64,000 nt of DNA. It comes from an uncultured Gammaproteobacteria bacterium. Its GTDB lineage: Bacteria > Patescibacteriota > Microgenomatia > Woykebacterales > RBG-16-39-9b. The position numbers and the translations under genes were made by a program. Position 1 is the first letter of the stretch. Every line of letters begins with the position of its first letter. The notes below the pieces were generated by a model. The model did not search any database. It saw nothing but the letters and a program-made list of their open reading frames with translations, and was not told where the DNA came from. The stretch spans positions 35,307 through 99,306 of the forward strand of contig CAYIWY010000001.1 of the NCBI GenBank assembly GCA_964367355.1, given 5' to 3'. Positions 1 to 64,000 of this stretch are shown here, one piece after another.

Positions 1-432
1 AGGTTCAGTTTAGCTGCAGGCGAGACCAAGGTGTTGATCTCTGGTCGTTACGATCGGGTTGATATCGAAGGCGATCAGGTCAAGATCCTTGATTACAAAT
101 CAACCGAGAACCGGACTACTGACGAACTTGAAAAAGCAGCCAAAGACAGCGTCCAGCTCAAAGTCTACACCCTCGCCTATTATAAAAACTACAAAATTGT
201 TCCCAGTTTTGTCGGGATCTATGATCTTGGGTCTGGTTTGGTTGGAGGCTACGACCCGAAGAAAAAAGACCTTGAAGTGACGGAGGCTAGCGTGGTTGAA
301 GTTGCCAAACAGATACGCGGCAATCTCCAAGCTGACAACTTCCCCGCCAATCCGAAATACTTCGGCCGTAACCCAGCCTGTAATTTCTGTGCATACAGCT
401 CAATTTGTCCATTTTCCCAAATCAAACGGTGA
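1..432 (+). CDS. C-terminal fragment of a PD-(D/E)XK nuclease (RecB/AddB/Cas4-like); the reading frame is open to the window edge
   Basis: Frame 1 is open from nt 1. Motifs GRYDRVD and KILDYKS resemble PD-(D/E)XK motifs II and III. A C-terminal Cys cluster (CNFCAYSSICP) is typical of the Fe-S nuclease C-terminus in AddB/Cas4. Confidence 0.5.
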   Translation, partial: RFSLAAGETKVLISGRYDRVDIEGDQVKILDYKSTENRTTDELEKAAKDSVQLKVYTLAYYKNYKIVPSFVGIYDLGSGLVGGYDPKKKDLEVTEASVVEVAKQIRGNLQADNFPANPKYFGRNPACNFCAYSSICPFSQIKR

Positions 433-456
433 AATAACTAAATACATAGCAAGAAC

Positions 457-487
457 ACTTGTAACTATAGGTTAAATGTGCTATACT
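457..487 (+). promoter_or_regulatory. sigma70-like promoter P1: TTGTAA, 17-bp spacer, extended -10 TGcTATACT
   Basis: Hexamers seen directly at 459-464 and 482-487. The 13-bp core AATGTGCTATACT is shared with P2 at 963-991. Confidence 0.45.
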
Positions 488-520
488 CTGCTTCGGATCC
501 TCGCTAGAAAGAAGGAGAAA

Positions 521-895
521 GTGAAAAGGGCACGGGATTTATTGGTGGGGTGGTTTCAGGAATTTTGGCTTGCTCGAGGGAACTACCTCGTTTCAGCCAC
601 GATTTTTGAGCTTGTTGACGGTGAAGAAAGGTATCTGGTCGACTTCTCAGAAGAACAAGTAAAATTCTTCGGAATCCATTGGATTCGATATTTTCGAATC
701 CCAGCCACAAGTGAGGAAATCAGCCAATACACCAAGAAACTCCAGTTGAAAGGTGTTCCAGTCTGGTTCCGTGAAATAAGCAGTGACGAGCTGGATAATT
801 ACATTAAGGAACTAGATCAAAATTTCTCTTGGCGAAGCACGGACAGTCGGTCATTTCGAACTCGAAAAAGATCGATCGCTCCTAGCTTTACTTAG
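521..895 (+). CDS. hypothetical protein (ORF 476-895, start moved to GTG 521)
   Basis: The ATG at 476 lies inside the -10 region of P1. GAAGGAG at 511-517 precedes the in-frame GTG at 521. No recognisable motifs. Confidence 0.35.
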   Translation: MKRARDLLVGWFQEFWLARGNYLVSATIFELVDGEERYLVDFSEEQVKFFGIHWIRYFRIPATSEEISQYTKKLQLKGVPVWFREISSDELDNYIKELDQNFSWRSTDSRSFRTRKRSIAPSFT

Positions 896-962
896 GGAAA
901 TACTCAGGCGATTATGGAAACATGGTCGCCTCTTCTTTTACTCTCAATACACCCCATAGCAC

Positions 963-991
963 TTGACAAGAGGCCTATAATGTGCTATACT
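963..991 (+). promoter_or_regulatory. sigma70-like promoter P2: TTGACA, 17-bp spacer, TGcTATACT; it faces into GC-rich island A
   Basis: Consensus -35 at 963-968 and extended -10 at 983-991. Homologous to P1, with shared blocks catagca, cacttg, ctata and aatgtgctatact. Confidence 0.5.
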
Positions 992-1132
992 AATTTACGT
1001 AAGGTTAGAAAAGAACAGAAGGAAGCGAGGGATTTTTTGGTACCTAAAACCTCAACACTATAAGACATAGTATTGAGATTCTAGAAACCACCAGAAGTGC
1101 GGTTCTCTAGCGGTTCAAGGAGGTTTGTCCCC

Positions 1133-1321
1133 GTGAAGACAGTCAATGGCGTGCGCTACCCGACCCCGAGCGCTTCGGCCCAAGCAGCATTCAGGGCTCA
1201 GGTTCGGCAATCGTCGGCGTCCACTCGGCTCCCGAATCTCGGTAGGTTCGGTCGGGTCGAGATCGTGCGCAGCGCAGAGGACATCCGGTCCCTTCGCGAC
1301 GACGGTCACCGGCACCAGTAG
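1133..1321 (+). CDS. possible small GC-rich protein (62 aa), uncertain
   Basis: Strong SD AAGGAGG lies 8 nt upstream of GTG 1133. GC3 is much higher than GC1/2, consistent with real coding in GC-rich DNA. However, random ORFs of this length are common in 65% GC sequence. Confidence 0.25.
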   Translation: MKTVNGVRYPTPSASAQAAFRAQVRQSSASTRLPNLGRFGRVEIVRSAEDIRSLRDDGHRHQ

Positions 1322-1780
1322 TTCTCACAGACACGCAGCCATGAGGGGGAGTTTGACTAGGCGAAAGCTGAAAATCAAACTCCCCCACCAGAAATAGTGG
1401 AGGTGACTTGGTACAAATTTAGCCATAACCCGAGATGGCGCAAACATAAGGGACGGCTCGGTATCAGTGCAAAATAAGCACGAAACCGTCCCCTAAATTC
1501 TAATCACTACGAACTTGGCTGGAGAGAGGTTCAAAGGGAGGTGAATATTATTTTACCCTCTTACTTTCAGCCAAATTCGTGAGGATTAGGTTCATTTCAA
1601 GAAAGGATTTCATTTTGGCCTAGTCGGCGCCCTTTGACAATTTAAAGCAATCAGGAAACCGAGCAGTCCAGCTCGTCACCCACTTTAGGTGGTAGTGAAA
1701 CACATTTTTGTGTGTAGCCAGGCAGAGAAGGACACCTTGAACTCTGCTTGAAGACAGTTTAGTAGTACGGAGGAATATCG
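1322..1780 (+). other. GC-rich, highly structured non-coding leader or candidate ncRNA upstream of the zinc-ribbon gene
   Basis: There is a perfect 12-bp inverted repeat GGGGGAGTTTGA..TCAAACTCCCCC at 1343-1384. A 7-bp stem GGGACGG..CCGTCCC sits around 1449-1496 with a nested GTGC..GCAC hairpin. An imperfect long stem GGCTGGAGAGAGG..CCTCTTACTTTCAGCC follows. No credible ORF is present. The stretch ends at the GGAGGA SD for the 1781 gene. Confidence 0.35.
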
Positions 1781-2617
1781 ATGTCACGCAAGCCCAGTAA
1801 GTCCCCGGCAAATGGAACTCCGGAAGCTGCGGATCTGTCCGCCGCCGATCCGAAGGACGGAAATGCTGACACCAGCGTCGCCGTCGCCACCCAGGACCCG
1901 CAGGCTGCGGAGGACGTCAACGCTCGCGAGTGCGAGTTCTGCGCCATGGTCATGCCAGCGGATTCCAAGGACCCGGCCTGCCCAATGTGCTTCCGGGACA
2001 ATCGGTTGTACATCATGCTCCGGTTCCTGGCGGCGAAGGGGCAGACGTACTGCAACGCCGTCCACGATGGCAAGCGCTGCGAATACGTACTGAACATGAG
2101 GTCGGACGGCAAGGACGTCTTCTGCCCCATGGACAAGGCGGATCGGGCGATCTTTGCGGCCGAGCGAAAGCTCCGCGAAGAGGCACCGACAACGGAAGCG
2201 CAGGCCAAGCTCGCTGAGGCGAAGGGCTTCTTCAACGGTGGGGACGACTGGAAAGCGCTCAAGGCGGCCAATCAGGTCTTCGATCTGCAGGCCAAACCCT
2301 TCGTCGAGGAGGGGCTTTCCAACCTGGTCGAGGCCGAACTCGGCCCGCTGGCACGTGCTGCTTACGATGAGGCTGTCAGCTTCGTCGAGCACGGCCAGTA
2401 CGTCCGCGCCAGCGAGTGCGTCGTGAGCATGAAGAACATCATGCCGCGCGAGCGCATGCTCATCGCCCATGGCGAGCGCCTGTCGAAGACCGATCAGCAG
2501 CGGCGGCAGCGGACCCACAGTCCTGACGTCGAGGACAACCTCGGCAGGATCAAGGGTTTCCAGCAGCGAGTCGCTTCTCACGCTCACGCCGGCAACGACG
2601 AGGACGGCGAAAACTAG
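1781..2617 (+). CDS. hypothetical Ala/Glu-rich protein with an N-terminal multi-Cys zinc-ribbon-like motif (CEFC..CPMC..C..C); GC-rich, likely foreign
   Basis: SD GGAGGA lies 7 nt upstream of the ATG. Cys pairs CxxC and CxxC are 12 aa apart, with three further Cys. The long antisense ORF 1784-2587 is a GC-artifact. Confidence 0.6.
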   Translation: MSRKPSKSPANGTPEAADLSAADPKDGNADTSVAVATQDPQAAEDVNARECEFCAMVMPADSKDPACPMCFRDNRLYIMLRFLAAKGQTYCNAVHDGKRCEYVLNMRSDGKDVFCPMDKADRAIFAAERKLREEAPTTEAQAKLAEAKGFFNGGDDWKALKAANQVFDLQAKPFVEEGLSNLVEAELGPLARAAYDEAVSFVEHGQYVRASECVVSMKNIMPRERMLIAHGERLSKTDQQRRQRTHSPDVEDNLGRIKGFQQRVASHAHAGNDEDGEN

Positions 2618-2752
2618 CGCACCGCAATAGCGACGCGCTCAACAACCATCCAGATTCGGATTGAAGCTGGGTGTGAAATGAAAGGTAACCTCACATGAAG
2701 TGACGTTACTTCGAACAATCTCAGCCTCGATTTATCGAGCAAATAGCTGAGA

Positions 2753-2812
2753 GGGGAGGGTTTCGAACTTGTTCATCATGAACAGGCGCGAACCCTCCCT
2801 TTCTCTTTTTTA
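2753..2812 (+). terminator. Rho-independent terminator with a nested hairpin and a T-run
   Basis: GGGGAGGGTTTCG..CGAACCCTCCC is an 11-bp stem with one bulge. It encloses an inner TGTTCATcATGAACA palindrome and is followed by TTTCTCTTTTTT. Confidence 0.7.
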
Positions 2813-2925
2813 ATCACCTTTCTTTCAGACGAAGAAAGGTTTTTTTGTTTCCAATAATAGCAAGAAACTTGACTTCGAGGCCAAATATGATATTATAGGG
2901 CAGTAGTTACCCACAAATTGGAAAA

Positions 2926-3351
2926 ATGGGTAAAGGAGTTGGGATATTGGAAGTACAGTGCGCAGCTGACATTTTGGAAACTAGAGTCAGACTTAATGGC
3001 AGTATAATCTGCGAGGCAAAAAACTCATATCTGGAAACGAAACCATTAAGAACCTGGGCACGGATGGCCTCCGACCAACATTTCCCAGAATTGGGAAATG
3101 CACTATCTGAATACTATGGATCGATATTCAGATATGTGAAAGGCGCACGTAACAAGCTTTTCACTGGGTCGCTAACTCGCAAGGAAGCGCTTTTCGGCGA
3201 GTATGGGCCTTATGGAGAAAATCATGAAGCTTTGGTTACTTTCAACCGAATGATAGATAGTTTGGTGGTGGTAACCTACCAAGATCTCTCTGCGGAAGAT
3301 TTTGACTACGTGAAAAAGATTTTACAACAAATTGGATTGAGAGAAATTTAA
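2926..3351 (+). CDS. hypothetical protein
   Basis: 141-aa ORF with host-like GC. No recognised motifs. Confidence 0.45.
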   Translation: MGKGVGILEVQCAADILETRVRLNGSIICEAKNSYLETKPLRTWARMASDQHFPELGNALSEYYGSIFRYVKGARNKLFTGSLTRKEALFGEYGPYGENHEALVTFNRMIDSLVVVTYQDLSAEDFDYVKKILQQIGLREI

Positions 3352-3400
3352 GCTCGAATTTTAGGCAGACGTTGATCTTTTTGGTCCGTCTGCTTTCTTT

Positions 3401-4291
3401 TTATAAAAATCGAGAGGGCAGCGAAATGGCCTTGGCAACCGAAGAATAATTTTTTACAAACGAGCCAACCAGAATTTTTTCTTCACCCCGAAAGCCGCGT
3501 TTAAAATGACTAAAGCCTTGCCATTTTTTGGTTTCCGGTATTCTTGGGTCAACTATTCCTTCTAGATCAAGTTCTTTTAGGTTCAGTGCTTTTGAATTAA
3601 CGATTGCTTCCCAGACCAATAAGTAAGGCGCAAAAAATTCTCGGTAATTACTTAGAGAGGCAGCGTGATAATAATAAGCAGTTTTATCGTGATGCAAGAT
3701 TAAACAGCCGGCAATATCGGTTTTATTCCACTGGGCGATCAGTATAAAAGCCCGACCTTCATTAGAAAATATTTCCCAAAGCAAACGTAAATCTTTTTCC
3801 GGAAACCAAAACTTTTGGCGTTTTGCAGTTTGCTGATAAAGTTTCACAAACCGGTTTAAGTCGTTGCTGTGGACGACCCGCACGCCGCGGCGTTGTGAAG
3901 CCCGGACACTATAGCGCGTGTCTTTTTCCATATTATTTAAAATTTCATCTTCACTTTGGCGCAAATTAATAACCATAGTTTTGGTTGGGTGAAGTGACCA
4001 GCGTTCAGACTGGAATTTATTTTTTTCCAACTCCGAAAGAATTTCTTTTTCAGACAAAAGATGATCCGGTTCAATCTTGGCGGAAAAAACCTTGCGATCT
4101 TTTGAGAGATCGTTGAGCTTATCAAAGGCAAATGGGAGCCTTATTCGAGGAGCTTTAATCAGCGTGCCAATCAGTGGCAGTTTGTGTAAGTAAATATACT
4201 GGTTTTTTGTGTTTTGGTTTAGTTTGACAATTTCCCAGCCTAACTCTTCCATAAAACTTGCCCAGTAAGGTGATTGGCGCAAATCAGTCAT
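3401..4291 (-). CDS. FemAB-family-like (GNAT-fold) peptidoglycan bridge or aminoacyl transferase, tentative
   Basis: 296 aa. C-terminal FKRGFRG-type motif and overall composition are reminiscent of FemAB/GNAT acyltransferases. Weak. Confidence 0.35.
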   Translation of the reverse strand: MTDLRQSPYWASFMEELGWEIVKLNQNTKNQYIYLHKLPLIGTLIKAPRIRLPFAFDKLNDLSKDRKVFSAKIEPDHLLSEKEILSELEKNKFQSERWSLHPTKTMVINLRQSEDEILNNMEKDTRYSVRASQRRGVRVVHSNDLNRFVKLYQQTAKRQKFWFPEKDLRLLWEIFSNEGRAFILIAQWNKTDIAGCLILHHDKTAYYYHAASLSNYREFFAPYLLVWEAIVNSKALNLKELDLEGIVDPRIPETKKWQGFSHFKRGFRGEEKILVGSFVKNYSSVAKAISLPSRFL

Positions 4292-4342
4292 ATATTTATA
4301 TTAAACTGTTTGAGGGCTATTTGGGTAGAGAAAGATCAAGTT

Positions 4343-5128
4343 TTAATTTGAAAGAAGGAAAGCTTCAGTGAAACGAGAAGTCCACCAACCAGTAGCGATG
4401 TTATCAAAACCAAGATCGATCTTGTTACCCTTAATGCTACCTCCAGTATCGCCGGCAATAGCGATCCCGTAGCCAGGTACATAAACCTTACTGCGAAGTG
4501 GGATTACTTTCGGATCCACGGCAATAACACCATAACCAGCCTTCATACCAATAGAAGTCGTATCGTTGCAACCACGACAGTTGGCATCGTAGGAGGTTGC
4601 CCAAACAGTGAGGGAAGTTTTATATTTAATTATTCCGTAAGGTGTCTCAAGAGTTTTTTCTTCAGGGTCAAGTCCAACTGCAATAATTTCCTCAATCGGT
4701 TTTTTCTCAGCAATTAAAATATTTTCCCTGGAAAACTCCTGATTTTGGTGGAAAACAATTTTTGTTTGAACAGTTTTTTCACCGCTCGTGCCTTGCTGAA
4801 TTATCTTTGTTTCACCAGGCTTCAACAGTGGATCCACGGTCGTCTTTTTTTGGAATTTAAGTTTCTGGGTGTGGGTGGTTATTTTTTCGCTAAAGAGAGA
4901 CTCTGTGTTTGGTTGCTTTGGGGAAGAAAGATTAACAATTTGAGCTCCCGGGATAAAGGCAAAGCTTAATTTTGGGAAAATTGTTTCATAAAACACGAAA
5001 ACCAAAAGCAAAAAAATAATACCTGCGGATTTGTAGGAGAGTCGGGACAGGAAGAGTGAACCAAACCCTCCAACTGTAGAGTCAACATAAGCTAGCCTGC
5101 CTGCCACAAACTGCTTAACAATATTCAT
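4343..5128 (-). CDS. cell-wall associated protein with G5-like and 3D (MltA-like) domains
   Basis: N-terminal TM segment. A middle G5-like segment reads KPGETKIIQQGTSGEKTV. The C-terminal 3D domain reads WATSYDANCRGCNDTTSIGMKAGYGVIAVDPKVIPLRSKVYVPGYGIAIAGDTGGSIKGNKIDL. Confidence 0.55.
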   Translation of the reverse strand: MNIVKQFVAGRLAYVDSTVGGFGSLFLSRLSYKSAGIIFLLLVFVFYETIFPKLSFAFIPGAQIVNLSSPKQPNTESLFSEKITTHTQKLKFQKKTTVDPLLKPGETKIIQQGTSGEKTVQTKIVFHQNQEFSRENILIAEKKPIEEIIAVGLDPEEKTLETPYGIIKYKTSLTVWATSYDANCRGCNDTTSIGMKAGYGVIAVDPKVIPLRSKVYVPGYGIAIAGDTGGSIKGNKIDLGFDNIATGWWTSRFTEAFLLSN

Positions 5129-5181
5129 CTAATAAGAAAGTTTAGTGAAATTTTTAAGAAAAGTCAAAAGATAATCTTGGC

Positions 5182-7026
5182 TTAATAACGAATGGAAATT
5201 AATAATTTTTCCGGGATATCAAGGACAAAACGGGACAGGACTCCTTCGGTACGGGTACCAAAGTAGAGTCGGCTTTGGGTATAAGTCATATAAAGTTGCT
5301 TCTCGGCGCGGGTAATACCGACATAACACAACCTGCGCTCCTCTTCGACACCAGAGGTATCGGTGAGAGATTGGCTATGGGGAAATAGACCCTCTTCCAT
5401 ACCAATCATAAAAACAATTGGAAATTCTAGCCCCTTGGCGGAATGTAAGGTCATCAAGGTAATGGCATCTTTTTTATCCTGATTTTGAACAGCTCTATTT
5501 GGCAGGTATTCTTTTTCGACCAAGGAAACGTTCTCCAAAAAATCAACAATTTCTGGGAATTCACTTGCAACTGAGCGAAGTTCTTTAACATTTTCGATTC
5601 GCCCGAGCGATTCTTCAGAGTTGTCATCAAGATAATTTAAATATTTTGTCTCAGCCAAAATTAAGTCAACAATGTCGATAGTTTTTAAACCTTCTGATTT
5701 TTGCCGAACGATTTCAAAAGAACTTTTGAAATCTAAAACCTTCTGATTGGTTTGGTCAAGTAAAGCCTTGGGACCGATGCCGCGTGGTGGTGTGTTGACG
5801 ACCCGTTTAAAACTTAAGCTATCGCTTGGATTGTTAATAAAGCGAAGATAAGCAACGATATCACGGATTTCCTTACGGTCGTAAAATCTAGTCCCCCCAA
5901 CCAAAACGTACGGCAAACCTTCACGCAACAGCGCCTCTTCCATTACCCGACTTTGGGCATTGGTTCGGTAAAGAACAGCAAAACTAGCCAAGGAAAAACC
6001 TTGGGAAGATGAAAGCAGCTTTTGGATTGTCCGGATGATAAACTCAGCTTCCTCGACTTCGTTTTTGGCCTCGTACAAAATTGTCGGAACTCCTTCATCA
6101 TTTTCCGTCCAAAGTTCAAGTATTGGATGAGAGCGGTTTTGATTGATAACATTTTGAGCCGCACCTAAAATATTTTTGGTTGAGCGGTAATTTTGGGAAA
6201 GGTTGATGGTTTCAACATCGGGAAAATCTTTGGAAAAATTAAGAATATTTTTATAGTCAGCTCCGCGCCAACCATAGATTGCTTGGGATGCATCGCCAAC
6301 CACACAAATGTTTTTGTGTTTAGAAGCGATTATTTTGGTTAATATATATTGGGCTTTGTTGGTATCTTGATATTCGTCAACCAAAACATATTTAAAACGG
6401 TTTTGGTATTTCTTCGCAACTTCTGGAAACTTTTCAAAAAGCACTACGACTTGCATCAAAAGATCGTCGAAATCCAAAGCGTGATTTTCCTTCAGTGATT
6501 CTTGGTAACGAAAATAAACTTTGGCAACAATTTCTTGAAAATAACCGCGGGCAAAGCCTTGATATTCGGTTGGTCCGATAAGTTCGTTTTTTGCCGAAGA
6601 AATCGAGTTTTTTATTGAATAAGGAGAAGTACTTTTCGGATCGAGATCAAGTTCTTTCAAAATTTCTTTGATCAAATCCAAACTGTCAGAGTCATCATAA
6701 ATAACAAACCTTGGACTGATTCCAAGATTTACTCCGTCGCTACGCAGAATACGAGCGCAGATTGAGTGGAAAGTTCCCATCCAAAGTGGCGTAGTTGAAA
6801 CTAACTTCTTTAAGCGCTCTTTCATTTCACCAGCAGCTTTGTTGGTAAATGTTACCGCTAGGATTTCTTCAGGGAGAGCTAATTTTTGTTCCAAAATGTA
6901 CGCAATCCGGTGAGTGATAACCCTGGTTTTTCCACTACCTGGACCAGAAAGAACCAAGAGCGGACCTTTTGTTTTCTTAACTGCTCTTTGTTGATCGACA
7001 TTTAATCCTTCTAAAAGTTTTTCCAT
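5182..7026 (-). CDS. uvrD: UvrD/PcrA-family ATP-dependent DNA helicase
   Basis: Walker A GPGSGKT, VLVDEYQD (motif II), and overall UvrD motifs. The likely start is MEKLLEGLN at 7026; the ORF-track start at 7107 adds 27 non-conserved residues. Confidence 0.85.
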   Translation of the reverse strand: MEKLLEGLNVDQQRAVKKTKGPLLVLSGPGSGKTRVITHRIAYILEQKLALPEEILAVTFTNKAAGEMKERLKKLVSTTPLWMGTFHSICARILRSDGVNLGISPRFVIYDDSDSLDLIKEILKELDLDPKSTSPYSIKNSISSAKNELIGPTEYQGFARGYFQEIVAKVYFRYQESLKENHALDFDDLLMQVVVLFEKFPEVAKKYQNRFKYVLVDEYQDTNKAQYILTKIIASKHKNICVVGDASQAIYGWRGADYKNILNFSKDFPDVETINLSQNYRSTKNILGAAQNVINQNRSHPILELWTENDEGVPTILYEAKNEVEEAEFIIRTIQKLLSSSQGFSLASFAVLYRTNAQSRVMEEALLREGLPYVLVGGTRFYDRKEIRDIVAYLRFINNPSDSLSFKRVVNTPPRGIGPKALLDQTNQKVLDFKSSFEIVRQKSEGLKTIDIVDLILAETKYLNYLDDNSEESLGRIENVKELRSVASEFPEIVDFLENVSLVEKEYLPNRAVQNQDKKDAITLMTLHSAKGLEFPIVFMIGMEEGLFPHSQSLTDTSGVEEERRLCYVGITRAEKQLYMTYTQSRLYFGTRTEGVLSRFVLDIPEKLLISIRY

Positions 7027-7043
7027 TTTGAAGTTATTATATT

Positions 7044-7117
7044 GCTCTTGCGATTCAAGAATCGAGCGGTATGCTCGCGAGATGATTATAGCGCTCTTGC
7101 GATACAAGAATCGAGCG
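7044..7117. promoter_or_regulatory. two 25-bp direct repeats (7044-7068 and 7093-7117), each with a palindromic core CGATTCAAGAATCG, in the divergent uvrD/trxA intergenic region; candidate operator pair
   Basis: GCTCTTGCGATTCAAGAATCGAGCG and GCTCTTGCGATACAAGAATCGAGCG differ at one position and lie 49 bp apart centre-to-centre. The palindrome arms CGATTC/GAATCG are seen directly. Confidence 0.45.
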
Positions 7118-7247
7118 ATGTAATCCTGGAGAATTATACTAGCAAGGAGTGGGTTTTGTTGAAAAGTCTTGTGTTATACTGGTAAAAGAAGTATTAATCT
7201 CTCCCCAAGTTGAGACAGTTTACCAAAAGTTATTTAAGGAGGCAGCT

Positions 7248-7517
7248 GTGGCAATAGAGTTACTAGATTTTTATGCAGATTGGTGTGGGCCCTGTAAAGT
7301 TATGGAACCAGTCATGGAAGAACTTGAAAGAGAACTGTTAGGACAGATTTCCATAAAAAAAATCGATGTTGATGTCGAAAACGAAATTGCTAGCAACTAC
7401 GGCGTGATGAGTATTCCAACCTACTTAGTTTTAAAAGATGGCCACGAAGTCGAGCGTTTTATTGGTGCTCAACCCAAAGACGAGTTGGTTAAAAAAATTC
7501 AGTCTCACCTTTCGTAA
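7248..7517 (+). CDS. trxA: thioredoxin
   Basis: WCGPCK active site. SD AAGGAGG precedes GTG 7248. The upstream part of ORF 7149-7517 lacks an RBS. Confidence 0.8.
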   Translation: MAIELLDFYADWCGPCKVMEPVMEELERELLGQISIKKIDVDVENEIASNYGVMSIPTYLVLKDGHEVERFIGAQPKDELVKKIQSHLS

Positions 7518-7545
7518 CTATCCCAAAAACTGCTAAGATAAATTC

Positions 7546-8547
7546 ATGCTTTCAGTTAAAGATTATCCAGTAGATGGAAAAAGAGTTATTGTTCGCGCTG
7601 ATTTTGACGTTCCCCTGAGGAATGGGAAAATTACTGAAAAATTGCGAATCGAAAAGTCAATTCCAACCCTAAAATATTTGCTTGAAAAAAAGTGCAAATT
7701 ATTTATCATCTCTCATCTTGGCCGACCGGAAAATAAAGATCCAAAATATAGCTTAAAAATTGTTTTACCGATTCTTGAAGAATTGCTTGGGGAAAAAATC
7801 GAATTCCAAGAAAATCTTGAGCGACAAGTTTTTGGGGAAGTTGTTTTGTTGGAAAACCTACGTTATTGGAAGGAGGAAGAAAGTAATGATCCAGCTTTTT
7901 CCAAGAAACTGGCAACTTTTGGTGAAATTTATGTCAATGAGTGTTTCTCAGTGGCCCACAGAAATCACGCGTCGGTTGCCACTTTGCCTACATTATTACC
8001 AGCCGCAGCTGGTATAGAGTTCTTCCAAGAAATAAACGAACTAGAAAAAATTTTTAAAGCAGAAAAGCACCCTTTAGTGGCAATTATTGGTGGAGCAAAA
8101 TTGGAAACAAAACTCCCAGCGATAACCAATATGGCGAAAGTCGCTGATAAAGTTTTAGTGGGTGGTAAGCTGATGTTTGAGATTGACAAAAGCACCTTAC
8201 CAAGTAACGTGGTTATCGCCGTGGATGATGTTGATCAGAAAGATATTGGTCCAGAAACTTTGAAAACTTTTGGTGCTGAAATCGCAAAAGCACAAATGAT
8301 TGTTTGGAATGGACCAATGGGAATGTTTGAAGAGGAAAAATATGAGGTAGGAACAAGAGCTCTAGCTAAATTGGTAGCTGATGCTACGGGTTACAGTATT
8401 GTAGGTGGAGGCGATACTGTTGCGGCACTGGACAAAGAAGGTTTACTTGACAAGATAGACTTTGTTTCAGTTGGTGGGGGAGCGATGTTAGAATTTTTGG
8501 AAGGGAAGAGACTGCCGGCGCTTGTTGCTTTAAATTATTATGGTTGA
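7546..8547 (+). CDS. pgk: phosphoglycerate kinase (short form)
   Basis: N-terminal RADFDVPL, then HLGRPE, GGGD..A.LD and GGGA motifs. 333 aa. Confidence 0.88.
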   Translation: MLSVKDYPVDGKRVIVRADFDVPLRNGKITEKLRIEKSIPTLKYLLEKKCKLFIISHLGRPENKDPKYSLKIVLPILEELLGEKIEFQENLERQVFGEVVLLENLRYWKEEESNDPAFSKKLATFGEIYVNECFSVAHRNHASVATLPTLLPAAAGIEFFQEINELEKIFKAEKHPLVAIIGGAKLETKLPAITNMAKVADKVLVGGKLMFEIDKSTLPSNVVIAVDDVDQKDIGPETLKTFGAEIAKAQMIVWNGPMGMFEEEKYEVGTRALAKLVADATGYSIVGGGDTVAALDKEGLLDKIDFVSVGGGAMLEFLEGKRLPALVALNYYG

Positions 8548-9112
8548 AAAGATAGAGGAATCAAGAATTAAAAAATGGAAACTTCTAAAACAAGAAGTAG
8601 CTTTTTCCAGTGATTTTATTTCAGTTTATAAAGAATCTTTAAAGAGACCGGACAACCATATTGTTGATGACTACTTTTCAGTTAAAAGGAGAGATGCGGT
8701 TTTTATAATCGCTTTAACAAAAGAGAAACAAATCCCTCTAGTTTTTCAATATAAAAATGGAGTTAAGGACCTAATCTGGGAGTTACCAGCTGGTTTTATC
8801 GATGATAATGAAGAACCACTTGTTGCTGCCAAACGCGAACTTTTGGAAGAAACTGGTTTTGAAGCTGAGAACTATCAGTATTTAGCAAGTTTTTCGCCCA
8901 ATCCAAGTCTTTCCAGTAACAAGAACCATGTGTTTTTAGCTTTTAATGCAGAGAAAGTTAGCGAACAAAAGTTAGATGATAACGAGGAGATTGAAACGAA
9001 ACTATTTTTGCTTGAAGATTTAGTTTCAGGGATTAAACAAAGAAAAAGTATTTTTGTTGATAATCAAAGTCCTTTTGGTATACTTTTAGCTGCGGAGGAA
9101 CTTAAAAAATGA
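8540..9112 (+). CDS. NUDIX hydrolase
   Basis: Nudix box GFIDDNEEPLVAAKRELLEETG (Gx5Ex7REUxEExGU). Confidence 0.75.
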   Translation: MVEKIEESRIKKWKLLKQEVAFSSDFISVYKESLKRPDNHIVDDYFSVKRRDAVFIIALTKEKQIPLVFQYKNGVKDLIWELPAGFIDDNEEPLVAAKRELLEETGFEAENYQYLASFSPNPSLSSNKNHVFLAFNAEKVSEQKLDDNEEIETKLFLLEDLVSGIKQRKSIFVDNQSPFGILLAAEELKK

Positions 9113-9819
9113 AACCAATAATTGTCGCTAACTGGAAAGCAAATAAAAATATTCAGGAAACAATCGACTTTGTTAACCTAACTAAGAGTAGTCTTGAAGA
9201 AGCAAAAAATACACAGGTGGTCCTTTGTCCGCCATTCACCTCACTATCTACATTAGCAGTTTTATTAACGGACTCTTCCGTAAAAGTCGGAGCACAAGAT
9301 GTTTCCGACCATTTAGAAGGAGCATATACAGGCGAAGTGGCCGCATCAATGTTAAGCGGATTAGTGACACACTGTATTGTGGGTCATTCTGAGAGGCGAC
9401 GTTACTACAGCGAAAAAGAAGAGCAGGTGGGTGAAAAAGTAAAAAATCTAGTTGAGCGGAATATTACACCAATACTTTGTATAAGTGACATCAACCAAAT
9501 GGATAATTATTTAGCAGCTAGTGATAGTTTTAAGCAAAACGCTAGTAAAATTGTTTTTGTTTATGAGCCACCAAGTGCAATTAGTGGTGGTGGGGACTAT
9601 CATCCGGAAAGTCCGGGAGAAGCTTCCACAAACGCCGCTAAGATTAGTGAAAAAATCGGAGCAAGTGTAGTAACCTTATATGGTGGGTCGGTTAGTGACG
9701 CTGATGTTGATCAGTTTTTAACTGAAAAAAATATCAATGGGGTTTTGGTTGGTAAGGCGAGTTTGAGTGCGAAAACATTCATCAGTTTGGTTCAGAAAGC
9801 CAATAATCTCGTGTTATAA
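9109..9819 (+). CDS. tpiA: triosephosphate isomerase
   Basis: IVANWKAN and VGHSERR motifs. Overlaps the NUDIX gene by 4 nt (operon). Confidence 0.9.
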   Translation: MKPIIVANWKANKNIQETIDFVNLTKSSLEEAKNTQVVLCPPFTSLSTLAVLLTDSSVKVGAQDVSDHLEGAYTGEVAASMLSGLVTHCIVGHSERRRYYSEKEEQVGEKVKNLVERNITPILCISDINQMDNYLAASDSFKQNASKIVFVYEPPSAISGGGDYHPESPGEASTNAAKISEKIGASVVTLYGGSVSDADVDQFLTEKNINGVLVGKASLSAKTFISLVQKANNLVL

Positions 9820-9864
9820 TTCAAGTCTTAAGTATTTAAATCCCAAGTAAAAAAAGCAATTTTT

Positions 9865-11040
9865 ATGCAGTATGTTGATTTAGGACGGTTACCACAAAGT
9901 AATAATAAGAAAAAAGCAAAAAAAAGAGTATTTAAGTTTGCTTTTCTAGCCCTGCTTTTAGGATTGGTGATTTATTCTGGTTATATACTTTATTGGCCAG
10001 TGACAGTTCTCGTAAAACAAATTTTAAAACAGCCAAGTTCTGTACTTTCATTAATCAGAAAACCAGAGGGAGAATTAAGAATAGTTGATGGACGTACTAA
10101 TTTTTTATTGGTAGGAATAGATAAACGCTCGACTATTCCGTATTCCTACAAACTTGGCAACGACACGGTCAAGAAAAACGGTTTCAATTCAGACACCATT
10201 TTAGTGGTCTCTCTTGATCAGAAAACCAAAAACGTCAGTATGGTTTCGATTCCTCGTGATCTTTGGGTAAAAACAAAAGCCAACGGGAAATTCGGAGCCT
10301 ATTCAGGAAAAATTAACTCGCTCTACTCGATTGGTGAAATGCAAAATTACCCTTCTGGAGGAGGAATGGGACTTTTGAAAAATAAAGTAGAGGAGATTAT
10401 TGGTGTTCCGATTCAGTACACCTCAAGAATCGATTTTGACGGTTTTCGAAAAGGAGTAGATATATTAGATGGTCTTGATATAGTCGTTGATAATAGTTTT
10501 GATGACTATGAGTATCCGAGAGAAGGTTTTGAGAATTCGGTTTGTAAAGACGGGACATATAATTGTCAGGTAGAACATATCCACTTTGATAAAGGACTTG
10601 TTTCAATGGATGGATCAGAGGCTCTGAAGTATGCCCGTAGTCGAAAAGGTAATAATGGGGAGGGAAGTGATTTCGCTAGATCAAAGCGTCAGCAGAAAGT
10701 TTTAGTAGCCGCCAAGGAAAAAGCGCTGAAAATTCAAAACTTCTTTGATCCAATAAAAATAAATAGCCTTTTTAAGGAATTTGGTCAATCAGTTGAAACA
10801 GATATTGATATTAGTGCAATGACTGCTCTATATAACATGTCAAAAAAGGTCAAGACCGACTCAATTAATAGTTTGGTACTGAGTAATGCAACAGATAACT
10901 ATCTTTATGTACCACCAGCGGATCAATACGGCAGCGCTTATGTGCTGCTACCTAAAGGTAATGATTGGGAAAAAATTCAACAAGCTGTCAAAGATTTGTT
11001 GGCTAATGAAACTCAAGATACCCCTGCTTCGGAAAATTAA
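9865..11040 (+). CDS. LytR-CpsA-Psr (LCP) family protein
   Basis: N-terminal TM, then LLVGIDKRS, NSDTILVVSLD and IPRDLWV motifs typical of LCP. Confidence 0.8.
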   Translation: MQYVDLGRLPQSNNKKKAKKRVFKFAFLALLLGLVIYSGYILYWPVTVLVKQILKQPSSVLSLIRKPEGELRIVDGRTNFLLVGIDKRSTIPYSYKLGNDTVKKNGFNSDTILVVSLDQKTKNVSMVSIPRDLWVKTKANGKFGAYSGKINSLYSIGEMQNYPSGGGMGLLKNKVEEIIGVPIQYTSRIDFDGFRKGVDILDGLDIVVDNSFDDYEYPREGFENSVCKDGTYNCQVEHIHFDKGLVSMDGSEALKYARSRKGNNGEGSDFARSKRQQKVLVAAKEKALKIQNFFDPIKINSLFKEFGQSVETDIDISAMTALYNMSKKVKTDSINSLVLSNATDNYLYVPPADQYGSAYVLLPKGNDWEKIQQAVKDLLANETQDTPASEN

Positions 11041-11046
11041 TTTTTT

Positions 11047-11703
11047 ATGATTTATTTACTTTATGGTCCAGACGTTGCATCTTGTAGAGCTTTCCTTTTA
11101 AATTTCAAGAAAAACTATTCAGATATCGTTGTAATTTCAGGAAAAAAACAAACTGCTGCTTCCCTTCAGCTTCCCGAGGAAGAAAATTTATTTGGGGGGA
11201 AAAAGCTATTTATTATCGAAGACTTTACTCCAAAACAAAAAGAGCCGCTTGAGGAACTAGGAAATATTGACATTCTTATCACAAGCCAAGAATTAATCAC
11301 TCCTCCAAGTTGGGTGAGTAAAAGTTGGATTTTTAAGCAAGCAGAAACACTGTCAAATTTTAAACTTGCCGATCAGATGGCTTCAGGACAGGAAAAGCAG
11401 GCCTTATTAACTCTATCAAGACTGTTGAAACAAAGAACACCTTCGGAATTGATAATCGGAAGTTTGGTAAGACAATTTCGTCTGATCAGCCTGGTATTGT
11501 CTGGAGAGACGGAAGCAGTTTCAAAAAGTCCTTTTGTGGTCAGTAAAACCAGTCAGCAAGCCAAAAGTTGGAATTTTTCAAAAGTTAAAAAAGCCCTGAT
11601 TTTGATTCTTAAAGCCGACTTTGAGATAAAAACTGGATTACTAAATCAAGAGATAGCCTTGACAATAGTAGTTAGTAAAGTAGCATCTTTAGCTCTGGAT
11701 TAA
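11047..11703 (+). CDS. possible DNA polymerase III delta subunit (HolA-like, short)
   Basis: N-terminal YLLYGPD and a C-terminal helical region resemble HolA. 218 aa, weak. Confidence 0.35.
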   Translation: MIYLLYGPDVASCRAFLLNFKKNYSDIVVISGKKQTAASLQLPEEENLFGGKKLFIIEDFTPKQKEPLEELGNIDILITSQELITPPSWVSKSWIFKQAETLSNFKLADQMASGQEKQALLTLSRLLKQRTPSELIIGSLVRQFRLISLVLSGETEAVSKSPFVVSKTSQQAKSWNFSKVKKALILILKADFEIKTGLLNQEIALTIVVSKVASLALD

Positions 11704-11888
11704 TTGCTGGGCAGAGTTTTCAAGGTCTCTAGTAGTTTAGAGTCTAGCTTTGGGTTTAATTCTTCAATCTGTTTTTGTGTTGGTGGGGGTATTTTGTCGT
11801 TAGTTAAAGTACTCACTATTTGTAGTGCCACAAAAGCGACTAGAACTACCAAGAAAATCGCTAGGATTGGAATAAAATTTTTGGTCAT
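11700..11888 (-). CDS. small membrane protein
   Basis: 62 aa with a single TM. Appears co-operonic with the two upstream genes, which it overlaps by 4 nt. Confidence 0.3.
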   Translation of the reverse strand: MTKNFIPILAIFLVVLVAFVALQIVSTLTNDKIPPPTQKQIEELNPKLDSKLLETLKTLPSN

Positions 11889-12517
11889 TGACCTGCTCCT
11901 TTTTGAACTTGGTTTGGGACCACAGTTACCGGCGACCCAAGATAATTGGTTGTTGCCTGAATCGTAAGAACCTGTTGGCTACTATCTCCCTTCATATCAA
12001 GTTGCCTTGTACTAGTTATACGGATAAAATTCTCAGCGTCTTTTAAAAATTCATTGAGAGCCATGAAGTTACCAGACAGTGAAAGTGTGTAGTCAATATT
12101 CCTGACAGAAAGTGTAGTTTCTTTGTCCGGTACAGAGACTGGCACGTCACTAAATTGAATCGATTTGATAGCAACATTATGTTTGGCGGCCAAAGTCTCT
12201 ATCGGAGTCTTAATATAATTTTTGACGTCTGAACCTGTGGGAAGTGCTTTTTCAAGAAGAGCGAGGTCACCCTTTACTTCGTCAAGGTTTTGTTCAGCTA
12301 GGTTAAGAGAATTTATTTTATCCGAGAGTTTCTTATCCACTACTTTGTTAGTCTCAATCTCTTTGTTGACACTAGCAATATGCTGGATTGCCGGGTAAAT
12401 CATAACAATTAAAACAATCAATAAGACTAGAGTTGCTGCTCCATCAAAATAATTTTTTTTCTTCGGATCAGCAGTTGCTTTATTGTAGCTAGCTAGTGTT
12501 TGCTCGTAAAATTGCAT
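11885..12517 (-). CDS. PilO-like bitopic membrane protein (pilus or secretion assembly)
   Basis: N-terminal TM, a coiled-coil (LSDKINSLNLAEQNLDEVKGDLALLEKA), then a periplasmic domain. Confidence 0.4.
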   Translation of the reverse strand: MQFYEQTLASYNKATADPKKKNYFDGAATLVLLIVLIVMIYPAIQHIASVNKEIETNKVVDKKLSDKINSLNLAEQNLDEVKGDLALLEKALPTGSDVKNYIKTPIETLAAKHNVAIKSIQFSDVPVSVPDKETTLSVRNIDYTLSLSGNFMALNEFLKDAENFIRITSTRQLDMKGDSSQQVLTIQATTNYLGSPVTVVPNQVQKGAGQ

Positions 12518-12525
12518 AAGTATTC

Positions 12526-13122
12526 CTAATTACTACTAAAACCACCCTTATTTATCGAAGTTGAAGCTGTAAATTTATAACTTCCATTTGTTTCTTTTGA
12601 AAGAGCGGTGATATCAAGATTGTTAATTTTGTTCGATGTGTTGAAAGAATTTATCATAGTTTGTAGTTGTTGTGGGTCGGGGAAATTTCCAGAAAAGGTA
12701 ATGGTTTTTCCATCACTCGTCAAGCTCGCAAGACTAAGTCCAACTGGTAAAAGACGGGCAAATTCCGAAAGGACTTTATTTTCCTCAAAGCGAATAGAAC
12801 GAATTGAAGCTACTTGATTAATCTGATTTTGGATTTTACGGAAACGATCTTCACAAAACTCCTCTGGTTTGTTTGGATCGCATTTTTGTAGTTCATCGAC
12901 AGCGGATTGTTTGTATTTGATAGAAATTTTAAGATCGTTCTTTTCTTTTGAAAGCCAGACTCCAAATAAAAATGTTCCGAGTGCAATAATTTCAGTGACA
13001 ATAATTAGATAGCGACCAACTGTTAGAACCCAATGAACAGCATTATTGGTCGAAGTAATCGGATTTTCGTTGGGGAGTAAATCAATATTTAAATCAGGCG
13101 ATTTTGGGGCAGCCTTAGGCAT
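12526..13122 (-). CDS. PilN-like bitopic membrane protein
   Basis: Short cytoplasmic N-terminus, a TM (LIIVTEIIALGTFLFGVWL), then a periplasmic domain. Confidence 0.4.
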   Translation of the reverse strand: MPKAAPKSPDLNIDLLPNENPITSTNNAVHWVLTVGRYLIIVTEIIALGTFLFGVWLSKEKNDLKISIKYKQSAVDELQKCDPNKPEEFCEDRFRKIQNQINQVASIRSIRFEENKVLSEFARLLPVGLSLASLTSDGKTITFSGNFPDPQQLQTMINSFNTSNKINNLDITALSKETNGSYKFTASTSINKGGFSSN

Positions 13123-13156
13123 TTGCTTAAAAGTATAGCATCAAAGCTAGACGTTA

Positions 13157-13456
13157 TCAACTCGATTTTTTCTTTTTTGAAACTGCTTTTTTAGCCTTTG
13201 GAGGTTTAGTAGTAGTAGAAGAAACAATGACCTTTTTTGAGAGGCGAGATTTTTTTCTGTCTGCTCGTGCTTTGGGTATCAAACCTTTCTTTGCCGCCCT
13301 ATCTAGACTACTAAAAGCCTTACTTAAATTTTCATTTGATGGGTTGGTAGTTGCAAGTTTAATTGCTTTTTTGAGCGCGCTTATTTTTGTTCGGTTGCGT
13401 AGAGTTCGAACTTTGTCCTGGCGCATTTTTTTAATAGCTGATTTAATCAAAGGCAT
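13157..13456 (-). CDS. rpsT: 30S ribosomal protein S20
   Basis: Basic 99-aa protein with N-terminal IKSAIKKMRQDKVRTLRNRTKISALKKAIK, typical of S20. Confidence 0.85.
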   Translation of the reverse strand: MPLIKSAIKKMRQDKVRTLRNRTKISALKKAIKLATTNPSNENLSKAFSSLDRAAKKGLIPKARADRKKSRLSKKVIVSSTTTKPPKAKKAVSKKKKSS

Positions 13457-13540
13457 ATGTAATAGTTTACCTTACACTGTCAACTAAGTTTAAAGTTATT
13501 GTTATCAGTTAGGCAAGTTGATATACTTTGAACTTAAGAT

Positions 13541-15235
13541 ATGGTAAATAAAATTCTCAGACAAGGTAGTTCAATTCTATTCAAACGTCAGACAAATATT
13601 CTTTCCGCAGCCTTAATTATGATGGTTTTAGTTTTAACGAGCCGTTTTTTGGGTTTGTGGAGAAACTGGTTTTTGGCACGGTACTTTGGGGCTTCGGGAA
13701 CACTAGATGCCTTTAATGTTGCTTTCGTTATCCCGGATTTGATTGCCAATGTTTTGATAACAGGCGCTTTGTCAGTGGCATTTATCCCAGTTTTCACAAC
13801 TTACATTACAAAAAAACAAAATCATGAAGCCGAGGATCTAGCGTCGACGATATTAAATTTAGTTTTATTAGTTTATTCATTTCTGGCAATAATTGTTTTT
13901 ATCTTTCCTTTGCAAATCAACAGTATGCTTGGTTTGAAGTTAAATGCACCTTTTGACCAGCAAGCAGCCAACCTTATGAGAATAATTATTTTCGGTGAGT
14001 TTTTTCTTGTAATTGGTAGTTTTCTAACCTCGGTTTTGCAAAGTTACCACCGCTTCTTAATTGCGGCTCTGGCTCCGGTTTTATACAATGCGGGAATTAT
14101 TTTTGGGATAGTTGTTTTAAGTCGCAGTTTTGGAATTTATGGAGTGGGTTTGGGAGTTGTTTTTGGATCCTTGTTTCATATGTTAATCCAATTTTTTGCA
14201 CTGAAAAGTATGGGTTTTAACTACCGCTCAATTTTAAAGCTAAAAGACCCAGATGTTATCCGAATTCTAAAACTCTCGCTGCCAAGGGCTCTTGGAGTTG
14301 GTGTGGGTCAAATTGAGGTGATGGCTAATGTTATTTTCGCTTCGTCTTTGACTATTGGTTCGATTGCAATTTTAAAATTCTCAGCCGACCTCCAAAATTT
14401 ACCAATTGGTTTGTTTGGACTTACTATTGCTACAGCTGCACTACCAACTTTTTCGGCAGAATGGTCGGCTGGAAAAATTGAAGAGTTTAAAAAAACTTTT
14501 TTAAACTCACTTTTTCAAATGCTTTATTTGGCAGTACCAGTGAGTGTTTTACTGGCGGTATTGCGTATTCCGGTGGTGCGATTGGTATTAGGATCAGGGC
14601 TTTTTGATTGGCCAGCCACTGTTGCAACAGCAACTACACTTTCTCTTTTTGCAATTGGGGTATTTGCTCAGGCGGGTTTCCTTTTAGTTACTCGCGCTTT
14701 TTATTCGATGCATGATACCGTAACTCCGTTAAGAATAGCCATTGCAAGTTTGATTGTTCATATCTCGTTGAGCTATTATTTTATTTTTATTCTGGGGAAA
14801 AACGCAGCGATCCCGGTTGCTTATTTAGGACTAGCAACGTCACTTTCGGGGATGTTTAGTTTCTTCTCACTGTTATTTTTATTAGATCGACGGTTGCACA
14901 AATTTGATCGTAAGCAGCTTTTTTACCCAATGGTAAAGATTGTTGTTCCGGCAATGATAATGGGAATATTCCTTTATGTTCCACTGCATTTGCGCTTGCC
15001 AAACGGGGAGTTTATCATCGACTATATTATTGATACCAAAAGGGCTCTTAACCTACTATTTTTAACAACTTTTGTTAGTATCTCAGGATTTGGAGTTTAT
15101 ATATTGACTACATGGTGGTTTAAATCTGAAGAGTTGTTTTCATTCATAAAAATGATACCGGATTTGAGAAAAGTAACTAAAGCATTAGAGTTGGAAGAGC
15201 CTGTTGATACCACACATAGTGCCCCGCATATTTAA
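13541..15235 (+). CDS. murJ: lipid II flippase MurJ/MviN
   Basis: 564-aa multi-TM protein with conserved RNWFLARYFGAS..LDAFNVAF N-terminal motifs of MurJ. Confidence 0.85.
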   Translation: MVNKILRQGSSILFKRQTNILSAALIMMVLVLTSRFLGLWRNWFLARYFGASGTLDAFNVAFVIPDLIANVLITGALSVAFIPVFTTYITKKQNHEAEDLASTILNLVLLVYSFLAIIVFIFPLQINSMLGLKLNAPFDQQAANLMRIIIFGEFFLVIGSFLTSVLQSYHRFLIAALAPVLYNAGIIFGIVVLSRSFGIYGVGLGVVFGSLFHMLIQFFALKSMGFNYRSILKLKDPDVIRILKLSLPRALGVGVGQIEVMANVIFASSLTIGSIAILKFSADLQNLPIGLFGLTIATAALPTFSAEWSAGKIEEFKKTFLNSLFQMLYLAVPVSVLLAVLRIPVVRLVLGSGLFDWPATVATATTLSLFAIGVFAQAGFLLVTRAFYSMHDTVTPLRIAIASLIVHISLSYYFIFILGKNAAIPVAYLGLATSLSGMFSFFSLLFLLDRRLHKFDRKQLFYPMVKIVVPAMIMGIFLYVPLHLRLPNGEFIIDYIIDTKRALNLLFLTTFVSISGFGVYILTTWWFKSEELFSFIKMIPDLRKVTKALELEEPVDTTHSAPHI

Positions 15236-15273
15236 CTTGTATTGTTTTAAGGAAAACTCAAGAAATTAAAAAT

Positions 15274-17040
15274 ATGAAAAATATACGAAATTTTGCAATT
15301 GCTGCCCATATTGATCACGGCAAATCAACTTTGGCTGATCGTATGCTAGAGATTACCGGTACAATTGAAAAATCAAAAATGAAAGATCAGCTTTTGGATC
15401 AAATGGATATTGAACGAGAGCGGGGGATCACAATAAAACTACAACCAGTCCAAATGAATTGGAAAGGCTACCAACTTAATCTCATCGATACCCCAGGGCA
15501 CGTCGATTTTAGTTATGAAGTTAGCCGCTCCCTGGCTGCTGTTGAGGGAGTACTTTTGCTAGTCGATGCAACTCAAGGAGTTCAAGCGCAAACACTAAGT
15601 AATTTTTATTTAGCCAAAAAACAAAACCTTAAAATAATTCCTGTAATCAATAAAATTGATATGCCGTCCTCAGATCCGGAAAAAGTCTCAAGTGAAATGG
15701 TAGAAATTTTAGAAGTAGAAGGCTCTTCAATAATTAAGATTTCCGCAAAGCAGGGGATTAATATTGAAAAAGTACTCGACACAATAGTTGAAAAAATCCC
15801 AGCACCTGTATCAACTCAAGAAGAAAAGCGGGCTTTAATTTTTGATTCAAGTTTTGACCCTTTCAAAGGGGTGATTGCTTATGTGCGGGTAGTTGATGGT
15901 AATTTTACAAATGGTGAGGAAATTGTTTTCTTAGGGACAAAAGGGAAGGCGACTATTGTTGAGGTTGGGGTATTGAAGCCTTCATTAACAAGAAGGTCAA
16001 TGATTGAGGAAGGGGAGATTGGTTATATCGCTACTGGTTTAAAAGATGCAACCAAGGTAAGGGTGGGGGACACAATCGGATCAGTTCTGGAGAAGACTAC
16101 CCCTCCCCTGTCGGGTTATAAAGAAGTTAAACCAATGGTTTTTGCTGGCTTTTACCCGGCGGATAATGATAGATTCCCAGCGTTAAAAGACGCTTTGGAA
16201 AAATTGAAGTTAAACGACGCCTCTTTGACATTTGAAGCTGATAGTAGTACTGCCTTAGGATTTGGCTTTCGCTGTGGTTTTTTAGGCTTACTTCATTTTG
16301 AAGTTGTCCAGGAGCGCTTGGAACGGGAATATAATTTGGACTTGGTTGCATCCAGCCCAACAGTGAAATATCAGATTGAGCTAACCAACGGACAAGTGAG
16401 TGAAATTTCCAACCCAACAAAATTTCCCGATCCGAGTGAGATAAAATCAATCAAAGAACCGATCATTACCGCCACAATTGTCTCGAGAAATGATTATCTT
16501 GGTGGGGTTTTGGAACTTTTGAACAACCGTCGGGCAACGGTTTTTGATATCCGTTATGTTGGGTCCCAAGTGGTGATTGAGTTTACCCTTCCCCTAGCCG
16601 AAGTGGTTAGTGATTTTTACGATCGGCTGAAATCTGTTTCTTCAGGTTACGCATCATTTGATTACGAACTCGCTGGTTGGGAAGAAGTTGAGGCAGTCAA
16701 AATGGATATTTTAGTTGCCAAAGACGTAGTTGACGCTCTCTCCCAAGTTGTTGTAAAGAAAAAAGCTGATGAAGTTGGTCGGAAATTAGTTGAAAAGCTG
16801 AAAGAAGTCCTTCCCCGCCAAAATTTTGAAGTTAGTATTCAAGCAGCAATTGGCGGAAAAATTATCGCCCGCGCCGATGTCCCGGCTTTTCGCAAAGATG
16901 TGACCGCCAAACTTTATGGGGGTGACGTAACTCGCAAAAATAAGCTTTTGGACAAACAAAAGAAGGGTAAGAAAAGACTAAAGCAGTTTGGAAAGGTACA
17001 GATCCCGCAGGAGGCGTTTTTATCGATCCTGAAAATTTAA
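15274..17040 (+). CDS. lepA: elongation factor 4 (LepA)
   Basis: IRNFAIAAHIDHGKSTL, DTPGHVDF and NKID G-motifs, plus the LepA C-terminal domain. Confidence 0.95.
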   Translation: MKNIRNFAIAAHIDHGKSTLADRMLEITGTIEKSKMKDQLLDQMDIERERGITIKLQPVQMNWKGYQLNLIDTPGHVDFSYEVSRSLAAVEGVLLLVDATQGVQAQTLSNFYLAKKQNLKIIPVINKIDMPSSDPEKVSSEMVEILEVEGSSIIKISAKQGINIEKVLDTIVEKIPAPVSTQEEKRALIFDSSFDPFKGVIAYVRVVDGNFTNGEEIVFLGTKGKATIVEVGVLKPSLTRRSMIEEGEIGYIATGLKDATKVRVGDTIGSVLEKTTPPLSGYKEVKPMVFAGFYPADNDRFPALKDALEKLKLNDASLTFEADSSTALGFGFRCGFLGLLHFEVVQERLEREYNLDLVASSPTVKYQIELTNGQVSEISNPTKFPDPSEIKSIKEPIITATIVSRNDYLGGVLELLNNRRATVFDIRYVGSQVVIEFTLPLAEVVSDFYDRLKSVSSGYASFDYELAGWEEVEAVKMDILVAKDVVDALSQVVVKKKADEVGRKLVEKLKEVLPRQNFEVSIQAAIGGKIIARADVPAFRKDVTAKLYGGDVTRKNKLLDKQKKGKKRLKQFGKVQIPQEAFLSILKI

Positions 17041-17042
17041 CT

Positions 17043-17888
17043 ATGAGTGACAAAAGTTCAGTTATCAATTATTACAATAAGACTCTTGCCGATTACCAAT
17101 TTGTTTATTTTCGCAATAACGATCACTCGATGCATTATGGTTATTGGGATGAAAAGGTTAAGAATTATCACCAAGCATTGGTAAGGATAAATGGAGTAAT
17201 TGCGGAAAGGTTAAAGCTCAAGAAAACAGATCTTGTTCTTGACGCTGGATGTGGTTTGGGAGAAACTTCTTTTTGGTTAGCCAACAATATTGGTTGTTTA
17301 GTCGAAGGAATTTCTATAACCAAAAGCCAAATTGTAAAAGCCAGAAAACTGGCAAAAGAAAAGGTAAAGGGAGCAAGGTTAAATTTCCGCACTCTCGATT
17401 TTACAAAAACAAACTATCCAGATAACCACTTCGACGCGGTTATTGCAATTGAAGCGATTTGCCATCTAGAAGACAAAAGCGATTTTTACCGAGAGATGTT
17501 TAGGATTTTGAAACCCAACGGACGTTTGGCCGTAGCCGAATATACCTTGAAGAAACTAAAATTAACGGTTGTGCAGCAAAAGCGAATGCGAAATTGGTTA
17601 GATGGTTGGGCAATACCAAATATTTGGACAGAAAAGCAGCATTTACAGGCACTTGAAAAAACTGGGTTTATTTCGGTTTCTTCCGAAGATTACTCTGCCA
17701 AAGTTACTAACGCAGCAAAATATCTATATTTTTCAGCCCTACTAGGTATCCCGGGTTACAAAATACGTAGTTGGTTACACCTTTTGGACAGAGAGCGGTT
17801 AAAAAACGCCCAATCTTGTAAGTACCAGTGGTTAACTAAAAAAGAAAACTTATGGGGTCACAATCTGTACTTGGCCAAAAAACCTTGA
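17043..17888 (+). CDS. class I SAM-dependent methyltransferase
   Basis: Motif I VLDAGCGLGETS. Confidence 0.7.
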   Translation: MSDKSSVINYYNKTLADYQFVYFRNNDHSMHYGYWDEKVKNYHQALVRINGVIAERLKLKKTDLVLDAGCGLGETSFWLANNIGCLVEGISITKSQIVKARKLAKEKVKGARLNFRTLDFTKTNYPDNHFDAVIAIEAICHLEDKSDFYREMFRILKPNGRLAVAEYTLKKLKLTVVQQKRMRNWLDGWAIPNIWTEKQHLQALEKTGFISVSSEDYSAKVTNAAKYLYFSALLGIPGYKIRSWLHLLDRERLKNAQSCKYQWLTKKENLWGHNLYLAKKP

Positions 17889-17900
17889 TACAATTCTGCC

Positions 17901-18221
17901 ATGAATGAAATGGTGAAAATTATTGTTACGGTTCCGGTGGCTGATGCCGAAAAGTTAAGAAACGCGATTGGTCAAACTGAGGCCGGAAAACAAGGAAATT
18001 ACGATTTTTGTAGTTTTTCCACCAAAGGAATTGGTCGGTTCCGACCACTCGATGGTGCCCACCCGACTATTGGTGAAGTTGGAAAACTAGAAGAAGTTGA
18101 GGAAGAAAGAATCGAAGTTATTTGTCCTAAAGAGAAACTTTCAGAAGTCGTTAACACTATTAAAGCCGCCCACCCTTACGAAGAGCCCGCAATTGATGTC
18201 TATCCGTTACTGAATCCTTAA
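17901..18221 (+). CDS. small PII/CutA-like fold protein (uncertain)
   Basis: 106 aa. C-terminal AHPYEEPAIDVYPL resembles the CutA HPYEVPE motif. Confidence 0.3.
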   Translation: MNEMVKIIVTVPVADAEKLRNAIGQTEAGKQGNYDFCSFSTKGIGRFRPLDGAHPTIGEVGKLEEVEEERIEVICPKEKLSEVVNTIKAAHPYEEPAIDVYPLLNP

Positions 18222-18222
18222 T

Positions 18223-18636
18223 ATGAAAAAGATTACTCCCACAAATGAAATTTACGTTGGTGCTTCCAAAGTTAAAGGTGCCGGCCGGGGTGTTTTTGCC
18301 GCAAAGCGAATACAAAAAGGCGAAATTATCGAAAGTTGCCCAGTAGTTGAAATAACTGAGAAAGAAGCTTCTCTTTTGAGAAAAACAGAACTGAAAAATT
18401 ATTATTTTCTTTGGGGCAGCGACTTAAAAAAAGTAGCATTGTGTTTGGGGTTTGGTTCAATTTATAACCATTCGTACTCACCAAACGCAACTTACAATAA
18501 ACGTACAAAGGAGAGGTTAATAGATTTTGTTGCAATAAAAGATATAAATAAGGACGAAGAAATCACCGTAAACTACAATTTTGGAAAACCAGACGATAAA
18601 AGTCCTTTATGGATAAAATCGATAAAAACACCCTAA
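18223..18636 (+). CDS. SET-domain protein (putative lysine methyltransferase)
   Basis: GRGVFAAKRIQKGEII and the NHSYSPN (NHSCxPN-like) SET motifs. Confidence 0.7.
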   Translation: MKKITPTNEIYVGASKVKGAGRGVFAAKRIQKGEIIESCPVVEITEKEASLLRKTELKNYYFLWGSDLKKVALCLGFGSIYNHSYSPNATYNKRTKERLIDFVAIKDINKDEEITVNYNFGKPDDKSPLWIKSIKTP

Positions 18637-18643
18637 AGATACT

Positions 18644-20260
18644 TTACTCAATCTTGTAGATAAAAATACTCTTCCCTGCTTTAGCGATGGGGGTATATTT
18701 ATCCACAATCCAAGAGTAGTCTTCGGATGTATCCTTGCGGGTTACTATTACCGATGTGGATAAGGCGACCCAGCCTTTGTAGTTTTTAGCTGTAGGAGTG
18801 AGCTGCATAACTGGCAATTTATAGTAATCTCTGGCAGCATAGATTCCGGAATAATTGTCGATCGCAAGCGATTTTATCTTGTTGGCTCGGACAAAATCGG
18901 CCAGGCGCTTTACATCCTGTCCCCAATCATAGTTGGCATCGTTAGCGACTTTCCAGCCGTTGTCAGTTCCTCCAACTGTAAAATTAAAATAGCTCAAGAA
19001 ATGTGGATAAGTTGTCGCGGTTGACCAGATTCTCCCACCAAAAATTGTTAAAACTAATAATGCTGACAAAGTTAAGGAGGTTTTTGGTTTGAACCTTCGA
19101 AGTATTAAATGAATTAGAGAGGCAAATCCGCCAGCTGCAAAGATAATCAAAAATGGATAGATCGGAAGAATATGACGAATTCCGATATTAAATTTGGAAA
19201 AAACTGCGGTCAGGAAAAAAAGTCCAATCGGCAAAACAGAAATTAGTAAAGCCTTTTTAGGTAGGACTATTTTTTTAAAAAAAACTAAGATTAAGGCAAT
19301 TAAAGCTCCAACTAGAGACAAAATTTGAGTTTTTGTCGCAACTAAAACTGGGAAATAGTACCAACGAGAGCCGAAATAATTGTCACCAAGGAGATAAGAT
19401 GATCTACCATCTTTCGAAACAGATAAGAAAACTCTTCCTGCGCCTTCTAAATACCTCCCAGGGAAAAATCCAGTTAATCCTCTATCTCGAAACGAAACTA
19501 AACCGTAAAAAATTGGGATTGCAAGAAAGATACTTCCAAGTAAATAAAGAATATGTTTTCGAGGACGAGTTTTTTGAGTTTGGTAAATTAATTCCATGGA
19601 AATTACTACGATTGGTAATAAATAAAGGGCTGAGAATTTGGTGAGTAGAGAGAGTATTAGTGAAAGAGTTAGGAAAATAAGTCTTTCGATACTCTGTTTC
19701 TCCGAATAAAGCCAAAGGGCAAAGATAATTAAAACAAAAAATCCAGCAGCGGGCATATCAGTATTGAACAAAGAACCGTTGGATAAAATCACACCCTCAG
19801 TGCTATAAAGAAAAACCGCTATTAGTCCGGCAAGATTGCCAAAAAGTTTCTGCGCAAAAAGAAAAATTATTAAGCCAAAAGCGGCTGTTAGAAATATCAT
19901 CAGAAGTCTTGTGTCAAACAGAATTTTATCTGGGTTGTTTGTTTGATAATTCAAAAACGCTTGTGAAGCAGAAAACATCTGGTCAATCTCTAAATTACTT
20001 CTTTGGATTTTGTAATGCGGGTCATTCAAATTAATTTTGGTTTCTTGAAACAGAAGAGGTGTTGCAGCGTACATTTTGGCAAGCAGCGGGTGTTCAATAT
20101 CGATATAATCATGGCCATATCTCAGCGCCACATATCCGGAAAGTAGGTGTGGGGGTTCATCGAAAGTGGGTGAATCGTTTCGGCTTGCAAAAAGCATTAA
20201 AATAACCATGGTGGCAAGATTTAAAATTACAAGTATTTTAATTAACGATTGTTTTGACAT
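18644..20260 (-). CDS. polytopic membrane protein, GT-C-type glycosyltransferase-like (PMT/ArnT-like)
   Basis: 538 aa with more than 10 TM. The FDEPPH motif in the first loop resembles the DE motif of GT39/GT83. Confidence 0.35.
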   Translation of the reverse strand: MSKQSLIKILVILNLATMVILMLFASRNDSPTFDEPPHLLSGYVALRYGHDYIDIEHPLLAKMYAATPLLFQETKINLNDPHYKIQRSNLEIDQMFSASQAFLNYQTNNPDKILFDTRLLMIFLTAAFGLIIFLFAQKLFGNLAGLIAVFLYSTEGVILSNGSLFNTDMPAAGFFVLIIFALWLYSEKQSIERLIFLTLSLILSLLTKFSALYLLPIVVISMELIYQTQKTRPRKHILYLLGSIFLAIPIFYGLVSFRDRGLTGFFPGRYLEGAGRVFLSVSKDGRSSYLLGDNYFGSRWYYFPVLVATKTQILSLVGALIALILVFFKKIVLPKKALLISVLPIGLFFLTAVFSKFNIGIRHILPIYPFLIIFAAGGFASLIHLILRRFKPKTSLTLSALLVLTIFGGRIWSTATTYPHFLSYFNFTVGGTDNGWKVANDANYDWGQDVKRLADFVRANKIKSLAIDNYSGIYAARDYYKLPVMQLTPTAKNYKGWVALSTSVIVTRKDTSEDYSWIVDKYTPIAKAGKSIFIYKIE

Positions 20261-20331
20261 AAAAAATTAGAATTTTGATCGACTTTCCTAGCAACAGAAA
20301 AGTTAAACAATATTATACAGGTAAGCAAATC

Positions 20332-20360
20332 TTGACAGTAGTTAGCACTCGTGCTAAATT
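20332..20360 (+). promoter_or_regulatory. hrcA promoter (TTGACA, 17-bp spacer, TAAATT) with a compact CIRCE-like palindrome TTAGCACtcGTGCTAA (20342-20357) in its spacer and -10 region
   Basis: Seen directly. The canonical CIRCE is TTAGCACTC-N9-GAGTGCTAA; here the same half-sites are separated by only 2 nt. Confidence 0.55.
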
Positions 20361-20386
20361 GTTGCTACTTCAAAAGAGGAGGTAAA

Positions 20387-21118
20387 ATGCCAGAATTGTC
20401 CGATAGACGCAAAGAACTACTGAAAATAATTATTGACGAATATATCGAAAGCGCCGAACCCGTTGGTAGCGAAACGATTGTCGAGAAGTACAATCTGGGT
20501 GTTTCTCCAGCAACGGTACGAAACGAAATGGTTGCTTTAACTAAGGAAGGGTTTTTGAAGCAACCGCACACTTCAGCCGGCCGTATCCCGACCCCAATGG
20601 GTTTGAAATTCTATATCAGCGGGTTGATGAAGGAAACCTCAATGCCAGTTCGAGACGAGGTTACGATCAAAGAATCACTTTGGGATCAGAGGTTTCAGTT
20701 TCACAAATTGCTTCGCCAAGCCGCCCGCGAACTCTCCTCCCAAACCGGAAATTTAGCCGTTGCCTACAGTGAGGATGGGGATATGTTCTATTCTGGGGCC
20801 GCCAATATTTTGGAAATGCCAGAATTTTATGATATTGATTTAACTAAAGCAGTTTTGGCAATGATTGATAGCCAAGAAACTATTTCTGAGATTTTCGATC
20901 GAGCAGTTGGTGAAGAACCAGTACACATATTGATTGGCGAAGAAATTGGTCAGGCTTATTTAGAATGTTGCGGAGTAGTTTTTGCTCCCTTTGGTTCTGG
21001 TAAAAAAAATGCTGGGGTTATTGGGGTGATTGGTCCTGCAAGAATGCATTTCAACCGAGTGATTCCGACGGTTCGTTACTTTGGTGATCTTTTAACTGAG
21101 CTCTCACGTAGTTACTAA
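20387..21118 (+). CDS. hrcA: heat-inducible transcription repressor HrcA
   Basis: N-terminal MPELSDRRKELLKIIIDEYIESAEPVGS winged-helix region. SD AGAGGAGG precedes the ATG at 20387. Confidence 0.85.
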   Translation: MPELSDRRKELLKIIIDEYIESAEPVGSETIVEKYNLGVSPATVRNEMVALTKEGFLKQPHTSAGRIPTPMGLKFYISGLMKETSMPVRDEVTIKESLWDQRFQFHKLLRQAARELSSQTGNLAVAYSEDGDMFYSGAANILEMPEFYDIDLTKAVLAMIDSQETISEIFDRAVGEEPVHILIGEEIGQAYLECCGVVFAPFGSGKKNAGVIGVIGPARMHFNRVIPTVRYFGDLLTELSRSY

Positions 21119-21188
21119 AATTCTGATTTTTGCAGGAATGTAACGACTACTAAAATTCTGATTTTTGCAGGAATGTAACGACTACTAA
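21113..21188 (+). repeat. perfect 35-bp tandem duplication (2 copies plus a 6-bp partial) spanning the hrcA stop codon
   Basis: TACTAAAATTCTGATTTTTGCAGGAATGTAACGAC occupies 21113-21147 and again 21148-21182, followed by TACTAA. Confidence 0.9.
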
Positions 21189-21192
21189 TAGA

Positions 21193-21633
21193 ATGAAAAA
21201 GACAAAAAAAGACACAGATAATAAAACAAGTGAACTCGAAAGCCAGCTCAAAAGAGCTCTTGCTGATTATGCAAATTTACAAAAAAGAACTGAGGAAGAA
21301 AAAAGAGCAGTTGTAAAATTTGGTAACGTAGTTTTGATAGCAAAGTTTTTGGATATACTAGATCACCTTGAGGAGGCACAAAAAACAATTAATTCTGAAG
21401 GTTTGGAACTGGTTATCAAAAAATTTAAAGATACCTTAGATTCTGAAGGAGTAAACGAAATTTCAACTCAAGGGGAAGTTTTTGATCCGGTCAAACATGA
21501 GGGTATTGCAACAGTCGAAGGTAAAAAGAATGGTGAAATTGCACAGGTTTTGCAAAAAGGCTACGAGCTGGATGGAAAAGTCATTAGACCAGCCAGGGTA
21601 CGAGTTACTACAGCTGCTACAGTAAAGGAATAA
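21193..21633 (+). CDS. grpE: nucleotide exchange factor GrpE (short)
   Basis: Coiled-coil N-terminus plus a C-terminal GrpE-like domain (FDP..HEG). Sits between hrcA and dnaK in conserved order. Confidence 0.8.
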   Translation: MKKTKKDTDNKTSELESQLKRALADYANLQKRTEEEKRAVVKFGNVVLIAKFLDILDHLEEAQKTINSEGLELVIKKFKDTLDSEGVNEISTQGEVFDPVKHEGIATVEGKKNGEIAQVLQKGYELDGKVIRPARVRVTTAATVKE

Positions 21634-21635
21634 TT

Positions 21636-21887
21636 ATGGTTCGGGTACTTTCTTTAATTTGGACATTAGCTCTCTCGATCGGTGTGACTTCGGTGAGTTT
21701 CTTTTATGTCCGGGATGAAATTAAGCATGGTTTTCCTTTCTCGTTTGCGAAAGATACTTTAAATGGAGATGGAACGAGTGGTTTTAACATAAATTATTGG
21801 TCAATCGGTTTTGACATTTTAGTTTGGTGGCTGCTATTTAGTTTACTTTGGATAATTATCAAAAATTATGTTTTGGAGTTGGATTAA
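21636..21887 (+). CDS. small membrane protein
   Basis: 83 aa with two TM segments. Confidence 0.35.
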   Translation: MVRVLSLIWTLALSIGVTSVSFFYVRDEIKHGFPFSFAKDTLNGDGTSGFNINYWSIGFDILVWWLLFSLLWIIIKNYVLELD

Positions 21888-21967
21888 AATATTACTAGTC
21901 TAAAATTATAACGCGCTAAAGCGCGATGTATTTTTTGACAAAAACTTATTTATAGAAGGGGTAATGT

Positions 21968-23899
21968 ATGTCAAAAATTATTGGTATTGATTTAGGAACA
22001 ACAAATAGTGCGATGGCCATTATTGAGGGTGGTCAGCCAAAAGTTATTCACAGCGCTGAAGGGGAAAACACGACTCCATCAGTCGTTGACCCGATTAAAA
22101 GAGTCGTTGGTCGCGTGGCAAAAAGACAAGCTGTTGTTAATCCAAAAACGACAATTTTTTCCGTCAAGCGTTTAATGGGTCACAAATTCAAGGATGAAAC
22201 CGTGCAACGGGATGTTAAATGGCTTCCCTATACAGTCAAGAGTGGTAAAAACGATATGGCAGTAGTTGAAGTCGAAGGTAAGGAGTTTACTCCCCAGGAA
22301 ATTTCCGCCCAAATTTTAGGAAAAATCAAAGCTGATGCCGAAAGTTATTTAGGCGAAAAAGTTACTGATGCAGTTATTACCGTGCCGGCTTACTTTGATG
22401 ATGCGCAGCGTCAAGCCACCAAACAAGCTGGAGAAATTGCCGGTCTTGACGTCAAACGAATCATCAACGAACCGACTGCGGCCGCTCTGGCTTATGGTTT
22501 GGAAAAATCCCAGGGACACACAATTGCCGTTTACGATCTTGGTGGTGGGACTTTTGACGTTTCCATTTTGGAACTTGGTGAAGGTGTTTTTGAAGTAAAA
22601 TCAACAGCTGGTGATACCCATCTTGGCGGCGATGATTTTGATCAAAAAATTATAGATTTCTTGGTTGAAGAATTTAAAAAAGAAAATAGCGTCGATCTGT
22701 CAGCTGATAAACAAGCTATGCAGAGATTGCGTGATAGTGCTGAGAAAGCCAAGATTGAGCTTTCTAGTTCTTTAGAGACGGAAATTAATATTCCTTATAT
22801 TACTGCCGATGCTTCCGGGCCAAAGCACTTACTGGTAAAACTTTCCAGGGCAAAACTTGAAAGCATTGTCACTGATTTAATCGAAAAAACTTTCACCGCG
22901 ACCAAAACTGCGATCAAGGATGCTGGAATAGATGCTTCCAAAGTTGACGAAGTTGTATTAGTTGGTGGTATGACTAGAATGCCGGCAGTGCAAGAAGCAG
23001 TCAAAAAATTCTTCGGCAAAGACCCACACAAAGGCATCAACCCAGACGAAGTGGTGGCGATTGGAGCTGGAATTCAAGGGGCAGTTTTGACTGGAGAAGT
23101 TAAAGATGTCGTCCTTTTGGACGTGACCCCACTCTCTTTGGGAGTCGAAACGCTTGGCGGTGTTAGTACAGTTTTAATTGCTAGAAATACCACAATCCCA
23201 ACAAATAAAGCTGAAACTTTTTCAACCGCTGCTGACAACCAGACTTCGGTTCAAGTTCACGTTCTACAAGGTGAAAGACCGATGGCAGCAGACAACAAAT
23301 CACTCGGACAATTTATTCTTGACGGAGTACCACCCTCCCCGCGTGGTGTACCACAGGTCGAGGTAACTTTCGATATCGATGCTAACGGTATTCTCAATGT
23401 TCACGCCAAGGAGAAAGCCTCTGGTAAAGAACAAAAAATCACCATTACCGGTTCCACTGGTCTTTCCAAAGAAGAAGCCGCCAATATGGCTGCCGAAGCG
23501 GAAAAACACGCCGAGGAAGATGCTAAGAAAAAAGAATTGATCGAAGCTCGAAATATCGCTGACAGCTTGGTTTACACAGCTGAGAAATCAATCAAAGATG
23601 CTGGCGACAAACTTAAAGAAGATGTTAAAAAAGAAGTTGAGGAAAAAGTTGCCGCTGCTAAAGAAGCCATAACTAAAGACAATGCTGACGATATCAAAAA
23701 AACAGCCGACGAACTTGGCCAAGCATTACAAAAGATTGGAAGTGCGATGTACGAGACTCCTCCAGGAGCAGATCCCGAAGGTGCCGGTGTCCAAGAAGAA
23801 ATCCCACCAACTGAAGGTGAGGAAAAAAATCCGCCAGCTGGCGGAGGAGAGGACGGAAAAACTGTTGAAGGTGAAGTGGTTGATGAAGACAAGAAGTAA
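21968..23899 (+). CDS. dnaK: chaperone DnaK (Hsp70)
   Basis: [18 protein letters not shown] and [11 protein letters not shown] motifs. 643 aa. Confidence 0.97.
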
Positions 23900-23979
23900 G
23901 TGGTGTATAATGTATAGTGTATAACGCGCTGATAATTTATTTCAGAGAAACAGGCGCGCGATATTTGTCGAGGACGAAA

Positions 23980-24258
23980 ATGAAAAGAAAACAAATATAC
24001 CTTACTGAAACCTTAGATCGAGAAATTGGAGAATTGGCGAAAAAGGAAAATAAACCACAAGCTGTGGTTATTCGTCAGCTTCTAGAAAACAGTATTCAGA
24101 AAAAATTGAGTAGTGGGGAATTCCTATTGAAGTTGGCTAAATATGCAGTTCCTGGACCAGGTGATCTGTCTACCAACCTCGATCGTTACCTCTATGGAGA
24201 TTTGTCTCCTAATTATGGCCATCTCTACCGAAAAAAGAAAAATTCTAATAGACGCTGA
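23980..24258 (+). CDS. ribbon-helix-helix (CopG/VapB-like) antitoxin
   Basis: MKRKQIYLTETLDREIGELAKKENKPQAVVIRQLLE is an RHH pattern. Overlaps the downstream PIN gene. Confidence 0.55.
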   Translation: MKRKQIYLTETLDREIGELAKKENKPQAVVIRQLLENSIQKKLSSGEFLLKLAKYAVPGPGDLSTNLDRYLYGDLSPNYGHLYRKKKNSNRR

Positions 24259-24676
24259 TGCTTTTATTGGGTTGATCTACGCAAAGGATGCAAACCATCA
24301 ATTTGCAAGTAAAATAGTTGAGTTACTAACAGATGTCCAGCTGATTACTTCAAGTCATGCTTACGGTGAGGCAATTACGATACTCAGCCAAAAAGCTGGT
24401 CGAAATGTAGCATTTAAGTTTATCTACGATATAGGTAGAAGTTCTACCCAAATTATAGATGTTGGTTTTGCCCTGCGATTGGCCGCGGAGAAAATTTTCA
24501 AACGACAAACTTCTAAGAACGTCTCTTTCACCGATTGTGTCAATATGGCGATTCTTGAAAAGTTTGGTTTAAGAGAAATTTTTAGTTTTGATTCAGACTA
24601 CAAGAAGAATGGGTTTGTACGAGTTGGTGTTGATAAAAAGCTTGAAGGGGAGGTGGTTAACGAGGAAAAGAAGTAA
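24215..24676 (+). CDS. vapC: PIN-domain toxin (VapC-like)
   Basis: ILIDADAFIGL (first acidic residue) and SFTDCVNMAIL..IFSFDSD (C-terminal acidic residues). The ORF-track start at 24143 is probably too early. Confidence 0.65.
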   Translation: MAISTEKRKILIDADAFIGLIYAKDANHQFASKIVELLTDVQLITSSHAYGEAITILSQKAGRNVAFKFIYDIGRSSTQIIDVGFALRLAAEKIFKRQTSKNVSFTDCVNMAILEKFGLREIFSFDSDYKKNGFVRVGVDKKLEGEVVNEEKK

Positions 24677-24912
24677 TGAACATTGATGTAAACAAACTAA
24701 GTGCATTTTACGTTGAGCTTTGTGAAAAGCAAAAACCAGAAAAACCTTACTATTGTGAAACACAAGAGCTTAAAGGTTTCGGAACGGTAAGCTCGGGTAC
24801 TATTGTCCATCAACAGACAACGGTTATTGTTGGCACTGTTGGAACTTCGGCCGTCACTATAAATCCTAACTTGTATTATTCCATAGGTACTATAGTAAAG
24901 AATGAGTTATGA
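24676..24912 (+). CDS. hypothetical small protein
   Basis: 78-aa ORF in an operon-like arrangement. Confidence 0.3.
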   Translation: MNIDVNKLSAFYVELCEKQKPEKPYYCETQELKGFGTVSSGTIVHQQTTVIVGTVGTSAVTINPNLYYSIGTIVKNEL

Positions 24913-25514
24913 AATATGAATTCATTGCTGTAGATATCCAGAATGAGTTTGCCACTGAGGGTGGTCTTCACTATACTCCAAAACCCTCCGTCCGCTTTCT
25001 AAATGAAAATATATTCCCGGTTTTTGAATCCAGAGGGATAAAAATAAACAACATTGTCTCTGATTACCGTCAACCCAGGCCAGGAGACTGGGGTAAAGGT
25101 TGTATTCCAGGAACTTGGGGTTATGAAACTTTGGTCCCAAAAGACTTAATAAAATCTACATGGATAAAGTGCATGAATTCCCCGATTTGGGTTCGGGAAA
25201 ATATTGGCGATCCGAACAAAGAACCAGGACTGCCTTATCAAGATCCAAAAAAATTCCAAGAATGGTTAGATAAAAATATTGGAAAACCGGATGAAGTTAT
25301 CCCAGTTTTAATGGGGTTGACTATTGATTGCTGTGTTCTCTCGACCTTGCAAGAACTGAACTGGCATGGTTATTACCCATTGATTTTAAAAGAAGCAGTT
25401 GACCATGCCACGGGAAAAATTGAAGATAGGGACAAGGTGCTTGAAACCCCAGCTTCTAATTGGGGAAAAGTTATAAGTTGGGAAGAGTTATCCAAGCAAC
25501 TAAACCGACAATGA
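24909..25514 (+). CDS. isochorismatase-family hydrolase
   Basis: N-terminal FIAVDIQNEF and a catalytic Cys context (LTIDCCV). Confidence 0.7.
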   Translation: MKYEFIAVDIQNEFATEGGLHYTPKPSVRFLNENIFPVFESRGIKINNIVSDYRQPRPGDWGKGCIPGTWGYETLVPKDLIKSTWIKCMNSPIWVRENIGDPNKEPGLPYQDPKKFQEWLDKNIGKPDEVIPVLMGLTIDCCVLSTLQELNWHGYYPLILKEAVDHATGKIEDRDKVLETPASNWGKVISWEELSKQLNRQ

Positions 25515-26068
25515 AAATCTGTGTTTTTGGAGACAGTATTACTTGGGGAGCTTTTGATCTAGAATCCGGTGGTTGGGTTGAGCGACTCAAAGTACATTTT
25601 TTTAATAACAATACCGAAACTTATATTTATAATTGTGGAGTTTCTGGGGACAAGGTAAACGACCTATTAAAAAGATTTGATACCGAAGCAGTTTCACGAA
25701 AACCGGACAAAATTATATTTTCCATTGGAATTAATGACAGTGCAAACAAAGATAACCCAGGTGGAACACCAATAGATGAATTCAAAAGTTCCTATAAAAC
25801 TCTTTTAGATAAAGCAGAAAAACTCACTAAAGATATTTTAGTAGTTGGGCTTAACAATATCGATGAGGCAAGTAACAAATTTGGTTATAGAAACGAAGAA
25901 ATTAAGAAATACAACGATGTAATCAATGAAATTTCCCAAGAAAGAAACCTCAAATTTGCGGACTGTTTTGGAATTTTGACAAAGGAAGATTTTTATACTG
26001 ATGGTGACCATCCAAATTCTAGTGGGCATCAGAAGATTTTTGAAAAAGTTTTACATATCCTCAAATAA
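25511..26068 (+). CDS. SGNH/GDSL hydrolase
   Basis: ICVFGDSITWG block I and DGDHP block V. The start overlaps the upstream stop (ATGA). Confidence 0.7.
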   Translation: MKICVFGDSITWGAFDLESGGWVERLKVHFFNNNTETYIYNCGVSGDKVNDLLKRFDTEAVSRKPDKIIFSIGINDSANKDNPGGTPIDEFKSSYKTLLDKAEKLTKDILVVGLNNIDEASNKFGYRNEEIKKYNDVINEISQERNLKFADCFGILTKEDFYTDGDHPNSSGHQKIFEKVLHILK

Positions 26069-26124
26069 ATTGACCCTAGTGGTATAATAAATTCCCATAT
26101 TTTGCGAAGGAAGGAGGTGAATAA

Positions 26125-26502
26125 ATGGTAGAGGTGCAAGTGGCAACTCCAAGTGGAGAACCGGTAGTGGAAGCCTGGTCGCACACTTCGAACGGAGACC
26201 GATTCCGGCCTTGGGTTTCGGAAGATCACTGGGTTTTTAAAGCAGGGGAAGATTGGGAGATAGTTCGTGACGAAGCTTCAGCAGTTGTATTTCGAATTCA
26301 TCCTGGGCATCATCTGATGTTCCCCGGCAGTGAGTTTGTGGCGACTACTGAGGACGGTCGAAAGATCCGCACTCGAGGTACGTTGACCACAGAAGGTGAC
26401 GAACCTGTGGATCTGGTTATGAAGGGCCACCGTATCAAGGCCTACCGTAGTCCGGACCACCGAAACTTTCCACCCCGGCCAATCGACATCGACAACTGGT
26501 AG
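26125..26502 (+). CDS. hypothetical protein, GC-rich (island B)
   Basis: Strong SD AGGAGGTG. Preceded by an extended -10 TGgTATAAT (26079-26087) and followed by a terminator. About 58% GC against a host of about 38%. Confidence 0.6.
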   Translation: MVEVQVATPSGEPVVEAWSHTSNGDRFRPWVSEDHWVFKAGEDWEIVRDEASAVVFRIHPGHHLMFPGSEFVATTEDGRKIRTRGTLTTEGDEPVDLVMKGHRIKAYRSPDHRNFPPRPIDIDNW

Positions 26503-26524
26503 CAGATAGGAAAAACCCACACAA

Positions 26525-26560
26525 GCCCCGAGGAGAAAAACTTCGGGGCCTTTTCTTTTC
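26525..26560 (+). terminator. Rho-independent terminator
   Basis: GCCCCGAGG..CTTCGGGGC followed by CTTTTCTTTT. A convergent minus-strand terminator (GGTGGATGGCAACATTCACC plus a T-run) sits at 26562-26596. Confidence 0.7.
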
Positions 26561-26600
26561 CAAAAAATAAAAGGTGAATGTTGCCATCCACCTTTTTGGG

Positions 26601-26876
26601 CTAACTTTCCACACCAACCCTTGCTAGTTCCTGATCAATTACCTCAACCACTTGCTGAATGGTATCTGGGTTTGCTTCGTCAGGAAATTCGAAATCCGGA
26701 TTATTTTTCTTTACCTCTTCTTCGAGACGGTAGAAGAAATAAGCTGTTCCGACAAACGCATCAACCAACCCAAGACTGGACACGGTGGCATTTGGCCCGA
26801 AAATTCGCTCGTTACGTTTACCTGGTTCGATTTCAAGAGCAACCCTCTTGACCAACTCGTAAGTTGTTTCAGCCAT
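26601..26876 (-). CDS. acyl-carrier-protein-like single-domain protein lacking the conserved phosphopantetheine Ser
   Basis: SLGLVDAF..RLEEEV..NPDFEFPDEANPDTIQQVVEVIDQ aligns with ACP helix II-IV (LGADSLD..EEEF..IPDE..I.TV..ID). The Ser position is Asp. Confidence 0.5.
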   Translation of the reverse strand: MAETTYELVKRVALEIEPGKRNERIFGPNATVSSLGLVDAFVGTAYFFYRLEEEVKKNNPDFEFPDEANPDTIQQVVEVIDQELARVGVES

Positions 26877-26885
26877 CCTCTTCTC

Positions 26886-27488
26886 CTATTTTCCTGTTGG
26901 CACTTTATCCAACTTTTTGTCCACCCGATCAACAACTTGTTGGATAGTGTCTATTTCCATCCAGTCATCTACATCAAGCTCGAAGTCTGGATGGTCAGTC
27001 TGGAAATCTTCTACTAATGCTTCAAAGAAGTCTATCACGCCAAGACCAAGCTTTTTGAGTGTAGATTCTGGTTTTACAGAATTCGGATCTAAGTCTTTCG
27101 TACCCCTAGTTCTCAGAAAGTTCATACGAACACGATTAAAAGTGCTGGACCAAACCCTTCTCTCCCGAGAGAACATAAGAGAAGTGTCTAGGGCTTTGAC
27201 TAAGTCCCCAACCGTTTTAAGTGCGTTATTGGGGTCGAAATCGATCGAGTTGCTGAAAAGATATTCTTCCTTCTTAAAAAGCTGCTGCAACTCTCCGAAA
27301 AAAAGAAAACCAGCCCAGAGTGGTTGTCTGGTGCTACCAAAGATATCAAGTAGCGGTGTCTCTGGATTGATACCCGTTTCGGGAATCGTGATGGCCTTTT
27401 GTTCAACGATAACTCGGAAAACCTTCTGGAAAGTCGTCTCTACTTTCTCTGTCACTTGTCTTTCTCCTTGCTGAACTCTCGAGGACAA
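26886..27488 (-). CDS. protein with two tandem ACP-like domains (paralog of the 26601-26876 gene)
   Basis: The C-terminal domain KKLGLGVIDFFEALVEDF..HPDFELDVDDWMEIDTIQQVVDRVD matches the 91-aa protein. The N-terminal half (LLDIFGS..ELQQLFKKEEYLF..IDFDPNNALKTVGDLVKAL) follows the same pattern. Confidence 0.5.
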   Translation of the reverse strand: MSSRVQQGERQVTEKVETTFQKVFRVIVEQKAITIPETGINPETPLLDIFGSTRQPLWAGFLFFGELQQLFKKEEYLFSNSIDFDPNNALKTVGDLVKALDTSLMFSRERRVWSSTFNRVRMNFLRTRGTKDLDPNSVKPESTLKKLGLGVIDFFEALVEDFQTDHPDFELDVDDWMEIDTIQQVVDRVDKKLDKVPTGK

Positions 27489-27510
27489 TATAACACAACT
27501 GAATTAATTA

Positions 27511-27550
27511 GAAAAATTAAAGGCCTTGTACAAATTTTGTACAAGGCCTT
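27511..27550. terminator. perfect palindrome AAGGCCTTGTACAAAttTTTGTACAAGGCCTT with flanking T/A runs; bidirectional terminator
   Basis: Seen directly, between the 27557-27955 and 26886-27488 genes. Confidence 0.65.
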
Positions 27551-27556
27551 TTGGGT

Positions 27557-27955
27557 TTATCCCGGGACCAATTCTTTTTCTCCGGTCAGGACTAGCTCGA
27601 CGATCTCGTGAGACTTAAGCGCATCCGAGCGTTGATTACACGCTGACTGAGCCCTTGCCTTCGCAACCTGGTCAATTTCTTCGAGGGACCAAGAAGAATC
27701 CATCTCTGTTTCAAACGAAAACTTTCTGCCGGAAACGGTTTCGACGTTAACAACGACTTTGTAATGGTGTTGAGTAACAGCCGGTTGATCCATAACTCTC
27801 CTTTCGGCAACCTCCGGTTCTAGCCGTCTTGTCCGTACCGCTGGTTCGCGGTTGTCGCAAGCAGGGCTACCCCAACCGTTGTCCTCATCTCCTTCACGAC
27901 GTGCAGGTTCTCGATTATCACAAGCGCCCCATCCCATTAGACCTCTCCTTTCCAA
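27557..27955 (-). CDS. hypothetical protein with a tandem Cys-containing repeat (GWGACDNREPA and GWGSPACDNREPA)
   Basis: The direct repeat sits in the N-terminal third. The C-terminal part appears globular. GC-rich. Confidence 0.5.
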   Translation of the reverse strand: MERRGLMGWGACDNREPARREGDEDNGWGSPACDNREPAVRTRRLEPEVAERRVMDQPAVTQHHYKVVVNVETVSGRKFSFETEMDSSWSLEEIDQVAKARAQSACNQRSDALKSHEIVELVLTGEKELVPG

Positions 27956-28068
27956 TTTCTGCTTGGATTGTAAAGCAAAAAGCTATTTTTGACAAGCAAG
28001 ATTATAATTGTAATTGGTTATAGGTCTTCCTATAATTTATCCAAGGTTGGTTTTGAAAGGAGAGAAAA

Positions 28069-28338
28069 GTGGTAGATGAAAAAGCACCTCTAGACCTGGG
28101 TCGTTTGACCAAAATGGCGGAAGATCTGGCAGAAGAGCTTAATGTTGCGGCCGCAAAGTCTACCGATGCAGAGACTAAACTCAGAGCTGGAAGAGCGGAA
28201 ATTTTTTCAAGAGTTTTGATCCTGACTTTGCAAAAAGACGAAAGAGAGGCAGCTCGTTACGCCGCTGGTTTCGTTGGAGACACCTTGAACAATGTTCTTG
28301 GCGTCTTTGGATTCGAAATAAAGCGAAAGGACAAGTAG
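28069..28338 (+). CDS. hypothetical protein
   Basis: GTG start with SD AAAGGAGAG. 89 aa. Divergent from the 27955 gene. Confidence 0.45.
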   Translation: MVDEKAPLDLGRLTKMAEDLAEELNVAAAKSTDAETKLRAGRAEIFSRVLILTLQKDEREAARYAAGFVGDTLNNVLGVFGFEIKRKDK

Positions 28339-28346
28339 TCATCGTT

Positions 28347-28374
28347 AAACCCCGGAAAATTTTTCGGGGTTTTC
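28347..28374 (+). terminator. Rho-independent terminator
   Basis: AAACCCCGGAAAATTTTTCGGGGTTTT. Confidence 0.7.
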
Positions 28375-28396
28375 ACTTTTCTGTTACTATATTGAA

Positions 28397-28978
28397 GTGA
28401 TAAAAGCAATTATTTTTGATTTCTTTGGGGTGATTTGCCCGGATCTTTATTGGGGATGGTTGAGAAAACAAATTCCGGATCTTGAAAACCAGAGAGGCTA
28501 TTTTCAGGAACTTTCCGACCAGTTTGATTTGGGAAAACTCTCCACAACAGCGCTTATCAGAATTCTTTCCGAAAAAACTTCTGTTAAAGAAGAAAAGGTT
28601 ATTCCTTTTATCGAACAATCGGTTCAGATCGACACTGAAGTAGTCGAAGTAATTAAGTCGTTAAAAAGAAACTACAAAATCGGTTTATTGTCCAATTCTA
28701 ATACTGAATTTATTGAAGGTATTTTGAAAGATCATAATTTGAACGACCTTTTTGACTCGATTGTTATTTCCCAGAAGGTTGGTTTTATAAAACCCCAAAG
28801 AGAAATTTTCGAAATAGCACTTAAAGAACTAAATGTCGAAGCAAGTGAGGTTTTGTTCGTCGATGATCGCGAGAGTAACACTTCGGCCGGCGAAAAACTT
28901 GGTATCAGAGGAATTCTTTATCGAGGTGCCAATACTTTAAAAGAAGAATTAAAACATCAAGAAATCTTAGTTAATTAA
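28397..28978 (+). CDS. HAD-superfamily hydrolase
   Basis: IIFDFFGV (motif I region), LLSNSN (motif II) and FVDDRESN (motif IV). Confidence 0.7.
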   Translation: MIKAIIFDFFGVICPDLYWGWLRKQIPDLENQRGYFQELSDQFDLGKLSTTALIRILSEKTSVKEEKVIPFIEQSVQIDTEVVEVIKSLKRNYKIGLLSNSNTEFIEGILKDHNLNDLFDSIVISQKVGFIKPQREIFEIALKELNVEASEVLFVDDRESNTSAGEKLGIRGILYRGANTLKEELKHQEILVN

Positions 28979-29182
28979 GGCCATCAGTTGAAATATAAAA
29001 TGAAAACCCTTGGAAAACAAAAAGTTCAAAAGTTGTCTACGAAAATTAAATTTTAATTCCAATCTTTTGAGATGAAGTTTATTTTACAGTAAATACTCAG
29101 TTTTGATAGCTACATACAGAAAAAGCTAGACTTTTTTTGGATTTTGTTGTCTAATAGGATTCTATAGGAGGGTCTCTTTACT

Positions 29183-29434
29183 ATGTTTAAACGCTTAAGT
29201 GTCACCACTGCTTTATATTTTGCCTTAGTTTTCTTTGTTGCATCAAGCAGATCATCCCATGCTTACCTGGATCCCGGAAGTGGAAGTTTTGCTTTGCAAT
29301 TTCTACTTGCTGGAGGTTTAGGAGCATTATTCTTTGTTCGCTCTTACTTTTCAAAAGTAAAGAATTTCTTTTTTAGTATTTTTGCCAAGAAAAAAACGGA
29401 CACTGCCCCTACCAAGGGGAAGAATGGCAAGTAG
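29183..29434 (+). CDS. small secreted or membrane protein
   Basis: Signal/TM-like N-terminus and a second hydrophobic segment. Confidence 0.3.
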   Translation: MFKRLSVTTALYFALVFFVASSRSSHAYLDPGSGSFALQFLLAGGLGALFFVRSYFSKVKNFFFSIFAKKKTDTAPTKGKNGK

Positions 29435-30800
29435 ACACCCGGCCTCTTTTCGTGATCCAAGTGGTTTTATATTTCACTCCAAGATTGGACTACTTCGCCA
29501 AATAAACGCTTCTTACCAGAAAAACTACGAAAAACTTATTAGTAGTGGTTTATTCCAAAAATTAGTTACAGAAGGTTTGTTGGTGGATCACAAAGAAGTT
29601 GATCTCAAGCAGTTCTCCCAAAGTAGTGAAGCTTACAAAATTATCCAGCCACAAAAAATTGATTTTATTTCGTATCTCTATGAGTGGAGTTTTGGGCAGT
29701 TGCAAGATGCAGCTCTTCTGACCCTAAAAATCCAAAAAATCGCTTTGGAATTTGGAATGAGTTTAAAAGATGCTAGTGCTTACAACATTCAATTTTTTCA
29801 AGGCAAGCCGATTCTTATCGACACCCTGTCTTTTGAAATTCACAAAACTGATCAACCTTGGGTGGCTTATCGTCAGTTTTGTCAACATTTTTTGGCCCCA
29901 CTGGTTTTAATGTCTTATCTTGACCCGAGACTTTTAAGATTAAATCAGCTTTTTATTGACGGAATACCGTTAGATTTGGCAGCCAAACTTTTGCCTTTTA
30001 AATCAAAACTCAATTTCAATTTATTTCTACACTTACATTTACACGCCTCAAGTCAGAAAAAACATTCCGTCAAAAACAGAAAAATCATAAGAAAAGCTAG
30101 TTTTAGCATGAATTCTTTTATGGGTTTGATCACAAGTTTGGAAAGTAGCATCAAAGGCTTGAAATGGCAACCAAAAGGAACAGAATGGGCGGATTATTAT
30201 GAAGCTAACAATAATTATGAAAAAGCATTGAGTCAAAAAGAAAAGCTGGTTGATGAGTTTTTGAAAGTAGCCAAACCGACTTCAGTCTGGGATTTGGGAG
30301 CTAACACTGGACTTTTTAGCAGATTATCAGCTGACAAAAAAATTTCAACAATATCATTTGATATCGATTTAGAGGCAGTTGAGCTAAATTACAAAGCCGT
30401 TAAGGAACAAGAAGAAAAATTTTTACTGCCGCTTTTTTTGGATTTGACCAACCCTCCTCCAGCCATTGGTTGGAAAAATCAAGAAAGAGAGTCGCTAGTT
30501 GAGCGTGGGCCAGTCGATACAGTCCTTGCTTTAGCTTTGGTTCACCATCTAGTGATCTCAAACAACTTGCCTCTTGAAGAACTGCGTGATTTTTTTGCCA
30601 GTATTTGTTCAAAATTAATTATCGAATTTGTTCCCAAGAGTGATTCACAAGTTAAAAAACTTCTTTCAACCAGAGAGGATATTTTTCAGAATTACGAGCA
30701 AAAAAGTTTTGAAAATATTTTCCGCGAAAAATTCAAAATAGCTAAATCTAGATTAATCCCGAAAACAAAAAGAACACTTTATTTGATGATAAAAATTTAA
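29424..30800 (+). CDS. FkbM-family-like methyltransferase
   Basis: VWDLGANTGLFS is a DxGANxGxxS motif. SD AAGGGGA precedes the ATG at 29424. Confidence 0.5.
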   Translation: MASRHPASFRDPSGFIFHSKIGLLRQINASYQKNYEKLISSGLFQKLVTEGLLVDHKEVDLKQFSQSSEAYKIIQPQKIDFISYLYEWSFGQLQDAALLTLKIQKIALEFGMSLKDASAYNIQFFQGKPILIDTLSFEIHKTDQPWVAYRQFCQHFLAPLVLMSYLDPRLLRLNQLFIDGIPLDLAAKLLPFKSKLNFNLFLHLHLHASSQKKHSVKNRKIIRKASFSMNSFMGLITSLESSIKGLKWQPKGTEWADYYEANNNYEKALSQKEKLVDEFLKVAKPTSVWDLGANTGLFSRLSADKKISTISFDIDLEAVELNYKAVKEQEEKFLLPLFLDLTNPPPAIGWKNQERESLVERGPVDTVLALALVHHLVISNNLPLEELRDFFASICSKLIIEFVPKSDSQVKKLLSTREDIFQNYEQKSFENIFREKFKIAKSRLIPKTKRTLYLMIKI

Positions 30801-30887
30801 CTTTTTAAAAGTTAGTCAGGGAATTTCTCAAATGAACCTCCGAGGGTTAAAACCATTGGTTTCATCTGAGAAGCTTCGTTTTTGATG

Positions 30888-30929
30888 ACAAAAATAAAAA
30901 AGGGTGATAAGGAGAAATTCCCCATCACC
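30888..30929 (-). terminator. Rho-independent terminator for acpP
   Basis: GGGTGATAAGGAGAAATTCCCCATCACCC hairpin with a minus-strand T-run. Confidence 0.6.
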
Positions 30930-30938
30930 CCTACGAGA

Positions 30939-31202
30939 TTACCCATCCTTTATCCCGATTCCTTTTAGATAATCGATCGCGTCCTGAACAGTGAAGATCC
31001 TTTCAGCAGCCTCAATTGCGATTTCAAAGGTCTTTCCGTCTTGGAGAGGGAACTCTTCTTCCACTGTCATTATGAGTTCAACCAGGTCAAGACTATCGGC
31101 GTTGAGGTCGTCAACGAATGATGCGCTGGGAACAACTTGGTCTTCTTCAACTCCAAGTTGGTCGACAACGATCTTGCGAACCCTTTCGAAAACTGTTGCC
31201 AT
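30939..31202 (-). CDS. acpP: acyl carrier protein
   Basis: [19 protein letters not shown] with the canonical DSL Ser. 87 aa. Confidence 0.85.
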
Positions 31203-31378
31203 AAATCTCTCCTAACTAAGTGGCTCTTTTCTTGGTTTGAATTTTAACACACCTAGCAAAATTTGATAACCTGTAGTAAAGGGCTGGCAATAAAAGATGT
31301 TTTCTGCTAGAATTGTCTACTAACTATGGCTAAAAAAGACTTAGATTTTCTTAAAGCGCAAGATTTTGGAGGAACGTA

Positions 31379-31516
31379 GTGACGAAAAAAGATTATCATG
31401 AGGTTTTAGGCGTTGCAAAAAGCGCCTCGGACGAAGAAATAGACTGCTCGTATTCTGTGCCTTTGATGATTACATCAAAGCCGAATACTGTGCATTCTGC
31501 AAACACTTTGTGTTAG
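31379..31516 (+). pseudogene. truncated DnaJ J-domain remnant (45 aa) immediately upstream of dnaJ
   Basis: SD GGAGGA then GTG. MTKKDYHEVLGVAKSASDEEI matches the J-domain N-terminal consensus ([26 protein letters not shown]). The frame then diverges and stops before the HPD motif. Confidence 0.45.
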
Positions 31517-31528
31517 TAAAAAAAGCTT

Positions 31529-32623
31529 ATGAATAAAAGAGATTACTATGAAATTCTAAAAATTTCAAAAAATGCTTCTTCCGAGGAGATTAAGAAAGCG
31601 TACCGTAATTCAGCACGGAAGCATCATCCTGATGTGGATAAAACTTCCGGTGCGGAAGAGCGTTTTAAAGAAATTAACGAGGCTTATCAAGTACTTTCGG
31701 ATCCACAGAAAAAATCAGCTTACGATCAGTTTGGGCATAGTGCATTTTCTGGCGGTGGGGCTCCAGCTGGAAATGGTGGCTATTCTTACGGCGGGCAAGG
31801 TGTAAATGTTGATTTTGATTTTAGTAACTTCCGTGATCCGTTTGAAATTTTTAATGAGTTTTTTGGTGGGGCTTCTCCGTTTGGTGGCAGCACTCGTCGG
31901 GGTGGGCCAAAACGAGGGGAAGATCTTCATTACGAGATAACTATCCCCTTTGAGCAAGCTGCCTTTGGTGTTGAGAAAAAAATTGAAATACCACGCTATG
32001 AAACTTGTAGCGACTGTTCCGGTTCTGGTGCCGAGAGAGGTTCAAAAAAGACTACTTGTAGTACTTGTGCTGGTCACGGCCAAGTTCAGCAGGCAACCAA
32101 TTCAATTCTCGGACAAATTTTAACCAACCGTATTTGTCCTTCTTGTCACGGGGAGGGTGAAGTAGTTGAAAAGAAATGTCCAAAATGTAAGGGGAGTGGG
32201 CGAGTTAAAAACGTCAAGGAAACTGAAATCAAAATTCCAGCTGGAGTTGATGATGGCGATACCGTTCGTTTTGCCAATCTTGGTCAGGCTGGAGAAAAAT
32301 CCGGAAGTTATGGTGATCTTTATATAACAATTAGAGTTGCAGGGCATCGGGATTTTAAGCGAGCCGGTTACAATATTTATCTCGAACAATCAATTTCTTT
32401 TACTCAGGCAGCATTAGGCGATACAATCGAGGTTCCAACGTTAGATGGAACTGTTAAGTTAAAAATCCCTGAGGGGATTCAGTCCGGAACCGATATAAGA
32501 ATAAAAGAAAAAGGAATTAAACATGGAAATAATCGCGGCGACCAGTTTGTCAGAGTAAAAATAATTACCCCAACCAAACTATCCGGGAAACAAAAAGACC
32601 TTTTGAAAGAATTCGAAAGCTAA
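31529..32623 (+). CDS. dnaJ: chaperone DnaJ
   Basis: J-domain with HPD, a G/F-rich region, four CxxCxGxG zinc-finger repeats, and a C-terminal domain. Confidence 0.95.
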   Translation: [364 protein letters not shown]

Positions 32624-32646
32624 TTTATTGGAAGTTAGATAAAGAT

Positions 32647-32688
32647 AGGCAGGCCGTATCGAGAAGATCGATAGAGGGCCTGCTTTTG
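32647..32688 (+). terminator. Rho-independent terminator after dnaJ
   Basis: AGGCAGGCC..GGCCTGCTT followed by TTTG. Confidence 0.6.
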
Positions 32689-32917
32689 ATTGGGACAGGA
32701 ACAGATGGGGTCGTCCAGTTAGGGGCGATCTGTTACTGTCTCGTTGATCGAACGGAGACTAGTTTTCAGTTAGATCAATTTTGGTCGCAGCGCTGGTGGT
32801 TGGTGTGAGTCCAGATATCTTCGGATTTCCGGCAAACCAAGCACCAGCGCCGCTTCTATAAGAGAGCAACATCTGCCCCCGAATAGCTGAAGCAAGAAAA
32901 ACTTGCGGATCTCTCTT

Positions 32918-32992
32918 TGGAGCGGAAGACAGGATTCGAACCTGTGACTTGCTGTTTACGAAACAGCTGCTCTACCACTGAGCTACTTCCGC
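32918..32992 (-). tRNA. tRNA-Thr (anticodon CGU), CCA encoded
   Basis: Reverse complement GCGGAAGTAGCTCAGTGGTAGAGCAGCTGTTTCGTAAACAGCAAGTCACAGGTTCGAATCCTGTCTTCCGCTCCA folds as a cloverleaf with anticodon loop TTCGTAA. Confidence 0.85.
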
Positions 32993-32994
32993 GT

Positions 32995-33070
32995 TGGCGA
33001 CTACGGAGGGATTCGAACCCACGATCCTACGCTGTCAACGTAGTGCTTTAAACCACTGAGCTACGTAGCC
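32995..33070 (-). tRNA. tRNA-Val (anticodon GAC), CCA encoded
   Basis: Reverse complement GGCTACGTAGCTCAGTGG..CTACGTTGACAGCGTAG..GGTTCGAATCCC..CGTAGTCGCCA. The anticodon stem CTACG/CGTAG is perfect, with loop TTGACAG. Confidence 0.85.
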
Positions 33071-33100
33071 TTTACTCCGAAAATTCGGAGGAATCTCTTT

Positions 33101-33176
33101 TGGTGGGGCAGACAGGAGTCGAACCTATAACCTCTTGCACGCAGTGCAATTGCTCTCCCAATTGAGCTACCACCCC
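33101..33176 (-). tRNA. tRNA, probably Ala (anticodon UGC); loop parse ambiguous
   Basis: Reverse complement GGGGTGGTAGCTCAATTGGGAGAGCAATTGCACTGCGTGCAAGAGGTTATAGGTTCGACTCCTGTCTGCCCCACCA. Cloverleaf with T-loop TTCGACT. The anticodon loop ACTGCGT gives UGC but carries C33 and a G3-C70 pair, so the identity is uncertain. Confidence 0.65.
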
Positions 33177-33196
33177 GACCTCTTCACAATCGCAGA

Positions 33197-33261
33197 TTTT
33201 ATTGCTTGCTTGAAGTCTTGTCAAGATAGTCTTGACCAAGAAACCTTTTGGTGGTATAGTG
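33197..33261. promoter_or_regulatory. bidirectional promoter built on a near-perfect palindrome TTGTCAAGAtagTCTTGACca
   Basis: Minus strand: TTGACA, 17 bp, TAAAAT (33225 down to 33197), driving the tRNA operon. Plus strand: TTGACC (33233-33238), 17 bp, TATAGT (33256-33261). Confidence 0.55.
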
Positions 33262-33279
33262 CAAGAAAGTTTAATTAGA
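33218..33279 (+). repeat. 62-bp direct repeat copy A (promoter/operator segment); copy B is at 33905-33966
   Basis: CTTGTCAAGATAGTCTTGACCAAGAAACCTTTTGGTGGTATAGTGCAAGAAAGTTTAATTAG is about 87% identical to copy B. Confidence 0.85.
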
Positions 33280-33283
33280 TGGT

Positions 33284-33321
33284 TTTTAAAAAAAGACGGG
33301 TCTACTTAGTAAAACCCGTCT
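33284..33321 (-). terminator. Rho-independent terminator of the 33329-33784 gene
   Basis: GACGGGT..ACCCGTC hairpin followed by a T-run on the minus strand (plus-strand AAAAAAA at 33289-33295). Confidence 0.65.
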
Positions 33322-33328
33322 CGTGTGT

Positions 33329-33784
33329 TCAGCCACCACCGCGCTCAGATAGCTCAGCAGCAATTCTCTCCAACCTCTCTTGCTCCGGACACTCATGAAG
33401 CAAATATGCGATTCGAAGAACCCGCTCGGCTTCAATTTCGTCGCAGAGAAATTCAGCAAACAGGCATCCTAGAGGAGGCATCCTTTCGAATAGATGAGAA
33501 TCTGCAGCGAAGTACACCACTGCAATTTCCAGATCTTCAGCAGTTCTTAACCATCCTGAAAGAAGCCTTTTGATCTCGGTTCGATCAAGTTCAAGAATTC
33601 TCTTTAGGACGGTTTGTGACTCTTCCGGTAACTCACCTTCGACCATAAGCTCTAATTGCTCATAATCGAAAAGAGTGCCAATAAGACCACTCATCTGTGT
33701 TTGGTGAACAGTAAGTTTGTATCCCAGAACCCGGCTTTTCTTAAATTCGTTCTCGGCTAAAATTCTATCCTTTATACCGGGCAT
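33329..33784 (-). CDS. hypothetical protein, GC-rich (island C), lodged between duplicated promoter copies
   Basis: 151-aa ORF with higher GC than its flanks. Carries its own terminator. No recognisable motifs. Confidence 0.5.
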   Translation of the reverse strand: MPGIKDRILAENEFKKSRVLGYKLTVHQTQMSGLIGTLFDYEQLELMVEGELPEESQTVLKRILELDRTEIKRLLSGWLRTAEDLEIAVVYFAADSHLFERMPPLGCLFAEFLCDEIEAERVLRIAYLLHECPEQERLERIAAELSERGGG

Positions 33785-33904
33785 AGATCTCCTCCTTACT
33801 TAAGAACCTAAGTAAAGTAATTTTAACAGAGCATAAGGTAAAGTCAATACTATGGGGCTAAAATATATTGAAAATAGGTAAGGTGTGGTGATTCTAGCGA
33901 GCTA

Positions 33905-33966
33905 CTTGTCAAGATAGTCTTGACCAAAAAACCTCTTGGTGGTATATTGCAGCTAAAGTTAATTAG
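33905..33966 (+). repeat. 62-bp direct repeat copy B, containing the nusA promoter TTGACC, 17 bp, TATATT (33920-33948)
   Basis: CTTGTCAAGATAGTCTTGACCAAAAAACCTCTTGGTGGTATATTGCAGCTAAAGTTAATTAG. It is followed by two hairpin plus T-run elements (GTGGGAATAAAATCCCAC-TTTTTT; CTTTGCgaaGCAAAG-TATACTTTTTT) in the nusA leader. Confidence 0.8.
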
Positions 33967-34083
33967 CTTGGATTATTAAGTGGGAATAAAATCCCACTTT
34001 TTTGATTCAGATCAAAAAAGCAGTCTTTGCGAAGCAAAGTATACTTTTTTGATTCCAAAGTTTATTTTTAGGAGGAATTTTAA

Positions 34084-35169
34084 ATGGCTTTAAGAACAGA
34101 ATTTGCAGCAGCATTAAATCAAGCAGCGGCCGAGCGTGGAGTTGAGGCCGCCGAAGTAATCGAAATTATTAAAGAAGCAATCAAAGCAGCTTACCGCAAA
34201 GATTACGGTGGGGAGCTCGAAGAACTTGAAGTTGAGCTTGATACCGAACAAGGTGGTGTCAAAGTTTCCAGAAATGGTGAGGATGTTACACCCGATGGTT
34301 TTGGACGAATTGCCGCCCAAACTGCCAAGCAGGTTCTATTGCAAAGAATTCGCGAAGCAGAAAAAGGTGCGATTCTAACTGAGTATGAGAAAAAAGTCGG
34401 AACAATTGTAAATGGAATGATCCAGAGACTAGAAGGTCCGAATGTGGTTGTTGATATTGGTAAAGCAGAAGGGATTATGCCGACTTCTGAAAAAATCCCA
34501 GGTGAGGATTTGCGCTTAAACCAAAGAGTTAAATTTTATATTGTCGGGATAAAAGAATCACAGCGCGGTCAAGACATAATTGTTTCCCGGGCTCACAAAG
34601 GCCTAGTTGAAGGTTTATTTAAACTTGAGGTTCCGGAAATCGGCTCAGGAATGGTGGAAATAAAAGGTATCGCCCGGGAAGCCGGAAGCCGCAGCAAAGT
34701 TGCTGTTTCTTCCCGTCAAGCTGGAGTCGATCCAGTGGGAAGTTGTGTTGGTCAAAAAGGGGTCAGAGTCCAAGCAGTAATTGCTGAACTTGGTAATGAG
34801 AAAATCGATATTATTCAATTCAGTGATGATCCAGCAAAATTTATTGCCACATCTCTTTCCCCGGCTCAAGTTGGTAAAGTTGCTCTCAATGAAGAAGAAA
34901 AAACAGCTCATGTTGAGGTTCCTGAGGATCAACTGTCGTTGGCGATTGGAAAAGATGGTCAAAATGTTCGACTAGCTGCAAAGTTAACTGGTTGGAGAAT
35001 TGATATTAAAGGAGCTGAAGGTTTGGGAAGTTTGAGGGATGAACCTGAGAAAGTAACAAAAAAAGTAGCGGTAAAGGAAAAGAAAACTAAAAAAGTAGTT
35101 GTAAAGAAAAAAACAACTAAGAAAACTATTAAAACCAAGAAAAAGAAATCTGCAGAAAAAGAAGATTAA
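34084..35169 (+). CDS. nusA: transcription termination/antitermination factor NusA
   Basis: S1 and KH domains and a Lys-rich C-terminal tail. Conserved nusA-infB order. Confidence 0.95.
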   Translation: MALRTEFAAALNQAAAERGVEAAEVIEIIKEAIKAAYRKDYGGELEELEVELDTEQGGVKVSRNGEDVTPDGFGRIAAQTAKQVLLQRIREAEKGAILTEYEKKVGTIVNGMIQRLEGPNVVVDIGKAEGIMPTSEKIPGEDLRLNQRVKFYIVGIKESQRGQDIIVSRAHKGLVEGLFKLEVPEIGSGMVEIKGIAREAGSRSKVAVSSRQAGVDPVGSCVGQKGVRVQAVIAELGNEKIDIIQFSDDPAKFIATSLSPAQVGKVALNEEEKTAHVEVPEDQLSLAIGKDGQNVRLAAKLTGWRIDIKGAEGLGSLRDEPEKVTKKVAVKEKKTKKVVVKKKTTKKTIKTKKKKSAEKED

Positions 35170-35196
35170 TAACCAATTTATTCTTGTGGAAAGATT

Positions 35197-36669
35197 TTGG
35201 CAGTGGAACACAAAATTAAAGATACAAAAGCAAATAGCCTTAAGCGAGCTCCAGTGGTTACGATCATGGGGCATGTTGATCATGGAAAAACAACCCTCCT
35301 AGATTACATCCGCAAAACCAAAGTTGCGCAGCGTGAACATGGTGGAATTACCCAACATATCAGTTCCTATCAAGTCGAAAGCGACGGTCAGAAAATAACC
35401 TTTATTGATACTCCAGGCCACGAGGCATTTTCAGCCATGAGGTCAAGAGGAGCTAATGTGACCGATATTGCCATATTGGTTGTTGCAGCTGATGACGGTG
35501 TGATGCCCCAAACCAAAGAATCAATCAGCCATATTAAAGCTGCGAAAACTCCAATGATTGTGGCAATAAATAAAATGGACTTACCCGGCGCAAATGTTGA
35601 CCGAGTTAAGAAAGGTTTAGCTGACAACAGCGTTTTAGTTGAAGGTTACGGGGGAGATGTAGTGGTTGTACCGGTTTCAGCAAAAACTGGTTCTGGAGTT
35701 GATGATTTGTTGGAAATGATAAAACTAGTTGCGGAGATTGCTGAGCTTAAAGATGAAAGCAAAAAGCCGTTTGAAGCAGTGGTGATCGAATCTTCCCTTG
35801 ATAAATTTAGAGGTCCAGTAGCAACTATTTTAGTTAAAAAAGGCAGTGTTAAAATTGGTGATTTTGTTAAAACCCCAACTATAAGTGGGAAAGTTAAAGC
35901 TTTGATTGCTAGTAGTGGTGAGCAAGTTAAAGAAGGCACAGTTTCGATGCCGGTTCAGATCTTGGGTTTGGAAAAAGTACCAGCGGTTGGGGATATTTTA
36001 AACCTTGGAGGTAAATCAGAGATTATTTTTCAGGAAAAAGAAATTACTAGAAAAACCGCTTTAGAAAAACTCGCAGAGCCAAAAACTACGGAAATTAATT
36101 TGGTCATTAAAGCCGATGTTGCTGGCTCACTCGAAGCAATTAGCGCAGCATTAGAAGCTTTGGGGGATAGTGAGCACAAAATTAATATAATCCAAAAGGA
36201 AACCGGGGAAGTGAGTGAATCAGATGTTCTACTAGCAGCTGCGACCAAAGCAATAATTATTGGCTTTAATGTCAAAGTTTCCAAAGCAGCTGAAAAACTT
36301 TCTGATGAAGAGAAAGTGATGATTAGAACTTTCAATATTATTTACCAACTTCTTGACGAACTCAAAGAGGGTTTGGAAATGTTGGTTAATGCTAAAAAAG
36401 AGCAGGTACTTGGAAAAGGAAATGTTATCCAAGTTTTTGATACTAGTTATGGTCGAGTGGCGGGTACAAAAGTTACTGAAGGTCGATTAAATAAAGGTGA
36501 TCGTATTAATCTGTATCGAGATGAGGAACAAATTATCTCAGCAAAAATAAAAACGATCAGGCATCTTCAAGAAGAAGTTAACACGGCCAAAGAGGGTTTG
36601 GAATGTGGGGTTTTGCTTGAAGGAAAAGCCGAGGTTGCAGTCGGTGATATAATTGTAGCGATCGCTTAG
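35197..36669 (+). CDS. infB: translation initiation factor IF-2 (short N-terminus)
   Basis: [20 protein letters not shown] and NKMD G-motifs. Confidence 0.95.
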
Positions 36670-36705
36670 ATCTATGGGTCTAAATGGTTTAAATTAATTA
36701 AGTTT

Positions 36706-37530
36706 ATGCAAGTTAACGTTATAAGTTACTCGTTAAAAGAATTGTTTGAAAAAGCCAAGAATGTTTTGGTTGTTCTGGGAAGTGATGTTAACGAAGACAG
36801 TGGGTCATTGGCTGCGAGTTTGGTCGAAATTTTTTCAGGGTATAGCAAGAATGTTGAGCTTTTGACAAGAGAGGAAATACCCTTGGCTGCTCGCCCGTTA
36901 GTTAAAAGTGAGCAGGTCAAAACCAAAGTTGAGCCAAAAAGTTTAGTTATTAGTTTTGACTGGACCAAAACAGCGCTTGATAAGGTAAGTTATAATCTCG
37001 AAGGCGATAAGTTCAACTTAATAATTCGATCAAAATCAGGAAAACTAGATGCAAAAGATGCTAGCTTTTCTTATAAAGGCAGTGATTGGGATTTAATCGT
37101 AACGGTTGGAATAAAGGACATTAGCGAGTTGGTAAATTTAGGATTTGAGCAAGATAATTTCAATCGTAGTGCCAGTATTAATTTTGATAAAAGTGAAGCC
37201 AACACAAATTTTGCCAAGCTAAATATTGTCAATCCGGAAGCCGAAAGTCTTTGCGGTCTGGCTGTAAGTACCTTTAAAGACTCAGGTATTAAATTACCAA
37301 CCCGGGCGGCGGAAACTATGCTTTTCGGAATTAGGGCTGCAACAAACAACTTTACTTCAGTTTCTGACCCGCAGATTTTTGAAGCAGCTGCTTACTGCAA
37401 GCGTTCAATGATACCGGGGATGGTTACTGAAAACATTGAAATAAAGACTGAAAAAAACGAAAATCAAGAAAAAGACACCCCGGAAGCTTGGCTGTCACCA
37501 AAAATTTTCCGAAGTAACCGAGTGTCCTAA
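36706..37530 (+). CDS. degenerate DHH/NrnA-like protein in the rbfA/nrnA position (uncertain)
   Basis: The position after infB and VVLGSDVNEDSGSLAAS resemble DHH motif I/II, but the catalytic His and Asp residues are not conserved. Confidence 0.3.
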   Translation: MQVNVISYSLKELFEKAKNVLVVLGSDVNEDSGSLAASLVEIFSGYSKNVELLTREEIPLAARPLVKSEQVKTKVEPKSLVISFDWTKTALDKVSYNLEGDKFNLIIRSKSGKLDAKDASFSYKGSDWDLIVTVGIKDISELVNLGFEQDNFNRSASINFDKSEANTNFAKLNIVNPEAESLCGLAVSTFKDSGIKLPTRAAETMLFGIRAATNNFTSVSDPQIFEAAAYCKRSMIPGMVTENIEIKTEKNENQEKDTPEAWLSPKIFRSNRVS

Positions 37531-37592
37531 ATTAATACCGGTTGCCAATTGAACCTAAAACCTGCTATAATCCCGTTAGGGGAAATATCGCA

Positions 37593-37619
37593 CTTGTTTC
37601 GCAGAAGCGATATAATTAA
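37593..37619 (+). promoter_or_regulatory. conserved 26-bp motif CTTGTtTCGCAGAAGCGATATAATTAA upstream of rpsO; second copy at 42991-43017 upstream of ftsK
   Basis: Contains a -10 TATAAT and a short palindrome (T)TCGCagaaGCGA(TA). Both copies seen directly. Confidence 0.5.
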
Positions 37620-37658
37620 ATTGAGAAGAAATCTGCCAACTGAAAAAGTATTAAATAT

Positions 37659-37928
37659 ATGTCATTAGTAAAAGAGGATAAGCAAAAAATATTGGTTGAC
37701 TTTGCGCAGCACGATGGGGATACTGGTTCACCAGAAGTGCAGATTGCTTTGTTGACCGAAAGAATCAAAAGGCTAACAGAACATCTTAAAGCACATAAGC
37801 AAGATGTTCACTCTCGTCGTGGTTTGCTGCAAATGGTAAACAAACGTCGCCGAATCTTGCTCTATCTAACCAGAAAAGACCCAGACCGTTACAAACAAAT
37901 TGTAGAAAAACTTGGTCTGAGCAAGTAA
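37659..37928 (+). CDS. rpsO: 30S ribosomal protein S15
   Basis: 89 aa with HxxDxxSxxxQ-like [32 protein letters not shown]. Confidence 0.95.
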
Positions 37929-38058
37929 ATTATTACGTAAATTAAAAATTAAAGGAGTAAACAGGTAAGTTCTAGTAGCCGATGTAACCAAGAAAGCTTC
38001 TAGCTTTGAATTTTTTTTGGTCACGTTGGTTTCTAGATTTCCCCTAAAACAAAAATAA

Positions 38059-40152
38059 ATGACAAGAGAACAAAAAAATGCCCAAACCCCTATTAAAAAG
38101 GCCATAAATTGGGGTGGCCGTGAACTTAGTTTTGAAACTGGTCGAGTTGAGACTCAAGCTGACGCTACTATTTTAGCTCAGTACGGTGAAACTGTGATTT
38201 TGGCTACAGTTGGACATGCAATCGCTAGCGAAGACCTCGGTTATTTCCCTCTTTCTGTCGAATTTGAGGAAAAAATGTATGCTGCTGGAAGAATTTCTGG
38301 CTCTAGGTTTATTAAACGCGATGGCCGACCAACCGAATCAGCGATATTAGCCGGTCGTTTGATTGATCGTTCAATTCGTCCCCTTTTCCCTAAAGATTAT
38401 TTTAACCAAGTTCAAGTAATTGTCACTGTACTTTCCTATGACACTGAAAATGATCCGGATAACTTGGGTTTAATTGCGGCCAGTATGGCACTGCATGCTT
38501 CAAGTGTACCGTGGAATGGGCCAGTGGCTTCGGCTCAAGTTGGTTTAATAAACGGTGAATTTATTCTCAACCCAACAAAAACTCAGTTAGAGGAAACAGA
38601 ACTAGAAATTTTGGTAACTTTCAATAAAGACAAAACTGTCATGATCGAAGCTGAAGCCAAAGAAGTTCCCGAAAAAATTGTTAAAGAAGCAATCGATTTT
38701 GCTAGGAAATCAGTTGAGCCAGTCTTTAAGTTAATTGAAGACATGTACAAAGAAATGGGTAAGCCTAATCATGATTATGTGGCCAAAGAAATTAACCAAG
38801 ACATTAAAAAAGAAATCGTTGAACACGTTAAAGAAAACTTCAAAGAAGCTCTTTTCAATCCAGAAAGAGCCGCTCGTGAAACTGCTGCTAAGGAATTGAA
38901 AGAAAAAATTTATGTCGATTACGAAGGTAAGCTTTCCAAAGATATTATGGGTGAAATATTTGAAGAAACTGTCAAAAAAATGGTTCGAAAAGCCATTATT
39001 GATGACGGAAAGCGACCGGATGGACGAAAAACAGATGAAGTAAGAAAGATTGATATTGAAGTTGGGTTACTACCAAGAACTCACGGGTCAGCACTTTTCA
39101 AACGAGGGGAAACTCATGTTTTGACAACTGCTACTTTGGGTTCAACTTCCCTTGAACAACTAATCGACACAATGGAAGGTGAGGATACAAAAAGATTTAT
39201 GCATCATTACTACTTCCCACCGTATTCAACCGGGGAGGTTCGTCGAATGGGAATGGCGGGAAGACGTGAAATTGGTCATGGAGCACTCGCTGAAAAAGCA
39301 CTAGTAAATGTAATACCACCGACTGATAAGTTCCCTTACACAGTTCGACTTGTTTCTGAATGTTTAAGTTCCTCAGGTTCAACTTCAATGGCATCAACTT
39401 GTGGTTCAACTTTGGCTTTGATGGACGCTGGAGTTCCAATTACAGCCCCAGTTTCTGGAATTGCTATGGGACTTGTAACCGAAGGTGCTAAATTCAAAGT
39501 GTTGACCGATATCCAAGCCCTTGAAGATTTCTATGGCGATATGGATTTCAAAATTGCCGGGACAGAAAAAGGAATTACTGCAATCCAACTTGATGTTAAA
39601 ATCGATGGTTTATCAGCGGAAATTATCGATCAAACATTTAAAGATGGTAAGGTTGCCCGAGATTATATTCTCGACAAAATGTTAGCAACTATACCTAAGG
39701 TTCGGGAAGATATGTCAAAATACGCACCAAGAGTGAGTGTCATGCATATTTCCCCAAAGAAAATTGGAGCAGTTATTGGAACTGGTGGAAAGACAATTAA
39801 TAAAATTATTGAAGATACTGGGGTTGAAATTGATATTGATGACGACGGAACGGTGATGATTTCTGGGACGGACCCTGTTGGTGCAGAGAAAGCAATGGAA
39901 ATTATTGAAGGTTTGACTCACGAGGTTAAACCAGGGGAAGAGTATATGAGTACGGTTAAAAAGATTATGCCGTTTGGAGCTTTTGTCGAAATTTTGCCTG
40001 GGGTTGAAGGTTTGGTACACATCTCAAGTATTGCTAAGTATCGGGTCGAAGATATCAATAAAGAAGTAAAACTGGGTGATAAATTCAAAGTTACTGTCAA
40101 AGAAATTGACGACAAAGGTCGGGTAAATTTAATCCGTAAGTTTGAAGATTAA
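38059..40152 (+). CDS. pnp: polyribonucleotide nucleotidyltransferase (PNPase)
   Basis: Two RNase PH domains, KH (GKTINKI) and a C-terminal S1 domain. 697 aa. Confidence 0.97.
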   Translation: MTREQKNAQTPIKKAINWGGRELSFETGRVETQADATILAQYGETVILATVGHAIASEDLGYFPLSVEFEEKMYAAGRISGSRFIKRDGRPTESAILAGRLIDRSIRPLFPKDYFNQVQVIVTVLSYDTENDPDNLGLIAASMALHASSVPWNGPVASAQVGLINGEFILNPTKTQLEETELEILVTFNKDKTVMIEAEAKEVPEKIVKEAIDFARKSVEPVFKLIEDMYKEMGKPNHDYVAKEINQDIKKEIVEHVKENFKEALFNPERAARETAAKELKEKIYVDYEGKLSKDIMGEIFEETVKKMVRKAIIDDGKRPDGRKTDEVRKIDIEVGLLPRTHGSALFKRGETHVLTTATLGSTSLEQLIDTMEGEDTKRFMHHYYFPPYSTGEVRRMGMAGRREIGHGALAEKALVNVIPPTDKFPYTVRLVSECLSSSGSTSMASTCGSTLALMDAGVPITAPVSGIAMGLVTEGAKFKVLTDIQALEDFYGDMDFKIAGTEKGITAIQLDVKIDGLSAEIIDQTFKDGKVARDYILDKMLATIPKVREDMSKYAPRVSVMHISPKKIGAVIGTGGKTINKIIEDTGVEIDIDDDGTVMISGTDPVGAEKAMEIIEGLTHEVKPGEEYMSTVKKIMPFGAFVEILPGVEGLVHISSIAKYRVEDINKEVKLGDKFKVTVKEIDDKGRVNLIRKFED

Positions 40153-40171
40153 AAATTAAGAAGCTATCGAA

Positions 40172-40798
40172 ATGGATAACAAGGCTTTACTTGAGGGTTT
40201 AGCTCTGAAAATCCGAACTTGTAATTTGTGTCCTTTGTATAAAGGTACAACTAACGCCGTACCAGGTGAGGGTGATCCAAACGCAAAGTTATTTTTTATC
40301 GGCGAAGGTCCGGGTTATTACGAAGATCAGTCTGGCCGACCATTTGTTGGTCGGGCTGGGAAATTACTGGAGCAAACACTAAACAAAGTTGGGTTAAAAC
40401 GAGAAGAGGTTTTTATTGGTAATGTCGTTAAGCACCGACCAGTGGAGAACCGTGATCCATTGCCAGCAGAAATACTAGCTTGTAAAGGTTGGTTGGAGCA
40501 ACAATTGGCAATTATTAGACCAAAAGTAGTCGTAACGTTAGGAAGATTTTCAATGGCCCATTTTTTAAAGAACGTAACGATTTCCCAAGTCCATGGTCAA
40601 CCACGAAAGGTTGCTGACTATATTGTCCTTCCGATGTATCACCCAGCCGCAGCTTTAAGAGGAAATACTATGCTAGCTGCTTTCGAAACTGACTTTTTAA
40701 AAAACAAAGAATTATTAGACAATCCCGAAGCTTTTTTAGAAAAATTTTCAGATTCAGAAAAGGAAGATTCTTCAGATCAAGTTAAACTTTTTAATTAA
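40172..40798 (+). CDS. uracil-DNA glycosylase, family 4
   Basis: Fe-S Cys (CNLCPL), GEGPG and HPAAALR-like (HPAAALR) motifs. Confidence 0.85.
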   Translation: MDNKALLEGLALKIRTCNLCPLYKGTTNAVPGEGDPNAKLFFIGEGPGYYEDQSGRPFVGRAGKLLEQTLNKVGLKREEVFIGNVVKHRPVENRDPLPAEILACKGWLEQQLAIIRPKVVVTLGRFSMAHFLKNVTISQVHGQPRKVADYIVLPMYHPAAALRGNTMLAAFETDFLKNKELLDNPEAFLEKFSDSEKEDSSDQVKLFN

Positions 40799-40801
40799 AA
40801 T

Positions 40802-42496
40802 ATGAACAACACATTTAAAGAAATTAAACAAAATCAAAAACCAACTAAAGTCCTTAAGTTTATTCCTTTGGGTGGTAACGGTCAGGTTACTAAGAATATG
40901 TTCGTCTACGAATACGGGGACGACATAGTTTTAGTTGATTGTGGTATGGGTTTTCCTAGTGAGCAGCTTTACGGAGTAGACATGGTTATCCCTGATATTT
41001 CTTATTTGAGAGATAAACAAACAAAAATTCGTGGGCTTTTAATTACTCATGGTCATGAAGATCACATTGGCGCAATCCCATATTTGATTGATAAACTCTC
41101 GACAACTGTATACGCAACCAGGTTAACAGTTGGTTTAATTAAAAATAAATTAAAAGAAGCCAATAAATTAAATACCACTAAAGTTGTTCAAATTAACCCA
41201 GGAGAACAATTTAACCTGGGGGCTTTTCGAGTTGAAGCGTTTCGAGTGAGCCACTCGATCCCAGATTCGGTTGGTTATGCTTTGACAACCCCACTTGGGA
41301 CAACGATTCACACCGGGGATTATAAATTTGATTGGACCCCACTGGATGGCAAAACCACTGATGTTGACCTCTTGACCGAGTATGGCCGTAAGGGCGTGTT
41401 AGCCTTGATGAGTGACTGTCTTAGATCCGAAAAACCCGGAAATACACTTTCCGAAGCGGCTATTCAAGTTAAATTTGAAGAAGTAATGGCCCACGTTTCC
41501 GGGCGTGTACTCATAACCACTTTTGCCTCCAATATCTCCCGGGTTCAGCAAGCGATCAATGCTTCGTTGAAATTTAATCGCAAAGTTTGTGTGGTTGGTC
41601 GGTCAATGGAAAACAACCTATTAACCGCCCAAAATTTAGGTTATATCTCAATACCCAAGGATCTGTTAATTAAACAAGATCAGATTGAAAAGACTAATGA
41701 TAAAAATCTGACACTGATTGTTGCCGGAAGCCAAGGTCAGCCAGGAAGTGCTTTGAATCGAATCGCCAACGGTGACCATCGTTTTATTTTTATTAAACCA
41801 GGGGACGAAGTTGTTTTTTCCGCTGACCCGATTCCGGGTAATCAAGACGCTGTTTACGAAATGATCGACAGTCTTTCCCGACTGGGAGCGAATGTAAAAT
41901 ATTCCGATATAACCTCTGACTTCCATGTTTCCGGTCACGCTGCTCAAGATGAATTGATTTTGATGCTCTCAATCACTAAACCGAAATATGTGGTGCCGAT
42001 TTCGGCAATGCACCGGATGATGAAACAATACGGAATGCTGGCGGAAAGTACCGGTGTGCCCAAAGCAAATATCTTTATTGTTGATGAAGCCGGGATTATT
42101 GAATTTGACGAACATGGCGCCAGGATAAAAGGCGAAATTCATACGGAAAATATTTTTGTTGATGGTATTGGGGTTGGCGATGTTGGGGAAATAGTTTTGC
42201 GGGACCGAAAAGTTTTAGCGGAGGAAGGCATCGTCGTGGTTATTTTAACAATTGATAAAGCCCACAACGAAATTATTGGCGAGCCTGACATTGTTTCTAG
42301 GGGCTTTGTTTATATGAAGGAATCGGAACCTTTGATTAAACAAGCAACGGAAGTAATTAAAAAATCCCTCAATGGCGATAAAAAAATCAAGAATTGGATG
42401 GCCGTGCGGGAAAAAGTTACCATGGATTTGGAACGTTTCCTCTACCAAAAAACCCAACGCAAGCCGATGGTTGTGCCGGTTATAGTGGGAGTATAA
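40802..42496 (+). CDS. rnj: ribonuclease J
   Basis: Metallo-beta-lactamase HGHEDHIGA, beta-CASP and a C-terminal domain. Confidence 0.9.
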   Translation: MNNTFKEIKQNQKPTKVLKFIPLGGNGQVTKNMFVYEYGDDIVLVDCGMGFPSEQLYGVDMVIPDISYLRDKQTKIRGLLITHGHEDHIGAIPYLIDKLSTTVYATRLTVGLIKNKLKEANKLNTTKVVQINPGEQFNLGAFRVEAFRVSHSIPDSVGYALTTPLGTTIHTGDYKFDWTPLDGKTTDVDLLTEYGRKGVLALMSDCLRSEKPGNTLSEAAIQVKFEEVMAHVSGRVLITTFASNISRVQQAINASLKFNRKVCVVGRSMENNLLTAQNLGYISIPKDLLIKQDQIEKTNDKNLTLIVAGSQGQPGSALNRIANGDHRFIFIKPGDEVVFSADPIPGNQDAVYEMIDSLSRLGANVKYSDITSDFHVSGHAAQDELILMLSITKPKYVVPISAMHRMMKQYGMLAESTGVPKANIFIVDEAGIIEFDEHGARIKGEIHTENIFVDGIGVGDVGEIVLRDRKVLAEEGIVVVILTIDKAHNEIIGEPDIVSRGFVYMKESEPLIKQATEVIKKSLNGDKKIKNWMAVREKVTMDLERFLYQKTQRKPMVVPVIVGV

Positions 42497-42504
42497 TTAC
42501 AGTA

Positions 42505-42852
42505 ATGCGTCGATTATTATTAAGTAGGCAGTTTTCTTGGAACACTTCTAGTTTAATAGTAGGAGCAATTTTCACACTAATTTTCGGAGTTGGTTTGATT
42601 TTATCCATTTTTATAGCGAATAAAAATGGTACCGGTTTTGACGCACTCGGTTATTTTCTAGCTGGTCTTGTATGGAGTGCTGTATTGTCATTTACATCAT
42701 GCTCTTTACTAGGTTATAGATTGAATAGAGATAGAAACCTAAAAGGAATAGTATTTAATCTAGTACTTAGTTGGTTACTCATGCTAGTCGGGGGAACTAT
42801 TGGATTTTTTCTGATACTATTTATTTACCCAATAGTACGCGACGTTTTCTAA
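42505..42852 (+). CDS. small polytopic membrane protein
   Basis: Four predicted TM segments. The start was moved from 42394 because that stretch overlaps the end of rnj. Confidence 0.4.
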   Translation: MRRLLLSRQFSWNTSSLIVGAIFTLIFGVGLILSIFIANKNGTGFDALGYFLAGLVWSAVLSFTSCSLLGYRLNRDRNLKGIVFNLVLSWLLMLVGGTIGFFLILFIYPIVRDVF

Positions 42853-42990
42853 TCCCATAGTTTGACAAGTCCTGAATTTTCTGTTACTCTTTTTTAACCT
42901 GCCGAACTCTAAGACCCAAGGTCGCAGAGCACTTCAGTGATCTATTAAAAAAACTTCGGCCGAGATATAAGCACTCGATAAGATCTCGCG

Positions 42991-43017
42991 CTTGTATCGC
43001 AGAAGCGATATAATTAA
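42991..43017 (+). promoter_or_regulatory. second copy of the conserved motif CTTGTATCGCAGAAGCGATATAATTAA, upstream of ftsK
   Basis: Contains a perfect hairpin TATCGCagaaGCGATA plus TATAAT. Confidence 0.5.
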
Positions 43018-43021
43018 CTCA

Positions 43022-45121
43022 ATGCGGCACCGACAAAAATCGTTCCGAAGTCCAATTAAGATCAAACTTAAAAAGAAAACCCTGCAAACTATTGCTGGTT
43101 TAGCATGTATTGGTTTTGCCGGCATCTCACTTTTAGCTTTTTTTGGTGCTGATACTGGATTTGCGGCAGTTTTAAAGCAAAAAGAATTTGAATATTTTGG
43201 TTGGGGTTCAATTTTTCTACCCCTTGCTTCTGCACTTTTGGGAATAGTTTTTCTAAAAATTGGTTTACCCTTCAATAGTTCCAACACTGCTTTTGGTTTT
43301 TCAATTTTTCTAGTTTCGATAATTGCTTTCACTGCGACTTTTTTACCAGAACAATCAGGGATAATTGGTTCGTCAATTGCCAATGCAATTAGTAGTTTGG
43401 TCACTAGAGTCGGAGCAGCCTTTCTATTATTTATACTTTCTTTAATCGCCTTGGTTGTAACTCTAAATACTTCACTGGAAACTGCTTTTGGTGCACTCGG
43501 AAAAGGTGCCAGCCTTTCACTGGGAGCAGCAAAAACCCTCGCGGGTAAAGGCAAAAAAGAAGAAGACCAAAAAGACCTACCGTTTGCCACCCGAGGTATG
43601 AAAGTTAATGAGCACAAAAAACTTGAAGAAGTTCCAGCCTTAAGTACAGCGGTTGTCAGTAATCTACCAGGAGATTCTCAAGTTTGGGAATACCCCCCAC
43701 TTGATTTGTTAACGGATAGTTTAGGGGCAAAAGCCGAACGAGGGGATTTGAAACATAACGCTTCAGTTATTGAAAAAACGCTAGAAAGTTTTGGGATTCA
43801 GGCTCGAGTGGTGGAAGTTAATATGGGTCCGGCCATCACCCAATACGCAATTGAAATTGCCCTGGGGACTAAATTAACTAAAATAACCTCACTTGCCAAC
43901 GATATCGCATTAGGATTGGCGGCTCCAACTGGAACCGTTCGTATTGAAGCCCCCATTCCAGGGAAATCACTAGTTGGAATTGAAGTACCAAATATTACTC
44001 CCGAAGTAGTACCACTGAAAACAGTTTTGTCATCTGGAAATATGCAAAAAGCCACTTCCAGACTTTCACTAGCGCTTGGACTGGATGTGTCTGGTACCCC
44101 GCTAGTAGCTGATCTAGCCAAAATGCCTCACGTATTGATTGCCGGAAGTACTGGAAGTGGTAAAAGTGTCGCGATCAATGCCTTTATTTGTAACTTATTG
44201 TTTCGTGCTAACCCTTCGGAAGTAAAGATGATTTTAGTTGACCCGAAGATTGTCGAGCTCTCTGGTTGGAATGGGATTCCTCATCTTTTGACACCAGTGA
44301 TTACAGAACCGGAAAAAGTTCTCTCAGCTCTCAAATGGGCAACTGGAGAGATGGAACGACGCTACAAAGCTTTTGCTGAGATTGGGGCCCGAAATATTGA
44401 CCAGTACAACGAAATGAGTGGATTTCAGGCCCTCCCTTACATTGTAATTATTATTGACGAATTAGCTGACCTTATGCTTTTTGCGCCAGTGGAGGTTGAA
44501 GATGCGATTACCAGGCTTGCTCAGATGTCGCGGGCAACTGGTATTCATATGATTTTGGCCACGCAAAGACCAAGTGTCGATGTTATTACCGGATTGATCA
44601 AAGCCAACATTCCAACTCGATTGGCTTTCAACGTTGCTTCCCAAGTTGATAGCCGAGTAATTATTGACCAACCCGGAGCCGAAAAACTACTTGGTCGAGG
44701 AGATATGCTTTATGTTCCACCGGACGCATCCAAGGCAGCTCGTATCCAGGGAGTTTTTGTTTCCGAACCGGAAATTAATAAACTTAAAGAATTTCTTAAG
44801 AAAAGTGGAGTTGAGCCACAATATACCGCTGAAGTTACCCAGATGCCGATCAATAAAATCTCTGGCCGTGCTGGAACCGATAGTGGCAACCGAGACGCTC
44901 TTTTTGAGGACGCAGTTCAAATAATTTGTCAATTTGACCGTGCTAGCGCTTCACTACTACAGAGAAAACTTAGTATTGGTTATGCTCGTGCTGCTAGGTT
45001 ATTAGACGAACTTGAAGCGTCTGGAGTTGTCGGTGGCGCCGATGGTTCCAAACCGAGAGATGTTTTGGTAAAAGACCCTTCAAGAGTTTTAGGTGGGGGT
45101 GAAGATACAGGCGAGGGTTAA
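43022..45121 (+). CDS. ftsK: DNA translocase FtsK/SpoIIIE
   Basis: N-terminal TM segments, Walker A GSTGSGKS, and Walker B plus a C-terminal gamma winged-helix domain. The start was moved to the ATG at 43022 after the promoter motif. Confidence 0.9.
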   Translation: MRHRQKSFRSPIKIKLKKKTLQTIAGLACIGFAGISLLAFFGADTGFAAVLKQKEFEYFGWGSIFLPLASALLGIVFLKIGLPFNSSNTAFGFSIFLVSIIAFTATFLPEQSGIIGSSIANAISSLVTRVGAAFLLFILSLIALVVTLNTSLETAFGALGKGASLSLGAAKTLAGKGKKEEDQKDLPFATRGMKVNEHKKLEEVPALSTAVVSNLPGDSQVWEYPPLDLLTDSLGAKAERGDLKHNASVIEKTLESFGIQARVVEVNMGPAITQYAIEIALGTKLTKITSLANDIALGLAAPTGTVRIEAPIPGKSLVGIEVPNITPEVVPLKTVLSSGNMQKATSRLSLALGLDVSGTPLVADLAKMPHVLIAGSTGSGKSVAINAFICNLLFRANPSEVKMILVDPKIVELSGWNGIPHLLTPVITEPEKVLSALKWATGEMERRYKAFAEIGARNIDQYNEMSGFQALPYIVIIIDELADLMLFAPVEVEDAITRLAQMSRATGIHMILATQRPSVDVITGLIKANIPTRLAFNVASQVDSRVIIDQPGAEKLLGRGDMLYVPPDASKAARIQGVFVSEPEINKLKEFLKKSGVEPQYTAEVTQMPINKISGRAGTDSGNRDALFEDAVQIICQFDRASASLLQRKLSIGYARAARLLDELEASGVVGGADGSKPRDVLVKDPSRVLGGGEDTGEG

Positions 45122-45164
45122 TAAAAACTTGCACAAAGCAGTCCTTTGAGTCTAAAATCCCATT

Positions 45165-46133
45165 GTGAAAACTGTTGGACAAATTTTAAAAGAAGAACGA
45201 ACTAAAAAAAATTTTACTCTCGATGAAGTCGAACGAGCGACAAAAATTCGCAAAAAAATTCTAGTCTCGTTGGAGGAGGGTGATTGGAAAAGCTTACCTT
45301 CAACCACTTTTGTTAAGGGTTTGATAAAAAATTACGGCCGATTTTTGGGTTTAGATCACAACGAACTAATTGCCTTTTTCCGACGGGAGTTTGATGAGAA
45401 AAAACAGGTTAGAAAACCTTTTGATATTAGTAATGTAAAAAATAAAGGATTTCGCCTGACACCACAATTTGTTACAGTCAGCGCAATTGGTTTGGCTGTC
45501 TTGATCGTCGTTGGTTACTTGTTTGTTCAATACCAAAGCTTCACTGGCCCCCCACTTTTAGAAATAACTGAACCGCAAAACAATATTAAAGTAAATAGTT
45601 CAGAAGTTAATCTAGTTGGTAAGACTTGGGAAGACGCAGTTTTGAAAGTTAATGGTGAAAAAGTTTCTCTATCTCCTGGAGGAGCATTTTCAGTAGCAGT
45701 TGGTTTAAATCAAGGTGTCAATGTGATCACTGTGACGGCAATAAATCGTTTTGGCAAAATTGCTACGGCAAAGCGAACAGTTGTAGTCGAAATAGTTAAA
45801 AAAGTAGAGACTGACGTTTCGCAAACTGGTGTGAGCATTTTAGTAAAAATAAATCCTGATTCAACCAATATTTTAGTTGAAGCAGACGGGACAAAAATAT
45901 TTGAAGGTGTTTTAGTTGCTGGTACAGAAAAAACCTTCAGCGCAAAAGATCGGATTAGGATTCTTTCTAAAAACGCCGGCTCGACGAAAGTAGTTTACAA
46001 TGGTGTTGAAGAAGTACTTGGTAAGGTCAGCGAAGAAGCTGAAAAAGTTTACCAGAAGGAGTTCCCAACCCTAGTTCTTATAGAGCCACTTGCCCAAAGA
46101 GCAACGGTATGGTATCTTTTCAGCAATTGTTAG
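45165..46133 (+). CDS. rodZ: RodZ-like cytoskeleton protein (XRE-HTH plus TM)
   Basis: GTG start. N-terminal HTH MKTVGQILKEERTKKNFTLDEVERATKI, a TM around residue 110, then a periplasmic domain. Confidence 0.55.
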   Translation: MKTVGQILKEERTKKNFTLDEVERATKIRKKILVSLEEGDWKSLPSTTFVKGLIKNYGRFLGLDHNELIAFFRREFDEKKQVRKPFDISNVKNKGFRLTPQFVTVSAIGLAVLIVVGYLFVQYQSFTGPPLLEITEPQNNIKVNSSEVNLVGKTWEDAVLKVNGEKVSLSPGGAFSVAVGLNQGVNVITVTAINRFGKIATAKRTVVVEIVKKVETDVSQTGVSILVKINPDSTNILVEADGTKIFEGVLVAGTEKTFSAKDRIRILSKNAGSTKVVYNGVEEVLGKVSEEAEKVYQKEFPTLVLIEPLAQRATVWYLFSNC

Positions 46134-46147
46134 GGGAAAATAAACCA

Positions 46148-46438
46148 ATGGATACTGCCACCTTTTTTACCATCGTCACGATTTTAATTGCCCTGATTTT
46201 GTCAGCAGTTGGCGCTTATCTGGTTTTAGTCCTCCACGAAGCTCGTACATCACTTAAAAGATTAAATCGCATTTTGACCCGAGCAGATAAATTAGCTGAA
46301 TTTGTTGATGATAAAATCGCCCGACCCAGCGCAAATTTCGCCTCAATATTTGGATTATTGAATGAAGGTTTACAGTTTTTTAAAGACCTAAAAAGAACAG
46401 TTAGAAAAACTACGGATGAGGAAACAAGAAATGAGTGA
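46148..46438 (+). CDS. small membrane protein
   Basis: Single TM followed by a coiled region. Confidence 0.35.
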   Translation: MDTATFFTIVTILIALILSAVGAYLVLVLHEARTSLKRLNRILTRADKLAEFVDDKIARPSANFASIFGLLNEGLQFFKDLKRTVRKTTDEETRNE

Positions 46439-46634
46439 TCACAACGATACTGGTTTTCACAAAGGTTTATTTTACGGGGTTTTACTTGGGGTCGGTTTAA
46501 TTTGGTTTTTAGGAACAAAAGAAGGAAAGAAAATCAAAGAAGAAGTTCTTTCTAAGGGTGAGGATTTGTTAACCCAAGCTTCAGAAACCATTGAGGCAAC
46601 ACTGGAAGAAATCCCAGAAAAGTCCCAAGAATAA
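46416..46634 (+). CDS. small membrane protein
   Basis: 72 aa with TM FHKGLFYGVLLGVGLIWFL. Confidence 0.4.
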   Translation: MRKQEMSDHNDTGFHKGLFYGVLLGVGLIWFLGTKEGKKIKEEVLSKGEDLLTQASETIEATLEEIPEKSQE

Positions 46635-46700
46635 TTAAAAAATCAGTTTCTTTTCGAGTTCCAGGATAGATCGCTTCGCGTTCTGATTCTTCGTTAGTTT

Positions 46701-47000
46701 TTAAAATACTAGTTTTTTCTCAATCTCAGAAATAAAATCTGGGTAGTAGTGGGAAATTACAGTGATATCAAATTCTTGAAGAATATTTTCCTTCGGTTCT
46801 CTCTCAAGCAGAAATTCAAAGGACTTTTCAACGACTTTTTCAGGATCAAGACTAGCTCCTATACGAGTTACAAAATCCTTGTCCATAGTTACAGTGTATT
46901 CACCTTGCGAGTTTTCATCAGTTACAGTTACTGAAAAATGCCAACCCATATTCGTGGCCCTAGTTTTAATTTTTATATCCATTCTTTTATATGATAACAA
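46701..47000 (-). CDS. hypothetical protein
   Basis: 99-aa ORF with host-like composition. Confidence 0.4.
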   Translation of the reverse strand: MLSYKRMDIKIKTRATNMGWHFSVTVTDENSQGEYTVTMDKDFVTRIGASLDPEKVVEKSFEFLLEREPKENILQEFDITVISHYYPDFISEIEKKLVF

Positions 47001-47048
47001 AAATTTACTTGATTGAGAAACTTATTACTGATATTCTTGACCACAGAG

Positions 47049-48875
47049 ATGACTGCAAAAGAACTACGAGAAAAATATTTAAGATTCTTCGAGAGCAAAG
47101 GGCATAAAGTTATCCCTTCAGCTACTCTTGTTCCGGAACATGATCCAACGGTACTTTTTACCACCGCCGGAATGCACCCGTTGATCCCATACTTAATTGG
47201 ACAAGAACATCCTCAAGGTAAACGTTTGACCAATGTTCAAAAATGCCTGCGGACTGACGATATCGATGATGTTGGCGACAACTGGCACAATACTTTTTTT
47301 GAAATGCTGGGCAACTGGTCACTTGGTGATTTAGATTCCAAAGGGAGCGCAGGCACTGTAGGTGGCTACGGAAAAAAAGAAGCAATAATCTGGTCCTACG
47401 AATTTTTAATCAACGAGCTGCAGCTAGATCCAAATAGAATTTCCGTGACTGTTTTTGGCGGTGATCCGGAAATACCTGGTATTTTGGAAGACACTGAATC
47501 AGTCGAAATTTGGAAAGAGTTAGGCATTCCTGAGGAGCGTATATTCCGCCTTGGAAAAACAGACAATTGGTGGGGGCCAGTAGGGGAAACCGGACCTTGT
47601 GGACCGGATACTGAAATGTTCTATGACACAGGCAAAGGGGATCACGGTAAAGTTTGCCGACCCGGGGAGGCTTGTGGGAAATACACGGAAATTTGGAACG
47701 ATGTTTTCATGGAATACAACCGTACCAAAGATGGAAAATATGAGACGTCAAAACAAAAAAATGTTGATACAGGGATGGGATTAGAACGAACAATTGCCCT
47801 TTTGCAAGGTCGAGAAAATATTTACGAAACAGAGCTTTTTTCACCAGTACTGCAGCTGATTAAAGATTTAGCAACTGACTACAAAGAAACATCCGCAAGA
47901 ATAGTTGCTGACCACTTGCGATCAGCCACCTTCTTATTGTCCGATAAAATTATTCCGGCAAACGTTGAACGTGGTTATGTTCTGCGCAGATTAATCCGAC
48001 GAGCTATTCGCCACGCCCGCTTGTTGGGAATTAATGGCAGTTTTGCTGCCAAAATAGCTGAAAAATTTATTGAAATTTATAAAGATGAGTATTCTGAACT
48101 TGTCGATAATGCTGAATTAATTTTCCGGGAACTAAACATTGAAGAAGAGAAATTTCAGAAAGCTTTGGCTTCAGGTCTTCGTGAATTTGAAAAATTCGGT
48201 GAGAAATTAACCGGTAAGGATGTTTTCTATCTTTATGAATCCTTTGGTTTTCCACCAGAGTTAACCTACGAACTCGCCAGTGAAAAAGGCATAAAAGTTA
48301 ACCATGATGAGTTTGAAGTAGAACTTGTTCGGCATCAAGAAACTTCCAAAGCTGGTAGTGAGAAAAAATTTGCTGGGGGACTTGCTGATCATACGGAAAT
48401 TACCGTCCGTGGCCATACTGCTACCCATCTGCTTCACCAGGCCTTGAGAGATGTTTTAGGTGGTTCGGTCCACCAAACTGGGTCTAATATTACTCCCGAG
48501 CGAATTCGCTTTGACTTTTCTTACGGTGAAAAAATGACAGAGGAACAAATAAAAAAAGTTGAAACAATCGTAAATTCAAAAATTCAAGCAGATTTGCAGG
48601 TCAAAAAAGAACTCCTGTCCCAAGACGAAGCCGATAAAAAAGGAGCTATTGGTTTATTTAAAGAAAAATACGGCGACAAGGTGTCAATTTATGAAATCGG
48701 TCCTTCGACCCATTCGACGGACTCAGGGCAAGCAAACTCAGGACGAGGTTACTCTGTTGAATATTGTGGTGGCCCGCATGTGGAACATACCTCTGAGGTT
48801 GGAAGGTTCAAGATAATAAAAGAAGAGTCAGTTTCCGCTGGTCAAAGACGAATCAAAGCAGTTTTAAATCCCTAG
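47049..48875 (+). CDS. alaS: alanine--tRNA ligase (C-terminally truncated form)
   Basis: Class II motifs, and the editing-domain HTATHLLHQAL and CGGPHV zinc motif. The C-Ala domain is absent. The start was moved to MTAKELREKY. Confidence 0.9.
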   Translation: MTAKELREKYLRFFESKGHKVIPSATLVPEHDPTVLFTTAGMHPLIPYLIGQEHPQGKRLTNVQKCLRTDDIDDVGDNWHNTFFEMLGNWSLGDLDSKGSAGTVGGYGKKEAIIWSYEFLINELQLDPNRISVTVFGGDPEIPGILEDTESVEIWKELGIPEERIFRLGKTDNWWGPVGETGPCGPDTEMFYDTGKGDHGKVCRPGEACGKYTEIWNDVFMEYNRTKDGKYETSKQKNVDTGMGLERTIALLQGRENIYETELFSPVLQLIKDLATDYKETSARIVADHLRSATFLLSDKIIPANVERGYVLRRLIRRAIRHARLLGINGSFAAKIAEKFIEIYKDEYSELVDNAELIFRELNIEEEKFQKALASGLREFEKFGEKLTGKDVFYLYESFGFPPELTYELASEKGIKVNHDEFEVELVRHQETSKAGSEKKFAGGLADHTEITVRGHTATHLLHQALRDVLGGSVHQTGSNITPERIRFDFSYGEKMTEEQIKKVETIVNSKIQADLQVKKELLSQDEADKKGAIGLFKEKYGDKVSIYEIGPSTHSTDSGQANSGRGYSVEYCGGPHVEHTSEVGRFKIIKEESVSAGQRRIKAVLNP

Positions 48876-48928
48876 AGGACTTAGGTAAAAACAATTTAAA
48901 TCCAAATTCTTTCCCAATAGACACACAC

Positions 48929-48958
48929 TTGACAGAAACTATAGGACTGTAGTATATT
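48929..48958 (+). promoter_or_regulatory. AT-rich sigma70-like promoter TTGACA, 18 bp, TATATT, facing GC-rich island D
   Basis: Seen directly. The GC jump begins at about 48966. Confidence 0.5.
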
Positions 48959-49005
48959 GTTGCGCGCCAGCCTATAATCCATTTCGATAAAGAAAGGAAC
49001 TGCCC

Positions 49006-49788
49006 ATGGTTACTGCCACAGCCGCAAAGAACGGCGCATCTGCCGAACCTGTGACATCGCGCCGCGACACTCGCGCCAGCAAGGTTTCGGCGGTCAAGAC
49101 AGAGCAATCGTCCAAGTCCAACACGGGTTGGATGCACGTCAGGATTCACTGTGTCGGGCGCACCCCCCTGCTGATGGATCCCATGACTGATGGGACCATC
49201 GAGGAGCTGGAAACTGGGGTTCGCAAGCCGATCAACAAGCAACTGACGCGTTACCAGGTCTGCGAACCCAAAGTCATGCACAATGCTGCTGGCTTGATCG
49301 CGGTCCCCATCGACAACTTCTTCGCCTGCACTGTCGAGGCCGGCCGGAGAATCCCGTTTCAGAAGATGAGCAAGATGAGTACGGCTACCAGCACGACTTT
49401 GCCGGAGTACTTCCGCTTCATCTCGGAGGATCTGGTACTACTCGACAATAAGGGTAAGCCACTGCCGGACTGGGACGGGAAGTCGAAGAACGGCAGCTGG
49501 AGCGTCGATGTGCGCCGTGGTTGTCTCAAGGATGGCACGGCTGTGCCGATCCGGCGGCCGAAGTTCGACCACTGGGAATTCGATGTCGAGTTCGAGTATG
49601 ACATGGGAGTCATCTCGGACCAGAAGCTTCTCGATCTGATCAAGATCGCCGGCACGACCATGGGGCTGTGCAGCTTCCGGCCGAACAAGAAGGGTCGCTT
49701 TGGCACCTTTGCGATGACGCGCTGGGAAGAGATCGCTCGCCGTGAACAGGATACCGAGGTTGAGATAGTCAGGTTGAAGGCCGCGTAA
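49006..49788 (+). CDS. hypothetical protein (island D gene 1), GC-rich; possible glycine-rich loop near the C-terminus
   Basis: SD AAAGGAA. 260 aa. Low-complexity N-terminus. C-terminal GTTMGLCSFRPNKKGRFGTF is loosely reminiscent of a RAMP/Cas6 G-rich loop; this is speculative. Confidence 0.55.
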   Translation: MVTATAAKNGASAEPVTSRRDTRASKVSAVKTEQSSKSNTGWMHVRIHCVGRTPLLMDPMTDGTIEELETGVRKPINKQLTRYQVCEPKVMHNAAGLIAVPIDNFFACTVEAGRRIPFQKMSKMSTATSTTLPEYFRFISEDLVLLDNKGKPLPDWDGKSKNGSWSVDVRRGCLKDGTAVPIRRPKFDHWEFDVEFEYDMGVISDQKLLDLIKIAGTTMGLCSFRPNKKGRFGTFAMTRWEEIARREQDTEVEIVRLKAA

Positions 49789-49847
49789 CAACAAAGGGTG
49801 ACGTACAGTACGTTTCGTTAGGTTGGCACAACTGCACTGTCGTCATT

Positions 49848-49899
49848 TGCACTACAGGGTGGGGAACTAGGAGTCAACTTCTTTTTCCCCACCAAAACT
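49848..49899 (+). terminator. hairpin GGGTGGGGAA..TTCCCCACC plus T-run after gene 1; its 5' arm resembles the array-unit head
   Basis: CAGGGTGGGG is shared with unit R10. Followed by AAAACTCTTTTTTGG. Confidence 0.5.
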
Positions 49900-50042
49900 C
49901 TTTTTTGGTGGTTTGGTATCGGAATAAATTTCGTTACTAGAGCATCAAAACAAATACTTGGAGAAGATCAATCCAGAGTTGGGCCAAGCATTGTGGACAT
50001 ACCTGCCCTTTCGTCTACTGCTGCCCACTCCGCTGCGTCATG

Positions 50043-51304
50043 GGGCTGGATCCGATTATCGCAAGACGATCGGATCTGCCGACACTAACTACCTCGGCGT
50101 TGATGAGTGCGTTTCACTGACGTGAACTGCTTTGCACTTTAATGCGCTCGAGTTAAGTAGAGGGCTGGGGATCCGGAGAGAAATCAAAGGATCTCTGCCA
50201 ACCTTTTGTTTTCAAGTAGCCTGGGGCGGACTTCATAACAGTGGAGTTTCCTGGGGTCACCTGCAGGGCTGGGTTCCGAGAGGAAACAATCGGAACCTGC
50301 CACCTTGTTGACGGACTAAGCTGACGTTCAGTGTCGAACCGTTCGGTTCAGCACGCTCACGTGCGTCAGGTTTTAGTGGGGTGCAGGGCTGGGGGTTTCC
50401 TTGGGAAACTAGGGAAACCTCTGCCAACCAATGTTCGGTGCGCAGTTACCTCTCGTATTGATCGCCTTCCTGCTGTTGGCTACTCTGTCGTTTGGTGACC
50501 TGCTGTAATCTGAAGGGCTGGGTCCGTTTACAGAAATGTATCGGACTTGCCAAATTTGTGGTCTAGGGTGCGGTTTGGTTAACTCCACTAGCGTGCGGAA
50601 AACTGGCCTACACCTAACTGACGTCAGGGGCTGAGGACCCGGAGAGAAATCAAAGGGTCTTTGCCAACAAACTCAATTCGTTCCCCTGCTGTGAAGATGG
50701 CTTAACTTCAGTTAAGTTCTCCTTACTTACGTGGGGTATCGTGGAGTATGGGGCTGGGGATTTGCTCTGGAGAAATCTATTCAAGTCCCTGCCAACAACT
50801 TAAGTTGAACTTAGCTGCAGCTGACTTCTGTTCGCTGGGCTATTGTTACGTGCAGGGCTGGGTCCGTTTACAGAAATGTATCGGACCTGCCAAACCAATT
50901 TTGATGAATTGATTCTGAAAACATAAATTTCAAAACCAGCTCATCAGGGTTTTGAGAGAGTTATCAAGTGCGCTAGACCACTGTTCCCTAAAGCACCCAA
51001 GGGTTCAGCCCACTTTCGTGGTCTTCGCAATGGTACTGGGCTGGGGACCCGGAGAGAAATCAAAGGGTCTCTGCCAAAACGCTTTCAACTTAGGTACTGT
51101 ACCCCGTTCTTCGGTAAACAGTCCTGTCGCATTGTTTAGGGCTGGGGAGTTGGTTAACTTTGGTTTTCTAACTCCCTGCCAACCGAATTAGATTTTCGAG
51201 GGGTAGTGTTGTGTATGGCAGCGTCATGCTCCGTCTGCTTCAGTACACCAGGTTGCCCCATAGTTCAGGACTGCCCCCGATGTTTCGAAAGAATTATCGG
51301 GGGT
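50043..51304 (+). repeat. array I of structured repeat units with the pattern CAGGGCTGGG, variable hairpin, CTGCCAAC (11 units)
   Basis: Units: 50043-50083, 50162-50202, 50266-50304, 50386-50428, 50515-50554, 50628-50668, 50751-50796, 50855-50894, 51038-51080, 51138-51182, plus a degenerate unit at 51261-51304. Stems of 5-7 bp covary (GATCC/GGATC against GACCC/GGGTC; GTCCG/CGGAC; GGATCTG/CAGATCC; GGTTTCC/GGAAACC). Loops usually contain AGAAAT. Inter-unit segments are unique and 60-184 bp long. There is no ORF. Confidence 0.85.
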
Positions 51305-51365
51305 GTCATTTTTCAATATTTACCTAAAAAATTCTGTCCCATTTTGTAACAAGGCACTTTAACAA

Positions 51366-53213
51366 GTGACAAATAGTAAAGGAGAGGGGACAACAGTGCC
51401 TTCATCGCAACATCGTGGTAGGCCTTCTTTCGAGGAGCTTACCTCCGCCTGGCCAAGGCGGCGACTTGGACCCATGTGGTCCGAACAAGAAGAAGCCTTT
51501 GAGGTCATTGCCAAACATGGCAGTTGTACCTTGGAGGTACCGACTGGTATGGGCAAAACCGCTATCGGTTACACGACGCTCAAGGCGTTGGGCAACCGTG
51601 GTGAAGGCCCACTTTTCTACATCGTGCCGACCAAAACTTTGGTTGGACAGGTAGCTGAGATGTTTCCAGACGTCACTCCGGCCTATGGTCGGAATGAGTT
51701 TGATTGTCTCTACTACGACGAGCCGTACAAAGCGGACGAAGTCCCTTGCCTGCTATTGCAGGACTGTGTCCATCGGGTCGATCAAGAGACTGGCCGGACT
51801 GCTGGTCGAGGAGCAGAACGTTGCCCCTACTACCACGCCAAGTACCAAGCCAAACGCGATCCGAGTCGGATCGTAGTCTGCTCGATGTCGTTTTACCTTT
51901 TCACCCAGCTTTTCTCCAAGGAGTTTGAGAATCCAGCTGGTTTGGTGATCGACGAAGTTCAGCAGATGCCAGATGTGGTCCGTAATGCTCTGTCTTTTGA
52001 CATCACGGACTATCAGTTGCAACGGGCGATCAACCTACTGTCAACCACAGCTGCGGATGAAGCTGCTGGTCTCGAGATCTTTCTCGATACTATGTTGCGG
52101 ATCATTCGACTCAAGCCTTCGAAGGTGCCGGTAATGCTCGAAGATGTCGAGTTGCAGGAACTGCTGTTGGTCTTGCGAGATATTGACCGCGATGGTCTGC
52201 GTCGCAAGATCGCCGAGGGTATCCGCTCGGGCGACATTGATGTCGTCAAAGAGCGAGAAGTCCTGACCAAAGTTGAGCGACTGGTCTATGACCTGTACCG
52301 TTACGTGCGAGCGTTTGAATTTTCGCTCAGCAACGAAACACAACGGCCACTCAACTACACCTACGCAGTTTGGGACAAAGAACCAGCTGAGGGCAAAAAG
52401 GTCCACAACAAGCTGACCGTCAAGTCCTACTACGTCGCGCCGGTGATCAAGAAACTGCTGTCAGCCAATCTGACAGTGAGTTTGGGAGCGACTATCGGCG
52501 ACCCGAACGTGTTTGGTTACGAGTCAGGGATCGATCCGAGGCGAACGCCGATGTTCACTTTTGACTCGAGTTTTCCGGTCGGCAACACCCGGATCTACGT
52601 TCCGTCGGACTCCTTTAGCTTGGCGGAAAAAGAGGTCAAAAATCGTGGTAAAGCCACAATGGTCCGTCGGATGGTTCGCTCGGCCAAAACCTTCAACCAA
52701 AAAGGTGAGCGCGTGTTGTGCTTGGTCGTCTCTGACACCGAGCGGCAGCGCTTTATTCGGATGGCCACTGAAGACGATGTCAACTTCATCACTTACGGTG
52801 ATGGCGTGACCGCGCGCGAAGCTGCGGACCGCTTCCGTGCCGGAGAGGGTAAAGTCCTGCTTGGGACAGACGCCCAGTACGGCCAGGGTGTTGACCTGCC
52901 AGACGGTATCTGTCGGGTGATCTTCTACCTGCGACCCGGTTATCCGCGACCAGATGATCCTCAGACCCAGTTTGAGGAAAAGCGTTTTCGCTCACAGAAG
53001 TGGGCAATCTGGCAGTGGCGACTGATCATGAAGGCGATGCAGGTGCGCGGTCGTAACATCCGTGGTCCGGAAGACAGGGGAGTGACGATTTTCTTCGACA
53101 GCCGTTTCCGGCGTTTCCTTTTCGGAGGGATGCCCAAGTGGCTCCAGCCGTCATATCGTGGAGATCTGACACTGCAAGAGTGCATTGAGGACGCGCTCAA
53201 GGTGTTGAAGTAG
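51366..53213 (+). CDS. Rad3/XPD/DinG-family SF2 helicase with an Fe-S domain (island D gene 2)
   Basis: Walker A TGMGKT. Four Cys lie between motifs I and II (CLYY, PCLLL, DCVHR, ERCPYY). Motif II is VIDEVQQM (a DEAH-like DEVQ). The C-terminal LLGTDAQYGQGVDLPDG and QVRGRNIRGPEDRGVTIFFDSR match DinG motifs V/VI. An alternative start GTG 51396 has SD AAGGAGAGGGG. Confidence 0.8.
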   Translation: MTNSKGEGTTVPSSQHRGRPSFEELTSAWPRRRLGPMWSEQEEAFEVIAKHGSCTLEVPTGMGKTAIGYTTLKALGNRGEGPLFYIVPTKTLVGQVAEMFPDVTPAYGRNEFDCLYYDEPYKADEVPCLLLQDCVHRVDQETGRTAGRGAERCPYYHAKYQAKRDPSRIVVCSMSFYLFTQLFSKEFENPAGLVIDEVQQMPDVVRNALSFDITDYQLQRAINLLSTTAADEAAGLEIFLDTMLRIIRLKPSKVPVMLEDVELQELLLVLRDIDRDGLRRKIAEGIRSGDIDVVKEREVLTKVERLVYDLYRYVRAFEFSLSNETQRPLNYTYAVWDKEPAEGKKVHNKLTVKSYYVAPVIKKLLSANLTVSLGATIGDPNVFGYESGIDPRRTPMFTFDSSFPVGNTRIYVPSDSFSLAEKEVKNRGKATMVRRMVRSAKTFNQKGERVLCLVVSDTERQRFIRMATEDDVNFITYGDGVTAREAADRFRAGEGKVLLGTDAQYGQGVDLPDGICRVIFYLRPGYPRPDDPQTQFEEKRFRSQKWAIWQWRLIMKAMQVRGRNIRGPEDRGVTIFFDSRFRRFLFGGMPKWLQPSYRGDLTLQECIEDALKVLK

Positions 53214-53287
53214 AGAGTCAACCTGTGGCCTAGTCAAGTTAACCGAGCTGTTCTGTGGTGACTTGATGTCGGCTATTCAATTGCACA

Positions 53288-53882
53288 GGGTGGGGATCTG
53301 CTCTGGAGAAATCTATCCAGATCCCTGCCATTTTCTTTTTTCAACGAGTGCAGTTAGGCAGACAATGTCATTGTCCTGTTTACCTAACTGGTGTTCGCTG
53401 CAGGGCTGCCTCGATAAAACCGAAAGGATTTATCGGGGCGCCATTCTTTTGATAGTTTAATTTTGGAAATATTTTCAAAACTAGCCTATCAAAGAAAAAC
53501 GATATGGTATTCTTTTGTCGACGCGGCGGTCTTCAGTTCGCTAGCCCATGCTGCCGTTCGGTAGAGTCGGGAACGCTAGAGAGTACTGAACCGCAGTATG
53601 GGGCTGGGAACCTGCTCTGAGTAATCATCAGGTTCCTGCCAACGTTCACTTTCGTGCGGTTCAACAGCGTAGGGACTCGCCAACTGTGGTAAAGTTCTCT
53701 ATTGTAGTGTTAACCGCGCTGGTCTAAAGGGCTGGGGATCTGCTCTGGAGAAATCTATCCAGATCCCTGCCAATTTCACAAACTGACTCAAGCAGGGCCA
53801 TGTCCACAGGAGTTAGGTGGCCTGCGCTTTTGTCTAGTTTAGGGCTGGGTCCGATTTCAGAAATGTTTTCGGACCTGCCAAC
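53288..53882 (+). repeat. array II of the same structured repeat units downstream of the helicase (5 units)
   Basis: Units: 53288-53331 (ends CTGCCAT), a degenerate unit at 53403-53444 (similar to 51261-51304), 53601-53643, 53729-53774, 53842-53882. Units 50751-50796, 53288-53331 and 53729-53774 form one family. Units 50515-50554, 50855-50894 and 53842-53882 form another. Confidence 0.85.
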
Positions 53883-54067
53883 TCAATTTCGGCGGGATTC
53901 AAGTTTTTATTAACTTGGTCCCGCTTTTTCTTTTACCAAATTTTGTTTCGAGATTGAAAATGGTATTATAATAAGAGACGATCTGCCAAGATACCGCGTT
54001 AAATGTAATTTAGATAAATTAAGAACTATTTTATGCGCGCGATATTTCGTCATCTAAAACTGCCAAA

Positions 54068-55030
54068 ATGAAATTTATTCCAAATATTATTCCCAAAAGA
54101 GATAAAAAACATTCCCGCTTTGTCGTTTTGGATATTGGTTTGGGAAGAGTCAATATTGCCATTTTTGATACCACGCCCGAAGGTCCGAAGTTTGTTGGAG
54201 TTGGTAGACGCAGCTTTGGAGCAGCCGATACGATTTTAGACGCTACCTTGGAAGCCACTGACGCTCTGGGAGCAATCGTTGACGAGCTGCCTTCAGCTGC
54301 AATCGTTGGGGTAAGTGGCGGAAAACTCGATACAATTTCCACAATCGCAAAATACACCCGCGAAAAACCAAAACAAGCAATCGATAAAAATGAAGCCTCG
54401 TCAGTCCTAGAAAAAGTTTCTGCAGAAGAAAAAGAAAATCTCAAAATATTTTTTTCAACAATAACTAGTGCAAACATCGACGGAGCAAAACTTACAAACC
54501 CAATCGGGGTTAAGGGGGAAAAAGCAGAGGTAAATTGTTTTATTGCCTTTAAACCAGAAGAAGAGCTGAAGATTTATGACCAAATTATCGATGAGCTAGA
54601 ACTGAAACCAGAAAAAATTATCCCAACTTCATTTGCTGTAACCCAAATGGTAAGTAAAGATTTGACCGGAAATACTCTGCTACTTAGAATTGGCCAAACA
54701 AAAACAGAAGCAGCTCAAGTACACAGAGGAAATTTAATTAAAGTAACAAACATTGACCTTGGGGCGGAACAGCTTGATTATTACCCATTTGCTTTGGAAG
54801 CATTGTTGGAAAAACAAAACCCCGAGGAAAGAACTAGCCTTATTTGGCTTTATGCTGACAGCGACGAGGTTAATTTAGTTGATATTGAAGAAAAACTAGC
54901 AAGTGTGGATTGGAAAAAGAAATTTGATTTTAAAGAAGAAATTAAGATAGAAAGAGCTTCAGGAGAAAATAATTTTGGTCAATCGGATATGGGTTTACTT
55001 GCCCTTTCTTTACAGGAGATTTTTAACTGA
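54068..55030 (+). CDS. actin-like ATPase, FtsA/PilM family
   Basis: The N-terminal phosphate-1-like motif VVLDIGLGRVNIAIFD fits the ASKHA fold. Confidence 0.4.
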   Translation: MKFIPNIIPKRDKKHSRFVVLDIGLGRVNIAIFDTTPEGPKFVGVGRRSFGAADTILDATLEATDALGAIVDELPSAAIVGVSGGKLDTISTIAKYTREKPKQAIDKNEASSVLEKVSAEEKENLKIFFSTITSANIDGAKLTNPIGVKGEKAEVNCFIAFKPEEELKIYDQIIDELELKPEKIIPTSFAVTQMVSKDLTGNTLLLRIGQTKTEAAQVHRGNLIKVTNIDLGAEQLDYYPFALEALLEKQNPEERTSLIWLYADSDEVNLVDIEEKLASVDWKKKFDFKEEIKIERASGENNFGQSDMGLLALSLQEIFN

Positions 55031-56517
55031 TGCGTCAACTCGAGATCGATTCACAAACCAATCTTTCACATATTCTTTCAGAACTTAAAACCACTGATGA
55101 AAATGGGCTGGAATTAAATGTTGTTCCAAATGAAACTACTGTACTGGACAATCCAATTCATAGATTAATTATTGAAAAAGCCGCTAAAGATTTTAACAAA
55201 GAAGTTGTTTTTCCAGCTTCTCCAATTGAAGACGCTCCGGAGGTGGAAAGTGACGATTTGGGTTTTGTCGAAGGTGAGGATATCGTTGCTAAAACCCCGA
55301 TAGAAGAAGTCCACAAAATGATTCAGCCGGCAGCAGTTATTTCTAAAGAAGTACTTGCCAAAAAGAAAAAGTTTACTCTACCGAAATTCCTCAAAAATAA
55401 ATTAGTCTTACTTGGTATCGGGGTATTTGTCTTAATAATTGCGTTCGGTCTTGGAATTTATTTTTTACCCTTCGCCAAAATAGAATTAGTACTAAGCAGT
55501 GAAACAAAAGACTCACAAATAACTTTGACTGGAGATACGACGCAAAAAGAAGTCGATATTAAAAATAAAGTCGTTCCCATGAAAGCAATTGAAGTTTCTA
55601 AAGAAGGCGATGATGAGCAAACAACAACCGGCAAGAAAACAGTTGGCACTGTAGCTAAAGGCAGAGTTACTATCACAAACAGAAGTGTAGAAAAAACTTT
55701 TATTGCCGGAACAATCTTAACCCCAGTTGCTACTAGTAGTGCTACCTTTAAGTTGGATAATGACGTGACTATTCCGGCTTCGCAATGGCCTCTAGGTTCG
55801 GACGGGACAATTGGTGTTAATGTTACCGCAACTGCAGCAGGAACAGCAGGAAATTTGGCTGCAAACACCTCATTCAAAGTTGGAAGTGCCTCGACCATAG
55901 AAATTTCTGCGAAAAACGACCTAGCTTTATCTGGAGGATCTTCCAAACAGGTAACGGTTGCTTCTGCTGATGACCGGGAAGTTTTAAAGAAGCAGATCGT
56001 CGATAAGCTAACAGCCGATGCCAAGAAAGATACGGAGAAAAAAACTAAGGATTCAATTGTGCCCGACGAGGGCTCGATTGTCGAAGTCGTCAAAGAGGAA
56101 TATGAGCCAAAAGATATAAATGCCGAAGCAGAAAAACTCAAAGCAACAATTTCGATAAAAGTTAAAACCTTTGTCTTTGATAGAAATGATTTAACAAAAG
56201 TCTTTGTGGAATCGTTGGAAAAATCGGCGAAAGGCTTTAGTGTTGATAAGGAAGTTTCCAAAATAACCCTGCAGCAAACTGAAAAAACTTCCGAAACAGT
56301 TGCAAAATTTATCGGTAAAATTAAAGCAGTTTTGCATCCTGAAATTAATAAAAAAGAGATAACTCGGCAAACAACCGGCAAGAGTTTGAACGACGTTGAT
56401 TCGTATTTAGACTCGTCCGGTAATATAAGCAGTTACAAAGTAACTACCTTTCCGGGATTTTTTAAGTTTATGCCGTTTAACCAAAGTAAGATTGAAGTAA
56501 GGCTGAAAAACGACTAG
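55030..56517 (+). CDS. hypothetical bitopic membrane protein with a Thr/Val-rich extracellular domain
   Basis: TM around residues 120-145 (LVLLGIGVFVLIIAFGLGIYFLPF). Translationally coupled to the upstream gene (ATGA overlap). Confidence 0.4.
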   Translation: MRQLEIDSQTNLSHILSELKTTDENGLELNVVPNETTVLDNPIHRLIIEKAAKDFNKEVVFPASPIEDAPEVESDDLGFVEGEDIVAKTPIEEVHKMIQPAAVISKEVLAKKKKFTLPKFLKNKLVLLGIGVFVLIIAFGLGIYFLPFAKIELVLSSETKDSQITLTGDTTQKEVDIKNKVVPMKAIEVSKEGDDEQTTTGKKTVGTVAKGRVTITNRSVEKTFIAGTILTPVATSSATFKLDNDVTIPASQWPLGSDGTIGVNVTATAAGTAGNLAANTSFKVGSASTIEISAKNDLALSGGSSKQVTVASADDREVLKKQIVDKLTADAKKDTEKKTKDSIVPDEGSIVEVVKEEYEPKDINAEAEKLKATISIKVKTFVFDRNDLTKVFVESLEKSAKGFSVDKEVSKITLQQTEKTSETVAKFIGKIKAVLHPEINKKEITRQTTGKSLNDVDSYLDSSGNISSYKVTTFPGFFKFMPFNQSKIEVRLKND

Positions 56518-56540
56518 TTTAGAAAAATCAAAAAATTATT

Positions 56541-57599
56541 GTGGAAACAAATTGGATCAAAAAAAAGAAAATTTTTTCTAAACGTTGGTTTCTTACAATA
56601 GCAGTTTTTCTTCTTCTGACCATCCCACTTGTTACAATTACCTTCTGGGTAAACTGGGCAACGGCAGCCCCAGAAAATAGCGGCAAAGAAAAGATTTTTG
56701 TTATTAAGGAAAACGAATCAATTATTAGTATTGCTAAAAGATTAAAAGCAGAAGGTTTAATACGGGACGAGACTGTTTTTAGAATTTATACAAGAATAAA
56801 CTGCAAAGGTATTGATTTTAAGAATTTGGCAACATTATTTAAAAAATACCCGCCCAAGGATTGTCTAAGCGGTAATATCCAAGCTGGAAGTTTCAAGCTT
56901 TCTCCAGCCCTGAGTTTAGCTACTCTTTCTTTAAAACTAACCAGCGGTAAGATTGATAGCTGGATAAAAATTGTTGAGGGTTTGAGAAACGAAGAAATTG
57001 CACAAAAGCTAGAAAAGCAATTCCCGATAAAAAAAGATGATTTTCTAAAGATTGCAGAAATTGGCTACATGTTTCCGGATACTTATCTTTTTAAAGTTAA
57101 TTCAACTGCCGCAGAAGTCGTGGAAAAAATGAGACAAACTTTCGATTTACGATTTGAGGAGAGTTTGCAGGAGAAAGTAAAAGCTCAAGGACTTACAGTT
57201 AACGAAGCGGTAATTTTAGCATCAATTATTGAAAGAGAATCTAGGGATACAGATGAGCGGCCGATTATTGCCGGAATTTTATTAAAAAGACTGTTCGAAG
57301 GTTGGAGACTAGAAGTTGATGCGACGATTCAATACGCTCTTGGTTATGATCAAGACAACAAAACTTGGTGGAAAAAAAGTTTAACAATCGAGGATTTGGC
57401 AATTGATAGTCCATACAACAGCCGTAAATTTGCCGGTTTACCACCAACTCCAATTGCTAATCCAGGACTTTCATCCCTTAAGGCTGTTGCCCAACCAGTG
57501 GAATCTAGTTATTACTTTTATCTACACGACAGTAAAGGCGAAATACATTTTGCTAAAACCCTGAATGAACACAACAGCAATAAAGTAAAATACTTGTAG
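56541..57599 (+). CDS. mltG: endolytic murein transglycosylase MltG (YceG-like)
   Basis: N-terminal TM, LysM-like segment and the YceG domain with the conserved E residue (SIIERES). Confidence 0.75.
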   Translation: METNWIKKKKIFSKRWFLTIAVFLLLTIPLVTITFWVNWATAAPENSGKEKIFVIKENESIISIAKRLKAEGLIRDETVFRIYTRINCKGIDFKNLATLFKKYPPKDCLSGNIQAGSFKLSPALSLATLSLKLTSGKIDSWIKIVEGLRNEEIAQKLEKQFPIKKDDFLKIAEIGYMFPDTYLFKVNSTAAEVVEKMRQTFDLRFEESLQEKVKAQGLTVNEAVILASIIERESRDTDERPIIAGILLKRLFEGWRLEVDATIQYALGYDQDNKTWWKKSLTIEDLAIDSPYNSRKFAGLPPTPIANPGLSSLKAVAQPVESSYYFYLHDSKGEIHFAKTLNEHNSNKVKYL

Positions 57600-57614
57600 C
57601 TAAAATGATAGGTC

Positions 57615-57643
57615 TTGACAGAATAATAATGTTTGGGTATTAT
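57615..57643 (+). promoter_or_regulatory. rpoBC promoter TTGACA, 17 bp, TATTAT
   Basis: Seen directly, about 135 nt upstream of the rpoB ATG. Confidence 0.5.
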
Positions 57644-57777
57644 AGGGTTATAACTGAATATTTTTGTGGCGTACAACCGTACGGGTACGTCTTTGTTGGT
57701 TGGAAATAAACTGCCGAATATTTTTTAATAACACTTGTATCATTACGATACCAAGGAGCTAAAGGGTAACATTATAG

Positions 57778-61167
<3,390 letters not shown>

Positions 61168-61248
61168 CCATGAACGAAATATCAACCAAGAAGAAGTTTT
61201 TGACAAATTTTGAATTTATTAATATTACGGTAGATATTTCATAAAACC

Positions 61249-64000
61249 ATGAATGAAATTAAAGATTTTAAAGCACTAAGAATAGTTTTAGCCTCAAACG
61301 AGGATGTTATGAGCTGGTCTCATGGTGAAATTACCAAACCTGAGACTATTAATTACCGAACTTTTAAACCAGAAAAGGACGGTCTTTTTGATGAAAAAAT
61401 CTTTGGGCCAACTAAGGATTGGGAATGTTATTGTGGTAAGTACAAGAGAATTCGTTATCGAGGTGTTATTTGTGATAAGTGTGGTGTTGAGGTAACTCAG
61501 AGCAAAGTTCGACGCGAGCGAATGGGTCATATTAAATTGTCTGCTCCTGTAGCCCACGTCTGGTTCTTTAAAGGTACTCCGAGTAAACTTTCTCAGCTTT
61601 TGGATCTTTCCCCAAGAAGTTTGGATGCCGTTATATATTTTGCAGAATACTTGATCATTAATGTAAATGAAGATAAGCAAAAAGAAGCAATCGAGAAACT
61701 TGAGAAGCAATTAGACGAAAAGAAAGCTGAAATCCGCACAATCTTCGTTGACAGAATCAAAGAGTCAGAAGTTTCCTACAAAAACGATATTAAAAAAGTT
61801 GATGTTAAGAATAAGGAACAAAAAGAATTAATTACTTCTGAAATTGAACTAAAAAGCAAAGCTAAAACTGCGAGTTTACGGGATGAGGAAGTTGCGGAAA
61901 TCACTCGGCTTGAGAACATTTTTAAAACAATTATCGAGAAAGTAAAAACTTTGCGAAAACTCTCCCTTCTTTCAGAAGAAGATTACTATCGTTTTCTTGA
62001 GTACGGGATTGATGGTGTAGCCAAAATCGGTATGGGTGCGGAAGCAATAATGGAAGTTCTCAAGGACTTGGATTTGGCAAAACTAGCCCAAGAATTACGT
62101 GCCGAAGTACAGTCAACCTCAGGACAAAAACTACTTAAAGCAACCAAAAGACTGAGAGTGGTTGAGAGTTTGCGAGGTGCTGGCATTGATATTAGTTGGA
62201 TGGTATTGGGTGTACTGCCAGTAATTCCTCCAGATCTTCGTCCAATGGTCCAGCTTTCAGGAGGGCGTTTTGCAACTTCTGATTTAAACGATCTTTACCG
62301 CCGAGTGATTAACCGAAACAATCGACTTAGACGATTAACTGATCTTGGAGCCCCAGAAATAATCTTAAGAAACGAAAAAAGAATGCTTCAAGAATCTGTC
62401 GACGCTTTAATTGATTCAACCCAAAGACCAAGTTCAAGGGCCACAGTTACTAAACAACTTCGCTCTTTGTCAGATATGTTGAAAGGTAAGCAAGGAAGAT
62501 TCCGTCAAAACTTACTTGGTAAACGAGTTGATTATTCTGGACGTTCTGTAATTATCGTTGCGCCTGATATCAAACTTAATGAATGTCGGTTGCCAAAAGA
62601 AATGGCTTTGGAATTATTTAAACCATACGTTCTTCGAGAACTTATCGAACAAGGACACGCTCCAAATGTAAAAAGTGCGAAGCATGTATTTGAAAAACGT
62701 GGGGTAGAAGTTTGGGATATCTTAGAAGCAATTACCAAAAACCACCCAGTTTTGTTGAACCGAGCACCAACCCTTCACCGACTTGGAATTCAAGCCTTCT
62801 TCCCGATTTTAACTGAAGGCTCGGCTATTGGTATTCATCCTTCTGTCTGTGCTGGTTATGGTGCTGACTTTGATGGTGACCAAATGGCTATTCACGTCCC
62901 ACTTTCTAAAATGGCTCAAGAAGAAGCCATCAACTTAATGATGACCACAAACAACTTACTTCGTCCAAGTGACGGTGAGCCGATTATGACACCTAAGCAC
63001 GATGTTTTTCTTGGTTGTTATTACCTAACACAAATGAAAGAGGAGGATGAAGCTAAAAGAACTTACTCCGAAGGAGATGCAATTTTGGCTTTGCAAAGTG
63101 GAGCTATTAACATTCATGAACCGATAAATATTATTTTTCAAGGTGAAAAGATAAAAACAACTGTTGGTCGTTTGACGTTTAACCAAATTTTGCCGTTAGA
63201 TATGCGTTATTTAAACCAAGTTATTAAAGGCGGAAAATTAAAGGAATTAATTTTAAGCTGTTTGAGCAAATACGGCAAAGATCGAACAGTTGAATTAATT
63301 GATGATTTAAAGAGACTCGGGTTTCAATACTCAACCAAATCTGGAGTTTCCATATCAATTAGCGATGCTGTTATTTCACCAGAGAAGAAAAAAATGATTG
63401 CGGTAGCAGATTTAAAAGTTGAGGAAATTGATAAAAATTACCGCAAAGGACTGATTACTGAATCTGAAAAACTTCGTTTAACTGAAGAAATTTGGGCGGC
63501 TTTGACAAACGAAATTGACGAAGTGACTTGGAAGAATCTCCCTAAAGAAAATTCTTTACATATTTTGCTTGATTCCGGTGCTCGTGGGTCACGTGACCAA
63601 ATTAAACAGCTAGCTGGTATGAGAGGTTTAGTTGTAGATCCAATGGGCCGAATTATTGAGTTGCCAACAAAAACTAACTATCGAGAGGGTTTAGGAGTTT
63701 ATGAGTACTTTACATCTACTCGTGGTGCTAGGAAAGGGTTGGTTGATAAGGCTTTGAAGACGGCTGATGCAGGACATTTGACCAGAAGATTGGTCGATGT
63801 GACTCATGATGTAATTACTAGGGAAGAAGATTGTCATACACAAGAAGGAATTGTTTTTACTAATAACGGTAATTCAAAGAAATTTGCTAATCGGTTACTT
63901 GGAAGAGTTGTTGCAAGCGATATAAAAGAAGAAAACAAAACTGTGATTAAAGCTGGTGAGTTGATTACAGAAGTGGTTTTGTCAAATGTGGATCCCGAAA
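61249..64000 (+). CDS. rpoC: DNA-directed RNA polymerase subunit beta' (N-terminal part, runs off the window)
   Basis: Zinc-binding CYCGKYKRIRYRGVICDKCGVEV, NADFDGDQM catalytic motif. No stop before 64000. Confidence 0.95.
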   Translation, partial: MNEIKDFKALRIVLASNEDVMSWSHGEITKPETINYRTFKPEKDGLFDEKIFGPTKDWECYCGKYKRIRYRGVICDKCGVEVTQSKVRRERMGHIKLSAPVAHVWFFKGTPSKLSQLLDLSPRSLDAVIYFAEYLIINVNEDKQKEAIEKLEKQLDEKKAEIRTIFVDRIKESEVSYKNDIKKVDVKNKEQKELITSEIELKSKAKTASLRDEEVAEITRLENIFKTIIEKVKTLRKLSLLSEEDYYRFLEYGIDGVAKIGMGAEAIMEVLKDLDLAKLAQELRAEVQSTSGQKLLKATKRLRVVESLRGAGIDISWMVLGVLPVIPPDLRPMVQLSGGRFATSDLNDLYRRVINRNNRLRRLTDLGAPEIILRNEKRMLQESVDALIDSTQRPSSRATVTKQLRSLSDMLKGKQGRFRQNLLGKRVDYSGRSVIIVAPDIKLNECRLPKEMALELFKPYVLRELIEQGHAPNVKSAKHVFEKRGVEVWDILEAITKNHPVLLNRAPTLHRLGIQAFFPILTEGSAIGIHPSVCAGYGADFDGDQMAIHVPLSKMAQEEAINLMMTTNNLLRPSDGEPIMTPKHDVFLGCYYLTQMKEEDEAKRTYSEGDAILALQSGAINIHEPINIIFQGEKIKTTVGRLTFNQILPLDMRYLNQVIKGGKLKELILSCLSKYGKDRTVELIDDLKRLGFQYSTKSGVSISISDAVISPEKKKMIAVADLKVEEIDKNYRKGLITESEKLRLTEEIWAALTNEIDEVTWKNLPKENSLHILLDSGARGSRDQIKQLAGMRGLVVDPMGRIIELPTKTNYREGLGVYEYFTSTRGARKGLVDKALKTADAGHLTRRLVDVTHDVITREEDCHTQEGIVFTNNGNSKKFANRLLGRVVASDIKEENKTVIKAGELITEVVLSNVDPE

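What the first reader, a model, noticed from the sequence alone, without database searches (positions are those of the whole stretch)
51261..53444. The helicase gene is bracketed by two divergent units of a distinct subtype, each followed by AT-rich promoter-like DNA (cassette-like layout)
The unit at 51261-51304 (GGACTGCCCCCGAT..ATCGGGGGTGTCAT) and the unit at 53403-53444 (GGGCTGCCTCGATAAA..TTTATCGGGGCGCCAT) are about 70% identical to each other. They differ from the main unit consensus and flank the helicase gene as direct repeats. Each is followed by low-GC sequence (51305-51365 and 53445-53520) resembling host promoters. A third AT-rich stretch (50895-50960) interrupts array I. This layout looks like either sub-arrays each with its own leader, or a gene cassette captured between repeat units.
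Basis: seen in the sequence. Interest (0 to 1): 0.55.

Follow-up and report, generated by a model that had tools for sequence, protein, structure and literature searches.

The report
Terminator-type guide-RNA tails flanking VIPR helicase
The two odd repeat units around the helicase gene are the structured 3' ends of guide RNAs in a recently described VIPR (RNA-guided, CRISPR-like) system, and they most likely mark where one transcript stops and the next begins, so the helicase is not a captured gene cassette.

Summary
Unit A lies at 51268-51309, not 51261-51304; unit B (53403-53444) is exact. They are 69% identical and are each other's nearest relatives. The DNA after each is the lowest-GC DNA of the island.

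The locus (49006-53935) is a VIPR system (bioRxiv 10.64898/2026.04.26.720920). It has a Vipr RAMP protein, a DinG-like helicase as accessory gene, and 17 vrRNAs. The "spacers" are 5-nt repeat tracts phased to the hairpin "units", which are the vrRNA 3' tails. A and B keep the tail architecture and follow intact repeat tracts, so they are not decayed units.

They carry stronger, G·U-poor stems and are followed by T-tracts. This GGGCTGCC subtype was found only at transcription-unit boundaries (5 of 5 copies), and its stems differ between homologous loci while staying paired. Other relatives have an ordinary tail plus T-tract, or a canonical terminator, about 90 nt upstream of the helicase.

Best reading: A and B are terminal vrRNA tails that double as intrinsic terminators, followed by the helicase 5' region and by a repeated array leader. 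The sub-array reading is supported in essence. The cassette reading is not: vipr and helicase co-occur in nearly all loci examined. Termination and promoter activity are inferred, not shown.

The parts
48929..48958 (+). Promoter of the vipr gene (TTGACA-18-TATATT)
   Evidence: It matches 11 of 12 consensus positions. It is conserved in L001, L003, L005 and L006. It lies in host-like low-GC DNA just after alaS.
49006..49788 (+). vipr gene: a 260-aa RAMP protein of the Vipr family
   Evidence: It has no Pfam, PADLOC or NCBIfam hit. The family profile hits PDB 36pp 'SUSP1 Vipr protein' at E=5.7e-8 across the G-loop. The AF2 model (pLDDT 77) matches Csm3/Cas7 at Foldseek E~1e-6. The family has 3270 representatives at E<=1e-3.
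49789..49911 (+). vrRNA0 in the vipr 3' region: tail U0 (49857-49893, GGGTGGGG type without the bulge), then a T-tract and an overlapping alternative hairpin (49889-49911)
   Evidence: The upstream pentamers are phased to the tail. The hairpin folds at -23 kcal/mol and the 3' flank is AAAACTCTTTTTTGG. The scan flags 49889-49911 as terminator-like.
49894..49975 (+). Leader element, copy 1 (33% GC)
   Evidence: It aligns with leader copies 2 and 3 and with L001, L005 and L006.
49976..50891 (+). Array I, first part: vrRNA1-8. Tails at 50043-50080, 50162-50199, 50266-50301, 50386-50425, 50515-50551, 50628-50665, 50751-50793 and 50855-50891
   Evidence: Pattern hits are and folds. The 5-nt periodicity is phased to each tail.
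50892..50960 (+). It follows an ordinary tail (U8)
   Evidence: Alignment A7. It has a weak TTGATG-17-TAAATT match.
50961..51180 (+). Array I, second part: vrRNA9-10. Tails at 51038-51075 and 51139-51180
51181..51267 (+). Variable (pentamer-repeat) region of vrRNA-A
   Evidence: 12 of the last 13 pentamers before the tail start with S-Y in phase (counted from the listing).
51268..51309 (+). Unit A: a CC-subtype vrRNA tail and putative intrinsic terminator. The T-tract runs to about 51322
   Evidence: It folds at -25.0 kcal/mol, z=-5.85, with the same base, bulge and stem layout as ordinary tails. The 3' flank is ATTTTTCAATATTT, tail score -3.46 against -1.5 to -2.3 for internal tails. Orthologous CC-type tails with different stems occur in L001 and L006.
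51310..51395 (+). Helicase 5' region: AT-rich DNA, the conserved block CTGTCCCATTTTGTAACAAGGCAC, and the RBS AAAGGAG at 51378-51384
   Evidence: It is conserved in W, L001, L004, L005 and L006, and partly in L007 and L009. 51310-51365 is 27% GC. No consensus promoter was found.
51396..53213 (+). vap gene: a DinG/XPD-like helicase. The real start is GTG 51396; the longest ORF starts at 51366
   Evidence: Pfam hits are Helicase_C_2, DEAD and DEAD_2. The PADLOC typeIV_DinG model scores E=3e-44 over nearly the full profile. The start is set by the HMM envelope and by alignment with homologues.
53214..53344 (+). vrRNA11 in the helicase 3' region: tail U11 (53288-53329, GGGTGGGG type) plus the T-tract ATTTTCTTTTTTCAA
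   Evidence: Pentamers are phased from just after the stop codon. The fold is -23.5 kcal/mol. The tail score of -3.84 is the strongest in the window.
53345..53402 (+). Variable (pentamer-repeat) region of vrRNA-B
   Evidence: 9 of the last 11 pentamers are in phase (counted from the listing).
53403..53444 (+). Unit B: a CC-subtype vrRNA tail and putative second terminator of the helicase unit
   Evidence: It folds at -24.8 kcal/mol, z=-4.81. The 3' flank is ATTCTTTTGATAGTT, tail score -3.16. The ortholog L006 7401-7438 has a different stem and precedes the same leader.
53445..53510 (+). Leader element, copy 3 (26% GC)
   Evidence: Alignment A7, with L001 and L006 copies at the same position. 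It has a weak TTGATA-15-TATTTT match.
53511..53879 (+). Array II: vrRNA12-14. Tails at 53601-53640, 53729-53771 and 53842-53879
   Evidence: The variable region of vrRNA13 and the last tail are conserved in L001, L004 and L006.
53892..53934 (+). Final intrinsic terminator of the island (GCGGGA...TCCCGC followed by TTTTTCTTTT)
   Evidence: Read from the sequence. It is conserved in L001, L004, L005 and L007.

Best explanation
Window 49006-53935 is a VIPR (Viral Interference Programmable Repeat) island in a Saccharimonadia-like (CPR) chromosome. It consists of a Vipr RAMP protein, a DinG-like helicase as the accessory (vap) gene, and 17 vrRNAs.

Each vrRNA is a tract of about 9-16 pentanucleotide repeats. 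The first position is G or C, the second is a pyrimidine, and three variable bases follow. The tract ends in a conserved hairpin 'tail' of the form GGGCUG-stem-loop-stem-UGCC.

Units A and B are tails of complete vrRNAs. They belong to a subtype in which the first stem pairs are flipped (GG:CC becomes CC:GG), the stem is G·U-poor and stronger, and the 3' flank is A plus a T-tract instead of AAC or AAA.

They sit at transcription-unit boundaries. A ends array I and is followed by the helicase 5' region. B, together with the bulge-less tail U11 before it, ends the helicase unit and is followed by a repeated ~50-nt leader that starts array II.

The most likely mechanism is that these tails double as intrinsic terminators. 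This gives the vrRNA arrays and the helicase separate transcription units.

Shown here: VIPR membership by sequence and fold, repeat phasing, hairpin stability, T-tracts, position, and conservation across loci.
Inferred: actual termination, promoter activity of the AT-rich stretches, and binding of Vipr to CC-type tails.
For: VIPR identity:
- The family profile hits PDB 36pp 'SUSP1 Vipr protein' at E=5.7e-8 over the G-loop.
- The model matches Csm3/Cas7.
- The 80 nt upstream of all 17 hairpins show a 5-nt period phased to the hairpin. Phase 0 is G or C in 90% of cases; phase 1 is T in 73% and Y in 90%.
- This fits the vrRNA description (repeat tract plus conserved 3' tail; YNNNG-type variants; helicase vaps) in 10.64898/2026.04.26.720920.

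A and B are intact tails:
- They have the same fold layout as ordinary tails, at -25.0 and -24.8 kcal/mol, z -5.9 and -4.8.
- The preceding pentamers are in phase.

Terminator character:
- T-tail scores are A -3.46, U11 -3.84 and B -3.16, against -1.5 to -2.3 for the internal tails of the window.
- The four T-tract tails average -23.0 kcal/mol against -19.4 for 13 internal tails (Mann-Whitney p=0.01).

Position:
- All 5 CC-type tails found (W A, W B, L001 A, L006 A, L006 B) sit at boundaries, against 9 of 49 GG-type tails (Fisher p=6e-4; the positions are orthologous, so not independent).
- The orthologous A tails have different distal stems, each fully paired.

Generality:
- In L004, L007 and L009 the pre-helicase tail is the ordinary type but still has a T-tract (-3.2 to -3.5).
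- In 25 of 39 loci across Patescibacteria a strong hairpin plus T-tract lies 20-260 nt upstream of the helicase, many of them 64-120 nt upstream. The background inside the helicase CDS is 0.014 per 240 nt. Unit A lies 88 nt upstream.
- L011 has unrelated canonical terminators at the same positions.
- The leader is repeated and conserved.
Against: - The generic terminator scan did not flag A, B or U11. Their loops exceed 8 nt and their stems carry a bulge, and 3-5 nt separate the long stem from the T-run.
- B's T-tract is interrupted (TTCTTTT). Its L006 ortholog has a weak one (ATTCCTTGG, -2.61) and the L001 equivalent scores -2.53.
- U11, only 70 nt upstream of B, already has the strongest T-tract. 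vrRNA-B would therefore be made only by read-through, or U11 is leaky.
- L005 has an ordinary tail with a weak T-tract (-2.31) before the helicase.
- Leader copy 2 follows an ordinary, non-terminator tail (U8), so a boundary does not require the subtype.
- No canonical promoter was found in any AT-rich stretch.
- There are no transcript data for this organism, and CPR termination signals are uncharacterised.
- The VIPR papers do not mention terminators.
Confidence: 0.62

Rival explanations
1. A and B are a functionally distinct class of vrRNA tail rather than mainly terminators. For example, they could be Vipr-responsive attenuators that couple guide-RNA load to helicase expression. Alternatively they could be tails read by a different partner, such as the helicase.
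For: - The subtype shares a loop motif (TTTCGAAAGA) and a flipped stem base in W A, W B, L006 A and L006 B. The L001 B-equivalent keeps the loop.
- The subtype is tied to two specific junctions: before the helicase 5' region and before leader 3.
- After U0 there are mutually exclusive hairpins (49857-49893 against 49889-49911), which look like an attenuator.
- The function of helicase vaps in VIPR is unknown.
Against: - L004, L005, L007 and L009 do without the subtype at the same junction.
- Distant loci use ordinary terminators there.
- Nothing in the sequence shows protein-dependent switching at A or B.
- The sample is small, with only two orthologous positions.
Confidence: 0.15
2. A and B are decayed ordinary units: degenerate tails of dead vrRNAs that drifted next to AT-rich DNA.
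For: - They are the most divergent members of the family in the window (54-57% mean identity to ordinary units).
- Unit A has lost the invariant GGGC/GCC ends (GGAC...GTC).
- The L001 equivalent of B is clearly degenerate at its base (GAGCTA...TGCTAA).
Against: - They fold better than 11 of the 13 internal tails.
- The change at A's base is compensatory: GGC:GCC becomes GGA:(G)UC, keeping an A-U pair.
- The same subtype recurs at the same positions in L001 and L006, with different but fully paired stems.
- The preceding repeat tracts are intact and in phase.
Confidence: 0.07
3. The helicase is a mobile gene cassette inserted between two repeat units, which served as recombination sites in the manner of an integron attC pair.
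For: - Direct repeats of one subtype lie on both sides of the gene.
- vrRNA modules are visibly reshuffled between loci: the same variable region is joined to different tails.
- In L001 the vipr and array-I segment is inverted.
Against: - The helicase accompanies vipr in nearly all loci examined. 38 of 42 helicase-bearing loci had a vipr hit, and 4 of 4 vipr-anchored loci with enough contig have the helicase.
- The order vipr-vrRNAs-helicase-vrRNAs holds across Patescibacteria.
- The island has no integrase or recombinase.
- The helicase has the island's GC content and its own conserved 5' region.
- B is not adjacent to the gene.
- L004, L005, L007 and L009 have the helicase without the subtype units.
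Confidence: 0.03

Closest known systems
VIPR systems (Viral Interference Programmable Repeat; Vipr RAMP plus vrRNA plus vap; bioRxiv 10.64898/2026.04.26.720920 and 10.64898/2026.04.26.720927)
   Same: - A single small RAMP protein, homologous to SUSP1 Vipr by sequence profile and Cas7-like by fold.
- Roughly 100-130-nt RNAs made of pentanucleotide repeats with conserved and variable positions, capped by a conserved structured 3' tail.
- RNAs placed on both sides of the protein genes.
- A minimal two-gene locus whose accessory gene acts on DNA. The papers state that helicase vaps exist.
   Different: - The repeat consensus here is S-Y-N-N-N (a YNNNG-like variant), not GGY/NN.
- The tail is a simple bulged hairpin, not the SUSP1 pseudoknot.
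- The arrays are long (17 vrRNAs).
- The host is a CPR bacterial chromosome at a fixed site, not a phage.
- The papers' text says nothing about terminators, leaders or tail subtypes, and the helicase-type systems are uncharacterised. I could not tell from the text which of types III-V this is.
Type IV-A CRISPR-Cas (Csf complex plus DinG/Csf4)
   Same: - The best defence-HMM match of the helicase is the type IV-associated DinG model (E=3e-44).
- A Cas7-like RAMP sits next to it.
- Action is probably RNA-guided DNA binding without a nuclease.
   Different: - There is no Csf1 (Cas8-like), Csf3 (Cas5) or Csf5/Cas6, and no cas1-cas2.
- There is no CRISPR array. The 'repeats' vary and covary, the 'spacers' are 60-90 nt with 5-nt periodicity, and they are shared between strains.
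Intrinsic (Rho-independent) terminators that double as the 3' structure of a small RNA
   Same: - A G+C-rich hairpin is followed by a U-tract at the end of a transcription unit.
- The next unit's AT-rich upstream region follows directly.
   Different: - The hairpin here is a member of a repeated family that elsewhere in the array is not followed by a U-tract.
- It has a bulge and a 10-14-nt apical region, so simple scanners miss it.
CRISPR leader and terminal-repeat organisation
   Same: - An AT-rich leader precedes an array.
- The last unit of an array is a sequence variant of the repeat.
   Different: - The leader occurs three times within one locus.
- The variant units keep or improve their structure rather than degenerate.
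- There is no sign of spacer acquisition.

Membership tests
VIPR system | Vipr protein: a minimal single-RRM RAMP with a G-loop, homologous to characterised Vipr | tested here: met
   The profile of 10 family members hits PDB 36pp 'SUSP1 Vipr protein' at E=5.7e-8 and aligns GlgsFRp..FGtF with GVGDWRP..FGRF. The AF2 model (pLDDT 77, pTM 0.70) matches Csm3/Cas7 subunits at E~1e-6. The sequence match covers only about 60 C-terminal residues.
VIPR system | vrRNA variable region: at least 4 tandem pentanucleotide repeats with conserved positions (YNNGG, or the related NNNGG, YNNNG or NNNNG) | tested here: met
   The 80 nt before each of 17 tails show a phased 5-nt period, with S at 90% and Y at 90% (T 73%) at two adjacent positions and three variable positions. 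This is the YNNNG-like variant, with C often replacing G.
VIPR system | A conserved, structured 3' tail capping each repeat tract | tested here: met
   All 17 tails fold as a 3-bp base, a 1-nt bulge (absent in U0 and U11) and a long stem, at -16 to -26 kcal/mol. The ends are conserved and the stems vary while staying paired.
VIPR system | A minimal locus: vipr plus one accessory gene (vap) acting on DNA, with no cas1/cas2 and no CRISPR array | tested here: met
   The island has only two ORFs with support, vipr and a DinG-like helicase. The neighbours are housekeeping genes (alaS, ftsK, rodZ-like, yceG). The pairing recurs in related loci.
VIPR system | vrRNAs are expressed, bind Vipr, and guide gapped recognition of double-stranded DNA | not testable with these tools
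   There are no transcript or binding data. The skip rule for YNNNG-type repeats is not given in the papers' text.
Type IV-A CRISPR-Cas | DinG (Csf4) helicase | tested here: met
   PADLOC typeIV_DinG (CAS-IV-A associated) scores E=3.3e-44, covering profile positions 28-568 of 575. Generic DinG models in NCBIfam reach only 1e-12.
Type IV-A CRISPR-Cas | A multi-subunit Csf effector (Csf1/Cas8-like, Csf2/Cas7, Csf3/Cas5, Csf5/Cas6) | tested here: not met
   There is a single RAMP gene. No other ORF in the island has support, and PADLOC gives no Csf hit for the RAMP.
Type IV-A CRISPR-Cas | A CRISPR array: near-identical repeats separated by unique spacers of uniform length | tested here: not met
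   The units are 52-98% identical to each other. The periods range from 101 to 183 nt. The intervals have 5-nt periodicity and are shared between loci.
Integron-like gene cassette | A site-specific recombinase (IntI) and attC-type sites, with variable presence of the cassette | tested here: not met
   The island has no recombinase. The helicase is present in every related locus with enough sequence. Loci found through the helicase cannot show its absence, so the reverse test rests on four vipr-anchored loci.
Intrinsic terminator | A stable G+C-rich hairpin followed immediately by a U-rich tract, at the 3' end of a transcription unit | tested here: inconclusive
   The hairpins fold at -25.0 and -24.8 kcal/mol. 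The flanks are ATTTTTCAATATTT and ATTCTTTTGATAGTT, with tail scores of -3.46 and -3.16. They lie at gene and array boundaries, and equivalent sites occur in 25 of 39 loci. But the generic scan did not flag them, and there is no 3'-end mapping.

The most novel reading that the evidence does not exclude
The terminator-type tails are regulatory switches, not passive punctuation. Vipr would assemble on a nascent vrRNA up to its tail and change whether the tail hairpin terminates transcription. Read-through into the helicase gene (at A), and out of it into array II (at U11 and B), would then depend on how much free Vipr and guide RNA the cell holds. This would be a built-in feedback loop linking guide load to the accessory helicase in a CRISPR-like system.
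Probability: 0.1. Interest if true: 0.55.

Novelty: new member of a known kind. Interest (0 to 1): 0.3.

Why it matters
VIPR systems were described only in 2026, and their helicase-associated types are uncharacterised.

This locus gives a clean anatomical map of one. It has 17 guide RNAs in three leader-headed sub-arrays. A guide RNA is embedded in the 3' region of each protein gene. Tail variants appear to act as terminators that insulate the helicase gene from the arrays.

That map tells an experimenter where to cut the locus for heterologous expression, and which tails to avoid or use when building synthetic vrRNA arrays. It also corrects a tempting misreading of the locus as a CRISPR array or a gene cassette. 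The specific finding itself, two variant units next to AT-rich DNA, is ordinary operon punctuation.

Tried and rejected
- **Type IV CRISPR-Cas.** The DinG HMM hit suggested it. I rejected it for lack of Csf subunits and of a true CRISPR array.
- **Integron or attC cassettes, REP elements, TIGR-Tas.** I considered these from the anatomy and dropped them. There is no recombinase, no RAYT transposase (the enzyme associated with REP elements) and no Nop-domain protein, and the period and structure differ.
- **Rfam.** The gathering-threshold scan of the window gave only three tRNAs.
- **The search for related loci with the single helicase protein.** It found nothing in either collection. The alignment-based repeat worked for genome contigs.
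- **Metagenome pattern scan for CC-type tails** (GGGCTGCC-N18-36-GGGYGCCAT). Of its 120 stretches, only 22 passed my filter (at least two ordinary tails nearby, or a fold of -20 kcal/mol or better). All 22 passed on fold energy alone, in GC-rich sequence, with at most one ordinary tail nearby and no T-tract. I take them to be chance matches.
- **Covariance model of the tails.** I abandoned it because the MAFFT alignments put the stems out of register and I could not supply a hand alignment.
- **First terminator count**. The thresholds were too lax (2.5 sites per 240 nt inside the CDS), so I repeated it with strict thresholds.
- **Promoter search.** Strict and relaxed scans gave no convincing sigma-70 site in the AT-rich stretches. 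The conserved ACYAG and TTGRTR blocks of the leader have no fixed spacing.
- **Supplement of the VIPR paper.** The text held has no mention of Patescibacteria or DinG, so the VIPR type number could not be assigned.

Full report
**1. What is in the sequence**

Window 49006-53935 is a 52% GC island in a 39-40% GC genome. It lies between alaS (47013-48875) and a conserved 320-aa gene. It holds two supported ORFs:
- a 260-aa protein (49006-49788) with no Pfam, PADLOC or NCBIfam match;
- a DinG/XPD-like helicase.

Around them are 17 hairpin units of the form GGGCTG-stem-loop-stem-TGCC. There are 11 exact pattern matches against 0.9 expected; folds are.

Unit A is at 51268-51309, 5-7 nt to the right of the stated coordinates.

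A and B are 69% identical, and each is the other's best match. They average 54% and 57% identity to the ordinary units, which average 69% among themselves.

The DNA after A (27% GC) and after B (26% GC) is the lowest-GC DNA in the island.

One correction to the 'bracket': an ordinary-type unit (U11, 53288-53329) lies between the helicase stop codon and B.

**2. What the locus is**

The 260-aa protein belongs to a large unannotated family, with 3270 representatives at E<=1e-3.
- A profile of ten members hits the solved 'SUSP1 Vipr protein' (PDB 36pp) at E=5.7e-8 across the glycine-rich loop.
- An AlphaFold model (pLDDT 77) matches Csm3/Cas7 RAMP subunits.

Vipr is the protein of the VIPR systems described in two 2026 preprints. 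In those systems a single RAMP polymerises on a roughly 100-nt vrRNA. The vrRNA is made of pentanucleotide repeats (GGY/NN or related consensus) and is capped by a conserved structured 3' tail. One accessory gene (vap) lies next to it, and the papers note that some vaps are predicted helicases.

I tested the RNA criterion directly. The 80 nt upstream of all 17 hairpins, cut into pentamers anchored at the hairpin, show G or C at the first position in 90% of cases. The second position is a pyrimidine in 90% (T in 73%), and the other three positions are variable.

The helicase's best defence-HMM match is the type IV CRISPR-associated DinG model (E=3e-44). No other type IV component and no CRISPR array is present.

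**3. The layout is conserved**

- The same order, vipr-[vrRNAs]-helicase-[vrRNAs], occurs at the same alaS site in related Saccharimonadales loci (L001, L004-L008).
- It also occurs at other sites across Patescibacteria (L009-L011 and 35 genome loci).
- vipr was detected next to the helicase in 38 of the 42 loci with a helicase hit.
- Two further vipr-anchored look-ups also found the helicase directly downstream.
- Phased pentamer tracts are enriched on the helicase strand on both sides: 241 against 84 antisense upstream, and 160 against 40 downstream. 40 of 42 loci have them upstream and 37 of 42 downstream.

A helicase flanked by vrRNAs is therefore the normal architecture of this VIPR type. 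It is not a sign of capture.

**4. What A and B are**

Both follow intact, in-phase repeat tracts. Both fold with the same layout as ordinary tails, a 3-bp base, a one-base bulge and a long stem. They are more stable: -25.0 and -24.8 kcal/mol, with z-scores of -5.9 and -4.8.

Compared with ordinary tails:
- the first stem pairs are flipped (CUG-GG...CC-UGCC becomes CUG-CC...GG-YGCC);
- the stem lacks most G·U pairs;
- the loop carries CGAAAG;
- the 3' flank is A plus a T-tract instead of AAC or AAA.

A simple T-tail score separates two classes in the window. A scores -3.46, U11 -3.84 and B -3.16, while the internal tails score -1.5 to -2.3. U0, after vipr, also has a T-run. The four T-tract tails are more stable than the 13 internal ones (mean -23.0 against -19.4 kcal/mol, p=0.01).

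**5. Related loci**

The CC-type tail recurs before the helicase in L001 and L006. Its distal stems there are different but each fully paired: CCCCCGAT/ATCGGGGG, CCCGCTTTTTTC/GAAGAGCGGG and CCCCGACA/TGTCGGGG. Each is followed by ATTTTT... and the conserved helicase 5' block CTGTCC(C/A)ATTTTGTAACAAGGCAC.

A B-type tail with a different stem precedes the same leader in L006. The L001 equivalent keeps the loop but is degenerate at its base.

All five CC-type tails are at boundaries, against 9 of 49 ordinary tails (p=6e-4). These are two orthologous positions, not five independent events.

The subtype is not obligatory:
- L004, L007 and L009 have an ordinary tail plus a T-tract before the helicase (-3.2 to -3.5).
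- L005 has an ordinary tail with a weak T-tract.

In more distant loci the same position holds either a tail plus T-tract or an unrelated canonical terminator, often followed by TTGACA. With strict thresholds, 25 of 39 loci have such a site 20-260 nt upstream of the helicase, many of them 64-120 nt upstream. The background inside the helicase CDS is 0.014 per 240 nt. Unit A lies 88 nt upstream.

**6. The AT-rich stretches**

Three of them (49894-49975, 50892-50960, 53445-53510) are copies of one ~50-nt leader element. It is also present at the corresponding places in L001, L005 and L006. The stretch after A is different. It is the helicase 5' region and ends in the RBS AAAGGAG and the start codon GTG at 51396.

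None contains a convincing sigma-70 consensus. Promoter function is therefore inferred from position and conservation only.

**7. Mechanism, and how sure**

I conclude that A and B are terminal vrRNA tails that double as intrinsic terminators. They divide the island into these units:
- vipr plus vrRNA0;
- leader 1 plus vrRNA1-8;
- leader 2 plus vrRNA9-10 and vrRNA-A;
- helicase plus vrRNA11 (and vrRNA-B by read-through);
- leader 3 plus vrRNA12-14 and a final canonical terminator (53892-53934).

VIPR membership is well supported (about 0.9). That A and B are functional tails is likely (about 0.85). That they terminate transcription is plausible but unproven (about 0.6).

Counter-evidence:
- the generic scan missed them;
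- B's T-tract is interrupted and is weak in its orthologs;
- U11 already carries a stronger T-tract 70 nt upstream of B;
- leader 2 follows a non-terminator tail.

**8.

'Sub-arrays with their own leaders' is essentially right. 'Captured cassette' and 'decayed units' are not supported.

The system is a new member of a kind described in 2026. The terminator-type tails and repeated leaders are details not mentioned in the preprints' text, but they are ordinary operon punctuation. Interest is modest.

Noticed in passing
L001 1-6997 (compare window 48850-55500): In this homologous contig the vipr gene and array I are inverted relative to the helicase. About 130 nt at the contig end is an inverted copy of the junction sequence. 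This is either a real inversion between inverted vrRNA modules or a fold-back assembly artefact.
   Followed up: partly
window 50810-50853; L005 ~5820-5867; L006 ~5085-5135: The same vrRNA variable region occurs in three loci but is joined to different tails and sits at different array positions. Other variable regions (for example window 53641-53728) are also shared. Guide modules are reshuffled by recombination rather than acquired like CRISPR spacers.
   Followed up: partly
window 49006-53935 compared with L001, L004 and L006: The island evolves independently of its host backbone. Between the window and L001 the flanking 320-aa gene is 96% identical at the nucleotide level, but vipr is 62% and the helicase 67%. 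Between the window and L006 the flanking gene is 57% identical but the helicase 67%. The island always sits between alaS and the 320-aa gene.
   Followed up: partly
window 49789-49911 and 53214-53344: Each protein gene is followed directly by a vrRNA whose tail lacks the bulged C (GGGTGGGG instead of GGGCTGGGG). This gives a continuous helix followed by a T-tract, so guide RNAs appear to be embedded in the 3' untranslated regions of the vipr and helicase mRNAs.
   Followed up: partly
window 49857-49911: The 3' strand of tail U0 (CCCCACC) overlaps a second hairpin, CCACCAAAA-CTC-TTTTTTGGTGG, which the scan flags as a terminator. The two hairpins are mutually exclusive, as in an attenuator.
   Followed up: no
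window 53443-53451 and 53509-53517: A 9-nt direct repeat (ATTCTTTTG) flanks leader copy 3. In L001 an extra vrRNA tail sits just before the second copy, which suggests a deletion or insertion of a module here.
   Followed up: no
window 51366-51398: The longest-ORF start of the helicase (GTG 51366) is probably wrong. Homologues and the HMM envelope place the start at GTG 51396, preceded by the RBS AAAGGAG at 51378-51384.
   Followed up: yes
L035 ~3440-3530 and L037 ~3330-3420: Hammerhead-ribozyme-like cores (CUGAUGAG/CUGACGAG...CGAAA/UGAAAC) lie just upstream of the helicase in two distant loci. This agrees with the ribozyme-interspersed vrRNA arrays mentioned in the VIPR preprint. There are none in this window.
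   Followed up: no
window 32921-33176: Three tRNA genes lie in tandem on the minus strand (Rfam). They are unrelated to the finding.
   Followed up: no

What the first reader, a model, noticed from the sequence alone, without database searches (positions are those of the whole stretch)
51366..53213. Fe-S Rad3/XPD/DinG-family helicase embedded inside the repeat array
The protein has Walker A TGMGKT, a four-Cys insertion between motifs I and II (as in the XPD/DinG Fe-S domain), motif II DEVQ in place of DEAH, and DinG-like C-terminal motifs (TDAQYGQGVD; QVRGRNIRGPEDRGVTIFFDSR). DinG-type helicases are the signature effector of type IV-A CRISPR-Cas (CasDinG). Here the helicase sits with a repeat array but without Cas5/Cas7/Csf1 or an adaptation module. 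It could be a highly reduced, diverged type IV-like system, or an unrelated helicase-plus-structured-RNA module.
Basis: partly seen in the sequence, partly recalled or inferred. Interest (0 to 1): 0.8.

Follow-up and report, generated by a model that had tools for sequence, protein, structure and literature searches.

The report
Helicase-linked VIPR guide-RNA locus
The helicase is real, but it is the accessory gene of a VIPR system, a recently described CRISPR-like RNA-guided DNA-recognition system. The locus has a small Cas7-like protein just upstream and 17 guide-RNA genes around the helicase, in the chromosome of a candidate-phyla-radiation bacterium.

Summary
It is an XPD/DinG-type SF2 helicase that keeps the four Fe-S cysteines.

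The repeats around it are not a CRISPR array. They are 17 units of about 100-190 nt. Each unit has 9-15 pentamers with the pattern R-S-Y-N-N (phase 3 is G/C in 87.5%, phase 4 is pyrimidine in 82%). Each unit ends in a 31-42 nt hairpin, most of them GGCUGGG...CUGCC-A.

The unannotated 260-aa ORF upstream (49006-49788) is a homologue of Vipr. A profile of 56 relatives matches the solved SUSP1 Vipr protein at E 9e-14, and the predicted fold matches Csm3/Cas7.

The locus therefore fits VIPR (Viral Interference Programmable Repeat; bioRxiv 10.64898/2026.04.26.720920, 2026): a Vipr RAMP, pentamer-repeat vrRNAs with a 3' tail, and an accessory (vap) gene, here the helicase.

The trio recurs in Patescibacteria. 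In 61 of 65 related loci, pentamer tracts lie within 400 nt of the helicase gene.

It is not type IV CRISPR and not a housekeeping DinG. No targets were found, so the pairing rule and the helicase's role are inferred. It is a new member of a newly known kind.

The parts
48929..48958 (+). Promoter-like site (TTGACA-18-TATATT) upstream of vipr
   Evidence: matches 11 of 12 consensus positions. This is a consensus match only, and the count of such sites in the region is no higher than in shuffles.
49006..49788 (+). vipr: 260-aa minimal RAMP (Cas7-like), the predicted vrRNA-binding filament protein. The first ~40 residues are a low-confidence basic extension.
   Evidence: A profile of 56 homologues hits PDB 36pp_D 'SUSP1 Vipr protein' at E 9.1e-14 over 189 of 204 profile positions, including the G-loop. 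phrog_4652 is matched by 55 of 56 homologues. The AF2 model (pLDDT 68) matches Csm3/Cas7 in Foldseek at prob 1.0, E 8e-5. A homologue was found in 58 of the 65 fetched Patescibacteria loci that carry this helicase. No Pfam, PADLOC or NCBIfam hit.
49789..51310 (+). vrRNA array A: 12 units. Each is a tract of R-S-Y-N-N pentamers followed by a 3' hairpin tail. Tails: 49858-49893, 50044-50080, 50163-50199, 50267-50301, 50387-50425, 50516-50551, 50629-50665, 50752-50793, 50856-50891, 51039-51075, 51140-51180. A variant, terminator-like tail lies at 51274-51304.
   Evidence: Pentamer register and statistics. Tract detector. Hairpin energies are -16 to -26 kcal/mol, and every tail is more stable on the + strand than its reverse complement. 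No Rfam family matches.
51366..53213 (+). vap: XPD/DinG-type Fe-S SF2 helicase (615 aa from the first GTG; probable start 51396). Motif II is DEVQ.
53214..53885 (+). vrRNA array B: 5 units. Tails: 53289-53329, 53404-53442, 53602-53640, 53730-53771, 53843-53879. The first two tails are followed by T-runs.
53892..53934 (+). Intrinsic-terminator-like hairpin plus T-run closing the module
   Evidence: Read from the sequence. Window 53842-53933 is 97.8% identical to L002 10056-10147. The scan tool did not list it.

Best explanation
The 5-kb GC-rich island at about 48.9-53.95 kb is a chromosomal VIPR system of a Patescibacteria (CPR) bacterium, probably Saccharimonadia. Its parts are vipr (49006-49788), 17 vrRNA genes in two same-strand arrays, and an Fe-S XPD/DinG-type helicase as the accessory (vap) gene. 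The rest of this statement is a proposed mechanism. It is inferred from the published type II VIPR work and from type IV-A CRISPR, and is not shown here. The arrays are transcribed in the helicase direction and give RNAs of roughly 100 nt or more. One Vipr protomer binds each pentamer. It sequesters the conserved R-S-Y bases and presents the two variable bases. The 3' hairpin caps the filament. The filament reads double-stranded DNA of a phage or plasmid through a gapped code and forms an R-loop. The helicase then loads on a displaced strand and translocates 5'->3'. That would strip proteins or unwind the target, strengthening or extending interference beyond simple roadblock repression.
For: Shown here:

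(1) Vipr homology by profile, E 9.1e-14 to the solved SUSP1 Vipr, and a RAMP fold.

(2) Strict 5-nt periodicity upstream of every tail. In the window, phase 3 is G/C in 210 of 240 positions (p 5e-27), phase 4 is T in 159 of 240 (p 1.5e-36), and phase 2 is purine in 150 of 240. The register runs into the 5' arm of the tail. An unbiased scan of the 64-kb window for 5-nt periodicity puts its top windows in the two arrays.

(3) Structured 3' tails whose stems differ between copies but always pair. They contain 31 G-U pairs among 246 pairs, and all are more stable on the + strand.

(4) Conserved association in 65 related loci. There are 581 pentamer tracts on the helicase strand against 97 on the other strand. 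Tracts lie within 400 nt of the helicase gene in 61 of 65 loci. vipr was found in 58 of 65 loci. Control XPD/DinG loci have 20 and 15 tracts in 206 kb.

(5) The module sits in at least three unrelated chromosomal contexts, one next to a serine recombinase.

(6) Guides turn over while tails are kept. The vipr-plus-array cassette is replaced between strains whose flanks are 99.6% identical.

(7) The SUSP1 residues that hold G2 and Y3 (R138, W178, R179) align with R184 (invariant), F224 and R225 (90% or more conserved). The residues that hold G1 (H17, D177) are not conserved. This matches a motif in which only S-Y is strict (companion paper 10.64898/2026.04.26.720927).

From the literature: the definition of VIPR, the existence of YNNNG/NNNNG variant repeats, and the existence of types with helicase or nuclease vap genes (10.64898/2026.04.26.720920).
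Against: No expression or processing data exist for this locus. No target was found under any rule tried. The one metagenome match looks like chance. The pairing rule for this degenerate repeat is unknown. The Vipr model has only moderate confidence (pLDDT 68, from a 5-sequence alignment). Motif II is DEVQ instead of DEAH, so helicase activity is assumed; the variant is at least conserved in the subclade. I could not read the preprint's figures or data S4, so I cannot say whether its helicase-bearing type is this family.
Confidence: 0.85

Rival explanations
1. A highly reduced or diverged type IV CRISPR-Cas system in which the DinG-like helicase is the CasDinG effector and the repeats are a degenerate CRISPR array.
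For: The PADLOC profile PDLC01439 'typeIV_DinG, CAS-IV-A associated' matches full length at E 3.3e-44. A RAMP plus a DinG-type helicase plus guide-like RNAs is the same functional trio as type IV-A.
Against: The CasDinG-specific PADLOC profiles are weak (Csf4_0_IVA 1e-4, Csf4_3_IVE 5e-6). No CasDinG chain appears in the profile search of PDB sequences at E <= 0.001, while XPD (6e-21) and DinG (2e-12) do. In fold search, DinG and XPD rank above CasDinG. The four Fe-S cysteines are kept; CasDinG lacks the cluster (my own knowledge). The island holds no Csf1/2/3/5 genes and no Cas1/2. The repeats are not identical copies, the period is 98-198 nt, and the 'spacers' are themselves pentamer repeats.
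Confidence: 0.04
2. A housekeeping XPD/DinG repair helicase of this lineage that happens to lie among REP-like or terminator hairpins, with no functional link to them.
For: The family is widespread in Patescibacteria at 45-69% identity. It has all helicase motifs and the Fe-S cysteines. In the close relatives L001 and L002 it sits at the same site between alaS and a conserved gene.
Against: NCBIfam DinG/YoaA/Rad3 scores are 36-45 bits against cut-offs of 247-789. The gene is accompanied by pentamer tracts in 61 of 65 loci and by vipr in 58 of 65. Its genomic context differs between lineages. It diverges faster than its neighbours: 66% identity against 95% for RpoB and 81% for AlaRS. The hairpins are preceded by phased pentamers, which REPs and terminators are not.
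Confidence: 0.05
3. A domesticated VIPR that regulates the host's own genes, as a programmable repressor set, rather than defending against mobile elements.
For: Published type II VIPR acts by transcriptional silencing. The module is chromosomal and syntenic in close relatives. The helicase family was not found in IMG/VR viral contigs.
Against: No self-match above shuffled controls was found in the 64-kb window. Guides turn over completely between strains whose flanks are 99.6% identical, which fits conflict better than regulation. Only 64 kb of the genome could be searched.
Confidence: 0.06

Closest known systems
VIPR systems (Viral Interference Programmable Repeat), type II of phage SUSP1 and the P. 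fulva prophage (bioRxiv 10.64898/2026.04.26.720920 and 10.64898/2026.04.26.720927)
   Same: A homologous Vipr RAMP of about 200 core residues. vrRNAs of about 100 nt made of 9-16 pentamer repeats followed by a conserved structured 3' tail. vrRNA genes on both sides of the protein genes. A two-gene vipr + vap layout. No CRISPR array and no Cas1/2.
   Different: The repeat is degenerate here: R-S-Y-N-N, with G or C at the second position, i.e. the 'YNNNG-type' variant rather than GGY-NN. The tail is a simple bulged hairpin, not a pseudoknot. vap is an Fe-S helicase rather than a small DNA-binding protein. The host is a CPR bacterial chromosome, not a phage. The array is much larger (17 units against 4).
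Helicase-bearing VIPR type. The preprint says types III-V encode 'nucleases or helicases' and that only III and V have nucleases, so this is presumably type IV.
   Same: A VIPR with a predicted helicase as its accessory gene.
   Different: I could not verify that this is the same family. Fig. 5A, fig. S17 and data S4 are not held as text, and the text names neither DinG/XPD nor Patescibacteria. According to the text, no experiment was reported for that type.
Type IV-A CRISPR-Cas with CasDinG (Csf4)
   Same: A RAMP-based, RNA-guided, nuclease-free DNA-binding complex paired with an XPD/DinG-superfamily helicase. No adaptation genes of its own.
   Different: There is no Csf1/Csf3/Cas6 and no CRISPR repeats. 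Pairing is predicted to be gapped rather than contiguous. The helicase keeps the Fe-S cysteines and is nearer to DinG/XPD than to CasDinG.
XPD/Rad3 and bacterial DinG helicases
   Same: A full-length fold match: E. coli DinG 6fwr at TM 0.71 and archaeal XPD at TM 0.66-0.68. Motifs I, II and VI. Four cysteines, with C153 of 'CPYY' aligning to XPD C190 of 'CPYF'.
   Different: It scores far below the equivalog cut-offs. Motif II is DEVQ in this subclade. It is accompanied by vipr in 58 of 65 loci and by vrRNA tracts in 61 of 65.
Csm3/Cas7 RAMPs of type III CRISPR
   Same: These are the best structural matches of the Vipr model: an RRM core and a glycine-rich loop.
   Different: Sequence identity is only 10-14%, and TM-scores are 0.4-0.55. 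Vipr is a single-RRM minimal protein in a non-CRISPR context.

Membership tests
VIPR system | A Vipr protein: a minimal RAMP homologous to the described Vipr family | tested here: met
   The A2 profile hits PDB 36pp_D SUSP1 Vipr at E 9.1e-14, with the G-loop aligned. Foldseek matches Csm3/Cas7 at prob 1.0.
VIPR system | vrRNA genes made of tandem pentanucleotide repeats, either GGY/NN or a related consensus (NNNGG, YNNNG, NNNNG) | tested here: met
   The pattern here is R-S-Y-N-N. Phase 3 is G/C in 87.5% and phase 4 is pyrimidine in 82% across 16 units x 15 pentamers (p 5e-27 and 1.5e-36). The same register is seen in L001, L002, L003 and L005.
VIPR system | A conserved structured 3' tail of about 40 nt after the repeat tract | tested here: met
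   There are 17 hairpins of 31-42 nt with dG -16 to -26 kcal/mol. The base of the stem is conserved (GGC..GCC-A) and the upper stems vary but always pair. It is a hairpin, not the SUSP1 pseudoknot.
VIPR system | An adjacent accessory (vap) gene with a predicted DNA-related function, and no CRISPR array or cas operon | tested here: met
   The helicase lies 1.6 kb downstream on the same strand. vipr and the helicase are the only two ORFs longer than 150 aa inside the island; the shorter ORFs there all overlap one of these two genes or the arrays. TRF finds no array there.
VIPR system | vrRNAs are expressed as transcripts of about 100 nt and co-purify with Vipr | not testable with these tools
   This needs small-RNA sequencing and a pull-down.
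VIPR system | Gapped (1-nt skip) recognition of double-stranded DNA targets in competing mobile elements | tested here: inconclusive
   No match above controls in the window or the fetched loci. Six IMG/VR scans gave 0 hits. One metagenome hit lies in rpsT of a high-GC bacterium and is judged to be chance.
Type IV-A CRISPR-Cas | Csf1 (Cas8-like), Csf2 (Cas7), Csf3 (Cas5) and Cas6/Csf5 genes | tested here: not met
   The island holds only two ORFs longer than 150 aa. PADLOC gives no hit for the 260-aa ORF.
Type IV-A CRISPR-Cas | A CRISPR array of near-identical repeats separated by spacers of uniform length | tested here: not met
   The hairpin copies differ from each other (60-91% identity to the reference copy within the repeat families). 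The period is 98-198 nt. The inter-hairpin sequence is itself a pentamer repeat.
Type IV-A CRISPR-Cas | A CasDinG-clade helicase with a vestigial Fe-S domain and no cluster cysteines (feature taken from my own knowledge) | tested here: not met
   C114, C134 and C153 are invariant and C128 is at least 90% conserved. C153 aligns to XPD C190. CasDinG ranks below DinG and XPD. The specific Csf4 profiles are weak.
XPD/Rad3/DinG Fe-S helicase superfamily (SF2) | Motifs I, II and VI, a four-Cys Fe-S insertion in HD1, an Arch insertion, and the Helicase_C_2 domain | tested here: met
   Pfam. Conserved columns. AF2 model with pLDDT 86 and a full-length match to DinG and XPD. Cluster binding itself was not tested.
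Housekeeping DinG / YoaA / Rad3 equivalogs | A score above the NCBIfam equivalog or subfamily cut-off | tested here: not met
   Scores are 36-45 bits against cut-offs of 247-789.

The most novel reading that the evidence does not exclude
This is an uncharacterised, helicase-coupled branch of VIPR that has been domesticated in CPR bacterial chromosomes. It would be a mechanistic counterpart, and possibly an evolutionary relative, of type IV-A CRISPR-CasDinG. It would use a relaxed R-S-Y-N-N code whose pairing rule may differ from the published 1-nt skip. Its guide repertoire would be renewed not by Cas1-Cas2 but by exchange of whole vipr+vrRNA cassettes and of single vrRNA units between strains.
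Probability: 0.35. Interest if true: 0.75.

Novelty: new member of a known kind. Interest (0 to 1): 0.55.

Why it matters
VIPR was described only in 2026. According to the preprint text, the experiments cover the small DNA-binding accessory protein of type II, plus small-RNA sequencing for types III and V. This locus is a clean natural example in which the RAMP-guide filament is paired with an Fe-S XPD/DinG helicase. That is the same partnership type IV-A CRISPR uses, so it offers a direct way to ask what a helicase adds to nuclease-free RNA-guided DNA binding.

It also shows three further things. CPR bacteria have tiny genomes and few known defences, yet this one spends 5 kb on 17 guides. The repeat code can be relaxed in step with loss of the G1-binding residues. 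And the guide sets are swapped as cassettes between near-identical strains.

Tried and rejected
- **CRISPR array.** TRF finds nothing in the region, and the repeats are not identical.
- **Known RNA families.** There is no Rfam hit at gathering score. The only hits at E <= 10 are microRNA-model matches far below their gathering scores.
- **tRNA-like units.** ARAGORN finds only three tRNAs, at about 33 kb.
- **Integron attC or REP elements.** I considered these from memory. I rejected them because there is no integrase, all copies are on one strand, G-U pairs work only on the + strand, and phased pentamers precede each hairpin.
- **Generic hairpin finders.** These were too noisy to map arrays in other loci. 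I replaced them with the S-Y pentamer-tract detector.
- **MAFFT alignment of the tails.** It misaligns the upper stems, so the RNAalifold covariation counts understate the pairing. I therefore built no covariance model.
- **The PADLOC 'typeIV_DinG' hit (3e-44).** It is not taken as CasDinG membership, for the reasons given in the membership test.
- **Deeper Vipr alignment for structure prediction.** The word-indexed search returned only 3-5 relatives, so the model rests on 5 sequences.
- **Target prediction.** I tried NN and NNN guides with skips of 0-3 against the window and 83 loci. I ran six gapped exact scans of IMG/VR. I ran one metagenome scan, and its single hit in rpsT of a 62-66% GC bacterium is judged to be chance.
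- **Helicase relatives in IMG/VR.** None were found.
Full report
**Observation.** The ORF at 51366-53213 (+) is real and encodes 615 aa.
- Walker A PTGMGKT;
- four cysteines (C114, C128, C134, C153) between motifs I and II;
- motif II DEVQ;
- TDAQYGQGVD;
- QVRGRNIRG...FFDSR.

Pfam reports Helicase_C_2, DEAD and DEAD_2. The in-frame GTG at 51396 follows an AGGAG by 11 nt (sequence) and is the more likely start.

The gene lies in an island of 49-55% GC within a genome of about 38% GC. Its neighbours are ordinary bacterial genes: ftsK, a rodZ-like gene, alaS, yceG and rpoB.

Same-strand repeats flank the gene on both sides. A test pattern for them matches 14 times in the window, 13 of them in these two blocks, against 2.6 expected.

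**The repeats are not a CRISPR array.** TRF sees no array here and Rfam has no family for them. The conserved element is a 31-42 nt hairpin, GGCUGGG-stem-loop-stem-CUGCC-A, with a bulged U. Its upper stem differs from copy to copy but always pairs. Energies are -16 to -26 kcal/mol. There are 31 G-U pairs among 246 pairs, and every hairpin is more stable than its reverse complement. This points to an RNA read in the helicase direction. Hairpin-to-hairpin spacing is 98-198 nt.

**The decisive feature is in the 'spacers'.** I laid the 75 nt upstream of each hairpin out in pentamers anchored on the hairpin start. A strict 5-nt register appears. In the window's 16 units x 15 pentamers:

| Phase | Composition | Test |
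|---|---|---|
| 2 | purine in 150 of 240 | – |
| 3 | G or C in 210 of 240 | chi-square p 5e-27 |
| 4 | T in 159 of 240 (pyrimidine 82%) | p 1.5e-36 |
| the other two | variable | – |

The unit is therefore R-S-Y-N-N, repeated 9-15 times and running into the 5' arm of the hairpin. An unbiased scan of all 64 kb for 5-nt periodicity puts its top windows in 50.0-51.3 kb and 53.2-53.75 kb. A twelfth upstream unit has a variant, terminator-like tail at 51274-51304 and was found by the tract detector. That gives 17 units in all.

**The missed gene.** The 260-aa ORF at 49006-49788 has no Pfam, PADLOC or NCBIfam hit. Homologues of it were found in 58 of the 65 fetched Patescibacteria loci that carry this helicase.

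A profile of 56 homologues matches one solved structure, PDB 36pp chain D, 'SUSP1 Vipr protein'. The match has E 9.1e-14 and spans nearly the whole profile, including the glycine-rich loop. 55 of the 56 homologues match phrog_4652. An AlphaFold model (pLDDT 68, pTM 0.64, from a shallow alignment) has a beta-alpha-beta-beta-alpha-beta core. It matches Csm3/Cas7 RAMPs in Foldseek at probability 1.0. That Foldseek library predates the Vipr entry.

**What is known about such systems.** Vipr is the protein of VIPR systems. These were described in two 2026 preprints (10.64898/2026.04.26.720920 and 10.64898/2026.04.26.720927). The published picture is as follows:
- Vipr is a minimal RAMP.
- The vrRNAs are about 100 nt long. 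They consist of 9-16 YNNGG pentamers followed by a conserved structured 3' tail.
- There is an accessory vap gene.
- One Vipr protomer binds each pentamer. It sequesters G1, G2 and Y3 and presents N4 and N5.
- N4 and N5 pair with double-stranded DNA while skipping every third target base. The result is transcriptional silencing.
- The Methods list variant repeats NNNGG, YNNNG and NNNNG.
- Seven types are defined. Types III-V carry 'nucleases or helicases', and only III and V carry nucleases.

The window's locus meets every sequence-level criterion (see the membership test). Its repeat is the YNNNG-type variant.

**Residue mapping.** This step is an inference from the alignment, the conservation columns and the companion paper.
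- SUSP1 R138 (thumb; holds G2) aligns with R184, which is invariant in the family.
- SUSP1 W178 (stacks on G2) aligns with F224.
- SUSP1 R179 (holds Y3) aligns with R225, which is at least 90% conserved.
- The G1 contacts H17 and D177 align with D58 and S223, and those positions are variable in the family.

This fits a repeat in which S-Y is strict and the first position is only purine-biased.

**The helicase.** The family alignment keeps C114, C134 and C153 invariant and C128 at 90% or more. C153 in 'CPYY' aligns with C190 of human XPD in 'CPYF', which is one of the four Fe-S cluster ligands of XPD (my own knowledge).

The AlphaFold model (pLDDT 86, pTM 0.84) was compared with solved structures:
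- It matches E. coli DinG (6fwr) at E 1e-23 and TM 0.71.
- It matches archaeal XPD at E 1e-20 to 1e-22.
- CasDinG entries follow at about 1e-17 and TM about 0.6.

By sequence profile, XPD (6e-21) and DinG (2e-12) are found, but no CasDinG chain appears at E <= 0.001. The PADLOC model PDLC01439 'typeIV_DinG' scores 3e-44, but the CasDinG-specific models score only 1e-4 and 5e-6. I therefore read the strong hit as a general XPD/DinG signal. NCBIfam housekeeping models are far below their cut-offs.

DEVQ replaces DEAH only in the window and its two closest relatives (P0002, P0004). It is thus a conserved subclade variant, not a one-off lesion.

**Conservation of the module.** The helicase family has 188 hits of about 600 aa. 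The named ones are all Patescibacteria. In 65 loci I detected 581 S-Y pentamer tracts on the helicase strand and 97 on the other strand. A tract lies within 400 nt of the helicase gene in 61 of 65 loci. Loci carry up to 43 tracts (L049); two loci have none. Eighteen control loci with unrelated XPD/DinG genes have 20 and 15 tracts in 206 kb.

A distant member, L005 (51% identity), has five upstream and three downstream units whose tails are GGGGYGGG...CCRCC-A.

The genomic context varies between lineages:
- alaS/rpoB in the window, L001 and L002;
- relA/hisS in L005;
- next to a large serine recombinase and a Replic_Relax protein in L003.

The helicase family was not found in IMG/VR. The Vipr profile finds 5,416 cluster representatives in the 1.84-billion-protein library at E <= 0.001.

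**Dynamics.** L001 and L002 have flanks that are 99.6% identical and the same helicase protein. Between the alaS stop and the last tail, their DNA is non-homologous. The vipr genes are 40% identical, and there is one upstream vrRNA in L001 against six in L002.

Between the window and L001, identity is 95% for RpoB, 81% for AlaRS, 66% for the helicase and 34% for Vipr (42% against the Vipr of L002). The last downstream tail and the terminator are 97.8% identical between the window and L002, while the guide in front of that tail is unrelated. Conversely, one guide (window 50794-50855) is shared almost verbatim with L002. This is the pattern expected of a conflict system whose guides are renewed by recombination.

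**Mechanism.** Identity as a VIPR locus is well supported. The following steps are inferred, not shown:
- that the arrays are transcribed and processed;
- that a filament forms;
- that DNA is read by a gapped code;
- that the helicase is recruited to the R-loop, by analogy with CasDinG in type IV-A.

AT-rich inserts follow tails that end in T-runs (49894-49990, 50892-50960, 53443-53520). This suggests several transcription units, but the consensus scan supports only the promoter-like site upstream of vipr.

**Targets.** I took N4 N5 as phase 5 plus the next phase 1, with a 1-nt skip, and also tried NNN guides and skips of 0-3. Nothing exceeded shuffled controls in the window or the fetched loci. 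Six exact gapped scans of IMG/VR returned nothing. The single metagenome match lies in rpsT of a 62-66% GC bacterium and looks like chance. The rule and the targets remain open.

**Verdict.**
- The interpretation as a reduced type IV CRISPR is not supported. Its weaker alternative, a 'helicase plus structured-RNA module', is right.
- The precise answer is a helicase-associated VIPR system.
- It is a new member of a kind described in 2026. It belongs to a branch the preprint lists but, as far as its text shows, did not characterise.

Noticed in passing
L001:7021-7871 versus L002:6160-7864: Two strains have flanks that are 99.6% identical and the same helicase protein. They carry non-homologous vipr genes (40% aa identity) and different upstream vrRNA arrays (1 unit against 6). 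The cassette between the alaS stop and the last tail has been replaced.
   Followed up: partly
window 50794-50855 and L002:7808-7868: One guide tract is shared almost verbatim between loci whose helicases are only 66% identical. In the two loci it is followed by different tails. This suggests either exchange of single vrRNA units or strong selection on this guide.
   Followed up: partly
L049, L052 and L046 (whole loci): Array size in the family varies widely. L049 has at least 43 pentamer tracts (15 upstream and 28 downstream of the helicase). L052 has 25 and L046 has 21. Some loci, such as L003, have a single vrRNA.
   Followed up: partly
L021, L022, L025, L037, L045, L055, L057: Seven loci carry two vipr paralogues near the helicase. 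In L026, L029 and L030 vipr is on the opposite strand. In L010, L022, L042, L047, L052, L057 and L063 it lies downstream of the helicase.
   Followed up: no
window 51951-51962 (motif II): DEVQ replaces DEAH only in the window and its two closest relatives (P0002, P0004). The other 23 aligned family members have DExH. Whether this changes ATPase coupling is unknown.
   Followed up: partly
window 49894-49990, 50892-50960, 53443-53520: AT-rich inserts sit inside the arrays directly after tails that are followed by T-runs. They may be internal terminator/promoter pairs that split the arrays into several transcription units. The sigma-70 scan did not call promoters there.
   Followed up: no
window 1000-3000 and 26000-28000: There are two more GC-rich islands (45-55% GC) whose ORFs have no Pfam hit. 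A strong hairpin at 1345-1386 ends in ...CCCCCACCA. No 5-nt periodicity and no vipr homologue were found there.
   Followed up: partly
window 47013-48875: The alaS ORF is only 620 aa (580 aa in L001). Pfam covers the catalytic and SAD domains, and there is no C-terminal C-Ala/DHHA1 part.
   Followed up: no
window 21113-21188: A perfect tandem repeat: 35-nt unit, 2.2 copies, 100% match.
   Followed up: no
window 55030-56517: A conserved neighbour gene (495 aa; 502 aa in L001) has a weak Baseplate_J-like Pfam hit (E 1e-4). That is odd for a gene between housekeeping genes.
   Followed up: no
L003:9939-13019: In one lineage the module sits next to a Replic_Relax protein and a large serine recombinase. 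This fits carriage on an integrative element.
   Followed up: no
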